This document shows, in pieces, positions 1 to 64,000 of a stretch of DNA of 64,000 nucleotides. Source of the stretch: an uncultured virus (IMG/VR IMGVR_UViG_3300029288_000003) (lineage: Duplodnaviria > Heunggongvirae > Uroviricota > Caudoviricetes); IMG/VR virus record IMGVR_UViG_3300029288_000003; one strand, 5' to 3'. The position numbers were made by a program, and so were the translations under genes. How positions within the stretch are numbered: position 1 is the first letter of the stretch; the number at the start of each line of letters is the position of its first letter. The notes under the pieces were generated by a model that did not search any database, was not told the DNA's origin, and saw nothing but the letters and a program-made list of their open reading frames with translations.

Positions 1-2
1 CA

Positions 3-461
3 CTGGACGGAGCCGATGAGATTGTCGAACAGGAACTTAATCGAGTTTTAGATTGTGGCGGCGAGGGAGTTGTTATACGCGATCCTGATGGAACATGGAT
101 GCCTCAGCGCTTATATACGGTGTTAAAATACAAACCATTTGAAGATGCCGAAGGTACGATTGTTGGTTTTACAAGCGGTCGTGAAACGGAACGTGGGTCA
201 AAACATCTTGGAAAGATTGGAGCATTGATTCTTGACTATGAGGGCCAACGACTTGAGTTATCCGGCTTAACGGATGAAGAACGCGAGTTTGCAGATAAGG
301 ATGAATTTTTTGCCCGGACAAATCCTGGGGTTGATATGCCAAAGGGAGTTCAGGCAAAACATTTTAAATATGGACAAATAGTTACTTTTAAATACCGTGA
401 GCTATCGGACGATGGCATTCCTAAAGAAGCCCGGTACATGCGACAAAGGGGTGAAGAATGA
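3..461 (+). CDS. ATP-dependent DNA ligase, C-terminal part (5' truncated by window edge)
   Basis: Frame open from base 3; GEGVVIR (motif IV), LKYKP (motif V), then OB-fold EDAEGTIVGFTSG...IGAL...TFKYRELSDDGIP. Confidence 0.85.
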   Translation: MDGADEIVEQELNRVLDCGGEGVVIRDPDGTWMPQRLYTVLKYKPFEDAEGTIVGFTSGRETERGSKHLGKIGALILDYEGQRLELSGLTDEEREFADKDEFFARTNPGVDMPKGVQAKHFKYGQIVTFKYRELSDDGIPKEARYMRQRGEE

Positions 462-1450
462 GATTACCACATTATTTAAGTCCGTCACAGATTGCTCTTT
501 GGTATTCAGATCGTGATGAATATTATTTGCGACATTTAGCTGAAATGCGTGTGCAAGCAATGCCGCAGGCGACTTATATGTCAATCGGTGCATCATTTGA
601 TGCTTATGTTAAATCAGCAATGTTTGAAACAATTTTTGGTAAAGGGGCGGACCCTCGATTTGAATTTGATGCTATTTTTACCGATCAGGTAGATGAAGTC
701 AATCGTGACTGGGCGAAGGAACACGGCAAGTATGTTTTTGAATCATACAAATTATCGGGAGCGTATGATGAATTATTGTCGTTATTACAACAAAGCAAAT
801 ACGCCCCTCAATTTGAGTTTAAGATTGAAGGCACAGTTGAAAATGTACCACTTTTAGGTAAGCCAGACTTGCGTTTTGTGCATCCTTTAGGTGCCCATGT
901 TATTTTAGACTGGAAGGTAAACGGTTATTGTTCTAGGTCAGCTACAAGTCCTTGTAAGAATTATCGGCTAGTTAGGGATGGTTGGACTGCCGAAGTAGCA
1001 AAAGCGTCTCGTGGCGCTAATTCGCCACATAAGGATTATAAACCAATGGATTGGAAGGGCGTCGAGATTCATAATGGATGGCTGGAAGAAGCTAATTCAG
1101 ATTGGGCGGACCAATTAGCTATTTATTCATGGATGTTAGGAGAGGCTGTAGGGGATGAAAATGTAATCGTATGTATAGACCAAGTGGTAGCCAAACCAAA
1201 TGAACCACGGCCACTACTTAGAATTGCTAATCATAGGGCACGAATTTCATCCGTACATCAACAAAATTTAATGCGGAATATTCAAGCCTGCTGGACGGCA
1301 ATTACTACAGGTTATATTTTTGATGACTTGACTAGAGAAGAAAATGATGAGAAATGTGCGTTACTTGAACAGCAAGCAATCCGCACGAATATTGATACAC
1401 CAGAACAGCAATGTATTAACGATCTGACACGCCAACATAGGTTTAAGTAA
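458..1450 (+). CDS. PD-(D/E)XK superfamily nuclease (RecB/Cas4-like phage exonuclease)
   Basis: LSPSQ N-terminus, GKPD...ILDWK, QLAIY motifs. Confidence 0.7.
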   Translation: MRLPHYLSPSQIALWYSDRDEYYLRHLAEMRVQAMPQATYMSIGASFDAYVKSAMFETIFGKGADPRFEFDAIFTDQVDEVNRDWAKEHGKYVFESYKLSGAYDELLSLLQQSKYAPQFEFKIEGTVENVPLLGKPDLRFVHPLGAHVILDWKVNGYCSRSATSPCKNYRLVRDGWTAEVAKASRGANSPHKDYKPMDWKGVEIHNGWLEEANSDWADQLAIYSWMLGEAVGDENVIVCIDQVVAKPNEPRPLLRIANHRARISSVHQQNLMRNIQACWTAITTGYIFDDLTREENDEKCALLEQQAIRTNIDTPEQQCINDLTRQHRFK

Positions 1451-1953
1451 TGCTTACCAACATACGGAAGCCTGAACCGCAAGACTTAAATTATATCCTT
1501 GACATTGATTTAAAATGTTTTGAGGATAACTGGTCTTATAATGAGTGGAGAGAAACATTATATGACCCGCGTTATGGGGTTCTAGTTGGTACGTACAGAA
1601 GTTTACCTGTTGGATTTATAGTGTGGTTTAGTGGAACAAAAGAAGGTTTAATTACACGCTTAGGAGTTAAACCAGCTTATCAACGAAAAGGTGTTGGCTC
1701 TCAACTTTTATCCGCTGTTGAAGTTATTTTAGTACAGCAAGCTATAAAGGAAGTTCATTTTCCTATTACAGAAAGTCTTTGCCAACCTGGACAATCAAAT
1801 GATGTAAGTCGTTGGTTGACAAAACGTGGTTATCGTGCTACTTGTTTGATACGCGGGAAGGGAATTTATTGCGGGGTGAAGGAAGATGAAATTGTCTTTC
1901 AAAAACTTTTAGAGGAGACAAGTAAACATGCGACAGAGAATCGCAAATCATAG
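1450..1953 (+). CDS. GNAT acetyltransferase (RimI-like)
   Basis: LGVKPAYQRKGVGSQLL acetyl-CoA binding motif A. Confidence 0.8.
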   Translation: MLTNIRKPEPQDLNYILDIDLKCFEDNWSYNEWRETLYDPRYGVLVGTYRSLPVGFIVWFSGTKEGLITRLGVKPAYQRKGVGSQLLSAVEVILVQQAIKEVHFPITESLCQPGQSNDVSRWLTKRGYRATCLIRGKGIYCGVKEDEIVFQKLLEETSKHATENRKS

Positions 1954-2266
1954 AATGAATCGAAGAGATTTCTTTGAATCCAGAGTACGTCCTGTACGCC
2001 CATTGACAAAATTAGAGGTACAAAAAAAAGCTGAACGGTTTGCAAAGAAATATTTAAAGGAACAGGGCTTAATTGGTCCTAAACTCCCTACTATGTGGAA
2101 AGTAGATATTGGTGAAAAAGAGCCACTTATTGTTACGGCCTTAACTCGTTCAGATGCGAGGTCAGAAATTAAGAAAGAACTAGGCGTTAAGAAACTTCCA
2201 GTTGGACTTAAAATTGAAAAGGTAGTTTATGAACCCCCTATTTACAGACAGATTAAAGGCAGCTAA
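1928..2266 (+). CDS. hypothetical basic protein
   Basis: ORF tiling with neighbours. Confidence 0.55.
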   Translation: MRQRIANHRMNRRDFFESRVRPVRPLTKLEVQKKAERFAKKYLKEQGLIGPKLPTMWKVDIGEKEPLIVTALTRSDARSEIKKELGVKKLPVGLKIEKVVYEPPIYRQIKGS

Positions 2267-2465
2267 TCTCACTGGTGAAGTTATATTTAATATCTTCACA
2301 CATTTAGAGACTATTTTGCGCGAGTCAAATTCAGGTCAAGCTGCATTGACTTTGGGCTACATTGCACCGACTGATGATATACAAGAAGGTGACTTAGTAC
2401 CAACAATCAATGTTGTTTTGACACAATATCAAAAGCCGGACTACGATCATGCTAATAAATCCTGA
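2229..2465 (+). CDS. hypothetical protein
   Basis: ORF tiling with neighbours. Confidence 0.5.
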   Translation: MNPLFTDRLKAANLTGEVIFNIFTHLETILRESNSGQAALTLGYIAPTDDIQEGDLVPTINVVLTQYQKPDYDHANKS

Positions 2466-2706
2466 TGTGACACTATTGCCACGATTGCCAGAAGGGGCGG
2501 TGCCATTATCAGGAGTTGGGCACGTACAGTTAGCTATTTATAAGCAAACAAGGTATCATTGGTGCCCGGCATGTGATGGTTGGGTCGCAGGCGACCCAAT
2601 TACAACATTTGAACATGAACGTGGTATTTTATGTGGTAGGCACGGCACGTCATATCATTGCCGCCGCTGTAGAACAGAACTCAGTTTTGTAGGGTGCTAT
2701 TTTTGA
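2449..2706 (+). CDS. small zinc-ribbon protein
   Basis: CPAC ... CRRC pairs. Confidence 0.55.
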   Translation: MLINPDVTLLPRLPEGAVPLSGVGHVQLAIYKQTRYHWCPACDGWVAGDPITTFEHERGILCGRHGTSYHCRRCRTELSFVGCYF

Positions 2707-3503
2707 TGGATTATCCTCGCGTGATTCATATTGAAACAACCGGACGATGCAATTCACATTGCGTATTTTGTCCACACAGTCGGTCATACCGACGACTGAT
2801 GGATATGCCACAAATATTGTTTGAGAAAATTTTAAAGGATGTAAAAGATATACCACAACGAGTTATTATTGTACCTTTAAAACTTGGCGAACCACTTGTG
2901 GACCCATTATTTTCAAAACGCTTGCTACAAATTGATGAACAGCTACCAGAGGCTTATTTAGAATTGCATACAAACCTTAATATATTACCACGCGAGTTTA
3001 TTCCAACACTTAGAAAGTTACGGCGTGTTAATCACATCTGGGTGTCATTGAATTATTATACGGCAGCGAGTTACCAAGCGGCTACCGGAATGAAATTTGA
3101 CCAAACCCTGTACAACATTAAAAAGTTATTGGAAGCCCGACTACCACATACGATTGCCATTGGACGGGTTTTAGATTACACCATCGAGGACCAAAAATGG
3201 TTAGATTGGGTTAGACGCACTTTTCCACAAGCTAAACCGGCATTTTTACATCGTGGAGATTGGTGCAATAATATTGAAACACCAAATACTATCAATGATG
3301 GATTTTGTAAGCGTACACTTGAAGTGTCTATTTGCTGTGATGGTAAGGTCGCACTTTGTTGTATGGATGGGTTGTGTGAATACCCATTAGGAGATATAAC
3401 TAAAGAGCATATTTTAGAGGTTTATAATGGGTCAAAAGCGAGCGCCCTGCGTCGTATGACACAGAGGTTACAAGAACCCTGTGCCTCTTGTACTTTTGTC
3501 TAA
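2706..3503 (+). CDS. radical SAM protein with C-terminal SPASM/twitch domain
   Basis: CNSHCVFC (CxxxCxxC), GEPL, DGKVALCC...LGDI...CASC. Confidence 0.85.
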   Translation: MDYPRVIHIETTGRCNSHCVFCPHSRSYRRLMDMPQILFEKILKDVKDIPQRVIIVPLKLGEPLVDPLFSKRLLQIDEQLPEAYLELHTNLNILPREFIPTLRKLRRVNHIWVSLNYYTAASYQAATGMKFDQTLYNIKKLLEARLPHTIAIGRVLDYTIEDQKWLDWVRRTFPQAKPAFLHRGDWCNNIETPNTINDGFCKRTLEVSICCDGKVALCCMDGLCEYPLGDITKEHILEVYNGSKASALRRMTQRLQEPCASCTFV

Positions 3504-3516
3504 GGAGGCGACAAAT

Positions 3517-4770
3517 ATGTGGGAATTTTTAACGACTCAACTTGCTAATAATCAATTCTTATCCGGCGGTGCGGTACTAGCCATTTTTGGTGGATTAGCA
3601 TTATATCTACGAAGTATCCCTTCATATATTTTTACGTGGACAAAACATCGTTTAATTACAGAAATTGATATTCCAGATCGTGACGAAGCCTTCAAGTGGA
3701 TGAATGTTTGGTTGTCTCAACATCCTTATAAAAAGCGTTGCCGTTGGTGGACGGTTCAAACACGTCGTCAAAGAGATTATGACGAAGGGCCAGGAGATTC
3801 ACGGGAACGAAAGAAACCGAAGATTATTTTATCACCTGCCCCCGGCTTGCATTTTTTGTTTTATAAACAGAAGTTAATGATTTTGTATCGTGAACGAAAA
3901 GATACTCAAGGTAAGGGTGACACGGCGGCATTAGGTTTTCGTGAAACTTTTACCATCAAGTTATTTAGCCGTAACAAACAAGTTGTTTATGATTTGATTG
4001 AAGAAGCAAGACTTGCTGCGCATCCAGTCGATTCAGAACGACTAAGGATTTTACGTCCTGACTATAATGAGTGGTGTGAAATTACAAAAAGATTACTACG
4101 CCCATTCAAATCTGTCATTCTGGATAATGACCTCAGTGGTAGAATCCTACAAGATGTTAAACAGTTTATTGAGTCAGAAAAATGGTATAATGAAATAGGT
4201 ATACCATATCGTCGTGGGTATTTACTTTCTGGCCCTCCTGGTAACGGTAAAAGTTCATTAGTTACTGCAATTGCATCAGAGTTACGTCTTGATATTTGTA
4301 CCTTAAATTTAAGTAACCATAGTCTAAATGACGAAAAACTTGTGGAACTTATGGCGAATGTTCCAATGAATAGTTTAGTTTTAATCGAGGATGTTGACTG
4401 TGTATTCCATGAGCGCAAAAAGGTGGATGATAGTGAAAGTGTTACCTTTTCTGGTTTACTGAATGCAATTGATGGTGTAATGTCTAGTGAGGGCCGGATT
4501 TTATTTATGACAACCAATCATAAAGAAGTGCTGGACCCCGCTCTGATCCGCCCAGGTCGAGTTGATGTAGACATAACAATCGACAATGCATCAAGGGCAC
4601 AGGCCAGTAATTTATTCCTTAGATTCTTTCCTGATATGCCTGATCTGGCTGAGGGCTTTGGTGATAAAATGACAAAAACGTCAGTAAGCATGGCACAATT
4701 GCAAGGGCATTTGTTAAAATATCGGCACGATGCAATCTCGGCCTTGACTTACCCCGTAAATGAGGTATAA
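3517..4770 (+). CDS. BCS1-family AAA+ ATPase with N-terminal TM and BCS1_N-like domain
   Basis: AAGGAGG SD before ATG 3517; NNQFLSGG TM segment, PAPGLHF, GIPYRRGYLLSGPPGNGKSS, LIEDVD, VTFSGLLNAIDG, MTTNH, LDPALIRPGRVD. Confidence 0.9.
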   Translation: MWEFLTTQLANNQFLSGGAVLAIFGGLALYLRSIPSYIFTWTKHRLITEIDIPDRDEAFKWMNVWLSQHPYKKRCRWWTVQTRRQRDYDEGPGDSRERKKPKIILSPAPGLHFLFYKQKLMILYRERKDTQGKGDTAALGFRETFTIKLFSRNKQVVYDLIEEARLAAHPVDSERLRILRPDYNEWCEITKRLLRPFKSVILDNDLSGRILQDVKQFIESEKWYNEIGIPYRRGYLLSGPPGNGKSSLVTAIASELRLDICTLNLSNHSLNDEKLVELMANVPMNSLVLIEDVDCVFHERKKVDDSESVTFSGLLNAIDGVMSSEGRILFMTTNHKEVLDPALIRPGRVDVDITIDNASRAQASNLFLRFFPDMPDLAEGFGDKMTKTSVSMAQLQGHLLKYRHDAISALTYPVNEV

Positions 4771-4775
4771 TTGTA

Positions 4776-5630
4776 ATGATGAAGCGTCTTTTAATAGCCT
4801 TGATTATTTTTCTGCCAAATGTTGTATTTGCACAACAGGCTGATGAATTAAAGAAACACGTTGAGTACCTAGCGTCCCCTGAATTGGATGGACGACAAGT
4901 TGGTACAGCCGGATGTGATAAAGCAGCGGAGTATATTATACAGCAATTAAAGGTATTTGGTTATACCCCAGAAGAACAACCATTTACCATGCAACGAGTA
5001 ACAGCAAAAAATGTAATTGCGGTGCGTAAAGGCAGCCTTGATACGGTAATTGTTGTAGGTGCCCATTATGACCACCTGGGACGCCGTGGTAATCGCTATT
5101 ACCCTGGGGCCGATGATAATGCCTCTGGCACAGCAGCGGTTTTAGAGCTATCTAGGATGCTTAAAACGAGTCGGCGAACCATTGTGTTTATACTATTCTC
5201 TGGGGAAGAGGATGGTTTATATGGTTCGACCTACTATGTAAAGCATCCTAAATATCCAAATGATAAAACGATATTTATGCTTAATCTTGATATGATTGGG
5301 TATTTACGGCGCGATACACAAGCCTACGTACCAGATGTTCATAAAATATTGAAAGAGTTGTATATCCAATATCCATGGGCACCGTCCATAGTTATTTTGG
5401 GTGGTACGGCCAGCGACCAAGAACCTTTTGCAGATATTGGCATACCAGTTGCTTTCTTACATACTGGTTTGCATGGCAATTACCATAGAACAACCGATAC
5501 ACCAGATAAACTTAATTATAAAGGAATGGAGCAGATTGTACGCTTTTCGTATGATTTGATTAAAGCCCTTGACACCCACGATTTACCAGACTACAATATT
5601 ACAGGAGTAAAGTATGAGCCAGTCAAGTGA
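4776..5630 (+). CDS. secreted M28 family metallopeptidase
   Basis: Signal peptide; GAHYDH, GADDNASG, GEEDGL, NLDMIG, YH..TD motifs. Confidence 0.9.
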   Translation: MMKRLLIALIIFLPNVVFAQQADELKKHVEYLASPELDGRQVGTAGCDKAAEYIIQQLKVFGYTPEEQPFTMQRVTAKNVIAVRKGSLDTVIVVGAHYDHLGRRGNRYYPGADDNASGTAAVLELSRMLKTSRRTIVFILFSGEEDGLYGSTYYVKHPKYPNDKTIFMLNLDMIGYLRRDTQAYVPDVHKILKELYIQYPWAPSIVILGGTASDQEPFADIGIPVAFLHTGLHGNYHRTTDTPDKLNYKGMEQIVRFSYDLIKALDTHDLPDYNITGVKYEPVK

Positions 5631-5880
5631 AAGTCTAACTTTGAAGTATTATGGTTTAGAACGGGATTATGAAGGTAAGGGGGAGTGGATTGCTTGCGGT
5701 ATTGTTGGCGCAACGTCTGATGTAACGTATTCCGAAGTACGAGAAGCACTTTCTATTTTGGAAAATTTTAGAGTGCGCCCGATTGAGGACAAAAACGCAT
5801 GGGCCGATGTATTCAAGGCCGGAAAAATTATTAAATTCAAAACTCTTTGTACGGCAATTTTGATTCTATGTACCAAGTAA
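5614..5880 (+). CDS. hypothetical protein
   Basis: ORF tiling. Confidence 0.5.
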   Translation: MSQSSESLTLKYYGLERDYEGKGEWIACGIVGATSDVTYSEVREALSILENFRVRPIEDKNAWADVFKAGKIIKFKTLCTAILILCTK

Positions 5881-6515
5881 TTTGTACGGACGCATTGACC
5901 TTATTAGATTCCATAGATTATGTCCGCATGATTTTTGTGGACCCGCCAGATACTACCAAACGCTCTGGTTATATGCTGTGGTTAGCGGATATTATTGAAA
6001 TGGCCGCAGCAAAATCCGATATATTCTGGTTGTCATACAATTCTAAATGGACTTTTGAAGTCGGGGCAGTTATTGCTAGTTTGTTGCATAGGTATGAAGG
6101 GCTACAAGCAAAGCCTTGTGTTCAAATCTATGAGGACAAGCATCGGCCACTTATTCGTATAACACAGTCAAATGTGGAATTATACCCCACACCTGATAAT
6201 CAAACTTTAAGCGATGTATTTGTATACCCTCGCATTAGTGATACATTGATTGAACGCTGTGTGCGGCTTTGTTGCAAGCCGTATGATACGGTGGTCGATC
6301 CATTTGCAGGCAATGGGACGACTTTACGAGTATGCAAGCGCTTAGGAATATCTTGTACGACTGGTGATATTGATCCAAATTATTGTAAGATGATTGCCGA
6401 GGAAAATGGATTACAACCTGCGATTACTAAATTTTGGCCAGCAGGTCGTTGGTATGGTGGAAAAGGAATAGGACTTGCCCATGCACCAAAGGAACTGACT
6501 AATGGACGAGAATAA
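5868..6515 (+). CDS. N6-adenine/N4-cytosine DNA methyltransferase-like (beta class), possibly degenerate
   Basis: IFVDPPD (DPPY variant) precedes VVDPFAGNGTT (FxGxG). Confidence 0.7.
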   Translation: MYQVICTDALTLLDSIDYVRMIFVDPPDTTKRSGYMLWLADIIEMAAAKSDIFWLSYNSKWTFEVGAVIASLLHRYEGLQAKPCVQIYEDKHRPLIRITQSNVELYPTPDNQTLSDVFVYPRISDTLIERCVRLCCKPYDTVVDPFAGNGTTLRVCKRLGISCTTGDIDPNYCKMIAEENGLQPAITKFWPAGRWYGGKGIGLAHAPKELTNGRE

Positions 6516-6687
6516 TATTCAGTTTGGCGACGGTGTGTGTTTGGACTGTGGATTATTTTGGTCGGAGGCATTATGTAAAGATGAAGATGCAAGTATTTTA
6601 GAATGCTTACGATGTGGTAGTAAAAATTGTCGCTTTGATCCAGTTGAAGGTACTATAGAAGAATTATTTGGGCCATTTAATGATTAA
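6502..6687 (+). CDS. small zinc-ribbon protein
   Basis: CLDC ... CLRC. Confidence 0.5.
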   Translation: MDENNIQFGDGVCLDCGLFWSEALCKDEDASILECLRCGSKNCRFDPVEGTIEELFGPFND

Positions 6688-6859
6688 AGACGAACAAATT
6701 GAAGGCTGGATAGTAGGATACGATGAATGTTGTATTTGTGGTTATACAGGTGTGTTTGTAGCACCTGCAATTTGTGACCTTGATAATATGGAATGTGCCA
6801 ATTGTGGTAATATGACATGCGAAATGATTGGAGACGAACATGGCAGACATTGTATGTGA
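6680..6859 (+). CDS. small zinc-ribbon protein
   Basis: CCIC ... CANC. Confidence 0.5.
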   Translation: MIKDEQIEGWIVGYDECCICGYTGVFVAPAICDLDNMECANCGNMTCEMIGDEHGRHCM

Positions 6860-7091
6860 TTTTGGTGGCCGTCCTATTGAGCCGGGTGATGTGGTTGCGT
6901 ACCCTGTGAGGCGTGGATCAGAAATGTGGCTTCGATCCCTACGAGTGTCACATATTGAAGTTATCCGTTCTACTCCACCAGTTTATCGAATTGCTGGTTC
7001 AAATGATTCAGGGCGTCCAGTCAAATTAGAAAATCCTGATAGATGTGTTATTCTAACAAAGGTGGTGAAAAATGCCGGGACCAGTAAGTGA
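6840..7091 (+). CDS. hypothetical protein
   Basis: GGAGA SD; DFGGRPIEPGDVVAY SH3/KOW-like phage motif. Confidence 0.55.
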   Translation: MADIVCDFGGRPIEPGDVVAYPVRRGSEMWLRSLRVSHIEVIRSTPPVYRIAGSNDSGRPVKLENPDRCVILTKVVKNAGTSK

Positions 7092-7323
7092 TGCGTATGA
7101 TCCTGTGTGGGGTACAACAGATAATGCTAATGAAGTTAGACGCGCTATAAAAAGTGTGCGTGAAATGGTGTCGCATTTGATTGGCAGCGATCCACAATAT
7201 ATTTTAGATGTAATTCGTTATCAGAATAACAATGAAAATTTAAGGCATGTAACTTTAAGTGAACGCCAGTTACGTATTATTAGATTCTGTTTAAGTGTGG
7301 CTTTGAATGAGGAGGTTGTCTGA
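7072..7323 (+). CDS. hypothetical protein
   Basis: ORF tiling. Confidence 0.5.
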   Translation: MPGPVSDAYDPVWGTTDNANEVRRAIKSVREMVSHLIGSDPQYILDVIRYQNNNENLRHVTLSERQLRIIRFCLSVALNEEVV

Positions 7324-7592
7324 TGCCAACTTATGATTATACTTGTCAAGCATGTGGCGAAACTTTTACTGAAAATCAACGCTATGATGATCCTATGCCA
7401 TCCTGTCCTAAATGTAAATCAAAAGATACATTACGACATTTTCCATGCCCGGCTGTGCATGTTTTTTATTCACCTTGCCATCCAAGGCATAATCGTGGAA
7501 TGGTAGATCAAAAACCACCTAAGATTCAACCTCAATTTCGCAATGGTGTAGGCCCAAAGAAGAAAAGGCGCACTAAAAATGACAAAAACTGA
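7323..7592 (+). CDS. FmdB-family zinc ribbon protein
   Basis: MPTYDYTCQACG...CPKC signature. Confidence 0.8.
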   Translation: MPTYDYTCQACGETFTENQRYDDPMPSCPKCKSKDTLRHFPCPAVHVFYSPCHPRHNRGMVDQKPPKIQPQFRNGVGPKKKRRTKNDKN

Positions 7593-8055
7593 AAAACGAT
7601 TTATTAAAGCGAGTTTGCATGTTATAAAGTTATTGTTGATTGCAATTGCAATAGAAGTAGCCCTTCCATTTGCGGGTGGTATTTGGTATTCTAATTGTGG
7701 GGAGAGATATGTAGAGCAAGTTTGGCTAGACCGAGCAATTTTTCATTTGAAAATTTTGCGTAGGCGATGTACCGACCCTGAATTGATTAGTGTTTTAGAT
7801 TATACGATCAATCGGTATCATCATGTCGGCGGATTTGATGTAATGGTAGCTCCGTGCTTTTCTCCTGGTCGTGACTATAAAATAATAGGGCTTAATCAAC
7901 CATATTGCCCCGGAGTTACAATTGATCCAGAAGTCATGTTTTACCCAATCCATGAAGGGGCTTTAGTTTTAGTTCACGAAGCACTACATGATTATTTTCC
8001 ATATTGGGGTCATTCGCATGTTACACCCATTATGAAAAGGATTGAAGCGCTTTGA
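7579..8055 (+). CDS. membrane-anchored protein with HExxH (zincin-like) motif
   Basis: N-terminal TM; LVHEALH...GH. Confidence 0.55.
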   Translation: MTKTEKRFIKASLHVIKLLLIAIAIEVALPFAGGIWYSNCGERYVEQVWLDRAIFHLKILRRRCTDPELISVLDYTINRYHHVGGFDVMVAPCFSPGRDYKIIGLNQPYCPGVTIDPEVMFYPIHEGALVLVHEALHDYFPYWGHSHVTPIMKRIEAL

Positions 8056-8534
8056 CCAGCCTTGAATTTAAGTTGACGACTCGTTTTAACACAGAAAAAT
8101 TGAGTCGTAAATTGAGAAAAGATTGGTTAAGTACCTGTCATCGGTATCGTATTACGTGGCGAAAACAATTTATGGGCGTGTCTGTATTGCCACGGTACTA
8201 TGCCATGCGGCTTAATCGCCGACCTGATGGTACAACTTTTTGGGACTTTGCATTGGATAGCGAACGTCGTCCATATAAGACATTTAAAAGGGCGTATCAA
8301 GCATGTTGTAAGGCAGCGGGTATTCAACTCGAAGAAGAGTTACCTAAACGCCGAAAAAAGAAGGAAAAGAAATATACCATTACTATTTCTAAATCACAGC
8401 TTTTGTCGCACTCGCACGAGGATAACGGATGCGATATTTCAGCCGGTGTGCCAACTTTGGCACAAGATTTGCCCATTAAACGTAAACGTGGACGACCAAA
8501 GGGTAGTAAAAATAAGCCGAAAGATATAAAATGA
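8052..8534 (+). CDS. basic protein with C-terminal AT-hook
   Basis: KRKRGRPKGSKNKPK. Confidence 0.6.
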   Translation: MTSLEFKLTTRFNTEKLSRKLRKDWLSTCHRYRITWRKQFMGVSVLPRYYAMRLNRRPDGTTFWDFALDSERRPYKTFKRAYQACCKAAGIQLEEELPKRRKKKEKKYTITISKSQLLSHSHEDNGCDISAGVPTLAQDLPIKRKRGRPKGSKNKPKDIK

Positions 8535-8658
8535 GCGATAATATTGTGCTTATACTTGGATTCCTAGTGATTATAGTTGCAGGATTTTTGTGCGGCTATT
8601 TGATGTTTTCTATGCTTAAAATACTTTATGAATTGGCACTTATGCAGGTAGTTATTCC

Positions 8659-9315
8659 ATGAATTATACAAAAGAACAGATAGCCGCTGCGCTTGATTAT
8701 GCTGTCTTAAAACCAACGGCAACTTTGGATGATGTTCAGCGGGCGTGTTTTTTAGCTCAGAGAGAACACTTCGCCTCAGTCTGTGTTCGGCCTTGCGATG
8801 TTCAATTTGCCGCCCAATTCTGTGATGTTCCAATTTCAACGGTTGTTGGTTTTCCACATGGAACTAATGCACCAGAAATCAAACGATTAGAGGCGCAACA
8901 AGCAATACGCGACGGTGCCGAAGAACTTGATATTGTTATGAATTACTCTCGTCTTTTAGGAAAAGACTATGCGTATGTTTATAATGAATTACTTTACATA
9001 ACAGAACGACTGCCGTTGAAACCAATTATAAAGGTAATTTTGGAAACGTGTTATTTAACACCGGAGCAAATTACCTCGGCATGTTTATACATTCAAAAAG
9101 TACCTCGCGCGTCGTTTGTTAAAACTTCAACAGGTTTTGGTTCAGGTGGGGCAACTTGTATGGCCGTTGAAATTATGGCTGAGGCAATAAAAACTTCAAC
9201 ACTACAAATAAAAGCAAGTGGTGGTATCAATACCTATCAAGATGTTTGCACCTTTTTAGACTTGGGGTGTACTCGTTTAGGTTCGTCGAAATGGAGCGAA
9301 TTGTTACCATGCTAA
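8659..9315 (+). CDS. deoC: deoxyribose-phosphate aldolase
   Basis: VVGFPHG, GAEELDIV, KVILET, FVKTSTGF, IKASGGI, RLGSS. Confidence 0.93.
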   Translation: MNYTKEQIAAALDYAVLKPTATLDDVQRACFLAQREHFASVCVRPCDVQFAAQFCDVPISTVVGFPHGTNAPEIKRLEAQQAIRDGAEELDIVMNYSRLLGKDYAYVYNELLYITERLPLKPIIKVILETCYLTPEQITSACLYIQKVPRASFVKTSTGFGSGGATCMAVEIMAEAIKTSTLQIKASGGINTYQDVCTFLDLGCTRLGSSKWSELLPC

Positions 9316-10136
9316 ATGTACCACCCATTTATATCAATCTTGCAGACCAACTTCGATTAAAACAATGTCGATATGGTCCAATGCTATTTCTTGCCAATGA
9401 TAGATATATTGGCGGGGCTTTAGATAAATATGGAGAGTTTTCAGAAGGGGAAGTCCACTTGTTTAGGCAGCTTGTGCAACCAAACTGGACAGTTATGGAT
9501 GTAGGAGCCAATCACGGAACTCATACAGTAGCCTTAGCTCAAATAGTTGGAGCTTTTGGTAGAGTTTATGCGTTTGAACCGCAACGGGTTCTATTTCAAC
9601 TGGTATGTGCTAATCTTGCTTTGAATTCACTCGGAAATGTATATGCTTATTGTGGTGGTGTAGGCCGTGAATTAGGCTTTCTTAATGTTCCGCAAGTTGA
9701 TTATACACGCCCAAATAATTTTGGAGCCTTGGAAATGGGAGGCATTGGTGGAGATTCTGTGCCATTAGTTACTATTGATTCCTTAACCTTACCACAATTG
9801 CATTTTGCGAAAATTGACGCCGAAGGTATGGAAGGTGATGTGATAATAGGTGCGACAGAAACAATTGCTAGGTATCGACCATTATTGTACATGGAAAATG
9901 ATCGTGAAGATAAGTCCCCCGCACTTATCCAACAAATGTGGGACTTAGACTACGAATTATATTACCATATTCCATTCTACTATAATCGGTACAATTTTTA
10001 CGGAGTCGCCGAGAATATTTATGGAGGAACAATATCGGTTAATATGCTTTGTGTACCGAACGACAAGCCAATAACAGTGCCTAATGAATGCCATCCAATA
10101 AAAAATGTAACTGACACTTGGAGAATTTGTGTATGA
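9309..10136 (+). CDS. FkbM-family SAM methyltransferase
   Basis: DVGANHG, AFEPQ, KIDAEGME. Confidence 0.88.
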   Translation: MLNVPPIYINLADQLRLKQCRYGPMLFLANDRYIGGALDKYGEFSEGEVHLFRQLVQPNWTVMDVGANHGTHTVALAQIVGAFGRVYAFEPQRVLFQLVCANLALNSLGNVYAYCGGVGRELGFLNVPQVDYTRPNNFGALEMGGIGGDSVPLVTIDSLTLPQLHFAKIDAEGMEGDVIIGATETIARYRPLLYMENDREDKSPALIQQMWDLDYELYYHIPFYYNRYNFYGVAENIYGGTISVNMLCVPNDKPITVPNECHPIKNVTDTWRICV

Positions 10137-10699
10137 ACAGATTGTTTTATAATCGTGTTTATTTAGCTGGACCAATTGACTTAGCGCCTGATTTTGGAGT
10201 TGGGTGGCGTATAAGAATTCAAGAGGACTTGAAAGATTTGAATTTAATTTTTCTTGATCCTTGTCATAAACCAATGTTTCCTGGATATGAGTGTCCAGAT
10301 TTGGAAGATCATGTAGCTCGACAGCGTTTGAAAGAACGGGGTGACTGGGAAACTTTATCGAAACAAATGCGTGAGATACGTTGCATCGACCTTCGATTAT
10401 GTGATATTTGTGATTTTTCCATCGTGCATCTTGATATGAATGCCTACTCAACTGGTACAATGGAAGAATGGACAACTCTCAACCGACGTAAGGCACCAAT
10501 TCTTTTGCACATGGAACAAGGTTTACGAGCCGTTCCCGATTGGTTACGCGGCGTCCTTCCACCAGAAATGATGTTTGAACGCTGGTGTGATTTAACGGCG
10601 TATGTCAGACATATTGCTTATGATAGAGAAATTGATACATTAGGTCGATGGCGATTTTTTGATTGGTCACGACTCTATAAGATTCCTCAAGCACAATGA
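10133..10699 (+). CDS. nucleoside 2-deoxyribosyltransferase-like protein
   Basis: VYLAGPID, DP, D..CD, STGTMEE. Confidence 0.7.
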   Translation: MNRLFYNRVYLAGPIDLAPDFGVGWRIRIQEDLKDLNLIFLDPCHKPMFPGYECPDLEDHVARQRLKERGDWETLSKQMREIRCIDLRLCDICDFSIVHLDMNAYSTGTMEEWTTLNRRKAPILLHMEQGLRAVPDWLRGVLPPEMMFERWCDLTAYVRHIAYDREIDTLGRWRFFDWSRLYKIPQAQ

Positions 10700-11022
10700 A
10701 TGAACCACATTATATTTGCGGCTCCTCCCTTAGCGGTCTTATCGTTAATAAAATACTGGGCGATAATCAAGTTAGTTTAACTTGTCATCGAAGTATAGCA
10801 GTTTCTACCCAACGTGGGGATTTAACGTCGCCTATTACTACTTCTGAGTGGTGGTTGTATTGGCAGCATGGCACCCTTCTTATTGGGGATATGCCAGAGT
10901 ATGAAGCTCGTGAAGCCGCTGCGTTATTTGTATACCTCTATGGGCAGGGTATTCCTTATCCAATAGCCAGTGTAATCGCTATAGATGCGATAAACTGGCG
11001 TCTAAAATGCAAAAATCGTTGA
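10696..11022 (+). CDS. hypothetical protein
   Basis: ATGA overlap with upstream gene. Confidence 0.5.
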   Translation: MNEPHYICGSSLSGLIVNKILGDNQVSLTCHRSIAVSTQRGDLTSPITTSEWWLYWQHGTLLIGDMPEYEAREAAALFVYLYGQGIPYPIASVIAIDAINWRLKCKNR

Positions 11023-11030
11023 GTATCTGC

Positions 11031-11058
11031 TTGACAACGATAAAATTCATGCTAAAGT
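11031..11058 (+). promoter_or_regulatory. sigma70-type promoter, leaderless start at 11065
   Basis: TTGACA-N16-TAAAGT, ATG 6 nt downstream. Confidence 0.7.
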
Positions 11059-11064
11059 TGTAGT

Positions 11065-11601
11065 ATGAAGATACTCAAACGTCGTTTATCCAGTGGTTTC
11101 GTCAAGTATCCGAAAGATTTTGATAGGCGTATTATTGATGGAACCGCCCGGTTTCGTACAAAATGCGATATGCTTGTCGGACCTTGTGCTTGTGGAGGCG
11201 TTCATCAAGAACATGACGATTGGGTCCAACAGCTATTAGGGGATAATGACGCTGTTATTGAGCCATTGATGCTGGCCCCAGAAGAATCTGGAATCATACT
11301 CATCCCACGGTATTGGTTGAGGCCACGCGGCCACGAGCGTTGTACGGTATTGTCAGGACGATGTGCTTGTGGACGTAATCATACTGCCAACGAGCGCTGG
11401 GTTGTTGACTTGCTTGCGAGTCATGGGGCTAAACTTATTGGATGTAAAGAAGTAGATTTGCCGCCTGTAGGTGACGTGGCTAATGAAATAAACGAGTACG
11501 ATGATGCTGGTGGAGCGACTATTGGATGCCCGTGCGAAAATTGTCAGCATCGTAGACAAAATGCTCGATTCGGGCGACGATTAAATCGGAGTCAGATTTA
11601 A
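11065..11601 (+). CDS. protein with two tandem CxxxxGxCACGxxH metal-binding repeats
   Basis: Internal duplication CDMLVGPCACGGVH...WV / CTVLSGRCACGRNH...WV. Confidence 0.65.
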   Translation: MKILKRRLSSGFVKYPKDFDRRIIDGTARFRTKCDMLVGPCACGGVHQEHDDWVQQLLGDNDAVIEPLMLAPEESGIILIPRYWLRPRGHERCTVLSGRCACGRNHTANERWVVDLLASHGAKLIGCKEVDLPPVGDVANEINEYDDAGGATIGCPCENCQHRRQNARFGRRLNRSQI

Positions 11602-11903
11602 TGCGATTGCAAGAATTTATGGTTGAATATCCGCAAGATGTAAAGCGGATGAAAACACAAATTATTAGTATGACAAAAATTTTCAGCGTTCTTGAAATGA
11701 AGGACGGTGAGGTTTTTGTAGAAACTGAGGATACGGATGAAGAAGGGGTTACTACTATTGAAGTATTACGTAGTAGGGATAGAACCCACTTCACGATAGT
11801 ATGGCGTGAGCGTAAGGGGGTTGAGCATAATGAAATGCGATCATACCCCCGTGATAATCAATTCCCTCTTTTTAGTGTTGTAAGACTTAATGCCAGTATT
11901 TAG
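11601..11903 (+). CDS. hypothetical protein
   Basis: TAATG coupling. Confidence 0.55.
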   Translation: MRLQEFMVEYPQDVKRMKTQIISMTKIFSVLEMKDGEVFVETEDTDEEGVTTIEVLRSRDRTHFTIVWRERKGVEHNEMRSYPRDNQFPLFSVVRLNASI

Positions 11904-13194
11904 TAGAACATATCGTCGCCCGGCAAACCATGATCCACGACCAGTTTTTATGCGCCCGGATGCAGAAATCCGTCGTGAAGATGTGGTCTTTGAAACCGTA
12001 GATCGACATTTTGATATTAGTTGGGATCAGCCAACCGATGAAGTAGCCCTTATTTTTGATCGTGACCACCCGGAAAACAGACCAATTATGTGCCGGGCTA
12101 GTGCAGGAGATTTTGCGGCGATTGAGCGAGAAATTTATCGGCTGATGGATGAAGAACGTGCCAATGAGGACCGCCAACGCCATCATTCTTGGTTCCACGG
12201 CGTTGATGTGGGCCGTGATCCCCAGTTGATCGAACATACATTTTATGGCCCAGACTCTCATGCCGATCAATTTCATAGAGAGTACATGGCAGAACCGCTT
12301 GAAGAAGTCCCTGCGGTTACTCCTGGTTTGATTGAAGAACAGGAACGTCGAGCTAGGGACGATTACCGACGATTCATGGACAATTATATTGCCAATCGCC
12401 TTAATATACCATCGCCAACACAACCTGCCCCTAATGCTCAAAATCTAACGCCTGGGGCCGAAGTATTTTCGCATTGGGTGTCGGACGAATCCTCTAGTGT
12501 TAGCGGGTCGTTGGTACAGCAATTAGCTCGAATGGACCGTGATAGAGAGACTCAGAGGCAGCGAACACGTCGGAACCGTAATTATTTGACATGGATGCCA
12601 TATAGTAGCTATCGTAAGTGTGCAGCTTGTTTTGAAGATTCTGATCTAAAGCACATGCGAGTTAATATACTGCGAACATTACGATACCTTGAACGTAATT
12701 CTCGGCCAACACGGCACAAGGCGGTTGAACTGTGGCGCGGTTTTGAACAGTCACTAATTAGATATGGGATTGCAATTGCCTTAGAATGTCGTCAAAGAGG
12801 TTTTAGTGACACGTCATTAGTTACCTTACGATCAAAGTACCGGCACGGCTATAGTCAAAAGCCGGATTGGGTTTATTGGACCGACTTACAAGAATCACAT
12901 CGGGCCTATTTACTGTTACGTAATGAACGCCGATTTGCTGTTAAATTGTTAGGTCACTATGCTCGTCGAACAGTAACAGAATGGTGTAGTCATCGAGATT
13001 TCTGTCACAATATTGGAATCCGTGCCAAGCGTGAGTGGACGGTAGATGATATAAACACTATTCGTCATGTTATGGGGGATGTTAGTGGCGGAAATATAAA
13101 TCTTGTAAATGATAATTTTTATCGTCAGTATGGATGGACTCAAGAACCAACTGAGTCTTTCCGCTATCCACAGGATAATTTATGCTCAGCATAG
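11890..13194 (+). CDS. protein with C-terminal MSMEG_6728/pyrimidine-dimer glycosylase-like domain
   Basis: TWMPY...HKAVELWRGFEQSLIRYG...ECRQRGFSDT...PDW...ESHRAYLL resembles that family. Confidence 0.6.
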   Translation: MPVFSRTYRRPANHDPRPVFMRPDAEIRREDVVFETVDRHFDISWDQPTDEVALIFDRDHPENRPIMCRASAGDFAAIEREIYRLMDEERANEDRQRHHSWFHGVDVGRDPQLIEHTFYGPDSHADQFHREYMAEPLEEVPAVTPGLIEEQERRARDDYRRFMDNYIANRLNIPSPTQPAPNAQNLTPGAEVFSHWVSDESSSVSGSLVQQLARMDRDRETQRQRTRRNRNYLTWMPYSSYRKCAACFEDSDLKHMRVNILRTLRYLERNSRPTRHKAVELWRGFEQSLIRYGIAIALECRQRGFSDTSLVTLRSKYRHGYSQKPDWVYWTDLQESHRAYLLLRNERRFAVKLLGHYARRTVTEWCSHRDFCHNIGIRAKREWTVDDINTIRHVMGDVSGGNINLVNDNFYRQYGWTQEPTESFRYPQDNLCSA

Positions 13195-13574
13195 GAATGT
13201 TAGTCGAGTTTATTAAAGACCTTCGCGGGATAGTCCCTGAACCTGCGAGAAGTGAAATTGCTCATCGGCTGGGGGATTTAATTTCAAATGTTTTAAGAAA
13301 CGCCGATAATGATAATTACCGTCGGTGGGTGTCCGAAGATAGACTGCGATTTCTGCGGCATTGTGAGCTAGTCAATCTTGATCGTTGGGTGCCGGATGAT
13401 TTATATATTGAACCTACGGTATTGGCTGAATTTTGCAATCGGTGGATGAGTTGCAATCTCTTCAAAATTCGTAATGACCCCTCAGCAGAGTGGAAGCCAA
13501 TTACTCCCGAAATGAATGGATTACGTGTAACAATGATCGAGGAACTACGTTCACTTGACAAGGCGGGAAAATAG
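13182..13574 (+). CDS. hypothetical protein
   Basis: ORF tiling. Confidence 0.55.
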   Translation: MLSIGMLVEFIKDLRGIVPEPARSEIAHRLGDLISNVLRNADNDNYRRWVSEDRLRFLRHCELVNLDRWVPDDLYIEPTVLAEFCNRWMSCNLFKIRNDPSAEWKPITPEMNGLRVTMIEELRSLDKAGK

Positions 13575-13582
13575 TGTATAGT
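13555..13582 (+). promoter_or_regulatory. sigma70-type promoter for the GGPP paralog array
   Basis: TTGACA-N16-TATAGT. Confidence 0.7.
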
Positions 13583-13590
13583 TATGGTAT

Positions 13591-13944
13591 ATGACTTTAC
13601 CCGATTTAGTAACGCAGAAGTTAAGCGGGCTGTCCGCCCCAGCCGCTTACGATCTCTTAGCAGCCCTGGGACATGCCAATGTGTTCATTTATTTACAGGG
13701 GCAGCTAGTGGTGGTGAAGGATTGGGTCAAGGACGACGAAGTGGCATGGTTGCCAGCGAACAACACACCAGAGACCACCTTCTGGGGAGGTCCACCAACC
13801 AAATTGGGGTACTACCAAGGGAACCTTTACATATTGTTACTGGACAGGATTTACGATTACTTATTAACACACACTTTGGGCGAACTCTATCAGACGATGG
13901 GGATAACGCCGAAGCAAAGGACATTTCAATGGTTGTCCGCGTAA
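13591..13944 (+). CDS. GGPP-motif paralog 1
   Basis: FWGGPPTKLGYYQGNLYILLLD. Confidence 0.75.
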   Translation: MTLPDLVTQKLSGLSAPAAYDLLAALGHANVFIYLQGQLVVVKDWVKDDEVAWLPANNTPETTFWGGPPTKLGYYQGNLYILLLDRIYDYLLTHTLGELYQTMGITPKQRTFQWLSA

Positions 13945-14285
13945 CAAATAAAAATCCGACACTATACACCGCCCTACGTGAGAAGCTAAGCAAATTATCG
14001 GCAGCCCGCGCGGTTAATTACCTAAATTATAGTTTTGATGCGGGCTTTGAAGAAATAGAAATCAACGGAGTTAAATCAACGCCAGTAGCATTGATGAGTG
14101 ATTTGCCCGGATTGCAAACTGTATTGGCCTGTGAAGTTGCCCCTCTTTCATTTTGGGGTGGTCCCCCTGGGAAGCGAACTTGGTATGATGGCAGCCTTTT
14201 AACACTTCTAGCCGATCATATCATGCGAGCCGCCGATGCAGGCAATTTAGCATTGCTAGGGCGGTTTCTGAATCTAACAATATGA
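13929..14285 (+). CDS. GGPP-motif paralog 2
   Basis: FWGGPPGKRTWYDGSLLTLLAD; start reassigned to ATG 13929. Confidence 0.75.
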   Translation: MVVRVTNKNPTLYTALREKLSKLSAARAVNYLNYSFDAGFEEIEINGVKSTPVALMSDLPGLQTVLACEVAPLSFWGGPPGKRTWYDGSLLTLLADHIMRAADAGNLALLGRFLNLTI

Positions 14286-14641
14286 AAAAGAATCATTTGA
14301 AACAGGCCGAAGCATTAGTCGGCCATTTTAAGCCGATTGACTTGGACTGTGCTTATACATTGGCGTATGCCCTGGGGCATCAAGATACAGATGTACTCTT
14401 AATGACACCCAATGTGCGAACAACAGTGCGCCAGATTTATGCAGGAACGGCCCCTGGCTGTCCTGCGGATCGGATTCATATTCAATTTTATGGTGGTCCT
14501 GTGGGTCATGGGGCTTGGTATACTGGTACTATCTACAGTTTTATTTTAGATATTGTTGCCGCAAAGATTCAAATGGAAGGCTTTGAAAGGGTACGACAAT
14601 TATTGAGACTAAGACGCCAATCTGGATGTCCGCCATTCTAG
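14282..14641 (+). CDS. GGPP-motif paralog 3
   Basis: FYGGPVGHGAWYTGTIYSFILD. Confidence 0.75.
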   Translation: MKKNHLKQAEALVGHFKPIDLDCAYTLAYALGHQDTDVLLMTPNVRTTVRQIYAGTAPGCPADRIHIQFYGGPVGHGAWYTGTIYSFILDIVAAKIQMEGFERVRQLLRLRRQSGCPPF

Positions 14642-14988
14642 CAACTTTGTATTCATCGTTAGGTAATTTAACGGTGATTCAATTTGTACAGAATATGCGT
14701 GAATTGAATTCTATGGATGATACATTGACTATTCCTGCTTTCAAAGGTAATGGTCGCTGTTCAGTTTGGGAATTAGGTACTGTTTCATTTGGATTGGCAA
14801 AAGCCCGAACTATTCCATGTCGTTTTTATGGTGGACCGCCACATAATAGAGCAATGTATACTGGAACACTATTAACTATGTTTATTGATAGATTGCTTAC
14901 AACTGCTTTAGAACGTAATTTCAATGTAATCGACAAATTCGTCCCCGCTGAAATCCCTGATGGCCCAGCAATGGGTTGGATTGGTTGA
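14626..14988 (+). CDS. GGPP-motif paralog 4
   Basis: FYGGPPHNRAMYTGTLLTMFID. Confidence 0.75.
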   Translation: MSAILATLYSSLGNLTVIQFVQNMRELNSMDDTLTIPAFKGNGRCSVWELGTVSFGLAKARTIPCRFYGGPPHNRAMYTGTLLTMFIDRLLTTALERNFNVIDKFVPAEIPDGPAMGWIG

Positions 14989-15018
14989 CAATCTTCTTTT
15001 GTGTGCTATTATTAAGGT

Positions 15019-15366
15019 ATGGCGATTGACAGCAATCTTTTAAATGAACTTTCGGAAATAAGTGCAGAAGATGCCATCGAATTACTTTGCACTGAATTTG
15101 GTTTGGGTCGCTCTTGGATAACCTTTGTCAATACTCATAATAGAGCGGAAGTCAAATCATTTTTAGGCGCGATTTATTTACGTGGTATAGCGGCGGCGGA
15201 TGTTGGACCAATTGAATTTTGGGGTGGGCCTCCGACTCGAAAAGGGTATCAAAAAGGTACGCTATTAACTTATCTTTGTGACGCGATTCTTTTACACTGG
15301 GCAATCGAAGGTAATTACGCGGATATGGTTCAAGGAACACATGAAGATCAACTTTACGTTACTTAA
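15019..15366 (+). CDS. GGPP-motif paralog 5
   Basis: FWGGPPTRKGYQKGTLLTYLCD; own leaderless promoter 14985-15012. Confidence 0.75.
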   Translation: MAIDSNLLNELSEISAEDAIELLCTEFGLGRSWITFVNTHNRAEVKSFLGAIYLRGIAAADVGPIEFWGGPPTRKGYQKGTLLTYLCDAILLHWAIEGNYADMVQGTHEDQLYVT

Positions 15367-15670
15367 AAACCGTTTTGGTGACATATCCGCATTAGATGCT
15401 CTTGAACTGCTTTGTTGGACCTTTGGAGCAGATAAGGCATATATAACCGTTGATGGTATGCGTATGCCATTAGTCGATTTATATGATGATACTGGAATGT
15501 TTACTTGGAAAGCATCGGATGTTGACCTTCAATTTTATGGAGGACCGCCACCTGCAAAATGGTGGGATGGTACACTTTTAACTATGCTTCTGGATCATTT
15601 TCTCTATGCTTATTCTAAAAATGATTTGGTCAAGGTACATAAAGCCTTGAAAGTACATGCGACCGTTTGA
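15341..15670 (+). CDS. GGPP-motif paralog 6
   Basis: FYGGPPPAKWWDGTLLTMLLD; start reassigned to ATG 15341. Confidence 0.75.
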   Translation: MKINFTLLKNRFGDISALDALELLCWTFGADKAYITVDGMRMPLVDLYDDTGMFTWKASDVDLQFYGGPPPAKWWDGTLLTMLLDHFLYAYSKNDLVKVHKALKVHATV

Positions 15671-15998
15671 AGATTATCAACGTGAATTTGCAGATTTGTC
15701 AGCCGGTGACGCCATTACAATTCTGTCAGAAATGGGTGTGGAAAAAGATCGGATTATTATACAAAGCCCGTCGGGCAACGTAATGACAACGCCAATGAAA
15801 TTATGTTTCAAACTGCCTTATAATTACCCTGCCAGAGAGGTAGGACCAATTCAATTTTGTGGCGGTCCACCTGGACAATATAACTGGATCGAAGGCTCAT
15901 TAACTACAATGGTTATGGATCATGTTATGCACCATGATGCAACCGAAGAACAAAAATCTCGTCTTTATGGCACAAAAATTGCAGGGTTAGGCTGCTAA
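15657..15998 (+). CDS. GGPP-motif paralog 7
   Basis: FCGGPPGQYNWIEGSLTTMVMD. Confidence 0.75.
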   Translation: MRPFEDYQREFADLSAGDAITILSEMGVEKDRIIIQSPSGNVMTTPMKLCFKLPYNYPAREVGPIQFCGGPPGQYNWIEGSLTTMVMDHVMHHDATEEQKSRLYGTKIAGLGC

Positions 15999-16162
15999 AT
16001 GGGACACACATTTCGTCGAAACAGTGATTACGGGTATAAGCACGATTACCGTGAACGCAATGAGCGTAAGTTGAAGAAATACAACAAACGGTTGCGAAAA
16101 GTCACCAATCAAAAACGTATTACCTTCACTCCACCCCCACAAGAGGGACAGGAGTTAGTGTA

Positions 16163-16873
16163 ATGTGTCGTTATATATCAGTCAATAGTGGAATTGGAAG
16201 TTTTGATTTAGCTTTACAGAGACTTCATAGTTGGACACCAGCTTGTTATGTGGAAAAGAATACCAGAAACATTGAGACACTCATCCAGAGATTCCGCGAT
16301 GATACGATCCAAGATGCTCCAATCTGGGATGATTTCGCCACATTCGACGGGCGACCTTGGCGTGGATGCGTGGATTGCATTGCTGGCGTCGAATTGGCCG
16401 AAATTGACAGCGAATCCCGCGAGTGTTCTACAGCATCTTCAAATAAACTCATTAGTCTTACAAAAGAAGTGGAACCGAGCCACATCCTCTGGCAATTCTC
16501 ATCTGCGACTAAAGCGGAGGCAGTCGCAAGTGCGGATTATCTCGCCAACGGGCTTGAAATTCTTGGCTACCGCACGGCAATTCTCAAAGTGCGGTCGAGT
16601 GATTTGGGCGCTGACCATAGACGGACTAGATTGTTTGTCTGCGCAGAAATGGCGAACACCCAACCAGCAAATGGCGGGGAACGAATCGAGGAAATCGACG
16701 AACGCCTGTCAACACCTTGCCGAGCAACTAGGTGGACTTCCGCACCCCGAATTTGTCGAAGAACTGATGGGATTACCGATAGGATGGAGCGCCTTGACGC
16801 ACTTGGACGAAGCACGATACCGGCAATGGTCTCAGCGGTTTCGACGATTCTCGATGCAGGAATTGTGTTTTAA
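16163..16873 (+). CDS. C5-cytosine DNA methyltransferase-like alpha chain lacking the catalytic PC motif
   Basis: SGIGS (motif I), FDGRPWRG.VD, LGY, GADHRRTRLF (VIII), RLDALG (X); no PCQ or ENV. Confidence 0.65.
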   Translation: MCRYISVNSGIGSFDLALQRLHSWTPACYVEKNTRNIETLIQRFRDDTIQDAPIWDDFATFDGRPWRGCVDCIAGVELAEIDSESRECSTASSNKLISLTKEVEPSHILWQFSSATKAEAVASADYLANGLEILGYRTAILKVRSSDLGADHRRTRLFVCAEMANTQPANGGERIEEIDERLSTPCRATRWTSAPRICRRTDGITDRMERLDALGRSTIPAMVSAVSTILDAGIVF

Positions 16874-16907
16874 TGGACCAAACTGGGCAATAAATAGGCG
16901 GCACTAA
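16248..16907 (+). CDS. overlapping-frame C5-MTase beta-like chain (true start uncertain)
   Basis: LAEQLGGLPHPEFVEELMGLPIGWS = motif IX-type segment in the +1 frame. Confidence 0.55.
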   Translation: MWKRIPETLRHSSRDSAMIRSKMLQSGMISPHSTGDLGVDAWIALLASNWPKLTANPASVLQHLQINSLVLQKKWNRATSSGNSHLRLKRRQSQVRIISPTGLKFLATARQFSKCGRVIWALTIDGLDCLSAQKWRTPNQQMAGNESRKSTNACQHLAEQLGGLPHPEFVEELMGLPIGWSALTHLDEARYRQWSQRFRRFSMQELCFNGPNWAINRRH

Positions 16908-17230
16908 TGCGATGCGATCAATTTGCGGGATTACCTGATGATGCGGTAAAGTTTCTCAATGAGAATACGAAACCACCAATTATCTGCCCAACATGCAATT
17001 GTGTTCGACCAGTTCAAATAGATGTAGTTGGGCACTATGCGGGTATGTTTGGCGATAATTATGATTTGCACCGTCATAAGTTAAATGATGGTGGGTATGC
17101 GGACGAGTATGTACAGGCAGCACCCTGGTCTAGTGGGCCAGTATTTTTTATAGGGCTGCATGTGTATGATAAACATGGTGTTCTTAGGCATAGTTTTCTG
17201 TGGTCTGAGGACGAAATTTGCAATGCTTAG
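16907..17230 (+). CDS. hypothetical protein
   Basis: TAATG coupling; CPTC. Confidence 0.55.
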   Translation: MRCDQFAGLPDDAVKFLNENTKPPIICPTCNCVRPVQIDVVGHYAGMFGDNYDLHRHKLNDGGYADEYVQAAPWSSGPVFFIGLHVYDKHGVLRHSFLWSEDEICNA

Positions 17231-17708
17231 GAGGGTTTTATGATTCGTCGAGTTTTACAGCGTGTGTTGAAGATTGTTGGTCGTGTACTTCGATTAACGA
17301 CGGCGGTATTGACGTTCGCGTATGTAGTGCCGGTCATTTTAATCGGATATGTTTATGGACTGACGACGGCTAGTTTTAGATTGGGGCGCACGTTGTCTGC
17401 GGTGGCGGCAGCAACGGCAATTAACAAGGTATTTGAAAGGATACAGTAATGATTAGTTACACAGTTATTGTTGACACGAGAGAGGGTGATCGGTTTCGTG
17501 GGATTTATCCTACTGTTCCTACACGGGATCAAGTAATTGAGGGTATTCGTAGTAGTGGTACAGATGCAAAATCTGTCACTCGTCTCATTGCTCTTGTTAA
17601 GACGGCAAAGAATTGGCCTGACCGAATTGTTGCTCGTCGTGTCGAAGTTGTCCGCGTTGAGGCAACAATTATTGGAAAGATTGTTTTTGATGTACAGCGA
17701 GGTCGTTA

Positions 17709-18248
17709 ATGGGTCTTTTATTCAAGGATTATACTTGTCCTAAATGTGGTAAGACATTTAGAGCGTTTAAATTTGGAACGCCAAAGTGTCCTTATTGTAC
17801 CCCGATTGTAATTCCCAATTACGATATTATTGGGACTGTACCAACGGGCGGATTTTCTGATACGGCGTCTGGTTTGATTGAGGCGGGTAAGGTTTATTCA
17901 GGAGCGCATGTTTGTGAATCTGAGATTCATTCTGCTTTAATGGCAATGGCTACACGCCATGCTCAATATCAGGCCGCACATAAGACACAAGGCCATCAGC
18001 TTTTTGATGCGAGAGTGGCAGAGTTGCGAAAAACAATGACTAATCAGTCATTTGCAGAAATTTGTGCGGAGTCTTGGAAGGAACAGAAGAACGACACCAA
18101 GCGAGCATTAGGCGATGAAATGTTTAAGTGCTGGCGTCAATCTCCTGGTCACTGGTCCGTTGCCAGTAAAAAGCATAAATATTATGGCGCCGACATGGCA
18201 ATGGGTTCCAATGGTGTTTGGTATGCCTGTATTATTGTTGCAGATTAA
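17709..18248 (+). CDS. CAP/SCP-domain protein with N-terminal zinc ribbon
   Basis: CPKC/CPYC; A..HAQYQA...GH, AEICAESW, WRQSPGH, G.WY. Confidence 0.75.
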   Translation: MGLLFKDYTCPKCGKTFRAFKFGTPKCPYCTPIVIPNYDIIGTVPTGGFSDTASGLIEAGKVYSGAHVCESEIHSALMAMATRHAQYQAAHKTQGHQLFDARVAELRKTMTNQSFAEICAESWKEQKNDTKRALGDEMFKCWRQSPGHWSVASKKHKYYGADMAMGSNGVWYACIIVAD

Positions 18249-18665
18249 ATGAGATACTGGGTTGATGTTCGAGTAGGTTGTTGTGCTATCAGGGATTCCA
18301 GAATTTCTGGTGATGAACTGGATGTAATTTTAAATCCCAATCTACCCAGTGTTATTTACTTTTGGGCCGGGAGTACAAAGGTCGTTAAAACGGAACACGG
18401 TGAATATTTGACTCCCACCCATTGTCAAGTTCCAGAGGAAGAATTACTCTATGCACGGAAACTATGTGAGGAATTAAATGAGCAAGACAAAAACCACAGG
18501 ATGGCAGCGCACGATGCGATGGTTGGATGCTCCCGCACTAAAGCGTTGGTACAAAAAGTTTGTAAGTCGTCGGAATCGTCGCCAAGCAAAGGAAAAGACT
18601 AGACAAGGCGACGATGATTTTAGAGATAAACCACTTGATCCTTGGGCCATTGATTAGGAACTTTT

Positions 18666-19154
18666 ATGTCGATTGCTAGACAAGTTTTACAACGTCTTTA
18701 TGAGGCGACTAATGTAGGTTTAGCGGACCATGAGTTAGTTACCTTATGTCCGGCTATTTGTAGTGCCACAGTACGGGGAGCGCGAAAGGATTTAGAACGC
18801 AATGACTTATGTTCCCGTACTGGGCGAACATCCAGAACACCAACAGGATGCTATGGAGCGGTGTATGTGATAACTTCATTAGGTCGTCAGTATATTGAGT
18901 CTGGCAGAGAATTACCACCCAAACAATTCCCTGATACGGATGATTCAATTTTACGACGTATTGCACAGAAAATCAAACAAGGATATGATTTTCAGTGTGG
19001 TCGGATTGAGGGTGAAAAGAAATATTATGCTGGTTTCTTTGATAATACGGCTAAACGATGCGAAATTTGTGGCGCGCCTAGTTTGGAGCAAGATATTCTT
19101 GGTATTAGTGACTCCATTGAAACTGCAATCTTAAAGGCTTTAAACCATGACTGA
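18666..19154 (+). CDS. winged-helix-like DNA-binding protein
   Basis: GLAD.EL...SATVRGARKDL...TGRT...VYVIT.LG. Confidence 0.5.
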   Translation: MSIARQVLQRLYEATNVGLADHELVTLCPAICSATVRGARKDLERNDLCSRTGRTSRTPTGCYGAVYVITSLGRQYIESGRELPPKQFPDTDDSILRRIAQKIKQGYDFQCGRIEGEKKYYAGFFDNTAKRCEICGAPSLEQDILGISDSIETAILKALNHD

Positions 19155-19497
19155 TAGTTCTTTATTACGATGGTATGTCTATTTGTGGTTGGTTGATGTA
19201 GACGAACATCCTGAGTATTGTGGTAAGGGATGTGGCGACCGGGATGTAAGCCATCTTAAATTAGATATGAGTTGTCCATTCTGGCATAAACGGCTACAAT
19301 ATATTCTCGACCATAATATTCCAAATCGCGTGATACGCATTGAAACTTCCTTAACAAATGATGAAGCATTTGCTATTGAAGCAAAAACGATTTCTAAATA
19401 TGGTCGCATTATTGATGGTTCAGGAGTATTATATAATATTCACCCTGGCGGTCGCATTAGATGTCATACACGTTATGGAAGTAAAGAATTTTTTTGA
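19147..19497 (+). CDS. GIY-YIG (LEM-3-like) nuclease-domain protein
   Basis: YVY...YCGKG.GDR...EA..IE...YG...LYN. Confidence 0.6.
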   Translation: MTDSSLLRWYVYLWLVDVDEHPEYCGKGCGDRDVSHLKLDMSCPFWHKRLQYILDHNIPNRVIRIETSLTNDEAFAIEAKTISKYGRIIDGSGVLYNIHPGGRIRCHTRYGSKEFF

Positions 19498-19749
19498 TGA
19501 ATTAGCTGATTTATCAATTGAATTTGCCAGGGACGAGTTAATTAGGGCTGGGGTTTCGCCGGGGTCAGATGATTGGTTAGTTTTAGACAGCAAAAAAGAA
19601 CTCTTATGCAATATTGTTAAACGCTGTTATGCTGACCATGTGCCTGATTCCGATATGCACCCTTATCCGTATACTGATGAGTGGCTGTTAAAGTTGTGGG
19701 TGACACATAGAAAACGACCAGAAAATTATGCGCGAAAAGTAAAAAAAGT

Positions 19750-20562
19750 ATGTCTTTAAATATATTCCGGTATCCTGGTGGCAAATCAAAAGCAAGTATT
19801 CGAGATTGGATACTGTCTCAGATGCCAGATGACACCTTAGAATACCGAGAACCGTTTGTTGGTGGTGGTGGAATTTTCTTTGCTGTTCCACAGCATTTAC
19901 GACGCTGGATAAATGATATTCATCCGGGTTTAATTGCAGTTTATAAAGCATTAAAACGAAATGACGGATTTATTGAATCGTGTAAGCGAATTAAGGCGGC
20001 ACAACCAACTGAACCTTTGAATGGCAGGTATAATGCACGACTAGGAAGAGTTTTTGATCGGTTCAAAGCTAATGAGCAAATGGATCAAGCCCTTCGATAC
20101 TTTTTTCTAAATAGAACAGTTTTCGCCGGACGAGTGAATTATGCGATTCCATCCCGGCTTTATTATAGTCATCCAGATGGTTGGAATATTGTCAATACGA
20201 CAAAATTAGAACAAGCATCTGATTGCTTACAACACGTTAAAATTACCTGCCGTGATTATGCTCATTTATTAAGTACGCCGGGGGAAAAAGTCTGGGTATA
20301 CATTGACCCTCCGTATGTTGTCAATACAAATTTAACTGCATCTTCTCAATTATACCAGTATAATTTTACTCTCGACGATCATAGACTGCTGGCAACACGG
20401 ATTCGAGATTGTCAGCATCGTGTATGTGTAAGCTATGACGATCATCCATTGATTAGAGAACTATATAAAGATTTTCGTATTTTGAATCATTTGAATACAA
20501 ACTGCGGAACAACAAATAGTACCAAACAACGAGTAACAGAACTTTTAATTTTGAACTACTAG
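19750..20562 (+). CDS. D12-class (Dam-like) DNA adenine methyltransferase
   Basis: RYPGGKS, EPFVGGG, INDI, YIDPPY, ELLILNY. Confidence 0.9.
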   Translation: MSLNIFRYPGGKSKASIRDWILSQMPDDTLEYREPFVGGGGIFFAVPQHLRRWINDIHPGLIAVYKALKRNDGFIESCKRIKAAQPTEPLNGRYNARLGRVFDRFKANEQMDQALRYFFLNRTVFAGRVNYAIPSRLYYSHPDGWNIVNTTKLEQASDCLQHVKITCRDYAHLLSTPGEKVWVYIDPPYVVNTNLTASSQLYQYNFTLDDHRLLATRIRDCQHRVCVSYDDHPLIRELYKDFRILNHLNTNCGTTNSTKQRVTELLILNY

Positions 20563-21169
20563 AGGAGATTGATGATGGACTCGGTTAAATTGCACATGGG
20601 TAAAAGTTTAGACGATAGATACCAATTTCAACCTTGGTATATCAAGTTGTATCGTCAATTACGATGGGGTCCACAATATTGGCTGTTAGCTTGCTATATC
20701 ATTATCAAATGGTTTATAACTTTTCGTGGCCAGATTCCACAAGAAGAACGCGATTGGTTTGTCAGTCGGTGTGATTATGTGAAGCATCTTTGGCGATTAG
20801 TGGCTTCATTAGGGTCGATGAAAATGAAGCATTATTACACATTAGATGAAGTAATGGAAAATTGCAAGAGGAAAATTCAATGTCTGAATTCAAAGTAGAA
20901 GGTTTACCTGATTTAGAAAAGTTACGTAATAAAGAAGTAACATGGACCCCTCCACATTCTTTAGAGGAGTTTCTTGATTTGGTAAGCATGGTAATTGAAA
21001 CTAGCAAGTATACAGATTCTTTTATGGACGGAAGCGAGCAGACACTTGAAAATTTGCGGGCATTTGTTCAGGTTAAGGCCAACAGAATTAAAATGCACCC
21101 GGATGTAGAAGAGTGTATTGATGTAGCAGCTTATGCTTACATGGTTTATCATATTCTTATGGAGAAGTC

Positions 21170-21547
21170 ATGCAGGGTTGGATCGGAGTAGATTTAGATG
21201 GTACGCTGGCTCATTGGGATCATTGGCATGAAGCCGGTATAATTGGTAAGCCTATTGAACCAATGGTCGAGCGGGTTCGTAAATGGCTTGCCGAAGGTAA
21301 GGCCGTGCGAATTTTTACCGCAAGAGCCGATGAAAATGAAGCTGGTTATAAGACAAACATGATCGGCATTAGACTTTGGTGCCAAGATGTATTTGGGCAA
21401 GTCTTACCTATTACAAATAAAAAAGACAGGTGGATGATAGAATTGTGGGATGACAGATGTATTCAAGTTGGTTTAAATACGGGACAACCAGTTGTACCTT
21501 ATCTTGAAGGGCAGTGTCGTGAACCTGATAGGGATATGCCTCATTAG
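21170..21547 (+). CDS. HAD-superfamily phosphatase (PNK 3'-phosphatase-like)
   Basis: VDLDGTL, FTAR, K...WDD. Confidence 0.75.
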   Translation: MQGWIGVDLDGTLAHWDHWHEAGIIGKPIEPMVERVRKWLAEGKAVRIFTARADENEAGYKTNMIGIRLWCQDVFGQVLPITNKKDRWMIELWDDRCIQVGLNTGQPVVPYLEGQCREPDRDMPH

Positions 21548-22208
21548 TGCGATTGTAGCCCAACCAATTGTTCGTGTTGAATCAATTGAACGTGGGTCTA
21601 CTTCTTGGGGCACAGGGACGTGCGTTGCCAGTACAAATGAGTCATTGATTATTACAGCGTGGCATGTTATTAGAGACGGGCATGAATTTAAAGTCAATGG
21701 AAAACCTGCAAAGTTAATCAAAGCCGACAAGACATGGGACTTGGCGGCTTTGATTATTGATGAACGAATGCCAACTTTTAATATTGGAAACCACCGGCCT
21801 AAAATTGGCGAAACATTGATGGTTTGTGGATATGGAAGTGGTGATTACCGGGAATCAAAAGGTCAAATAACGCAGTATGTTAGCCCTAATAGTGTGCAAC
21901 CTGCCGATATTATAGAATGCACGGCAAAAGCACGAAATGGAGACTCTGGCGGGCCAATTTTTGATACACATGGCATATTAGTTGCAGTATTATTTGGCAC
22001 AGATCAAGTTGGTGCGCATGGAAGTTGTTGTATACAAGTACGTAAGTTTATAGAAAGTTTAACAATTGATGTGAGGCTAAAACAACAGGCTCTTATTATT
22101 CCGTATGTATTTTATGATAAAACCAAAATCCGCTCAAGAAATAATGGCAGACGCCGGTGTAGTAAATATGTTACAAGGACGGCATTTAACTTTGAGGTTG
22201 TTCAATGA
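21492..22208 (+). CDS. secreted trypsin-like serine protease (start uncertain)
   Basis: TAWHV, DLA, GDSGGP catalytic triad motifs. Confidence 0.85.
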   Translation: MYLILKGSVVNLIGICLISAIVAQPIVRVESIERGSTSWGTGTCVASTNESLIITAWHVIRDGHEFKVNGKPAKLIKADKTWDLAALIIDERMPTFNIGNHRPKIGETLMVCGYGSGDYRESKGQITQYVSPNSVQPADIIECTAKARNGDSGGPIFDTHGILVAVLFGTDQVGAHGSCCIQVRKFIESLTIDVRLKQQALIIPYVFYDKTKIRSRNNGRRRCSKYVTRTAFNFEVVQ

Positions 22209-22512
22209 ATTCAGACTTTTTAGCCGCGCGGCTACGAAAACAGGTCGGACTAGAATGGGAGGATGCAATAGTTTGGATAACAAAGGTAGAGAAGGTAACA
22301 GAGAAACAGGTAGTTTGTAAAAATCGTACACGTAAGCCAGGTAAAAAGAATATTGTCGGTTATTCTACTCTTATGAATGAATCACCTAACAACGGTCATG
22401 CCGGTTGTTTTAATCGTAGGGTTTTTATCGAAGATGCCAATGGCATTGCACCAGAAGCGGCGTTCCCTGGCGTACCTCTTGACAAGTGCCGATAGTATGG
22501 TAGAATATAAGT

Positions 22513-22935
22513 ATGGAAGAAACCTTGACAAAAACTTTAGAAGTCGATATTCAAAACCTGATAATGGCTTTTGAAGCCCTGTCAACTGGTAAAACTTTAG
22601 ATGATGCGTATTTGCTCGTCGAAGATTTAGGTTATAAGGACCGAATTATTCTTGTCGGGCATAAAGGTATTACCACTCTTTCGAGGGTCTGTACTGAGCC
22701 AGATTGGGCAAAGCAGCCAATGGAGAAGGTTATCATTAAATTCAAAGGTGGCCCTGGGCCTGAAATTTGTGGCCATTCAATTTTTACTGCGAGTGTGCGG
22801 GCGTATGTTGTGGACCGACTAATTAAGACTGTAATGGCAAGCGGAGTAGAACCGGCTTTAGAAGCCATTAAGGTTATTTGGGGCATTAACGTGAAGTGCG
22901 GAGCATCAATAGATGATCCGGTATTATCAAACTGA
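22513..22935 (+). CDS. divergent GGPP-family paralog 8
   Basis: LDDAYLLVEDLG and IKFKGGPG...S...YVVDRL; leaderless promoter 22479-22506. Confidence 0.55.
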   Translation: MEETLTKTLEVDIQNLIMAFEALSTGKTLDDAYLLVEDLGYKDRIILVGHKGITTLSRVCTEPDWAKQPMEKVIIKFKGGPGPEICGHSIFTASVRAYVVDRLIKTVMASGVEPALEAIKVIWGINVKCGASIDDPVLSN

Positions 22936-23311
22936 TAAAGGTTATGTTGCGACTGATAGCAGTGTACGTTTACGTGCGAATGATTCGTCCGTCGGCAATG
23001 CTGTGGTTTTCGGGCGCGGCCCGACTGTGGGTTGGGATATTAGCTCGATTACCGACCAAGTTTTTGTCCCCAAGTCGCTTGGGGTAGAAGTGGAGGCCGA
23101 TAGCGTACCTCAAGAGTGGCAAGATGCTTTGGGGTTAGCTACTGTGAAAAGTCCTGTCAAGACGGGTGGTTTGTCTCACTCAAGCGGGCTGCCCGACCTA
23201 ACAAAGCAAGACGCCGAGCAGGATAGAGGACCGGATCAGGTGGCAAGATTTTTGATGTTTGCGGCGGGCGTTTTTGTAGGTCTAGTATTGGCTTACTATT
23301 TTACAATCTGA
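22913..23311 (+). CDS. hypothetical protein with C-terminal TM
   Basis: hydrophobic C-terminus. Confidence 0.55.
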   Translation: MIRYYQTDKGYVATDSSVRLRANDSSVGNAVVFGRGPTVGWDISSITDQVFVPKSLGVEVEADSVPQEWQDALGLATVKSPVKTGGLSHSSGLPDLTKQDAEQDRGPDQVARFLMFAAGVFVGLVLAYYFTI

Positions 23312-23392
23312 ATAGTAGTTGTGGAGAAAACTACTTCTGTGACGTGATGTGAGTGGCGGCGGCTGCGGAGCATGACATGGATACCCGCCGAT

Positions 23393-23476
23393 GGGAGAAT
23401 TGAGCATTGGCAGGCTCAACTGACTGTAAATCAGCCTACCCAAAAGGTACTGTAGGTTCAACTCCTGCTTCTCCCA
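23393..23476 (+). tRNA. tRNA-Tyr(GTA)
   Basis: GGGAGAA/TTCTCCC acceptor, CTGA-CTGTAAA-TCAG, long variable arm, GGTTCAACTCC; no encoded CCA. Confidence 0.9.
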
Positions 23477-23498
23477 CTTTAACCATAGGAGCATTTAT

Positions 23499-23861
23499 AT
23501 GGAAAAATTGATTGTCCTGATTTTGATTTTCATTGTGAGTCTTGTAGGTTTTATGATTACTGACGCTGCATTTAGCACGTCAGAAACCACTCAAGGTGTT
23601 GTGTTGGAAAAGGTTTATTCTCCTGCAACAACTGGCACGGGAGTTGGTGTAGCCGCAGGCGGAAAGACAATAACGCCAGTAGTTGTGGTTACTTCTTCGG
23701 CAGAAGATTTTGTAGTTTTGGTGAAATGCCCGTATGGCACTTTTTCTAGCCATACTACTGCCGGTATCTATGGAAGTGTCGATAAGGGCGTTATTGTTAC
23801 TTTAATTGTTAATAGGGGTTATTGGACAAACGGTATTTGGTGTGTAAAAATTGCAATGTAG
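23499..23861 (+). CDS. membrane-anchored hypothetical protein
   Basis: AGGAG SD; N-terminal TM. Confidence 0.6.
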   Translation: MEKLIVLILIFIVSLVGFMITDAAFSTSETTQGVVLEKVYSPATTGTGVGVAAGGKTITPVVVVTSSAEDFVVLVKCPYGTFSSHTTAGIYGSVDKGVIVTLIVNRGYWTNGIWCVKIAM

Positions 23862-23923
23862 CTCAATGGTAGAGCGCCTGCCTGTTAAGCAGTGGGTTGG
23901 AGGTTCGAGTCCTCCCGTTGCAG
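23852..23923 (+). tRNA. tRNA-Asn(GTT)
   Basis: TGCAATG/CGTTGCA, loop CTGTTAA, GGTTCGAGTCC. Confidence 0.92.
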
Positions 23924-23925
23924 CT

Positions 23926-23998
23926 AGGCCCGTAGCTCAGTGGTTAGAGCAGGGGCCTTATAAGCCCAAGGTCGCAGGTTCGATTCCTGCCGGGCCTA
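23926..23998 (+). tRNA. tRNA-Ile(TAT)
   Basis: AGGCCCG/CGGGCCT, loop CTTATAA, GGTTCGATTCC. Confidence 0.9.
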
Positions 23999-24009
23999 CT
24001 AGGAGATTT

Positions 24010-24234
24010 ATGATGTATTACATGCTTGAAAGATTTGCTTTTCCATATTGGATTTCTATGGGAATTATCTTGCAAGGTGATTTTCGTAAACACATGGTTG
24101 TGTTAGAGACATTTCGTAACTTGCATCCTGAAACGGATTTTCGTGCAAAACGTATTAGCGACAAAGCTGCTATGATTTTTGCCGCTCGTGGAATGACTAT
24201 TATGACCGCCCCAGATGTATTAAAAAATGTCTAA
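24010..24234 (+). CDS. hypothetical protein
   Basis: AGGAGA SD just after tRNA; start reassigned. Confidence 0.55.
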   Translation: MMYYMLERFAFPYWISMGIILQGDFRKHMVVLETFRNLHPETDFRAKRISDKAAMIFAARGMTIMTAPDVLKNV

Positions 24235-25024
24235 AATTAGGAAGGTAAAAAAGTCGTATTGACTCATGTTTAGAACGCCGCGATTACTGCTGGAAGCACA
24301 TAACGCGGACGGCTGGAAGCCAGTTAGAATTTACTGTAATTTCAAGTCAGTTCGCTTGATGCTAAATGTTTTACCACGTATTGCACAGGCATACGGCGGT
24401 ATTGATAATGTGCGTGTAAAATATTTAGCAACACACGAACAAATTGCAGAAGCAAAATTAGCTATTGATAGGCAAAATAGACCATGACAGAACATATAAA
24501 TAAGTGGCAAGTATCGAATGAGAAAATGACGGTATTGGTGCAAACTAGAAACGGTATTATTACAAACGCCGCGCCCGTTGTTCAAATTTTTATTGGTCAG
24601 CCATTAGATAATTTGGCAGTTTGGATGAGTAAAATGGGGTCAACAACTATTACCCCTTTAGAAGGGCATATATGCTAAAACGAATTGTGTTTGGCACGAT
24701 ATTTGCTTATTTGATTCTAGGTTTGCCGGTATTGGCAATGGGGTTTATTTTTCCAGCGGCAGCCGGTGCCCCATTATGGCAAGCTATTTTATTTGCTATT
24801 TTTGCTTGGTTGCTGTGGCCATTTATTATTACAGGAACTTTTTGTGGTTGACGATATTGTTGATTGCATTATAATGTGGATTGTTGTAATCATAGTCGCT
24901 ATAGGCGCTATTGGATCAGTAATTGGATGGGCGCTCTTGTATCTTGTGTATGCCATTGCAGTAGCCGGTGTTTATGGGCTGGCCTATTGTATTTTACCAT
25001 TTGTCTGGTTACGGAGAAAAATAA

Positions 25025-25603
25025 ATGCGTTACGTGAGTCTTGATATAGAAACAACGGGCTTGGGTGATAATTGTCAGATTCTACAATTAGCTGCCGTAC
25101 TTGATGATACAAACAAGCTACTGACTGATTCTCTGACGTTTAATGCTTTGGTGTATGATTATTGGTATGGCGGTGAACCTTTTGCTTTAGCCTTGAATCA
25201 TAAGATTTTTGAAACTTTGTCTAAATGTAAGCCGGGCGATATTTCAGTTCACAATGGTAAGACAGTTTTGATTCTGGAACCGCATACATTGATTCCCGCA
25301 TTTAGTCTCTGGTTGAAGGAAATTGGAGAAGAAAAGATTTTACTTGCAGGTAAGAATGTTGCCAGTTTTGATCTTCGTTTTCTAAAGAACATGGAGGGCT
25401 GGTCAGACGTTAAGCATCATTACCGTTTTCTCGATCCTGGTAATCTTTTCCTATTACCAACTGACACCATTCCACCAAGTACCGATGAATGTTTGAAACG
25501 GGCTGGGATTAAGAAGGAAGTATCTCACGACGCTTTAGATGATGCGTATGATGTTTGTATGCTAATTCGTAATTGGATTTGTAGACAGGAACAATTACGA
25601 TGA
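25025..25603 (+). CDS. DEDDh 3'-5' exonuclease (DnaQ/oligoribonuclease-like)
   Basis: LDIETTG, GKNVASFD, HDALDD. Confidence 0.85.
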   Translation: MRYVSLDIETTGLGDNCQILQLAAVLDDTNKLLTDSLTFNALVYDYWYGGEPFALALNHKIFETLSKCKPGDISVHNGKTVLILEPHTLIPAFSLWLKEIGEEKILLAGKNVASFDLRFLKNMEGWSDVKHHYRFLDPGNLFLLPTDTIPPSTDECLKRAGIKKEVSHDALDDAYDVCMLIRNWICRQEQLR

Positions 25604-25984
25604 CGAGTATATTTGAATTATATGGATTGATTACAGAAGGCAAATTAAGTAGGATTAGAAAGTGTGTCGGAATAGATCGGACTGGGCGTAAAAAATATGA
25701 AGAAGTCTGTATTAGCACAACCGAAGAATATGCCCGTCTTATTATAACTTTATTAAATCAATCTATTGATGACACATTTGACGGGACACCCGGCGCTCAT
25801 CCGGCATATTGGCGCGGTCAAGATGATGCTCTTGCGGCAATATGCCTCAAAATAAATCAAATTCTTGATGGTAAAGATGATGGGCGCGGCGTTGCCAATG
25901 AACCGTGGGAATCTGTGCGGCGTCGATTATTGAATTTGACAGAAGCCTATAATCTATACCTTCATTGTAGAACTAGGTCATAGC

Positions 25985-26401
25985 ATGGACTACCTAAAAC
26001 ACGCAATTGAACTAGCCCGAAATAGTAAGGGTGGACCATTTGGAGCCTGCTTAGTTAAAGCCGGAGTGTTAGTAGAGGGTCAAAATGAGGTTGTGCCTAC
26101 ACATGACCCTACGGCACATGCAGAAATTGTGGCTATTCGCAAAGCCTGTGCGGCTATTGGTAGCCATGATTTGAGTGAATGGACTTTGTATTCGAGTTGT
26201 GAACCATGTCCCATGTGTCTTGGAGCAATTCAATGGGCGCGTATCAAAAAGGTTGTGTATGCGGCGACTCGGTTTGATGCTCAGGAAGTTGGTTTTGACG
26301 ATGTGGCTTTTTATGGTCGGCCTACAATTAGTATTGAACAAGGTAATCTTTGGAAAGAGGCTCGTGAAATGATGCTATCGTGGAAAGGACAAATATACTA
26401 A
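25985..26401 (+). CDS. cytidine-deaminase-fold nucleobase deaminase (guanine deaminase-like)
   Basis: GGPFGA, DPTAHAE, CEPCPMC, GFDD. Confidence 0.85.
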   Translation: MDYLKHAIELARNSKGGPFGACLVKAGVLVEGQNEVVPTHDPTAHAEIVAIRKACAAIGSHDLSEWTLYSSCEPCPMCLGAIQWARIKKVVYAATRFDAQEVGFDDVAFYGRPTISIEQGNLWKEAREMMLSWKGQIY

Positions 26402-26724
26402 TGTGGACGCCAGAAATTGAAAGTATGTGGAAGTCTCGGTTTGAATTTATGAAGCATCCTGACTGGGCGTTCCATGATTTTGTAACAATGTGTTCGGAGC
26501 AGGAGGCTTTGCAAGATTTAGAATTGGCAATTGCCGAGATTGAGAGGCTTCGTGAAACCAGTAAAACGTGATGATGGTTGGTGGGTCACAGAAATACCAG
26601 ATTGCGATGATTGTGGCCCTTATGCTACTAAAGCGGACGCTGAGGACACTAGACGTGGATTACAGCGAACTTTTGACAACATGGATGATTGGAGTTTTTG
26701 GACCTCTGAACCGGAGCCTAAGAA

Positions 26725-27693
26725 ATGTTAAGATTAGCGCATAGAATACTGAGTCAAAGGAAAAATCAATTACCAGATGCCTATAAACCTGAAATGAAGG
26801 AAGTTGTCGGAGGTATCTGGAACTCAACCCAAAAAGTTTTAACCGATGGGCAACCAATTATTATTGCCGATAACATTGCAGAGTATGTAAATAATCTATA
26901 TGCTGACACTGCTACGGCACCTACATCATATCATATTTTTCCACCCTGCCCGCCGCCATTTAAATCATTTTTTATTGAATGGAATTGTCCACCTGGAATC
27001 AGGTATCCAGGGACTCGAACTTTTAGAGAACATGGCTATGTACAAGTTGGTTGTCAAATTGAAACCTTCGACTCTCGAAAAAATTCAAGAGTTGAATTGG
27101 ATGATCTTAGAAAAACTATGGTTGATGATAAACTTATAAATATATTTGATTCCATTGACTGGCGGTGGTTTTTAATTGGAATAAGTTTTGCATGTTTACG
27201 TGATGGTCGTGCTGTTCCAGTTGAATTTACTGAAATTTTCCTAGATGAAGATGGTAATTATATGCAGGCATTGGGATATAGTTTATTTGAATTTTGCAGA
27301 AATGAATCTACTCCAATGTTATATGCAGAAGCAATCGTAATGCAAACTCTTGCATTTATGCAATGCAAAAATGTAAATACTATTGATGTTACTGAATCCG
27401 AGGGGCCAGAACGTCGTTGGTGTCGCCGACAACGTGTTCCTGAATTAAAATATCAAATGTTGCAGATTGATCCTAATTCAACCCGAACTTTGCGTCGAGG
27501 TCAATCCGAATCAAATGAATCAAATAGAGCCTTTCACATTTGTCGTGGGCATTTTGCTCACTATGAAGATGATGGTGTAAGCAAGGGTCTCTTTGGTCAA
27601 GGACGTTATGGAACATTTTGGATTCCATCCCACATACGCGGTTCGCTGGAGAATGGTCGAATAATTAACACTTATAACGTCTTAGCGCCGTGA
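26725..27693 (+). CDS. conserved-looking phage hypothetical protein
   Basis: 322 aa; C-terminal HICRGHF...FWIPSHIRG motif. Confidence 0.6.
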   Translation: MLRLAHRILSQRKNQLPDAYKPEMKEVVGGIWNSTQKVLTDGQPIIIADNIAEYVNNLYADTATAPTSYHIFPPCPPPFKSFFIEWNCPPGIRYPGTRTFREHGYVQVGCQIETFDSRKNSRVELDDLRKTMVDDKLINIFDSIDWRWFLIGISFACLRDGRAVPVEFTEIFLDEDGNYMQALGYSLFEFCRNESTPMLYAEAIVMQTLAFMQCKNVNTIDVTESEGPERRWCRRQRVPELKYQMLQIDPNSTRTLRRGQSESNESNRAFHICRGHFAHYEDDGVSKGLFGQGRYGTFWIPSHIRGSLENGRIINTYNVLAP

Positions 27694-28578
27694 TTATACT
27701 TGTATCGAGACTACTAAAAAGATGGTTGACTAAAACCTATTGGTTTCGTGTACATTTTGTATGGCAAAAGAAAGTTTGGATAGGGAATCTGTGGGTAACA
27801 AACGCTGATGAAGCCGCCGCAATACTATCCGAAAAAGCAGTACGTATCAAGTTAATTGAAAATAGGGGCAAAGAGCGGAATCCTTATATTTTTCGAGCAG
27901 GAATTGCTTGGCAGTTGGAGGACTCATCAATTTGGGTTAGTATACAATGATTACAATTGAAGGCAAGAAATATAAAGTAGTTGAATCACTCGGCTATAAC
28001 CACGATGCTGGCACGTATGGCAAAGTTGTTTTAGTCGATGGTAAAGAACGAATTGCCGTAGGCACAAGAGGATGTTGGAAATTTTGGGAGCCACAGCTTA
28101 GACCAGGAAGTAAAGTAACAGGAGCATAATATGCCACGATTCACAAATTTTTATATATGCTGGAAGGGTGTGGATAATTTTGAAGCTACAAAGCATCTTG
28201 ACCGAGCTATAGCTTCTACACAGATTAAGGTTGCGAGTCGAATTGATACGTATAAGGAAGAAGGCGATATAAAAACACTTGATGCTTTGATTGAACACGC
28301 GCCTGATTGTCAATGTGAGGAATGCACAGGACAGCCTGTACCACCTTATATTGTTCCAATTGATCCGCTTGATTATTACAAGTCTATTATACGAAATGGT
28401 AGCGGTATGATTACCCTGCCACAAGGATTAGGAGTGATGGTTGGAAACGATGCTACTAAAGCACCAGCCGGTTGGTTGTTTGTTGATATTAAAGATTTGA
28501 CACCCGAAGCATTAAAAGAGTATATTGATGCTGTTCGTGATGGGCGTCAAGCATGGCCTAAAAACTGAGGAGATAAAA

Positions 28579-29211
28579 ATGCGGAATGATTTGACGGATG
28601 TGACATTGGTTATTGATCGTAGTGGTTCAATGGCGAGCCGTAAAAAGGATGCTGAGGGTGGTATTAACACTTTTGTTAATGAACAGAAGAAACAGCCCGG
28701 AGAGTGTTTACTTTCATTGGTACAATTTGACACAGATTACGAGTTTGTTCATCGTGGTATCAAGATTCAGGACGTACCAGCTTATACCTTAGTACCACGA
28801 GGTTGGACTGCATTACTGGATGCTGTTGGTCGGGCGATCAATGAAACAGGGGATCGTTTGGCGGCAATGCCAGAAGATCAACGTCCTGGGTTAGTCATTG
28901 TAGCAATCGTAACCGACGGTGAAGAAAACAGTAGCCGTGAGTTTACAAAGGCTCAAATTAAGCAAATGGTTGAGCGGCAGACCAATGAGTATTCGTGGCA
29001 ATTTACTTTCTTGGGTGCAAATCAAGACGCATTTGCTGAGGCGCGACAACTTGGTATTTCGCGTGTTGGTACGTGTGACTATAATCCACAGAATTCAGTG
29101 CAAGCATATCGAGCCTTGTCTGATAATGTGTCACGTATGCGAACGGCTAGCGCACAAGGAACCGAAGTTATGTGCTGTTACACTGAGGATGAACGAAAGG
29201 CAATGTCCTAA
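28579..29211 (+). CDS. vWA-domain protein
   Basis: DRSGSM MIDAS, TALLDA, TDGEENSS, FLGANQDA. Confidence 0.85.
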   Translation: MRNDLTDVTLVIDRSGSMASRKKDAEGGINTFVNEQKKQPGECLLSLVQFDTDYEFVHRGIKIQDVPAYTLVPRGWTALLDAVGRAINETGDRLAAMPEDQRPGLVIVAIVTDGEENSSREFTKAQIKQMVERQTNEYSWQFTFLGANQDAFAEARQLGISRVGTCDYNPQNSVQAYRALSDNVSRMRTASAQGTEVMCCYTEDERKAMS

Positions 29212-29212
29212 A

Positions 29213-29737
29213 ATGCTTCCGCATTTGTTACTAATATGTTGTTGCTGCTTAATGCCTGTTCGTGATGGAAGTATCATATTTTGGCAAGACGGTTTTCTTG
29301 TTAAGCCAATTATGAAAAATACGGGCAGCAACATCGTGCATGTTGCGATTGTACTCTATGAAAATGATGGCCCTTATGTCTATGAAGCCACTTGGCCGCG
29401 TGTACGTAAAATGCCATTAGCAGATTATTTACAACTCTTAGCCGATAAGCGATTTAAGCATGTTCCATCAAAACGCGGGTTTCGTTGGTTTATGATGCAG
29501 CCACGCGAGGAATATACACCTAAGCAACTTGAATCAATGAAGCAATATGCACGGTCACAATTGGGGCGCCGATATATGATGCGTGGATGGTGGAAGAATA
29601 AAGAAGTCCGAGGAATCATGTGTTCGCAATTTGTTGGTAATTGTATTGAAAAATCGGGCAAAATCAAATCGGCTAATTTTAAAGAATCACCTGTTAGTTT
29701 AAAAGAAAAAGTGGAGACGTTTTATGAAGGGAACTAA
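29213..29737 (+). CDS. permuted papain-like NlpC/P60 (YiiX-like) enzyme
   Basis: Signal-like N-terminus; HVAI...YEA...LGRRY...MCSQFV. Confidence 0.7.
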   Translation: MLPHLLLICCCCLMPVRDGSIIFWQDGFLVKPIMKNTGSNIVHVAIVLYENDGPYVYEATWPRVRKMPLADYLQLLADKRFKHVPSKRGFRWFMMQPREEYTPKQLESMKQYARSQLGRRYMMRGWWKNKEVRGIMCSQFVGNCIEKSGKIKSANFKESPVSLKEKVETFYEGN

Positions 29738-30410
29738 GAAACAATCGGCATTATTACAAGTAGCCGAGCTAACGTGTGGCGCGGCTTTTGTTGCCGGGGC
29801 TTTTATTGCATGGCGTAGCTATGATTTACCAGGACTGTTTGCAATTATTGCTGCTGGTATAGGAGTAAGTATGTTAGCTCATGTTTTTGGAGTTGAATTA
29901 TGAATTATGAGTGGTGGGACGTAGGCGAAGAACAACTGTTGCGGGGAGCCTTTCCTAATTTTGGAAAAACCTCGACCTCGAAAATAATGCAGGCTCTAAT
30001 TCAGTTGGATGGACAAATGACTAGCTCGATTGTTTTTGGTGACAATAATATGCGGGCAGCAAGTCGTAGTGTAGTCTATCGCATTGCTTTACCGGAGGGT
30101 AAGCGGAGTGAATTTGAACAATTAACAGGCTACGCCTGTTCGTTGCCGCGAAAGGTGCATGTGAACTAATTATGTCTAAGTCGCTTCAAGATAAATTTTT
30201 AGTTTTTGATGATGCTGGAAATCTTAAAGATGATGGCATTTATCGGGCTGAGACTATATTAAAAGAAGCCGGAGCAACGATAGAAAGAGGACTTATTTTT
30301 GCCCCCTGTCAGTGGGATTTTGACAGGCACACGCAGGGGGATATGTTTGATGCTTTGGATTGGCTTTGCGATGAGTGGGATTATTCGTTTATTCCCTATG
30401 AGGATTTTTA

Positions 30411-30498
30411 GGAAGGGAGCCGAATACGGTTGGTCGGGCCGGTTTGCTAAACCGTGCGACCCTTCGGGGTCATGCGGGTTCAAATCCCGCCCCTTCCG
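30411..30498 (+). tRNA. tRNA-Ser(GCT)
   Basis: GGAAGGG/CCCTTCC, loop TTGCTAA, long variable arm, GGTTCAAATCC. Confidence 0.9.
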
Positions 30499-30533
30499 CT
30501 TGACAAATCAAAATTGTATGATATGATTAAGAT

Positions 30534-30890
30534 ATGCTAAAGGCAATTAGATTTGACTTGCGATTGAATCTTCTTAAAGTGCATGTTGGTGTGCGCATAC
30601 GTCCGCTTATACGATCATGGAAGTGGTTTCCGTATGGTTTGATCCCTACTTGTTTGTGGTTGGGGCCAATAGAGTTTACAGTTTTTGCAGGGAAATACGC
30701 CAAGTGGCTTGATTTTTCATGCTCGGTGGATTTTGATTTGAAGGAAGAGGGTATTTCATTCCGATTTAATCCATTTTGGTGGGAATTAGGAACAACTTTT
30801 TCATTAGACGGTATGAATGGGTATTTTACTGCCTATCCAAAATGTGGCCCCCTTCATATTTACGCATACAAATGGCTAGAACGTGTATGA
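30534..30890 (+). CDS. hypothetical protein (leaderless)
   Basis: Promoter 30500-30527, ATG 6 nt after -10. Confidence 0.55.
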   Translation: MLKAIRFDLRLNLLKVHVGVRIRPLIRSWKWFPYGLIPTCLWLGPIEFTVFAGKYAKWLDFSCSVDFDLKEEGISFRFNPFWWELGTTFSLDGMNGYFTAYPKCGPLHIYAYKWLERV

Positions 30891-31615
30891 AACCACTTAA
30901 TCAAAAATGCTACGGGAGTATCGGCCACTTGCCCGGTTCACGGGTAGGTAAAACCGATCATTATATCACTGACGGGCAGGCTCGTATTGCAACTGTTAAG
31001 GGACGAGATTGTCACGATGTAGTGATCGTGCAGGAAAAATTAGATGGCGCATGTGTCGGGGTCGCTAAAATAAATAACGAGTTAGTAGCATTGACTCGTG
31101 CTGGTAATTTGTGCGTTCGGTCGCAATTTCCTCATCATCATACTTTTGTGGAATGGATGTATCGCCACTATAATCGTTTTAATGCCCTACTTGATGAAGG
31201 CGAACGAGTTGTTGGAGAATGGTTAGCTCTTGCTCACGGGACATTATATAATAATCAACAGAAAGGTTGGGAACCTTTTGTAGCTTTTGACCTAATGAAA
31301 GGTACTGAACGATTAGTCTATCAGTTATTTAGCAGAAGGGTCAATAAATTTTTTAATACGCCACCGCTTATTTCTGAGGGCCTCCCCCGTACTATTGACT
31401 GGGTTCGAGAAGAGTGTCCTGAAAGTCGATATGGCGGTGAGCATGTTGAGGGCTACATTTGGCGGGTTGAACGAAATCCGTATGCAAAGAATGGTCCGTA
31501 TGTTGACTATCTTTGCAAATGGGTGAATCCTACTTATGTTGCAGGTAAGTATCTTCCAGAAATAAGTAATACTTTACCTGTTTGGAATTATTATGAGGCC
31601 CCGGTACGCGCATGA
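30887..31615 (+). CDS. ATP-dependent RNA ligase family protein
   Basis: QEKLDG adenylation motif, GEW, FVAFD, EGYIWR, K. Confidence 0.75.
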   Translation: MKPLNQKCYGSIGHLPGSRVGKTDHYITDGQARIATVKGRDCHDVVIVQEKLDGACVGVAKINNELVALTRAGNLCVRSQFPHHHTFVEWMYRHYNRFNALLDEGERVVGEWLALAHGTLYNNQQKGWEPFVAFDLMKGTERLVYQLFSRRVNKFFNTPPLISEGLPRTIDWVREECPESRYGGEHVEGYIWRVERNPYAKNGPYVDYLCKWVNPTYVAGKYLPEISNTLPVWNYYEAPVRA

Positions 31616-31723
31616 GCGCTGAACCCATAAAACTACCGGGCTGGCGACTGGGATGGGTAACGCCTGGACCCCTAAAGGTATTGCGGCGTGGCGTCCGCAT
31701 GTCCGGTATTGTTCCGGGGCCTC
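31595..31723. ncRNA. candidate structured RNA
   Basis: Perfect 10-bp closing stem GAGGCCCCGG/CCGGGGCCTC with nested stems; GC-rich. Confidence 0.4.
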
Positions 31724-31732
31724 TACAAAATT

Positions 31733-32233
31733 ATGTATAAATTTCTGCGCTGTAATACGGATATACGATTACCGACGCTTGAAGGTTGGTATTTAGAGGT
31801 ACAGAGGGATGATTTTGCAACAATAATGGACCTTCATCTTGGTGTGGTGTCGTCTTATTGTACACGATTTGGTAGAAACCCTCATGCTGATCCCACGAAT
31901 ATTTACAATCCTGTGCAACTGGCAAATCAATGGACTGCTATGCTTACTAAATTATTGAAACAGGATGGTAAAGTATTAGTCAATTCATGCGGCGGTTTTC
32001 TTCCCTTAACAAACATTAGAATTTTAAGTTGGATTGACGCGACTAAATTGCGTTGGCCGGATATTTATGCGGATGAAATTATTACAATTTCTCGCTGGCC
32101 CGAAGGTAGACATTATTATCTATCCAGCAATCATAATCGCATTTTTGTTCCTGCAAAATTTTCAACCTACGCAGGGGCTAGAGAATTAGCTACTGTGTAT
32201 GTCAATGCTTCACAAATAAAATCAAACGCATGA
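31733..32233 (+). CDS. hypothetical protein
   Basis: ORF; start reassigned downstream of structured region. Confidence 0.55.
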   Translation: MYKFLRCNTDIRLPTLEGWYLEVQRDDFATIMDLHLGVVSSYCTRFGRNPHADPTNIYNPVQLANQWTAMLTKLLKQDGKVLVNSCGGFLPLTNIRILSWIDATKLRWPDIYADEIITISRWPEGRHYYLSSNHNRIFVPAKFSTYAGARELATVYVNASQIKSNA

Positions 32234-33372
32234 AAATACGAATTGTGGTTTACACGACGTTATTATTTGCCATTATTGGTGGCATTTATATTAACACCTA
32301 TTCCGATGTTTATGAAACATCGCAAGCGATAATCGTGCGAAATGATACTTCGCATGTTGAATCCGGTCCCGGTAAATTTCGGTATCCAGAAGAAATGAAA
32401 AATCATCAGGAAGTCTTAGTCGAATTGGCTAGGAATATGGGCGCAAAAATCAAACCACCTAAAGGTGCAGAATTAGGTAAAACTGAAATCTGTTACCTTG
32501 TTGGCGGATCATTTTATAAATTGCAGAGACAATTTCAAAATCTGCGAGCCGCACAAGCTCGTAGTATGTTGACAGAATTGCGGGACGCTGCTAGTATTGC
32601 TAAAGCCAATTTACTCGATGCCACAACACGATTAACTAAACTTGAAAAGAAACTAGGTGGCGATCTTGCTGAGTTACGCTCTATGCAAGAATGGACAACT
32701 GGTGATAGCGCTCTACGTCGTACTGTCGAGGAACTACGCGCTAAAATAGCTGACATTAGTTGCCAAGAGAAAATTTATCAGAAACTATTGTTAGCTATTG
32801 ATAGTATGCAAGAAGCTACTTTATCTTCAAGACTCTTAGACGCCCACCCACCATTGAAAAGACTCAAGGAAGGATTATCAGAGGCACATTTACGAACGGC
32901 CACACTCTTAGGAACCTACACTGAGAATCATCCTAAAGTAATAGCGGCTGTAGAATCAGAACGAATTGTTCACGAAAAATTAAAGCATGAGTTAATTTTA
33001 GCATACGGAGGTATTAAACTTGAATGTGTCATGTTGTCAGTGACCCATAGATCATTAGACCAGCAACTAGCCACTGTAACCGCTAGATTACAGAATCTTG
33101 CGAGTTTACGGGCTGAATATGTAAACACAATTGCTGAGGTTAAAAATTATAGTAGCTTTTTGGATCAAACTCAACGTAATTTGTTTGAAGCCCAGACCCT
33201 TGTTTATAATGATAGTTTGATTCTTCGAGTAGGGGAGCCAGTAGTGTCAATTAAACAACCCGCCCGACTGGTGGTTTTCTTAACCAGTATTTTGGGTGGT
33301 ATACTCACTGGTATCGGATTAGTTTGTCTTATTTATCCGCCTGATTTGACAAAGTACAAACCTGTGATATAG
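32230..33372 (+). CDS. Wzz/Wzc(GumC)-like polysaccharide chain-length determinant, no kinase domain
   Basis: N- and C-terminal TMs, long coiled coil, YTENHPKV motif, GxxxG C-terminal helix. Confidence 0.7.
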   Translation: MKIRIVVYTTLLFAIIGGIYINTYSDVYETSQAIIVRNDTSHVESGPGKFRYPEEMKNHQEVLVELARNMGAKIKPPKGAELGKTEICYLVGGSFYKLQRQFQNLRAAQARSMLTELRDAASIAKANLLDATTRLTKLEKKLGGDLAELRSMQEWTTGDSALRRTVEELRAKIADISCQEKIYQKLLLAIDSMQEATLSSRLLDAHPPLKRLKEGLSEAHLRTATLLGTYTENHPKVIAAVESERIVHEKLKHELILAYGGIKLECVMLSVTHRSLDQQLATVTARLQNLASLRAEYVNTIAEVKNYSSFLDQTQRNLFEAQTLVYNDSLILRVGEPVVSIKQPARLVVFLTSILGGILTGIGLVCLIYPPDLTKYKPVI

Positions 33373-33381
33373 TTATGGTAT

Positions 33382-33462
33382 GGGCAGGTGGCGAAATGGC
33401 AAACGCTGGGGTCTTAAAAGCCCCTACCTGCGGGTTTGCGGGTTCGAGTCCCGCCCTGCCTA
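33382..33462 (+). tRNA. tRNA-Leu(TAA)
   Basis: GGGCAGG/CCTGCCT, loop CTTAAAA, variable arm; own promoter 33346-33373. Confidence 0.9.
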
Positions 33463-34065
33463 CTTGACAATCTAAAAATTTGAGGTATAATTAAGATATG
33501 AAGTTTGGATACCTGAATAGATTTGGTGATTACTGGTATATGCCCCGGATGGATGGCTTGAGCGTTTTTAATGCTACCACTGGGGACCGAGTAGCTGAAT
33601 GGTATGTCCATGATTCTAGGAATGAATGGAAAACATGGTCCTTTCATTGTTTAGTAAATACCTTGCCACCTGATGTGGCAAGCCGATTCGGGCATGTTGT
33701 CCGCGATTGGGAAAAGTATGTGGATGATCGGCTTGTTGAATGTTTTAATTATTCGCGTCAGGACTAACTATGCGCCCCGCTCGAATTGTCAATTATATCA
33801 CATTTGCCGCTGACCGATGTGAATTTGAACTTGAAGTAAGTTTTTGGTATACTCCTGGCGATGAATGGGATGGGCCAGAGATTGAACTGGGTAGAGTACA
33901 AAGAGTTTTAGCCATTGTAACTCCATCTGGTTTAGTGATCGAGCAGCGGTGGTTAGAACAACGTGGATTTTATGCGTGGGCAAAACAATATGCCGAGAGA
34001 GAACTTGATCGGCGTTTGCAGCCCGATAGCCGAGTTTGGTGGGATTTATTAAGGATAGCAGAAGA

Positions 34066-34212
34066 ATGTTAAGCACATTTCACTGGTTTGTAGTGGCTTT
34101 GGTGGCCTTCTTGCTCTTTGGTAACAGATTGCCGTCAGTGATGAAGTCATTGGGGCAGGGAATCAATGAGTTTAAGAAGGGATTAAACGATCCAGACGAA
34201 CCGAAGCATTGA
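34066..34212 (+). CDS. tatA: twin-arginine translocase TatA/E subunit (48 aa, absent from ORF track)
   Basis: MLSTFHWFVVALVAFLLFGNRLPSVMKSLGQGINEFKKGLNDPDEPKH: TM, FG hinge, amphipathic helix ending EFKKG. Confidence 0.88.
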   Translation: MLSTFHWFVVALVAFLLFGNRLPSVMKSLGQGINEFKKGLNDPDEPKH

Positions 34213-34427
34213 TATTGATGCCGTGGCTTGTACCACGAGAAGCAGGATTATGCCTGCCGGTTCGCATTTTTAGGAGATTTATCATGGTTACTTTTGGTCG
34301 TGTACCCTTGACGCCGGATGAACGTAAAGCCCGCCGTCGTAAGGTATTGGCGGTGTTGGGTGTGCTAACCGCGATTGGCGGCACTATTGCCGGTCTTATT
34401 GCGGCAGGCGTTGCATATTTTAAGTAA

Positions 34428-34499
34428 GCCGCTGTAGAATAGTGGTTAGTTTACCGGCCCTTCAAGTCGGATACCTGGGTTCGAGTCCCAGCAGCGGTA
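34428..34499 (+). tRNA. tRNA-Glu(TTC) with non-canonical C33
   Basis: GCCGCTG/CAGCGGT, CCGGC-CCTTCAA-GTCGG, GGTTCGAGTCC. Confidence 0.8.
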
Positions 34500-34501
34500 C
34501 T

Positions 34502-34575
34502 GTGACTGTAGCTCAATTGGTTAGAGCGGCAGGTTGTGGTCCTGCATGTTGCGGGTTCGACTCCCGCCAGTCACC
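34502..34575 (+). tRNA. tRNA-His(GTG)
   Basis: GTGACTG/CAGTCAC, GCAGG-TTGTGGT-CCTGC, C discriminator. Confidence 0.92.
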
Positions 34576-34836
34576 TTATGAATAATTATAAACTCGCGGA
34601 AATAATCAGCAGGGGTATTAGAGCAAGAGGCTACAAAAGCAAGTCTCACCGATTACATCAGTTATTCGGTGGTAAATGGATTTATGACTATAGGTGTAGT
34701 TGGTGGTGTGATGATGATAAACGCCATGTTAGCCGATGCTCAGCCGGTGTTGATGAATTTGATAATGAGGTAGGACCGCCAGAGTATTGGTTATATGGTG
34801 ATGGCGAACCGAAACGAGTTTATTTTTAGATTTTAC

Positions 34837-34864
34837 TTGACAAACTGAGTTTTTGAGATATAAT
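34837..34864 (+). promoter_or_regulatory. consensus sigma70 promoter of the Y-RNA/Ro60 unit
   Basis: TTGACA-N16-TATAAT; predicted start near 34871. Confidence 0.85.
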
Positions 34865-34871
34865 TAAGTTA

Positions 34872-34932
34872 TAGGGCCGAAGCGGCTAGGTTATCACTGT
34901 TAATGATTCCGCCTACCGCGTTCCTTGCCCTA
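34872..34932 (+). ncRNA. Y-RNA-like RNA 1
   Basis: GGGC[C]GA/TTGCCC bulged helix, GCGG.TAGG/CCTACCGC stem, TTATC loop; upstream of Ro60. Confidence 0.8.
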
Positions 34933-34942
34933 ACCGTATTTG

Positions 34943-35001
34943 TGGGCCGAAGGTAGTCGGTTATCATTACATGGCGAAACCCGATTACCACACCTTGCCC
35001 A
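34943..35001 (+). ncRNA. Y-RNA-like RNA 2
   Basis: Same fold; stem GGTAGTCGG/CCGATTACC. Confidence 0.8.
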
Positions 35002-35012
35002 TTTTGAACTTA

Positions 35013-35074
35013 GGGGCCGAAGATTATCGGTTATCAATTTGGTTTTGACGCACCCGATAGTCAACCCTTGCCCC
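35013..35074 (+). ncRNA. Y-RNA-like RNA 3
   Basis: Same fold; stem GATTATCGG/CCGATAGTC. Confidence 0.8.
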
Positions 35075-35095
35075 GCTTTTTAATTTGGAGATTTT

Positions 35096-36700
35096 ATGCA
35101 CAATTTGGCTAAGCACATTTCCGTTAAGACAACCCCTCAAAGCCGCGCTATCCCTGGTAAGAATCAGGTGCAGAATAATGCTGGCGGCTTTGTTTATTCC
35201 CTCGACTGTTGGAAGCGTTTGCAGAGATTCCTTATTCTAGGGTCAGATGGCGGAACTTATTATGCTACGGAAGCCAAGTTGACGATTGACAATGCTGGTG
35301 TGGTTGCCGAATGTGCAGCCACGGATGCACGGCGAACAGTCGATATGATTGTGGAAATTAGCCAGTCTGGTCGCGCACCGAAGAATGATGCGGCTATTCT
35401 TGCACTGGCTATTCTAGCCGCCAATGATAATGATGCTGTGCGACAATTGGCTTTGTCGGCGGTGTCAAAGGTTTGCCGTATCGGAACCCATATTTTCCAG
35501 TTTACGGCGGCATGTCGTGAATTGCGTGGTTTCGGTCGTGGGTTGCGAGAAGCAATTGCAGGCTGGTATAATGATAAGCCCGTTGCTGACCTTGCTTATC
35601 AGGTTACAAAGTATCGAAATCGTGCAGGATATACGCATAGGGATTTGTTGCGGCTAAGCCACCCCAATCCTGTCAGCGAGCAACGTGATGATTTGTACGG
35701 TTGGATTGTTGGCAAAGGTAAGAACTGGGTTGAAGCCCCTAATGTCGATGATCCTTTGGCTTACACGTATGCACTTGATCGAATCGGCGAATTGGACCCG
35801 GCAAGTTTCAGGGATGCAATCCGACTGATTGAGGACTATAATCTAGCGTTTGAGCATGTACCGACTTGCTTCTTGAATAATGCTAATGTTTGGGATGCCT
35901 TGTTGCCGAATCTCAAGCCGACTTCATTGATCCGAAATCTTGGTAAGATGACTACTGTTGGCTTGTTGAAGCCGTTGTCTAAGTCTACAAGCTATGTCTG
36001 TGAGGTCTTGAACAATGCGGAGCGAATTCGTAAGGCACGGGTACACCCACTTTCTATCTTACTGGCGCTGAATACTTATCAGCAGGGGCATGGGTTACTT
36101 GGCAATCTATCGTGGCGTCCTGTTCCTCAGATTACGTCGGCCTTGGAGTCCGCATTTTATCTGGCCTTTGATGCCGTTGAACCGACGAACAAGCGGCACT
36201 TTTTGGCTGTTGATGTTTCTGGGTCGATGGGTTGGTCATATTTGGCTAATACCCGCTTGTCGGCTCGTGAGGCTTCTGCTTGCATGTCGCTGGTGACTAG
36301 CAAGGTTGAGCCGAATACGTACACGCTTGGATTCTCGGATGAGTTGACTGATTTGGGTATCACGTCTCATTCTAATCTGAATGACGTATTGAATACGATT
36401 AAGAATCTCCGTATGCGTCGTACTGACTGTGCTTTGCCTATGATCTATGCGAAGCAGAATAAGTTGGAGGTTGATGCGTTTATTGTCTACACTGACAATG
36501 AGACATGGTTTGGGAGTATTCATCCCAGTCAGGCGCTTGACCAGTATCGTCAGGCCAGCGGTATTGATGCGAAGTTGATTGTAGCTGGTATGACGGCCAC
36601 AGGCTTCACTATTGCTGACCCCAATGATACAGGCATGTTGGATGTTGTCGGTTTTGATGCCGCTTGCCCGGCTATTATGGCGAATTTTGTGAGGTCTTGA
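35096..36700 (+). CDS. rsr: Ro60/Rsr TROVE-domain RNA-binding protein
   Basis: QVQNNAGGFV, RFLILGSDGGTYY, KYRNRAGYTHRDLLRLSHP, IRNLGKMT, VHPL, DVSGSM MIDAS, TDCALPM, TDNETW, MLDVVGFD. Confidence 0.95.
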   Translation: MHNLAKHISVKTTPQSRAIPGKNQVQNNAGGFVYSLDCWKRLQRFLILGSDGGTYYATEAKLTIDNAGVVAECAATDARRTVDMIVEISQSGRAPKNDAAILALAILAANDNDAVRQLALSAVSKVCRIGTHIFQFTAACRELRGFGRGLREAIAGWYNDKPVADLAYQVTKYRNRAGYTHRDLLRLSHPNPVSEQRDDLYGWIVGKGKNWVEAPNVDDPLAYTYALDRIGELDPASFRDAIRLIEDYNLAFEHVPTCFLNNANVWDALLPNLKPTSLIRNLGKMTTVGLLKPLSKSTSYVCEVLNNAERIRKARVHPLSILLALNTYQQGHGLLGNLSWRPVPQITSALESAFYLAFDAVEPTNKRHFLAVDVSGSMGWSYLANTRLSAREASACMSLVTSKVEPNTYTLGFSDELTDLGITSHSNLNDVLNTIKNLRMRRTDCALPMIYAKQNKLEVDAFIVYTDNETWFGSIHPSQALDQYRQASGIDAKLIVAGMTATGFTIADPNDTGMLDVVGFDAACPAIMANFVRS

Positions 36701-37536
36701 TGGAACGTCAGTGTAGAAATTGTGAGTATTATCTATCATGGGCTAATGAATGCCGTAGACATTCACCACAAACACACGAAGCGAGTGTTAAAATTAAACC
36801 TGGATTTATGAGTGGGCCAGTTGATTTGGGTACACGATTGGTTCATACGACAGTGTTTCCAAAAGTACAGGCAGCGGATTGGTGTGGAGAATTTACACTA
36901 GCAAAAGAATTCGTAAAATGATTGGTGAAAAAGCAGCATTGATAGTGCAGGCTGAGGAGCATGTTTTACAGGCTCGACGCGAACTTTATATTGCAATGAA
37001 TCGGCTACGATCTTTGGAAAATATGGTTACACCCAATGTTGCGCGTATGCTGGAAACTCTACGTATAGGTGTACAAGCCAAAATCAACGATTTGGAAATT
37101 GAGAAGTTTCAAACACGTTTACGTGTATTATGCGATGCTGGACCATAGGGTCTGTCCACGGGAAGCAGGAACAGGTGTGCCGTGGCCTCAATCACGAAGG
37201 GCCAAAATGTCATAAGACAGGCGTGTGGTGAAGGGGATTCCTGCCAGCATTATTATAGATTATGACTAGACATTGTATAAATCTTGCGTATGATGACCAG
37301 AGGCCATTTTGTATTGTTCATGCCTTAGAAGGGCATGGTTGTTGCTGCGGATACACTGGTGATGATTGCCATGTTGTTACTCTAAATGGTAAGCGTCGAA
37401 TTCAGTGCGGAGGCGAGAAGTTAGGTATCCCCACGTTAGTAGGGGTATGTCAAGACTTTGAGCCGGAGCCGTGGTTAAAAATGCATTTAGGTGTTGAGCC
37501 ACTTGACTATTCGATTTAATAAGCTATACTAGAGGT

Positions 37537-37944
37537 ATGATAGGAACAAGGACGCACGGTTGGTGGCATATTGCTGAATACCCATTGGTTGATGTTATAC
37601 GTAATCAACATCCACGATTCATTACAATTGATGGCCTAGTCTATCGCGTGAGGGCGCGAGTCGGGCGTAATCGTATCTTTCGGTCAGCCCATTGTCAATG
37701 TGCATGTTGCGGAGTAGAGTGTACACTGGCAATTTTAGACACTAGCCACATTGGATCGGGCTTGGCCTCTTTTAACATTTACAGCAGCGACGGGGCTGTT
37801 ATGCTAACACGGGATCATATTCTACCACAGTGTTTAGGTGGAACAAATGATCGACTGAATATGCAAGCCTTATGTAATCGTTGCAATCACGTTAAAGATA
37901 ATAAGACTATTAGTTTGAGGCAGTTACGTGTCCTTGTTTCGTAA
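37537..37944 (+). CDS. HNH endonuclease (leaderless)
   Basis: CACC...TRDHILP...GG...N.Q.LCNRCN..K; promoter 37503-37530. Confidence 0.8.
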   Translation: MIGTRTHGWWHIAEYPLVDVIRNQHPRFITIDGLVYRVRARVGRNRIFRSAHCQCACCGVECTLAILDTSHIGSGLASFNIYSSDGAVMLTRDHILPQCLGGTNDRLNMQALCNRCNHVKDNKTISLRQLRVLVS

Positions 37945-38172
37945 ACTTGTTACAGCAATGCGAGAAGCCGGGTATATCATGTTTACAATAAAACATGATA
38001 AAGCCAATCCTGGTGCAAGTCTGATTATAGTCGAACAAGAAATTAGTCGCTTAGGGACACACCCATCATTTTGGGACGTACTTGACCGCTTGGGCTTAGA
38101 TGGACGTTTTGGATCGGTTCGCTATCATCAAGTTAATAGAGAATTACCCGAAGGGACTTATTTGACTTTTGT

Positions 38173-38703
38173 ATGAAACGGCTATTTGATATATTGGCTA
38201 GTAGTGTCCTGTTAATTGCATTGCTGCCACTAATGATTTTAATTGCTGCCGGGGTCAAGTTGACTTCGCGTGGTCCTATTTTCTTTCGTCAAGTTAGAAT
38301 TGGCTGGTATACTGAACCCTTCCAGATTTGGAAATTTCGGACGCTTTATACCGGCAATCACGTTGGTCAAGTAACACGAAATGATCCACAAGTTACATGG
38401 TTTGGTAGATTTTTGAGGAAAACTTCTTTGGATGAGCTACCACAACTATGGAACATTCTTATCGGTGATATGTCCTTGGTTGGTCCTCGGCCATTGACGC
38501 CGAATTTTTATTACGAGTACAATATCCCTATTGAACGTAGTATTGTTCGTCCTGGGTTGACTGGCTTGGCTCAGATATTGGGCCACCGTGGAATTTGTGA
38601 CATGGCTACCCGTGTTAAATTAGATTTGGAATATAAACCATCCGTTAGCGGCGATTTGAAAATCATTATTCAAACAATACCAGTCGTGTTTACTGGGTAT
38701 TAA
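38173..38703 (+). CDS. bacterial sugar (phosphoglycosyl) transferase, PglC/WcaJ C-terminal type
   Basis: KRLFDI, KFRT, LRKTSLDELPQL.N...GDMSLVGPRP, PGLTGLAQ. Confidence 0.92.
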   Translation: MKRLFDILASSVLLIALLPLMILIAAGVKLTSRGPIFFRQVRIGWYTEPFQIWKFRTLYTGNHVGQVTRNDPQVTWFGRFLRKTSLDELPQLWNILIGDMSLVGPRPLTPNFYYEYNIPIERSIVRPGLTGLAQILGHRGICDMATRVKLDLEYKPSVSGDLKIIIQTIPVVFTGY

Positions 38704-39373
38704 AATGAAGTTAATTCTCTGTCCAAAATGTCAAGATGTAGTTAAAGGCGATTATGCGCCGCGTACTTGTAAATGTGGTGCTAGTGGACTACAATACTTA
38801 AAAGACGGTCTTAATGCCATCTATTGGGGTGAGGCAATACCACTTGGATTTGCCAACAGTACCCTAGTCAAAGCAGTTAATAATCAACCTGCTACAGGTA
38901 TGGGGCGTACTTTTGAGGCTTTTGTGATCCCTAAAGACTGTCCTACTTTTAAGAAACAATGCCCACATGAATGGTCGGGAGCCTATATCGCTAAAGATGG
39001 GTTCACTTGTAATCAAAGGTGTACAAAATGTGGTTTGACAAAGCCATATTCTGATGTATAATTGAATATGAAGGTGAACGATATAGCTATGGGAGTAGAG
39101 CATGAAACAATGTAGCTGGGTCGAGTGTGTTGCTTGTACTAAACCGATTCCTAAACCGCGAATTCGGAAATGGAACTGGATCAAGATTTATGAAAATGAT
39201 GTAGTTAATTTCTGGGTTTGCGAACAAGACTTAAAAGAGTCATTTGTGCAAGAAGCACATATTGCCTTTGGCAAGGCTCTCGATCAGGTAATACGCCTTG
39301 GGGCCTATCCAGAAGTTCTCTTTCCAGTTGTGGCCCGGCATCGTAGGGAATTGACAGTGGAGCAACAAAATCC

Positions 39374-39760
39374 ATGAGCGATGAAACGAATATCCTTGCC
39401 ATTGAGCATGTCGGTAGTAGGATAACTTGCAATCCGCCTCCAACGGATACTGACGATGACTGGTTGTATCTGGTCGTCAACATTGAAGAATTTGTCCAAA
39501 GTTTTAAGCGGGATGGATTCTATGTCGATGGCTCATTGATGGGTGGGAATATAGTTGCCGAGAATGAAGTATGTAAACATGGTCTTTTTGTCTCGATGAA
39601 ACATCCGGTTGATGATGTAAATTTGATTGCAACCTCAGACCGTGAGTTCTTTCAACGATTTCTTGCGGCTACGGCTGTTTGTCGCCGATTGAATTTGATG
39701 AATAAAACAGATCGAATTGATTTGTTTCAAGCAGTTTTATACGGAGTCGATAATGGATGA
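39374..39760 (+). CDS. minimal nucleotidyltransferase-like protein
   Basis: VGSR...TDDD (GS...DxD of the pol-beta superfamily). Confidence 0.55.
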   Translation: MSDETNILAIEHVGSRITCNPPPTDTDDDWLYLVVNIEEFVQSFKRDGFYVDGSLMGGNIVAENEVCKHGLFVSMKHPVDDVNLIATSDREFFQRFLAATAVCRRLNLMNKTDRIDLFQAVLYGVDNG

Positions 39761-40076
39761 GCAGGTAGCCACACTAAATGCTAGTGTTGCCCGCGCGTTA
39801 ATTCGGGCAATGGGTATGCAGGCTGAGAATCAAGATAGACTGGCTCGTGGTTTAGCAATAGCTTATACTGAACAGGCATTTGTTGACGTTATCAATGATG
39901 AAGGCTTGGGATATAATTCAGTACGGATTAGTCTCTATGGAAGCTAGGTGGGTGGGTCAAAAATTGACCGGGATTTTATGCCCCGTATTTGCCAGAAAAT
40001 TAAAGCGCCTTATACGGCGCACATATATGCAAAGTGGGCACAGTTAATTTGTAATTTGAGAGAGGATTGGTGTTAG

Positions 40077-40454
40077 ATGGCGGTTGAACCCCATGCAGTG
40101 ATGCGAGCAAAACACGTTTGTCAGGAGATATTGCCAGAGGAGGCATTTCTATACGCAACAATTGATGATATTACGTTGACCAAAGTAAATCGAGCCGAAT
40201 TGAAACCAAACGGTAAGGTTCAGTTATTTTTTATCAAGGATAATCGGCGTCGGCAATTAACAGTTGATGGCGATGAAATTTTGATCGTGAGTTTTCAAGA
40301 ACTTTCTGGTCAAAGTGTAGCAAGTATTTTACGTCAGGCAAGGCACGCTGCCTCTCCGTTTCGTGGATTCGGGGCACCAACACGGGCAACCGCGATGGAA
40401 CCCCACGCAACATCTGTACTAGCGGCGATGCACGGCTCAAATTTCTTTGGCTAA
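40077..40454 (+). CDS. hypothetical protein
   Basis: ORF followed by terminator. Confidence 0.55.
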   Translation: MAVEPHAVMRAKHVCQEILPEEAFLYATIDDITLTKVNRAELKPNGKVQLFFIKDNRRRQLTVDGDEILIVSFQELSGQSVASILRQARHAASPFRGFGAPTRATAMEPHATSVLAAMHGSNFFG

Positions 40455-40475
40455 ACGGGTCTTGCCTAACTTCAC

Positions 40476-40509
40476 GAGCCACGCTACTGGAAGTACCGTG
40501 GCTCTTTTT
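40476..40509 (+). terminator. intrinsic terminator
   Basis: GAGCCACG...CGTGGCTC followed by T run. Confidence 0.7.
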
Positions 40510-40622
40510 ATTTATAACATAGATAGCTGATTTATTTGCTTAACGAATCCAAAATTTCTGCCGCCGCAAATAAAATTGTAATTACAATGTAATTACATGG
40601 CGGCTATCTGTGTTATATCTAT

Positions 40623-40685
40623 AAAAATGCCCGGAATTAAAATTTCGCCACCATGCTAGGAGAAATTTTAATTCCGGGCATTTTT
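40623..40685. repeat. perfect 24-bp inverted repeat, 15-nt loop
   Basis: AAAAATGCCCGGAATTAAAATTTC / GAAATTTTAATTCCGGGCATTTTT. Confidence 0.9.
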
Positions 40686-40697
40686 TGATTTTGACCC

Positions 40698-40727
40698 TGG
40701 TGGAAATTTTAGGGTCGCAATGTAGGG
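40698..40727. repeat. 30-bp element, copy A (copy B at 56939-56968)
   Basis: TGGTGGAAATTT(T/G)AGGGTCGCAATGTAGGG, 29/30 identical. Confidence 0.9.
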
Positions 40728-40957
40728 AGTAACCGTATCGCCTGTATCAGACGTATCATCAAGCGGGGTCAGACTTGGTTATATCAATCCTAACGCTGGA
40801 TTGCGTCATACTGATTGTAACGAAGATTCTGTCAAGACACAGTTAGAGCGGGCCGGTACACCCGGCATATACATGACGGTTGTAACGGCTACTCAAGTCG
40901 TGGTTAGTCTGTTGTTTTTATCTCCTGTATGTTTACAAAAATTTTCCACACGTTTCA

Positions 40958-40986
40958 ACTATACCACATGGCGTCAAGTTTGTCAA
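40958..40986 (-). promoter_or_regulatory. minus-strand sigma70 promoter facing an ORF-free region
   Basis: reverse complement TTGACA-N17-TATAGT. Confidence 0.65.
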
Positions 40987-41120
40987 CATACAGGTTAATT
41001 CTGTAAATCTACTTGTCGGGGTCATAATGATTAACGGGGTCTCGCGTGCGCGTCACGCGATTAAATAATGTCGGCTTGACTTTTAACGCCAGCATGTTAT
41101 ACTAGAGTGGAGGGAAAATT

Positions 41121-41399
41121 ATGCGTCATTGGCCTGTTGAATTAGTTGTTGAGTCTTTTAATCCACGTTGCGGAATGTGGGAAGCCGTCGAATCTGTAAG
41201 TATTCGTGGGTATGAATTACCCCGTACTCTCGATGATTATAAATCTGCCCGTTTTGCAGCTTATGAGATTGTCGAGCGGCAAGAGGGAACGTGTCGTATA
41301 GTTGAGGTATTTGACGATAACCAGCGTTGGATATTGTGGTCTGATGGCAAGTGGGCACGTACCGGGATGGAAAGTTTACATGAAGATGATTCATGGTAA
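41121..41399 (+). CDS. hypothetical protein
   Basis: Promoter 41076-41103 and GGAGG SD. Confidence 0.6.
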   Translation: MRHWPVELVVESFNPRCGMWEAVESVSIRGYELPRTLDDYKSARFAAYEIVERQEGTCRIVEVFDDNQRWILWSDGKWARTGMESLHEDDSW

Positions 41400-41434
41400 C
41401 TTGACAACGGCAATTTTTGTGGTATAGTTAATAA

Positions 41435-41665
41435 TGGAGGCTGACGGGTGGCAGGGCAAAACGTAATTGTCGTACCCATCCACGATGCCTTTTCGTTAGA
41501 AAGTCCTAGTAACCTGTTGCGGTGGGGACTAGGCCCGGTACACGCCCGGTAGCGGGGAAGTGGCCGGATTTATTATCGGTCGAAAGGCCCGGAGATAGAA
41601 CCGCCATAGGGCCGAGTAGTAAGCTACCGACGCGCGGGGGAGGGGCGCCCCTCCCCATCTTTTTG
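41435..41665 (+). ncRNA. candidate structured ncRNA
   Basis: Promoter 41401-41428; multiple stems; ends in GGGGAGGG...CCCTCCCC + T run. Confidence 0.55.
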
Positions 41666-43082
41666 TTAATAGAAAGGGGACATTATGCTAGTTGCGTATT
41701 CGTACTCAAATGAGGTTTTGGTTTGCCATGCAAAAGATGAAGCCAAGATGCTTGATGTGTGGTTTGCCAATGGAGGACGTGACCCGGAAGATTACGACCG
41801 CGAAGAATTCGACTCAGTTGTGCGTGTTGGTTCACGAACTCATTGCAAAGGGGACTAATCATGTTTTGGCCGTGGTTTGCTTGTTTGTGTTTTGTCGTTG
41901 TGCGCGGCATGATGTCTCATGCCATTTTGTGGTCGCAGTTAGATAGCCGACAAAAACTGCCGCCGTGGACACTCATTAGTGCCCTTGTCTCGGATTTTGT
42001 AGTGCCGCTTGCGATTGTAGCGGCTGCCCTTGCGTTTAAGCCAGTTCCTTTCAACCCATGCTAAACCTAAACGGCGTCAACAAAGCATCTAAACCTTGTC
42101 ATGTTTCTACGAATGAGCATGGCGAAGTAGTTAAATGGTGGCTTTGTCCATCCCTGAATGAGTGGGCACGACATTGCGGCGTGAATGTAAGATGCTGGAT
42201 TGTGGAAATTGCTGGCCGGGATTCGTATGTCTTGACAGATGAAACTAAGGTCATTTTCGAGACACAATTACTTGAAGATGCCGCTTGCCATATCGACATT
42301 ATGAAACTTGACAAAACGATTCCATGTGGTAAGATTCAAGTATGAAAGTGCAAATTTTCAAGGATGCTGGATATGGTGGTGGTAAACTTTGCTGGGTGCA
42401 AGTCACTAAAACAGAGGCGCTTGCACTTATCCAGAGTCTTGCTGAACAGTTGAAAACCGGAAATCCGAATAGTGGGCGGCTTGAAAGCCGTTGCCGTGGT
42501 GATGTATCTGAGTTGTCAATTTGCGTACATGAAAGGGATTAAATGAAGTATCGGGTTTATGTGCCTGTTACGGGTTATAACGTCTACACCGTGGATGCGA
42601 ATAGCCCAGAGGATGCAGTTGAAACGGTTGCATCGGGTGATTGTGACCCCGATGGTGATACCGCTCTAACAGAGGAAGATGTTGACACTGGATTGTGGGA
42701 TGTTGAACCTGACAATAACTAAAGCAACAGTTATCCAAGGCCACGGGGCTGATCTTGTTTGCTTGCATACTGATTTGCCTAGTCCCATGCCTAAGTTTGT
42801 CGATGCGCCGCTGGAACTTGACTTTCAGGTGGAACGTGATAAGGGCGTGGATTATGTGGTTTATACGCTAGGCATTGACCCTAGCTTGGTGTGCCTCATC
42901 AAACGGGAGAATCCTCCCTATTCATTCCGAAACCGGGGTTAATCTGCCCGGTTTCTTTTCTAAGGATTGTCGGGGTCATAAATTGATTACCAAAATAAAC
43001 ATGCCATGACCCCGCTTAGTGGAATAATCGGAATGTTTATGTTATGGCTTGACAAGCGGTGATTCTGTGATACAGTAGTAGT

Positions 43083-43577
43083 ATGCAGATAACTAAGCAA
43101 TTTGTTGTCGCCGGAAATGCAAAATTTACCGTAAGCAACGCGGACGGTATTAAATTTGCGTATCAGGTGAAAAGCACAAGCCGGGATGCCGACGCTAACC
43201 GTCAAGGTATGTTCCTTGTGTATACATTTGCTGAGAACGGACGGCGGTTGTATGTAGGCCGCTTAAATTCGCATACCGGATTGGTAACGATTGGGCGACG
43301 GAGCAAGGTTAATGAGTCTAGCCTTATGTTTCAAGTGATTCGTTGGGCTTGTAACGTGTTATGGCTCGGTAATGACTTTCCACCCGGCTATCAAGCCGAA
43401 ACGGTAGGCCGGTGTGGTTGTTGTGGGCGTCGATTAGCGAACCCTCGGCAGTTATTTGGCCCAGAGTGTCGCCCTGAAACACGCTCACACAGAGCATACT
43501 CCCGCCGACGCGCTCGCCCCGCCTTGCGTGATTTAGACTGGGGCTGTTGTACGGGTATAAGTGGGGAGGGACAATGA
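43083..43577 (+). CDS. phage protein with C-terminal CxxCGRxL...GPEC zinc ribbon (DUF6011-like)
   Basis: GNAKFTV N-terminus; GRCGCCGRRL...FGPEC; leaderless promoter 43049-43076. Confidence 0.65.
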   Translation: MQITKQFVVAGNAKFTVSNADGIKFAYQVKSTSRDADANRQGMFLVYTFAENGRRLYVGRLNSHTGLVTIGRRSKVNESSLMFQVIRWACNVLWLGNDFPPGYQAETVGRCGCCGRRLANPRQLFGPECRPETRSHRAYSRRRARPALRDLDWGCCTGISGEGQ

Positions 43578-45006
43578 CGGGTTTACTAATCAATATCGGT
43601 ATCCTCTTTATGGGTGTCTGGTGCTGGCAGTTTATCAAAGTAATTGACAGCCCAGCCGATCCGAAAGCGGAAGCGGATTTTTGGAAAGTTTGTTTTTTCA
43701 CAGAGTATTGGCATGGACCTGACGACAAGATTTAGAATCCTGAATACGGAGCTAGAATTTCTACCCGTTGCTGAACGCATGGCCCAATTAGCAGCCCCGG
43801 ATAAACGCAATAAGGTGATACGCCTCATTGCCGCTATTGACCAGGATATTGCTAAACAACGGGACGAGATAGACCGGGAGGTAGAATGGCGCAGGTAGTA
43901 TTGCTAAAACCACGGGTTACGGTCCAAGACCTAAAAATGGTCGAACTTGATTTAGGAGAGGCCGAAATTGACGCCCGTGAAGAGGGCTACCCAAAGATGG
44001 CGGATTGTTTGGGCCGGATGAAAGCGGCAATTCGATCCATGCTTTTTGATTTGGGTGAAGCTCATTGGCTAAACGCCACCCAAGAGAGTGAGAATCACTA
44101 ATGTACTTTGTGCTAGTCAAGGTAACGGATAAGGGAAAAGAAACTCTTGTCGATTTTGCCGATTGTCCCAATGAGTTGGAATATCATCGTTTGCAACACT
44201 GCTACGAATGGTTTGTTTATGCTCATTGGATAAATGGCACACGTACAAAGATTGCGGCAGTGAATTGGTCCGGTGGTGCAAGCTATTGTTTCGATGACCC
44301 GTATGCAGAGAATCGGTGTTGTATCAAAGAACACGATCATATTGTCCCAATGGTACGCGGGGCATTGTTTTACAACCATTTATTTAAGCGGTATCAGGAT
44401 TGCCAAACGGCAAAGACGATTGCCGTGTTTCCAGTGGATGCGTAATTATGCGTTTTATTCTACGTGATTATGCGGATAGTGAAGTGGCCGATATTGCGGT
44501 AGCTGACACTCCCGCCGAACTTTTCGATAATATCTCTTTGTTGAGTGGCCGTATCTGGCGGGTTATTGCCGAACATGATAGTGGTGCCCGTGGTGAAGAT
44601 GTTGCGGTTATTGACTTAACTACCGGAATACATGGTTATAATGTCTTTAATCATCAGACCGTTTCTCATGCTGACCACATGACAAGTGCAGTGTGTATGG
44701 TTCGTAACTTGTTGCAGCATTATTATGTTAATGGGAAACTTAACGATCATGTTGATTTACTGGGTGTGAGGGTTTGCCCGGCATGAGTGAATTTTTCTCA
44801 TTTACCGTGAATTGCATTTATACCGATTTTGTTCAACGAATTGACTTTGATCGGTTAGAGGATGCGCGGGCTTATTATGATCGGCACATTTATGACAAAC
44901 GAATGTGTCTTATCGAATTGGTTGGATTTAGTTGTTTGCTCGGCAGTCTTACGATTTTGTCAAGCCCCCGACTTGACAAACCAAAAAAGTGAGGTATGAT
45001 TCACGT

Positions 45007-45252
45007 ATGCGAGAAGTAGAAAGCCTGTTGCTTGAACTTGATACCGACGAAATTCAGGAATTCGCGGAACTTCATTGTGGTTGGTATGATTCTGACTACT
45101 ATGATGAATGTGAATACGATGAGGAATACGACGAATGGGAAGGCCCACGGGATGGCTATTCTATCGTCGATTCGGCTCTTGACGCTATCCGCGAATGGGT
45201 GGGCGAAGCGCCTGAAAATATCGAGGTTTTGAGAAGCTATGTCACTGTTTGA
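45007..45252 (+). CDS. small acidic protein (leaderless)
   Basis: Promoter 44973-45000, ATG 6 nt downstream; D/E/Y-rich. Confidence 0.6.
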   Translation: MREVESLLLELDTDEIQEFAELHCGWYDSDYYDECEYDEEYDEWEGPRDGYSIVDSALDAIREWVGEAPENIEVLRSYVTV

Positions 45253-45651
45253 TGACGTGCATTGCCGAACAAGGATATTTAGTTTGATCGGTCGCCCGGT
45301 CATACTTACGCATGAATACTACCCTAATAAGCCCGGTGTGATTGTGGCAAAGGGCAAAGGTATGAATTTTCGTATCCGGCTTGACAGCGGTAGTGAAATC
45401 TGGTTTGCTAGAGCAGACTTTAAGTTGCCGCCCTTGCCGCCGGAACAACGCCGCCCGGAATGGGTATCAGACTATTCATCGGGTTTTGATTATGAGGGAT
45501 TAGAGGGTTTCTAATGACTGCGTATCAAAAAGCAGAATTAAGCGGGCGGATTCAATACTACTTGAAACGCGCCGAAGATGCAATCGACCATTATGAGTTT
45601 GCGAAATTTGATGAGTTTGTTGCCATAGCAATTAAACTCCGTCAACAATAT

Positions 45652-45999
45652 GGGGACGAATCGGATTCGACCGGATAGCTAGAAGTGTAGGATGCGTGCC
45701 GTGGTTGGACGACAGGCCACGTAAAAAGTCGCCCGTTAAATCTTAATTGCCAAGCCTAGCTTTGCAATGGCTGCGTAAAGCAGCCCCGGTTGAGAGTCCT
45801 AGCCCGATGGACTTGACTACCGGCCATAAATCGGGACCGCCTTGACCGACGCCAGTGAGTCAAGGTTAAATAAACTGGATAGCAACCCGCCAACCTTGTC
45901 GATTTGGGAAGCGGGAAGCGAAATATCAAAAATCGACTATGCACGTAGACGACTGCATGGAAGTATCGCGGGACGCGGGTTCAATTCCCGCCGTCTCCA
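45652..45999 (+). ncRNA. ssrA: tmRNA, tag (A)AKPSFAMAA
   Basis: GGGGACG/CGTCTCC acceptor with G3-U, GGATTCGAC, PK1, tag ORF 45749-45778, T arm GGGTTCAATTCCC. Confidence 0.95.
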
Positions 46000-46067
46000 C
46001 TTAACCATAGCTCGGCAGTTATGGTGCCGCCCGTTGTGGCCGGGCGGCAATTTTATTTGGAGGTTTT

Positions 46068-46241
46068 ATGGATCGTGAATTAGTAGAAACTGTGCGTGAT
46101 TTTGTGAAAAATGGTAAGGTGTTTGTGCATCTTATCACAGAATCTAAGATTGTCGAATTTCCTGCCAGCGGTGTGCATAGTGCGGGCGGGTATTTGGTGG
46201 TCGAAGTCAAAATTCCAGAGCTACCACTTGACAAGCATTAA
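46068..46241 (+). CDS. hypothetical 57-aa protein (absent from ORF track)
   Basis: GGAGG SD; MDRELVETVRDFVKNGKVFVH... Confidence 0.55.
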   Translation: MDRELVETVRDFVKNGKVFVHLITESKIVEFPASGVHSAGGYLVVEVKIPELPLDKH

Positions 46242-46261
46242 ATGTGTGGTAGTATTGAATA

Positions 46262-46505
46262 GTGCGCGGTTGCTTGTGCCTGTAAGTAGGCCAAGGTTCA
46301 TAGAAACTACCAACCTCTCACGGTTAGCTGCCGAGACATAGGGGTAGTGGTGAATGAATACAGCTTATTAGAGAAAAGAGCGACCCGTCAGGTTTTCTAG
46401 GGGCCAGACGTTAAAGTGTGGTGGGATGCCTATAGATAATTATGATTAAAAACTAAAATCATTGGCACAAGTGAAAAGGCTAGGACTCATCCCCCTAGCC
46501 TTTTC
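46262..46505 (+). ncRNA. candidate structured ncRNA
   Basis: Promoter 46228-46255; GCTTGTGCC/GGCACAAGT closing stem; terminator GAAAAGGCTAGG/CCTAGCCTTTTC. Confidence 0.55.
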
Positions 46506-46621
46506 TGTTGATTTTTCAAGCCAGTTGTCGGGGTCACGAATTGACAACTTTTAATTATGACCCCGACAATAAGATATGTATAGTTATCGGGGTCAGAAAA
46601 CATTAAAATTTGACAAAAGTG

Positions 46622-46672
46622 GTTTTTAATGGTAGACTAAACTTAAATTAAGTTTAGTCTACCATTAAAAAC
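46622..46672. repeat. perfect 51-bp palindrome (25-bp arms, 1-nt centre)
   Basis: GTTTTTAATGGTAGACTAAACTTAA-A-TTAAGTTTAGTCTACCATTAAAAAC. Confidence 0.95.
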
Positions 46673-46755
46673 TAAACTATGCCCCTACGACCCCGATAAT
46701 GTGAAATTTTTGCGTGTTTCTTGACAATGGCATATTTTGATGATAAGATATTGTT

Positions 46756-46935
46756 ATGCTGCGATTCTATCCATACCATCCGCGCGATACCGACGCCTTA
46801 GCGGCGGTTTGCCAAGTGGTTGATATTTGCCGCATTGTTGAGGGCCGCTATGAAGTGGTTGCCGATAACCTAACGTATATGGACGCCATAACAATGGCGG
46901 AAAACCTTAATCTGCAATCTGCCGTAGAAAGCTAA
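46756..46935 (+). CDS. hypothetical 59-aa protein (leaderless, absent from ORF track)
   Basis: Promoter 46721-46749, ATG 6 nt downstream; MLRFYPYHPRDTDA... Confidence 0.5.
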   Translation: MLRFYPYHPRDTDALAAVCQVVDICRIVEGRYEVVADNLTYMDAITMAENLNLQSAVES

Positions 46936-46939
46936 ACCT

Positions 46940-48220
46940 ATGCCGAGTTGTTGGGAATGTGGTGGCGATTTTGCTTTGTCCGAGTTGACGCAACGCGGGC
47001 AAGCCCATTTTTGTCAACAATGCTACGCCACTTTATATTGCCGCTGTTCGGTATGTGGCCGGGAAGTTGAACATGATGAGGCAATTTTTAGTGCCACCGA
47101 CCACCGGCCATACTGTCAGGCTTGCTATCAAGAGCGGTTAGTACACTGCCATAATTGCGGGCGCGAAACAAACAGAAACACTCGGCACACAATCGAGGAC
47201 CATAGCTATTGTAGCTCATGCTTTGATCGGTTGTATACGCATTGTGCTAACTGCGATACCATTTTGCATCGGCATGATACGTGGTCCACCCCCGGTAACG
47301 ATAGATACTGTCAACGCTGTTTTGACGAAAATTGCAGCGTATGTAGCCGTTGCGGTGAAACATTTTGGAATTGCGATATGCGCCGTACCGACCACGGCGT
47401 ATTTTGTGATGAATGTTATCGTGAAAATGATGAGTGGTCGGCGGGCGAATTCATTATTTCCGATCCGCATTATGATGTAATCGGATCGAAACGCCGCTAT
47501 GGTGTCGAACTTGAAACTTCACGATGCAATGATTATCGGTCACTGCATGGCAATACAATATGGGAATGTAAAACAGATTGCTCGATTGAGGGGCGCGAGT
47601 TTGTTTCCCCAATTCTGTGCGGGGATGAGGGGTTAATGGAAATCACTGCATTTTGTACCATTGCTCGCCGAAAGCGTTGGCAAGTCAATAGATACTGTGG
47701 TTATCATGCCCATTTCGATGTGGCCGATGAAAGCTGGGAAGCCTTGCGAAGTATCGCGTATGCGTACCGCAAAACGTATGACTTATGGTGTTGTCTAGTG
47801 TCAGAACAACGGGCAAACAACCCTTATGCTGGGTCGCCGGATTATATGCCAGAGGATGTACGGGCTATTCGCAATGCTTCCGATTGGGATTATTTTGTCG
47901 GTGCGCGTGACCGATTCGAGTTTGTCAACTGGCGGGCTTATCTGGTACACGGAAGTTTTGAGGTTCGATCCCATGATGCTACTCTTGACGCGAATGTCAT
48001 TTGTAACTGGATTAAACTTCATGCTCGCTTTATGGATCGTGTTAAGACAATGACTCTTGACGAAATTGACGACCAATTTAGTGGTAACATAGCATCACAA
48101 TTTGCAGCTTTGAGCGAATTTGTGGGTGAAGAATTATCTTTGGAATACGCTGTTATTGCCGAAGAATTTGGGCATACCCTCATACCGAGGGAGATTGTGG
48201 CCCTTGCCCCGCCGTTTTAA
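46940..48220 (+). CDS. amidoligase (COOH-NH2 ligase, Amidoligase_2-like) with N-terminal CxxC repeats, paralog 1
   Basis: GVELET, DCSI.G.EFVSPIL, CGYHAH, R..FVN, FEVR.H. Confidence 0.75.
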   Translation: MPSCWECGGDFALSELTQRGQAHFCQQCYATLYCRCSVCGREVEHDEAIFSATDHRPYCQACYQERLVHCHNCGRETNRNTRHTIEDHSYCSSCFDRLYTHCANCDTILHRHDTWSTPGNDRYCQRCFDENCSVCSRCGETFWNCDMRRTDHGVFCDECYRENDEWSAGEFIISDPHYDVIGSKRRYGVELETSRCNDYRSLHGNTIWECKTDCSIEGREFVSPILCGDEGLMEITAFCTIARRKRWQVNRYCGYHAHFDVADESWEALRSIAYAYRKTYDLWCCLVSEQRANNPYAGSPDYMPEDVRAIRNASDWDYFVGARDRFEFVNWRAYLVHGSFEVRSHDATLDANVICNWIKLHARFMDRVKTMTLDEIDDQFSGNIASQFAALSEFVGEELSLEYAVIAEEFGHTLIPREIVALAPPF

Positions 48221-48350
48221 TTTTGACTTGACTTTTCCACGACCTGTGGTATAGTTAATAGAGTGAGGGGCGATAAAAAGCCGTCGCCTAGCAAAACTCA
48301 CTAGGCTGTAGTAGCCCAACTGTCAGGCTTGTGAGAGTGAGGTATTTTGC

Positions 48351-49265
48351 ATGTGTGGTTTGTTTGGTGCGATTGGTTTGGGTTGGAATGAGGGCGTCAT
48401 TAGGGCGCTGACGTGGGCGAACCAAGAGAGGGGTACAGATTCTCTTGGTTTCTTCGATTCGTCCGGCAAGATGATTAAGTGTGCTGAAACCCCCAGTGAT
48501 GCGCTGTGTAAGGATAACATTTCGCGCTGGCTTGATGCGTCTTGCCGTGGGTCTGAAAAGCTGGGTCGGGCCGCGAGTTGGTTTATTGCCGGGCATACTC
48601 GGCTTGCCACCCGTGGTAAGGTGAACCGTCAGAATTCGCACCCGTTCCGATACGGTCGAATTATCGGTTCCCACAATGGAATGATCGACGCCCCCAAGGG
48701 GTATGTGGTCGATTCGCAGCATTTGTTCGATGCGTTGCACAAGGCCAAGGGTGACTATAATTCGGCATGGGCCGATATTACGGGTTACTGGGCGGTAACG
48801 TGGTTTGACGATAATGCTTTCTATCTGCAAGTCCATAATGGCGACTTGACGGTGGCCCGTAAGGGAGAGGTATGGTACTACTCCTCGGCATGGTCTCACC
48901 TGGAAAGCTGCATCGGCACTGCCGATGAGGTTATCACGCTGAAAGAGGGCGAAACCCTGCGGTTTACTCTTGAAAATGGCGTGATTGTCAAGTCCGATGC
49001 TCCTAAGTTTGTGTCGGCTGCCCCGGATTACTGGGTTAAGAAATACGGTTGCAGCAATACCAACGATTGGGAGGATGAATACTACGGGTCGGGCCGTTCC
49101 TTCCGTCGTCACGGTAGCCGTGGCAAGGGTTCATGGTACGATCACCATGATTACACAAGCACGACTACCCCAACAAGCACGGGCACTGTCAAGGATTATG
49201 ATGCCGATTGGCGGGAAGCATGGGAAGCCTACTCTACGGAGAGTGAACACGCCAAGGTTGACTAA
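48351..49265 (+). CDS. class II (Ntn) glutamine amidotransferase
   Basis: MCGLFG N-terminal Cys, RG.DS.G, GHTRLAT.G, NSHPF, HNG, DS. Confidence 0.9.
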   Translation: MCGLFGAIGLGWNEGVIRALTWANQERGTDSLGFFDSSGKMIKCAETPSDALCKDNISRWLDASCRGSEKLGRAASWFIAGHTRLATRGKVNRQNSHPFRYGRIIGSHNGMIDAPKGYVVDSQHLFDALHKAKGDYNSAWADITGYWAVTWFDDNAFYLQVHNGDLTVARKGEVWYYSSAWSHLESCIGTADEVITLKEGETLRFTLENGVIVKSDAPKFVSAAPDYWVKKYGCSNTNDWEDEYYGSGRSFRRHGSRGKGSWYDHHDYTSTTTPTSTGTVKDYDADWREAWEAYSTESEHAKVD

Positions 49266-49375
49266 TGGTTGTCGGTTTCTACGGGCGGTAACATAAAAAC
49301 TTGCCGCCCATTTTTATTTGACTTCCCCTTTTTTTGATGATATAGTTAAGTTGTTCACTTAACCATGAGGTACTA

Positions 49376-50431
49376 ATGCCAGCATCAAGTTTACCCTTAC
49401 CCGATCTAGCGGATACCCCCACACAGTCACGATACCAATGTCGGTTATGTGGCCGTCGATTCACGGAGAATCCGTGCCGTGGCCCAGAGAATATGTGTCT
49501 GTGCCAAAATTGCTACGACCGTGAATGTTTCGTTTGCACTGTTTGCGGACGAATCGAATTTAGCAACGGTCGCCGACAACTGGCGCTAGAACCCAATGGC
49601 CCGCCCGTCGCTATTTGCCGCAACTGTGAGCATGAATATCGAACGTGGAATCATGCGGAATTTGTAGTTGAAGATGCAAGCTACAAAAAGATTCGCAGTA
49701 CCCGCAAGTTTGGTATCGAGTTGGAAACATCGGATTGCCCCAATTATCGCAGTCTAAAAGGGGCAACGCCTTTTGGCGCGAAAGTTGATTGCTCGATTCA
49801 TGGTATGGAATTCACTTCTCCGATTTTGTATGGCGATGAGGGTCTTGCCGCTGTTGAAGAATTTTGCAATCACGCTGATCGTCTCGATTTTGACGTGGAT
49901 AGCGATTGCGGGTATCACCTGCATATTGATATGCGGGGTGAATCGGTTGACGCCTTGAAGTCGGTTGCGTATGCGTACACGAAAGCAGACTCGGTATGGC
50001 GTTTGCTTGTCGATTCATTCCGAGCGAATGATTGCGGTTACTGCCGCCGCCCGGAATTTGGTCGGAGTGAAATTTCGCGGGTATCGGATGAGTACAGCAT
50101 GGAGAGATTTTGCGACCGGCAGAATCGCTACACTCTATGCAATCTTAATGCCTACACTAAGTTTGGCAGTTATGAGATTAGGTTGCATCAGGGAAGTTTA
50201 GATGCCCGTGTCATTTGCAACTGGATTAAGGCCCATTTGCGGTTTGTCGATTGGGCGAAAGATAAGACATTCGACGAAATTGACGACGCCTTTCGTGGAT
50301 CGGATTTAGCCCGCTGGGAATCACTGAAAGCCATTTTTGGCGATATTGACCTTAACCGCTACTATGGCCGTGTACGTCGTGGCCGGTTGAACGAAAGCAC
50401 CGAACGTGAACGGGCCGAAGTTGCTGTATAG
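49376..50431 (+). CDS. amidoligase paralog 2
   Basis: FGIELET, DCSIHGMEFTSPIL, CGYHLH, RY..N, YEIRLH. Confidence 0.75.
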   Translation: MPASSLPLPDLADTPTQSRYQCRLCGRRFTENPCRGPENMCLCQNCYDRECFVCTVCGRIEFSNGRRQLALEPNGPPVAICRNCEHEYRTWNHAEFVVEDASYKKIRSTRKFGIELETSDCPNYRSLKGATPFGAKVDCSIHGMEFTSPILYGDEGLAAVEEFCNHADRLDFDVDSDCGYHLHIDMRGESVDALKSVAYAYTKADSVWRLLVDSFRANDCGYCRRPEFGRSEISRVSDEYSMERFCDRQNRYTLCNLNAYTKFGSYEIRLHQGSLDARVICNWIKAHLRFVDWAKDKTFDEIDDAFRGSDLARWESLKAIFGDIDLNRYYGRVRRGRLNESTERERAEVAV

Positions 50432-50469
50432 CGATAGGCCCTGTTTTACAACCCCTCACTCATAGGGGA

Positions 50470-50500
50470 GAACCCGACCTAATAAGTCGGGTTTCTTTTT
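50470..50500 (+). terminator. intrinsic terminator
   Basis: GAACCCGAC-CTAATAA-GTCGGGTTT + T run. Confidence 0.75.
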
Positions 50501-51023
50501 AATCGGTTGGTCCATTTGTCGGGGTCATATTTCCAGACGTGCGCTTCTATGACCCCGATCATTGGAATCTTTAGAAAATTACCACCTATACTTGACAAGC
50601 TAAAAGACTATGATATAGTTTTAATATGTCACTCAAAAATGGTGGTTTTAAGTTGAGACACATGCGTTGGCTGCCTAAGCCACATTGGATCGGAGTCAAT
50701 ATGTCGCCTCTGGGCGAGTTAGCGTTTTGTATCTTCTGGGGTATCATCGGCCTTATCTGTTTATGGATAGCTCATTCGTAAAGACATGGGTTTTTCAACT
50801 GATGGCTACGGGTTGTGACTATCTTACTGGTAGTCATAATCGCACCGTGTATAGCATAACAGTTTTTGCTACCCGTGAATTGGCCGAGAGCCGAATCGAA
50901 AGTTTCAAGTCTGCCTGTCTAAATCGACTATTGGAAGCCCCTATTAAAGTGGTAGTTATGCCACTAGAAGTGATTAGCGAATAATTCACTTGACTTTCTC
51001 GAAAAAGATGATAGGGTAGTAGT

Positions 51024-51416
51024 ATGACACACCTGACTGAATTACCGCCGATCAAACTACCACAACTTGTATCAGCACCGTTCTTTATGCTGGTACAAGA
51101 GGGTGAGATTCTGGATTGTTGCCAAAATCCAAACGCCCTTATGTGGTCCCTCTTGAATGACGATACTGATTTTTCGGTGGCCGTGGGTGTAATCAATGAG
51201 GATGGCAAGCGGGAAATCGTTGGTACTTGCGCTGAGTTTAAGACTAGGCCCAACAGCACTATTGCCTATCTTACATCGGATATGGACGGCTACCGTCGGC
51301 TGGTAAGCAAAGGTGACGCCGCCGACTGCATCCGTAATCGAGTCTGTACGTTGTATGGAAAAGGCCATTTGTCCGATCCATGCAATTTTTCCAAGGTCGA
51401 AATGATTGAGGGTTAA
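51024..51416 (+). CDS. hypothetical protein (leaderless)
   Basis: Promoter 50990-51017, ATG 6 nt downstream. Confidence 0.6.
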   Translation: MTHLTELPPIKLPQLVSAPFFMLVQEGEILDCCQNPNALMWSLLNDDTDFSVAVGVINEDGKREIVGTCAEFKTRPNSTIAYLTSDMDGYRRLVSKGDAADCIRNRVCTLYGKGHLSDPCNFSKVEMIEG

Positions 51417-51419
51417 TCC

Positions 51420-52355
51420 ATGCCACGTTGTCACACCTGTAATGCTCTAGTCCCAACCGATCAAATGCACCGTACTCCCTACGGGGAGAATGTTTGCTGG
51501 CAATGTTTTGATCGAGACTTCATACATTGCAATGAATGTGGTCGCCCGGCATGGCGCGGCGATTGTCCTAACGATGACTTGTGCTATGAATGTTGGGACC
51601 GGGTACGATTTTGGAATTCGGAGGAAGTGAGCCACCTTACCACGATTAAAAAGACTGGCAGTGGCCGTTGTTTTGGTATCGAGTTGGAAACTTCGCAGTG
51701 TGACAACTACCCCAAAATGCGGGGTGAAACCTGTTTTGGGGTGAAAGAGGATGGATCGGTTGACGGCATGGAATTTTACTCCCCGATTTTGTGCGGAGAT
51801 AAGGGCCTTGCAGAAATCCGAAAATTTTGCCGGTTGGCAAAGCGGCATGACTTCGAGGTTGATGATACTTGCGGGTATCACCTGCATCTTGATATGCGGG
51901 ATACTACCATTGTTCAACGCAAACGAATCGCGTATGCGTATCGCCTGACATTTAGCTTGTGGCAGCATTTGGTACGGGAGGACCGATGGCACAATACGTT
52001 TTGCGAAGGCCCTAATTACAGCCCGCAAGAGCTACGGGATACCCATAATTTTACTACGTTCGAGCGCCGGCAATGCCGCTATCAGTTTGTCAACCTGCGG
52101 GCATTTTGTGACCATAGCACGTATGAACTGCGTGGCTTTCAGGGGACACTTGACTACCGCGAAATTTGCAACTGGATTAAAGCCCATTTGCGTTTTGTCG
52201 AATTCGTAAAAGACACGCCGATGGCTGAACTTGATGCCATGTTTGGGCAGGGATTACGTAAAGCCAAACGGAGTTTGCGTAAGGTACTTGGCACTTCACT
52301 AAGCAACTACTATGCAAAACTCTGGCGTAAACATGCCCATAGGGTGGCCGTATGA
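51420..52355 (+). CDS. amidoligase paralog 3
   Basis: FGIELET, DGSVDGMEFYSPIL, CGYHLH, RYQFVN, YELR. Confidence 0.75.
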   Translation: MPRCHTCNALVPTDQMHRTPYGENVCWQCFDRDFIHCNECGRPAWRGDCPNDDLCYECWDRVRFWNSEEVSHLTTIKKTGSGRCFGIELETSQCDNYPKMRGETCFGVKEDGSVDGMEFYSPILCGDKGLAEIRKFCRLAKRHDFEVDDTCGYHLHLDMRDTTIVQRKRIAYAYRLTFSLWQHLVREDRWHNTFCEGPNYSPQELRDTHNFTTFERRQCRYQFVNLRAFCDHSTYELRGFQGTLDYREICNWIKAHLRFVEFVKDTPMAELDAMFGQGLRKAKRSLRKVLGTSLSNYYAKLWRKHAHRVAV

Positions 52356-52636
52356 ACTTGAACCCGTTACGCTATCAGTTAATGACCCAGGTTGAAAGCC
52401 TGATTCGTGGGACTGAAACCCTATTAGCCGATCCTCAGATTCAGAGCCGGATACTGGTTGCTGTTGTAGCGCGTGACTGTCTCATACGCCAATTATTTTG
52501 GGGTGAGCAATTACTGGCGACATTGCGGGATGAGGGAAACTATTATCATGCCCGCGATGAGTTTAACATTGCAAGCCGGGCGAGTGAGAAAGCCCTAAAC
52601 ATACTCCATGATTTTCATAACCCAAGGTGTTCATAA
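52352..52636 (+). CDS. hypothetical protein, paralog of 61253-61531
   Basis: ARDCLIRQLFWGEQLL. Confidence 0.6.
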   Translation: MNLNPLRYQLMTQVESLIRGTETLLADPQIQSRILVAVVARDCLIRQLFWGEQLLATLRDEGNYYHARDEFNIASRASEKALNILHDFHNPRCS

Positions 52637-54139
52637 TGTTTTCAGTTAGACAAAAACGCGAAATCGCCGACGCCGTGCAACGTATTCTAAGGGATACTAA
52701 CCACCCCGAATTGCCCGCCGGTGAGATTCAATTCAAGCTGCATGTTGATGGTGCCCGACCAGGAAGTAGTTGGGCGGATATACAGAATAACGGGGCTGTA
52801 CCGAATCCAACGGTTAATCCGCATAATGAGCGGCAGGATTCACTTGACAAACCAACAAAATAAGGTAGAATAGATTATATGAAATACGCCATTCGATTAA
52901 GTCACCTACCGCCCGTCGTTATCTACGCCACCCTCAAGCGCTCGGCTGAGGATGTTGTAGCGGCCTTGTGTGAGGAAGCTACCGAAGCGAAGCAATGCGG
53001 CATGGGTATTTGTGGTTATGTCAACAAGGTTCTACGCTGGTTGTCTGACGATCTTCTGTGCGAATCGTGCCAACTGGTTGAAGATGATACCCGACTTGTC
53101 TTTACCGATACGCGGGATGCTGATTATCTTATCACTAAGACGGATAAGGGCTTTGACGTGGTGCGCCTAACCGATTCGTATGATCGGGAGCTATTGGGCC
53201 GATAAGCATGATATTCAACGAATGGTGGACGCGATACGGTAGTGCTTGTGTTGGCATGGAAACTATGCAAGAGGTAGCCCGCCTAGCTTATGAGGAGGGG
53301 GTTAAGGCTGGGTATGATACCGGATATGATGAGGGTTATTCTAACGGCTATGATACCGGCAGCAATGACGAAAGAGAGGTTCATTTCGGATGACATTCGA
53401 TCAGTGGTGGGAAGAAAATAAAGAGGATTGCACATACTCCGAACTGCCAACCGACGTGATAAAGTTGATTGCGATGGCTGCGTATGATGCCGGGTGGGAG
53501 GAAGGGTGGGACAAAGGCTGTATTGTCCCGTCAATACAATGAGATACGCAATACAAACCCCCATTGCTGTTTTCTGTTGCCGATTGTTTTTGCCAAAACA
53601 ATTAGTGATAGACCGATTGCATACACGTAATACGTCATGCGCGGGGGTCTACACTAGAACACGTTGGATACACGAAAAGTTACTTGCGATGAATCCATCG
53701 TTGGCTATCTTGGACCATTTCAACCAGGATGATGATAGACTTCCTAGCAATCAAACCCCGGAAGAATGGTGCGAAGTACGAATCTTTGCCTATGATTTAG
53801 GATTCTGAAAATGAAGTATGCCGTAATTATGAGGGACGTGATTTTCTGTTGTGAATTGCACGATACCCCTACCGATGTTCTTAACGCCTTGAATGAATGG
53901 GATAACCATGATCTTGGCCCCTTTCAGCGTAAGAGTCTAGCCCGCGATTGCTTGGAAGATTTGGAATTGAACCAGTGGCATAGCGGCGATGTTCATGTTA
54001 TCGAGGATAGCTTGCCGCTGATGGACAACCAGCCGGTCAACCATTGGGCGAATCATGTAATCTTGTGGGATGCCACTAGCGGCTTTTATTTTGAGCGCTG
54101 TTTATCGGGCGATTGCGGCAACTGTAACTGTGGTGGGAA

Positions 54140-54712
54140 ATGCTAACCAGTTTGCAATTTACTGAGAAGTGGCGTTGCTTTGCAGAGGGCGATACTATTA
54201 AGTTTCGCCCCGGCGTTAATCTACTGGTTGGCGATCAAGGCAGTGGTAAGAGTAGCGTACTACAGGCTATTGCAGCTAGTGCTAAGGCAAAGAAATACAC
54301 GTATCAAGTTGACCTTGGCAAAAAGGTCAAGGTGGTGGCTGATAAGATGCCTGCGGGCGGCTTTGATTTTGAGAAGGATAACCGCCGTACACGTCCCTAC
54401 TTTGACCATGATAATTTTCAAGCACACATAGCAATGATGTGGTCAAGCCACGGGCAATCAAACCTTGCAATCTTGCGTAGTATGGCAAAGATGCAAGGTA
54501 CTTTGATATTCCTTGATGAGCCGGATATGGCCCTTAGCATACGGTCGGTCTACAAATTGATCGACCTGTTAAATGCGGCTGCTATTCGTAAATGTCAAAT
54601 TGTTGCCGCCGTTCATAACCCGATTTTAATTCAGGCATACCCCGAAGTTTACTCATTAGAAAAACGAAAGTGGGTATACAGTGACGAATTCATTTTGAGT
54701 CAAACACCATGA
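54140..54712 (+). CDS. stand-alone ABC/SMC-type ATPase
   Basis: GDQGSGKS Walker A, SHGQ signature, FLDEPD Walker B, H-loop. Confidence 0.85.
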   Translation: MLTSLQFTEKWRCFAEGDTIKFRPGVNLLVGDQGSGKSSVLQAIAASAKAKKYTYQVDLGKKVKVVADKMPAGGFDFEKDNRRTRPYFDHDNFQAHIAMMWSSHGQSNLAILRSMAKMQGTLIFLDEPDMALSIRSVYKLIDLLNAAAIRKCQIVAAVHNPILIQAYPEVYSLEKRKWVYSDEFILSQTP

Positions 54713-56542
54713 TTCAGTGGTACGTTATAGTACGAAAAGATAATGGCTATCCGCTACAAATTTATGCGGATAAGGAACTAGCAGAACAGATTGCCCGTGC
54801 GAATGGCGAGAAAGTTGTACCCGTAACCCCGGTGACAAAATGACTTGGTATGAAGCGATTAGCGAGTTGTGCTTGCAAGTTGATAGTGAAGAAACTATCA
54901 AAGATATTCTAGCGACGGCGGTTGATGAGTGTATGATTACGTCGCATGATGCCGATAGCATTGCTAAAATGGTTCATGTAGTGAGGCCAGTATGAAAAAC
55001 GAACAATTTGAGGAATGGTGGGCGACAATGGAACCCGGTTTTCGGGACGTGCAACCCGTGCTGATGTTGGCTTTCAAGGAAATTGCCGAGAAGGCATGGG
55101 ATAATGGTTTCGATTGTGGATGGGATGCTTGTGGCGATACACTTTACTGGGGAACCGATGGATAAGGAATTCGAGAAGTGGTGGGCTGCGGTCGAGCAAT
55201 CGGCCCCGTGGATGCGCCTGCGCGGCTTGGACTATGCAATCAAGGCGATTGCATGGTCAGCGTGGAAAGCTAGTCGAGGTCTAATATGATTTATGCTTTG
55301 GTAAGCGGCGGCAAGTTTCTACACGGCCTCTATACTGATCCTCGAAAAGCTGCGGCATTGATTGCCCGGCAAGATAAGTATGGCGATTGGGATGCCATTA
55401 CCGCTTTGCTGGCGGCTGGGGAAGCGTATGCTTGTTGGACACTGATACCCTTGTCGCTTGACTGTGAATTCAAGGGGGACATACGGCTATGAAAGTACAA
55501 TTTTTCTGTGATAGCGGGGCTAACATTCATTCCTGCCATAAGTCTGGTATCTTGGATACTGTCAAAGATTTGGGGCTTGATGATGGTGAGTGGGAAGCAC
55601 TCTCGGATAATGAAAAGTATAAGTTAGCTGAGGAATGGGCTAACAACTACCTGGAAATCTACTTCGAGGAATCCTAATGCACATCATCGGATTCGTACCG
55701 CCTGAATGGCTTGATGCCATTGTCGAGTCAATGAACGCGGAATTTCCAGGGTGGTGTTTTTCAGGTGTAGACTTGGATACCATTGTAGCTGAGTATTTGC
55801 CCCATGATGCAATCATGCCCTTGATTGAAGCCTACCTTGACGGTGTAAATGATGCGTGGGAACTATGATGGAATATAAACACTGGCGAATTATGATCGGG
55901 CAACGCAAGGATGGTTGGTATTACCTTGTGGAGATATTGCCCAACAAAACATTCAAGGCCACTTATGGCCCGTTTGCCGGGCCAGAAAGTGCGGAGTATG
56001 ACGCTAAGCAAGTGATTGATGTACTCGAAAAATACTTGGAGTGGTAGCGCTTTAAGACGTGCCGGATTCATGGCCGGAAGGGTGCAAGTCCCAATAAGGT
56101 CTAGTAGACCAACCGGGTGCAAGGCCCGGCTATCATTCTAAAGCCCGCTATACCGGATGGCCGGTCACTGGCGGGTTTCCTTTTACCCAGGGGGTCTAAT
56201 TGTCGGGGTCGATTTTTGTTGAAAATAAACCCCAGAAATTTTAAGGCCCTATACGGCAGATTATCGGGGTCATATTCGATGTCCAATTCGGACGTACAAT
56301 TATCGGGGTCATGGATTAACTTATATTTTAGTTATATTTCTTGGACCCCGCTATTCCGAATTATCCGACGCTCTAACCCAGAAATTAAAAAGGTTAATTG
56401 CTGATAAACTGTGACCCCGATAGTCGCCTGTATGTTGCTGGCGTCACTAAGGGTTTATCCGATTCTAGCCGCACGGCAAGAATCCCTCACAGATTTTTAC
56501 CGCTGGCCTTGACTTTGTTGCAAAACGTGGTATAGTTAAGAT

Positions 56543-56823
56543 GTTGAGGGAAATTGTGCTACCGAAAACTTATAGGAGATACAGCCAACCGACTTTCAAT
56601 TCCGTAACCGCTTAAAAGCTACTGCCCGCCTTGATACTGTAAGTATCTCTATGTCGGGATTCCCGGTACTCGCGGTAGAATAGCCGTATCATCGGCACTA
56701 TAAGTCTTGGCAACGCAACCTCTTGCGGTAATCCTTGTTTCGGCCTCAATGCTTGTAGCTGGTTGTTGTTCCTCCCTTGCACACGGGCGGGTAGGTGTGT
56801 GGCCTATCCCGCCCATTCTTTTT
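56543..56823 (+). ncRNA. candidate structured ncRNA
   Basis: Promoter 56509-56536; no ORF over about 25 aa seen; nested stems; terminator GGGCGGG...CCCGCCC + T run. Confidence 0.5.
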
Positions 56824-56938
56824 GTCCGATTAAGTCGATTGTCGGGGTCATGGATAACATAAAAATTTTTATGTTGCGCTTTTTTCGGCTCGCTAACCCC
56901 AGGTAAAATAAGAACTTACGACTTTTTGGATTCCAGCT

Positions 56939-56968
56939 TGGTGGAAATTTGAGGGTCGCAATGTAGGG
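56939..56968. repeat. 30-bp element, copy B
   Basis: 29/30 identical to 40698-40727. Confidence 0.9.
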
Positions 56969-57232
56969 GAAACCGGCACCCCTTGACCGTTATAATTGAT
57001 ATAATCGGCCAAGTAGCGGTACAATCGTTAAGATCGTTAAAACCGTTAGAACCGATAAGATTATTATAAACGATCTAATCGGAAACCCCACTGGGATCGG
57101 CACAAGAGTTGTGACCGATACAACCGGCAGAATTGCAACGTATTGACGTTGCAATCGGTAGAATCGCTACAATCGGTAGCATTTGACGGTCTAACCGTCA
57201 AAATCGCACCATTCGCTATCCTAACACTATCT

Positions 57233-57260
57233 ATTATACCACGCCGTTGTGGTTTGTCAA
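57233..57260 (-). promoter_or_regulatory. minus-strand consensus sigma70 promoter facing a palindrome-rich region
   Basis: reverse complement TTGACA-N16-TATAAT. Confidence 0.75.
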
Positions 57261-57538
57261 CTACAATCCAGATAAACGGCCTTTTCTGGTTGGCGGGGTG
57301 ATGCCAAGATTGTCGATTGTCGGGGTCATGGCATTTTACGCGCCTGCGCGTAATATAGTATAATGTCAAAATCTGCGCCGGAATAATTGTAAAATGTGAT
57401 AGATCGAAAAAATCTGTTGCAATCTGAAAAAATCTTTGCAGGTTTCCGAACTATCGGCCAATTTTGCTTGACACCCGCCGACGGCATGGTAAGATACAAT
57501 GTAAGTCTGATTTTCCCTATCTAACGGAGGGCTAGGCA

Positions 57539-58948
57539 ATGGCGATAGCTACGTCGAAAATCGAATTACCCAACCATACACAATGCCCGGATTGTCGGCA
57601 ATGGTATGAGGGGGAAGGGGCAACGGCATACGGCAATGGTGACACCCGTACAGTATGCCCTAATTGTGCGGAATTGGCGGGATATGTTGCTTGTGACGAT
57701 TGCGGCAAGCTATTCCCCGAATTGCACGATTGCGACGGGGATAACTATTGCGACGATTGCGCCGATTCGCACGGGTTTAAGCAATGTTCGCAATGTGACG
57801 AATGGATGGATTCTGACGATCTGGAAGAATATGACGATGAGTTGTATTGCCGGGAATGTGCCGATGCCGCCGATCTATACCATTGTGACGATTGCGGCAA
57901 GCTATTCCACACTGACGATTTAACCGATTGCGACGGTAACTACTATTGCGACCGTTGCAAGGATAACAATGGGTATACGGAATGTTACCATTGCCATGAT
58001 ACTATCCATCGGGACCATTGTAGCACGGGTGCCGATGATGAGGATTATTGCGAATCGTGCTGGTGTGACCATTTTTCGGTTTGTGAGGATTGTGGCACAA
58101 CTATCTGGACTGACGATTGTGTCTATACTAGGGATGCTTGCTATTGTAGCGATTGTGCCCCTGGTGCCGAGAATTACGAACCGAAGCGTTTTGACGGTTC
58201 TAACAATACTTTCACAAAAATCGGTCAGCGCGCCTTTGGCGTAGAAATCGAGACTGACGAATGTGATGGTTATGAGGATTACGACGGTCGGGGCGCCTTT
58301 GGCGCAAAACCCGATGCTTCCGTAAATGGCAAAGAGTTTTATTCTGACATTCTTTCCGGGGATAAGGGTCTTGCGGAAATTGAGCAGTTTTGCCGTTTTG
58401 CGGATCGTAACGGTTTTGCCGTTGATTCCAGTTGTGGGCTTCATGCCCATTTTGACATGCGGAACGAAAATAACGATAGCATGAAGTCTATCGCTTGTGC
58501 CATGCTTTCCACTTATGAGGTTTGGAAGGCTTTTGTCGATGAGGCAAGACACGACAATCATTACTGTCATGCTAGTTGTGCCAGTTTGGGCGAAGTTTAC
58601 GGCGTTACCGATTTTAGGGATTGGGGCGGTCGTAGGCGTCGTTACGAATGGCTCAATTTTGTGGCCTATTACGAACATAGGAGTATTGAGGTTCGGTTGC
58701 ATCATGGCAGTCTTAACGCCACTGAGATATGTAACTGGATTAGGGGTATTTCCTTGTGGATGGATTGGGCCGCAAGTAAGGGTTGGAAGGAAGTAAGGGA
58801 TTCTCTGATTTACAAGAGTTATGCCGAAAGATTCGCCCTTATGTGCAAGGTTTGGGAAAATGCCGGTTGTGCCGATCTTGTCGATTGGTTCAAGGAACGG
58901 GTTGAAGCATCGGAAATCGAATGGGCCGAATTAGCCGAAGTAGCCTAA
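57539..58948 (+). CDS. amidoligase paralog 4 with long acidic CxxC repeat array
   Basis: Many CDDC-type pairs; FGVEIET, DASVNGKEFYS, CGLHAH, RYEWLN, IEVRLH; promoter 57468-57495. Confidence 0.75.
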   Translation: MAIATSKIELPNHTQCPDCRQWYEGEGATAYGNGDTRTVCPNCAELAGYVACDDCGKLFPELHDCDGDNYCDDCADSHGFKQCSQCDEWMDSDDLEEYDDELYCRECADAADLYHCDDCGKLFHTDDLTDCDGNYYCDRCKDNNGYTECYHCHDTIHRDHCSTGADDEDYCESCWCDHFSVCEDCGTTIWTDDCVYTRDACYCSDCAPGAENYEPKRFDGSNNTFTKIGQRAFGVEIETDECDGYEDYDGRGAFGAKPDASVNGKEFYSDILSGDKGLAEIEQFCRFADRNGFAVDSSCGLHAHFDMRNENNDSMKSIACAMLSTYEVWKAFVDEARHDNHYCHASCASLGEVYGVTDFRDWGGRRRRYEWLNFVAYYEHRSIEVRLHHGSLNATEICNWIRGISLWMDWAASKGWKEVRDSLIYKSYAERFALMCKVWENAGCADLVDWFKERVEASEIEWAELAEVA

Positions 58949-58964
58949 TTGGAGGGTTAGGCCG

Positions 58965-58996
58965 TAGGGCGGGGTCATACCCGCCCTATCTTTTTT
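58965..58996 (+). terminator. intrinsic terminator
   Basis: TAGGGCGGG...CCCGCCCTA + T run. Confidence 0.8.
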
Positions 58997-59210
58997 GCCA
59001 GTTTGTCCGATTGTCGGGGTCATACCTGGCGCTCCCGCGCATTCGTTATGACCCCGATGATAGTAATAAACGGCCTGTATTCCCTCTGACGTTACAATCG
59101 GACCCTAGCCCCGTGGTTTTCCACGCTATCCCGTCGATTTTGCTTGACTAAGCAAAATGCCGATCTATGCTTGTATAGTGGAGGGCGGGAGTTTACAACA
59201 CTAGCCTATT

Positions 59211-59414
59211 GTGGAGGGTGCTAAAATGGACCTAGTTTGTATCCGTTGTGGCAATGCGTTTGTGTCTAGTCGGTCCCATGATCTATGCCCCGATTGTCGC
59301 AAGAGGGAATCCCGCAAGCGCGCCTATCTGCGCAGAAAAGAGCGGGAATCCATTTTGCGGGATTGCGGGCTAGTCAAGGTTAGGGGCGCTCTTGGCGGGG
59401 TCTATTGGGAGTAG
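59211..59414 (+). CDS. small zinc-finger protein
   Basis: CIRC...CPDC; promoter 59144-59171. Confidence 0.55.
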   Translation: MEGAKMDLVCIRCGNAFVSSRSHDLCPDCRKRESRKRAYLRRKERESILRDCGLVKVRGALGGVYWE

Positions 59415-60572
59415 AAAAAATCTACTTGACAACCCGCAACCTTGACCTATGCTTGATATAGAAGGGGAGGGCGAAACAATGCTTTACCTGATTTTGATTT
59501 TCGCGTTTCTCTGGTTGTCGGGTTCACTTGACCGTTTACTCTAGGGGGTGTGCTATGCGATACCGCATTATCAGCCGGGAGAATGTCGAAACCTCATACG
59601 ATTTTGTCAACCTTACGATTGCGGGTTTCCGCTCTGCGCATGATGCTTGCCAAGTATGCCAGCGTATTGACATACTGGCATACGTGATGGATACTTTCAC
59701 GGGGCAAACCTTATACGAAAATTGGAAGGGGTAAACCATGCGAAAGCTACGGCAAGCTATCGTCAAGGTTTTGGCCGATCTAAAATCGGTCGAATATACC
59801 GATAAGGTTATCGGCCCCCTTGCCCATTGTGTCGCATACTTGGAAGGGTTGGCCGATCCAACAACGGAACAAGAGCGGGAAAGCCTAGTTGTCGGGTTGC
59901 GGGATTGCGTCAACCAGTTTGATGATTTTGCCGAAATTGAGGAAGATAACGGCAATACCAATTCTGCCGAAGTTTTGCATCTTGCCCGTTGGGATGCTTT
60001 AATGGCCATTTACTTTTTTGACAGGTGAACCATGAAACTGGTCTGTAGCGGTTATACCGAAGAGCGCAGAAGCGCCCGTTTTAAGGGTTGGGCAAACGCC
60101 CTAGCTTCTCCCCGGTTTACAATCTTGCGGGCGGACGATACCCCCATTGTCGATTGCGATATGGGGACAATGGCGATTACAACCTATACGGTTAGCTTGG
60201 AAGGGCACCCCGCCCGTACAATCAGCCGTAAAGACATACAACCTACCGCCCGGTTGTATTGTGACGCCCAACGGTTGCGGAAAAGCATAGGGACCGCGCC
60301 CCTTATGCTTATCCGTCCTAACCGTTAGAATCGGGCCGAAAAGCAAAGAATCGGGAAAGATTTTTCCCGTATTGCTTGACACCCGCCACCCCTAACGTAT
60401 GATTAAATAGAAGGGGAGAGACAATGGGCGGAACAATTACAAGGTTGACGATTCTCCGACACCCGCTATTGATTGCGGGGTTGTTTGGGTGGCGGGTTGC
60501 GGTTATGGGTATCGTTCATCCCCACCCGATAACTTTCCTTGACCTCTTGCGGACAATGGGGAGGGTGTAGCA

Positions 60573-60926
60573 ATGCTTACGAAAACCGAAAGATACGCGA
60601 TAGCAAACGCCGCAATCGCCAAGCTAGGGGCGCGTAGGGCAATGGAAGCATCCCGCCCGGTTTACCCGCCGATACCCAACCCGACGGGTTTTGACGGGGT
60701 GGACCTCTTGCCCGGTCGATACCCCCGTTATCGGGCGCGTATCCGATTTTGTGACGCCCTTAGTGGGCAGGATACCCGTATCACATTGGGCACCCGGTTT
60801 GATAGTGCCGAACAAGCGGGGTATGCTTACGCTGCCGCGCACGTAAAGCTATGGGGCGCGGTTAGCCGATACACCCGCGATATATCGCCGGATGAATTGC
60901 AAGCAATGATCGACGGGGGCCGATGA
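60573..60926 (+). CDS. AP2-domain DNA-binding protein
   Basis: TGFDGV...YRARI...LGTRFDSAEQAGYAY..A..KLWG. Confidence 0.7.
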   Translation: MLTKTERYAIANAAIAKLGARRAMEASRPVYPPIPNPTGFDGVDLLPGRYPRYRARIRFCDALSGQDTRITLGTRFDSAEQAGYAYAAAHVKLWGAVSRYTRDISPDELQAMIDGGR

Positions 60927-60984
60927 TTTTTATTTGACAATCACAATTCCCGATCTATGCTTAATATAGGAAGGGGATACAATC

Positions 60985-61251
60985 ATGGCGACAACAAAAC
61001 GATACGGGCGGAATGGTGGCGAGTATGCGGGCGGGTACTATCGCCGACAACCGGGCGGGTGGTGGTATCTATGGGCCAACGTGGAAGATTACGCCAACGG
61101 CAAACCACGCGATACCGTCTTGTGTGGCCCCTTGCCGGTTGCGGAAGTAAGGGCACAACTAGCCCGCTATGTGGCGGATAGGGCGGTAGAAGCATTGCAA
61201 GCGGGGCGGGTTGTCGGTTATGTTTTGGGTGCTAACAGACTGGGGGTGTAA
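60985..61251 (+). CDS. hypothetical protein
   Basis: Promoter 60934-60961 and AGGGG SD. Confidence 0.55.
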   Translation: MATTKRYGRNGGEYAGGYYRRQPGGWWYLWANVEDYANGKPRDTVLCGPLPVAEVRAQLARYVADRAVEALQAGRVVGYVLGANRLGV

Positions 61252-61252
61252 C

Positions 61253-61531
61253 ATGGTTACAAGAGAAGGGGTTGCCGATAGTGTCGCGCGGGTGGTCAAG
61301 CTACTTGATAACCCCCGCCTTGCCCCTTGTCCCCGTAATTCGGTTGTGCGGGATGCAAGGGCTGCGCTGATTGCGCAGATTTTTTGGGGTGATAGGGTTC
61401 TTGCCGCCTATAGGGATGGTATCGACCCTATGCCCTTTGCCGACGAAATGGCGAAAGCCTATCATCGGGGTCATGCCGCGCTTGACAAGTTTGTGGATTG
61501 TATCCGAAACAAGGATTGCAACGGGGTCTAA
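61253..61531 (+). CDS. hypothetical protein, paralog of 52352-52636
   Basis: ARAALIAQIFWGDRVL. Confidence 0.6.
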   Translation: MVTREGVADSVARVVKLLDNPRLAPCPRNSVVRDARAALIAQIFWGDRVLAAYRDGIDPMPFADEMAKAYHRGHAALDKFVDCIRNKDCNGV

Positions 61532-61532
61532 C

Positions 61533-61841
61533 ATGGTCAATATGTTTTGTGAGGATTGCAACGGTTGCGATCATTGTGAGTGTTGCACCGATTGCACGAA
61601 TTGCATGAATTGCGGGTTTTCCTACAAGTCTACCCGTTGCGTCAAGTCGTCGCATGTTATCAGGTGTAACGAGTGTGTCGATTGTGACGTTTGCGAGAAT
61701 TGCAATCATTGCATCGGTTGTCACGATTGCAAGGATTGTGAGTATTGTATCGACTGCGGGGGTCTTGTCGGTCGTAAGTATTGCATCGGTGGTAGGCAAT
61801 ATACCGAAGCAGAGTTTTTTACCGTATTGGGCAGGGCATGA
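61533..61841 (+). CDS. Cys-rich (Cxx)n repeat protein
   Basis: CEDCNGCDHCECCTDC... ending YCIGGRQYTEAEF. Confidence 0.65.
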   Translation: MVNMFCEDCNGCDHCECCTDCTNCMNCGFSYKSTRCVKSSHVIRCNECVDCDVCENCNHCIGCHDCKDCEYCIDCGGLVGRKYCIGGRQYTEAEFFTVLGRA

Positions 61842-63445
61842 TAGACCCCGAAAAAACCGCCGAAAAAATCCTAGCTAGTTGTCAGTCTGATAGCGACATA
61901 GCACAAGAGCTAGGATTGTCGCCCGATGCTATAGCTATCATCCGCGCAGCGTATGACATTGGGCGGGATGATGGCATGGTAGAAGAATCTAGCGGGTGGG
62001 GGCGATAGTGGCAAGCTACAAGCATAGCAACGGTCGGCTAGTCCATCGGCGGGGCGGTAGGTTTCGCGTATCGACCCTTGCCGATATTGGCCTTGCCGTA
62101 TGTTCTGTTTGCGGCAAGCTATATGCCCCTGATTTTAGCGACATAGCGGGTGTGGTCGATCCCCGCATTATCAAGGATCGACAAACAACCTGCCCGGATT
62201 GCCGAAAATGAAACGATACCTAATTTTGCTGGGGTGTGTATCCGCTATGGTGTGTAGTTGTGGGCTATTGTGGCAATACCCCATGTGGTGTAGTGTTGTA
62301 TCATTCTGGTTAGGGGCGATATACGCCACCCTACAGTATGGGAGATAGTATGTCGTTTGTGGTAGTCAATCTGTTATCTGCCCTGATTTACTTGCTTGTA
62401 GTGGGTGTACCGCTTTGTCTACTTGGAGGGGTGCTAGGGGCTATGATAGTCGGGCTGATTAAATCGCTACGCTAGTTGCCCTTTGCTCGATTTAATGCCG
62501 GAAATGGCCGTTTTTATTTGCTCGGTTTTGCCGATTGTCGGGGTCGAATCGACCCGATTAAAGTGTAGTCAAAATGATGGCGCTATATTGTAGTCAATAT
62601 GATACACCCAAACGGGTTATGGGTTCGCGTGTTCTGATAATGCGAATAATACCTTGTGTATGGATACGGAGGGTGCGGAGGATAGCAACAGTGGGGACGG
62701 CTGGTTGCTTGTTGGTGGTTATAACGGATGTGCGGTGTCTCGCTCCTCGCGCAATGGAGCAATGGAAAAACCCTAAGAAATGTTAAAATCGTTAGACAAG
62801 CTACAATCCATACACTTATTACCACTGTTATAAACGCATATTGTTCTATTTATATGGATTATATGGGTCAAATACGGTTGTATCAAGCGTGTCGATTGTC
62901 GCAAGTGGGCTGATTGTCGGGGTCATACCGGGTCTAGGCGGAATATACGGTACAATACATACAAACATTCGTGACCCCGACAATCGTTATACATACTACA
63001 TGCTTACATGCTTAGCATATTCGTTATAATAGTAATGATCGTTATAACAGTTACCTATGTATCTATGTATGGATTGTAGTATGTATGCAGGTTGTGTGTA
63101 GTATGTGTGATGTAACATACATACAGACTACATGCAACATACTGGTTATAGGGGGTATAGTATATTTAATAAATAAAATAAATATATTATTTATTCTAAT
63201 AATACAGTATATGCCCTATATCATACATGGTGCGAGCGTGTCGGTTGTCGGGGTGGGGATGACTGGGAGGGTCAAATTGATTGTAGTGAGTCTGACGATT
63301 ATAACGATTCCTCCGGCCGCTGTTCTGACTGGCGTAGTAGTCAAAAATAGGTCTCTAACGCGGCAATTCGCCAATTTTAAAGAAAATCGTCAATTTATGA
63401 CGAGTTAAAAAGATATAACTGCTTATCCGCTAAGTAGTTATAGAT

Positions 63446-63841
63446 TTGAAATGCATAATTGAAACGCAAAAAGCTATTTATGCCTTTTTAATTTCGCCGA
63501 ACGAATGCACACCCCCCGGACTTAACTTTACGTTTCAATTGACACAAACTACAGGCTGGTAAGGGTTTAAAGCAGGCTCTCACGCACACTTAGGGCAGAT
63601 TGAAACTCAAATATATATTTCTCACGAGGAAAAGTTTTACTACGCGAGAGAAAATATATTTTTGTATATAAGGGAGATGTTTCCAGGGACAAAAGCATAC
63701 ATTTGCGTTTCAATTAGAAACCCGGCGTCCCAAGTCCAGGGCAGGTAGCTTGTTAGGAATTGAAACGCAAAGATAAAACCCTCATTTTGGCGAAATCGCG
63801 CCCTCAAAAACACAGGTATGCGTTTCAATTATGCATTTCAA
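63446..63841. repeat. 23-bp perfect inverted repeat enclosing further ATTGAAAC/GTTTCAAT boxes
   Basis: TTGAAATGCATAATTGAAACGCA (63446-63468) vs TGCGTTTCAATTATGCATTTCAA (63819-63841). Confidence 0.85.
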
Positions 63842-64000
63842 TCACAGTCCCATACGTCCCTGTACGTTTGAGTTTTATTAAACGCGACCATATTTGAGGG
63901 CATGTTGCTTGTTCGGGAGTGACCTTATGATTATTCACTATCATTCCAAGCCGCTTGTATAAAGTGCTTATGGCTATATTACCACATGCCTGATGATGCA

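Follow-up and report, generated by a model that had tools for sequence, protein, structure and literature searches.

Anticodon stem-loop-like hairpins on short Y RNAs encoded next to a Ro60 gene in a probable phage genome

The stretch of DNA analysed here (64,000 nt, 'the window') is part of a single contig of 105,376 bases. Its gene content, which includes DNA polymerase, primase, helicase, PhoH, nucleotidyltransferase and two RNA ligases together with eight tRNA genes and a tmRNA, indicates that the contig is probably a large phage. No capsid or terminase genes were found among the 31 and 40 proteins scanned; the contig is therefore probably partial, and its phage nature is something we infer. 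Within the window, a sigma-70-type promoter is followed by three short Y RNA units with a spacing of 70 nt and then by a Ro60 gene on the same strand, whose start lies about 20 nt behind the end of unit 3. The features are as follows.

30776..31615, plus strand: RNA ligase (PF09414), given as context only
34837..34864, plus strand: sigma-70-type promoter, TTGACA-16-TATAAT, 12 of 12 consensus positions
34872..34932, plus strand: short Y RNA unit 1, with Ro-binding lower stem GGGCCGAAG / CCTTGCCC, upper stem, TTATC motif and inner hairpin (z -4.3)
34893..34907, plus strand: anticodon stem-loop mimic of unit 1, Asn(GUU), read as C32 U33 GUU A37 A38 (loop 34897-34903, anticodon 34899-34901)
34943..35001, plus strand: short Y RNA unit 2, with weak Rfam matches below the gathering score
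34964..34974, plus strand: weak Val(UAC)-like loop of unit 2, read as A32 U33 UAC A37 U38 (loop 34966-34972), closed by C-G and U.G only
35013..35074, plus strand: short Y RNA unit 3, with a T run after it
35034..35048, plus strand: Pro(UGG)-like stem-loop of unit 3, read as U32 U33 UGG U37 U38, with no purine at 37 (loop 35038-35044)
35096..36700, plus strand: Ro60 / Rsr (TROVE), 534 aa (NCBIfam Rsr, E 1.5e-151; Pfam PF05731)

The NCBIfam Rsr score of the Ro60 protein is 505 bits, below the equivalog cut-off of 900. Transcription from the promoter at 34837..34864 would start just before unit 1. Four promoter-like repeats of the TTGACA...TATAAT type occur in the window (33343-33381, 33461-33499, 34834-34872 and 37264-37302), one of which would drive the array. 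Contigs from four sequencing runs, with patchy cover, showed no other letter in the array.

The genome holds several further genes of interest. A second RNA ligase, an exonuclease and a nucleotidyltransferase lie near one another outside the window (L481:5893-9487) and possibly form an RNA end-repair module. A tRNA-Ile with anticodon TAT, which is unusual for bacteria, directly follows the tRNA-Asn (window 23926-23999). At 34428-34575, 300 nt upstream of the array, a tRNA-Glu (loop of CTTCAAG-type register, called TTC) and a tRNA-His (loop TTGTGGT) have loops that look non-canonical; such loops have been reported for phage tRNAs that evade nucleases. Four amidoligase-2 genes (PF12224) and a gene with a glutamine amidotransferase domain are clustered after the tmRNA (46940-58948), and the probable phage also carries a TatA-like gene (34036-34212) and a BCS1-like AAA ATPase gene (3481-4770).

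All three units are predicted to form a long stem in which GGGCCGAAG pairs with CCTTGCCC, and the Y RNA motif GNCGAAN(0-1)G lies within a stem closed by the 5' and 3' ends. The tRNA elbow of YrlA (T arm, D arm and acceptor-like stem) was not found, no unit has a T loop or an Rfam YrlA match, and neither ARAGORN nor Rfam called a tRNA cloverleaf with acceptor stem in the array. Judged by these features, the units are of the Y RNA kind, and neither YrlA (by the tRNA-elbow test) nor tRNA. The Rfam Y_RNA model, built on longer RNAs, scores units 2 and 3 at 23.8 and 17 bits against a gathering score of 38, with no listed match for unit 1; the matches of unit 2 to Y_RNA (E 0.016) and to the nematode family ceN72-3_ceN74-2 (E 0.0008) are both under the gathering score.

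An earlier note on this DNA had likened the loops of the units to tRNA anticodon stem-loops, citing the strings ATCA-CTGTTAA-TGAT, TC-ATTACAT-GG and TCAA-TTTGGTT-TTGA in units 1, 2 and 3. The strings are where the note placed them, and the likeness holds for unit 1, which is canonical; unit 3 lacks the purine at 37, and unit 2 is weak. A 7-nt loop with U33 sits on a firm stem of four pairs in units 1 and 3, with predicted inner-stem pair probabilities of 0.87-0.99 and 0.93-0.98, and on a marginal one in unit 2, where C31-G39 reaches only 0.47. A purine at 37 (G after G36) is found in units 1 and 2 and family-wide, but not in unit 3 (U37). In 20000 shuffles of each unit's own loop region, as good a stem with the same signature arose in a share of 0.002 for unit 1 (Y32-U33-R37), 0.056 for unit 2 (U33-R37) and 0.035 for unit 3 (U33 only). 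Taken singly, chance is excluded only for unit 1, and units 2 and 3 are borderline. The loop of unit 1 is, as the note had remarked, that of the genome's own tRNA-Asn, but this identity says little, because CTGTTAA is the loop of 16 of the 21 Asn(GTT) tRNAs among the 559 tRNAs in the fetched loci. The loops ATTACAT (unit 2) and TTTGGTT (unit 3) are absent from these 559, and no Val or Pro tRNA was called in the genome at the default threshold. Reading unit 3 as a slipped Gln(UUG)-G37 loop leaves just one closing pair; that register was rejected and the Pro register kept. From their sequences, units 2 and 3 are imperfect mimics.

Homologous loci were fetched from viral, metagenome and genome collections, giving 452 loci with the window included, 303 of them with Ro60 in 183 clusters at 70% identity. 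A search of viral contigs with a single protein had yielded no relative among four candidate stretches and was rerun with an alignment. Units were sought by a motif of the 5' stem plus GTTAY, which returned 632 matches, or 480 after removal of duplicates: 194 long units with a T loop, 156 short units with a checked stem (two of them the window's) and 130 others. In an earlier, smaller set, 589 motif matches lay on the Ro60 strand outside the gene and 37 on the opposite strand. Tests on short homologs used 154 units, leaving out the window's own. The search patterns contained no loop content, except in searches for twins of units 2 and 3, whose matches stayed outside these counts. Viral contigs gave no twin of unit 2 and 13 matches to unit 3; one lies beside Ro60 (on the same contig as locus L065), another (L453) is followed by a T arm with no Ro60 in its flank, and the other 11 resemble coding DNA. 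With one locus counted per cluster, arrays of at least three units, all short, were seen at 4 of 90 viral loci and at none of the 38 metagenome and 34 genome loci.

The bias towards 7-nt YU-NNN-R loops that one would expect from the earlier note's reading is present in the short homologs. Choosing the best-paired 7-nt hairpin and ignoring its loop letters, we found such a hairpin in 107 of 154 units; 60 of the 107 combine U33 with R37 (1000 shuffles: mean 11.0, maximum 20), and 53 have Y32 as well (5.5, maximum 14). With one unit per Ro60 cluster the count is 31.8/57, compared with 5.9/44 after shuffling, and by source it is 31/60 for viral, 17/22 for genome and 12/25 for metagenome loci. Seven is also the best-scoring loop size (776, against at most 656 for the other sizes within 3-11). 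The reverse test, in which the loop is picked by its letters and pairing is ignored, finds both closing pairs in 49 of 94 units (null 5.1, maximum 13), with C-G, A-T, T-A and G-C types all represented; among the 129 excluded 'other' units from outside the window it gives 22/71 compared with 5.6. Family-wide, the loop signal is far beyond chance. Nevertheless, a 7-nt hairpin is missing from 47 of the 154 short units, and a further 47, among the 107 with a hairpin, are without U33 or R37, so that 94 of 154 (about 6 in 10) fail as full mimics. There is no single fixed loop register in the short units either (9-28 matches per start over six starts).

The loops resemble those of tRNAs in some respects and depart from them in others. 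G37 and G36 agree in 51 of 60 short units (null 37.9, maximum 49) and 65 of 70 long units (null 47.0, maximum 57); in real tRNAs, 53 of 85 G37 loops have G36. Exact 7-mer identity with real loops does not exceed anticodon permutation (short 31 vs 29.9; long 44 vs 38.7, maximum 47), which means that positions 32 and 38 do not follow the isoacceptor. Almost every amino acid is represented among the anticodons, and they do not concentrate on a small number of nuclease targets. Repeats of an anticodon within a locus (0 in 29 loci) were expected only 0.8 times, which makes their absence uninformative. Loops with A36-A37 make up 21/60 in short units against 101/547 in real tRNAs (p 0.006, post hoc), and 6 of 60 short units have stop-reading anticodons. 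The short units of L302, L326 and L378 carry the loop CTTCAAA with a UGA-reading anticodon, which we take to resemble the loop of tRNA-Sec; across the short units, TCA is the anticodon in 5 of the 69 picked loops that have U33.

The long, YrlA-type units provide a second view of the same arm. We tested the 103 of 194 units in which the T loop lies 26-31 nt after TTAY, omitting the remaining 91, which are shorter, lack most of the arm, or are longer. With positions numbered backwards from the T arm, as for a tRNA, U33 is present in 86 and R37 in 96 of 103, both together in 81 (null 14.3, maximum 29), and a stem of at least three pairs in 69 (null 9.9); among the 78 units with a stem, 70 bear the signature. 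A D arm with a matching acceptor stem could be located in 94 long units, 51 of them circularly permuted and 43 in tRNA order. With D arms placed by a stem-based finder plus an acceptor check, pairs 27-43 and 28-42 are both formed in 44 of the 70 stemmed units among the 94, some rows still being slipped (null 15.9, maximum 27). Under a simple D-arm pattern, which suffers register slip, these pairs were near the null (17 and 12 of 36; 22 and 7 of 37). Because the tRNA register is kept and the five-pair anticodon stem is completed, the arm published as 'variable' is, in these long units, the anticodon arm, with the Ro-binding stem inserted in the 5' strand of the anticodon stem, mostly near 28/29. 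The long units are not ordinary decoders, since CCA follows in only 9/70 and N73 is most often C (29/70). We also considered the Ro stem as a spliceable intron that would yield a working tRNA, and rejected this given the 9/70 CCA count, discriminator bases unrelated to the anticodon, and the bodiless short units.

Some variation among long units deserves mention. Anticodons with A34-U35 are found in 8 of the 70 long units, compared with 3 of the 559 real tRNAs; ATT, ATC and ATG, found in long units of L294, L290, L306, L299, L232 and L231, are A34 versions of GUN (queuosine-family) anticodons. What seems to remain in a second long class, with the T loop 23-25 nt after TTAY (L279, L261, L282, L244, L317, L178, L023, L169 and L069), is only the anticodon, positions 37-38 and the 3' half; the Ro stem there seems to be inserted where the anticodon loop would begin on its 5' side, which gives the look of a pre-cut tRNA. 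Some relatives have no anticodon-like arm at all. The short form probably derives from the long YrlA form through loss of the tRNA body.

These results bear on how the arm has been described. Chen et al. 2014 named the YrlA hairpin 'V' and modelled it as a variable arm (PMC4201824). The alignment shown there has the 'V' loops ATTGAAA (ET08), CTTCTAA (M. smegmatis, Streptosporangium) and CTCATAA (Gordonia), which read as anticodon loops would be Ser, Arg, Arg and Met, with none in Salmonella. Wang et al. (bioRxiv 10.1101/312249) describe YrlA as having no anticodon loop and compare its long V with a variable arm of class II. On the sequences compared here, this is true for the crystallised Salmonella YrlA and untrue for most long units tested. 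In the literature covered, to which subscription journals do not belong, no title or abstract opening describes anticodon loops on Y RNAs.

Comparison between relatives indicates that the loops are both retained and switched. For unit 1, 17-18 nt from TTATC are common to L018 and L101, whose Ro60 proteins are 40% and 46% identical; for unit 3, the same 18 nt recur in L065 (Ro60 59% identical), the odd U37 included. Further relatives of unit 3 have G37 (L261) or A37 (L224). The upper stems beside the retained loops share just 2-3 of 7 bases, and the loops of units 1 and 3 are, by this comparison, better kept than the adjoining scaffold. In 18 pairs of scaffold-matched units, changes peak at position 35 (10, against 2 at position 38), and five pairs are unchanged. 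Anticodon switches between such units include GAU/GUU, AUU/GAU, UUC/UAU, CAU/AUU and UCG-G37/UCU-A37, the last of which (L276 vs L283) retains the 36-37 rule.

Natural variation is also found in Bxz1-like phages, where 179 of 207 records are at least 99% identical to Catera over YrlA. In an alignment of Catera with eight phages picked for differing (nine phages, four genomes being one haplotype), 15 of 431 columns vary; the only three-state column is YrlA position 36 (UGC/UGU/UGA), and the short unit has two states at position 34 (GUC/AUC). As a sign of selection this pattern is suggestive only, and its naive p of 0.016 overstates the case because of the way the phages were picked and because of linkage. 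Between two Y RNA units of Bxz1-like phages (L465:1170-1185 and L475, alignment column 106) lies a further word, CTTATAA / CTCATAA, which is like an Ile/Met anticodon loop with a polymorphic wobble place.

At the level of sequence, the family thus presents an anticodon stem-loop mounted on a Ro-binding stem; the loop persists where the remainder of the tRNA has gone, and it is diverse and able to switch. We consider it plausible, if still short of an even bet, that the window RNAs are baits or competitive inhibitors of anticodon nucleases, a reading that fits the context. The one strong early-type promoter would give a transcript of three short Y RNAs and Ro60; Ro60, as in its family, would bind the lower stem of each RNA and stabilise it, leaving the far end to display a putative tRNA anticodon stem-loop. 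With acceptor stem, D arm and T arm all missing, these RNAs can neither be charged nor take part in decoding. Their loops might compete with real tRNAs for a host anticodon nuclease, such that translation survives infection. Canonical loops would serve as sacrificial substrates, and altered ones (U37, A32, the A34 of relatives) may be inhibitors that are cut poorly. Each unit of an array could answer nucleases of another specificity, and point mutations would adjust the anticodon to new hosts.

If the array makes an abundant anticodon loop that is uncharged and stabilised by protein, within a system linked to tRNA damage, anticodon nucleases are the first candidate; we count in favour, besides the loop patterns described above, the two RNA ligase genes of this genome, which are context for the array. 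Against it count the imperfect units of the window (two of three), the 94 of 154 short units that are not full mimics, the 91 of 194 long units outside the tested spacing, the missing match at 32/38 and the lack of anticodon focus. Many tRNases also need the tRNA body, which the short units do not have. On the supporting side, Hughes et al. report that in Salmonella the rsr-yrlBA-rtcBA operon is induced upon anticodon-loop cleavage. The nuclease there acts on tRNAs for Trp, Tyr, Cys and Phe and cleaves them behind position 36, where two adenines adjoin; it leaves YrlA uncut, which was suggested as a possible competitive inhibitor of the nuclease (PMC7790460). A further point against is that, Salmonella YrlA being uncut and without such a loop, the best-studied system works without an anticodon loop.

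Alternatively, the loop could recruit a tRNA-modifying enzyme, a synthetase, an RNA repair enzyme or the ribosome decoding site to Ro60, which we regard as unlikely. The 36-37 coupling observed in short and long units is a requirement of modification enzymes and the ribosome, and would suit such a partner. Other Y RNAs link Ro60 to effectors such as PNPase (PMC4201824; bioRxiv 10.1101/312249), and for phage phiLo it is reported that its Ro60 with the two short RNAs Yrl1/Yrl2 binds and damps host PNPase (PMC12135203). However, a fixed partner would favour a fixed loop, and the amino-acid identity of the anticodon switches between orthologues; the A34-U35 and stop-reading forms fit poorly as well, and RtcB lies within 3 kb of Ro60 in just 12 of 301 loci, none of them viral.

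Quite improbable in our view is that the loop acts as a tripwire, its cleavage leading to decay of the Y RNA and freeing Ro60 to handle nicked tRNAs with ligases or PNPase. Canonical loops, that of unit 1 among them, ought to be cut well, this genome has ligase genes, and bound Y RNA inhibits the rRNA-maturation activity of Rsr in Deinococcus (PMC4201824), yet the non-canonical loops (the U37 of unit 3, kept in L065, and the A34 forms) would be poor sensors, and Salmonella senses tRNA damage through RtcR, not YrlA (PMC7790460). We give equally little credence to the loop being a decaying leftover beside the TTATC motif of Y RNAs that came from tRNAs, with only the Ro-binding stem mattering. 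Such decay would agree with a signature weaker in short (60/107) than in long units with a stem (70/78), with the deviating units 2 and 3 and with relatives that lack the arm; it is at odds with loops identical over 17-18 nt at 40-59% Ro60 identity next to stems that have diverged, with the 36-37 rule surviving an anticodon switch, and with several pair types at the closing positions. Finally, the earlier note's alternative, in which the loops guide Ro60 by base pairing to RNAs of host or phage, would match a constant scaffold with a variable single-stranded part in a tandem array, and is very improbable, as the longest complements in the own genome, the only one searched, are 9-12 nt, like shuffles (mean about 10), and a guide needs neither U33, R37 nor a 7-nt loop.

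Extending the bait or inhibitor reading, we tentatively propose, with somewhat less confidence than for the window itself, that phage and bacterial Ro60-Y RNA particles may be a reprogrammable panel of anticodon-loop baits, a counter-defence against tRNA-cutting immunity that is retuned by single anticodon changes, and whose specificity loop would have been mislabelled a variable arm since YrlA was described. By the account in PMC7790460, the function of these particles has been studied only in Deinococcus. Should the majority carry a genuine anticodon arm, the crystallised Salmonella YrlA becomes an exception, their origin from a tRNA by insertion can be traced in the sequence, and the search for the missing partner should turn to factors that read anticodon loops. 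In M. smegmatis, a laboratory system, the single-base anticodon differences that occur naturally between its Bxz1-like phages make a direct test possible. The published structural reading of the 'V' arm is corrected here; the idea of YrlA as a competitive inhibitor is already in PMC7790460.

Among known systems, the YrlA RNAs of bacteria and mycobacteriophages share with the window units the Ro-binding motif GNCGAAN(0-1)G, a YUAY motif after the upper stem and a Ro60 neighbour on the same strand, whereas T arm, D arm and acceptor stem belong to YrlA and are all absent from the window. Closer in size are the short hairpin Y RNAs YrlB (Salmonella, M. smegmatis), Yrn2 (Deinococcus) and Yrl1/Yrl2 (Thermus phage phiLo), which likewise have a long stem with the Ro-binding site, stand in tandem upstream of Ro60 and are processed from one precursor; in the accessible text of these reports a small pyrimidine-rich loop is described and anticodon mimicry is not, while the window array is all short with a different loop in each unit (PMC4201824, PMC12135203). 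The nearest parallel for the proposed role is tRNA-Lys of phage T5, an anticodon-arm RNA set by a phage against a host tRNase: as described in PMC11464382, the PARIS nuclease AriB recognises the anticodon stem-loop, and T5 escapes with a non-cleavable tRNA. T5 tRNA-Lys is a working tRNA that replaces the cut host tRNA, whereas the window RNAs, being unchargeable, would compete for the nuclease instead.
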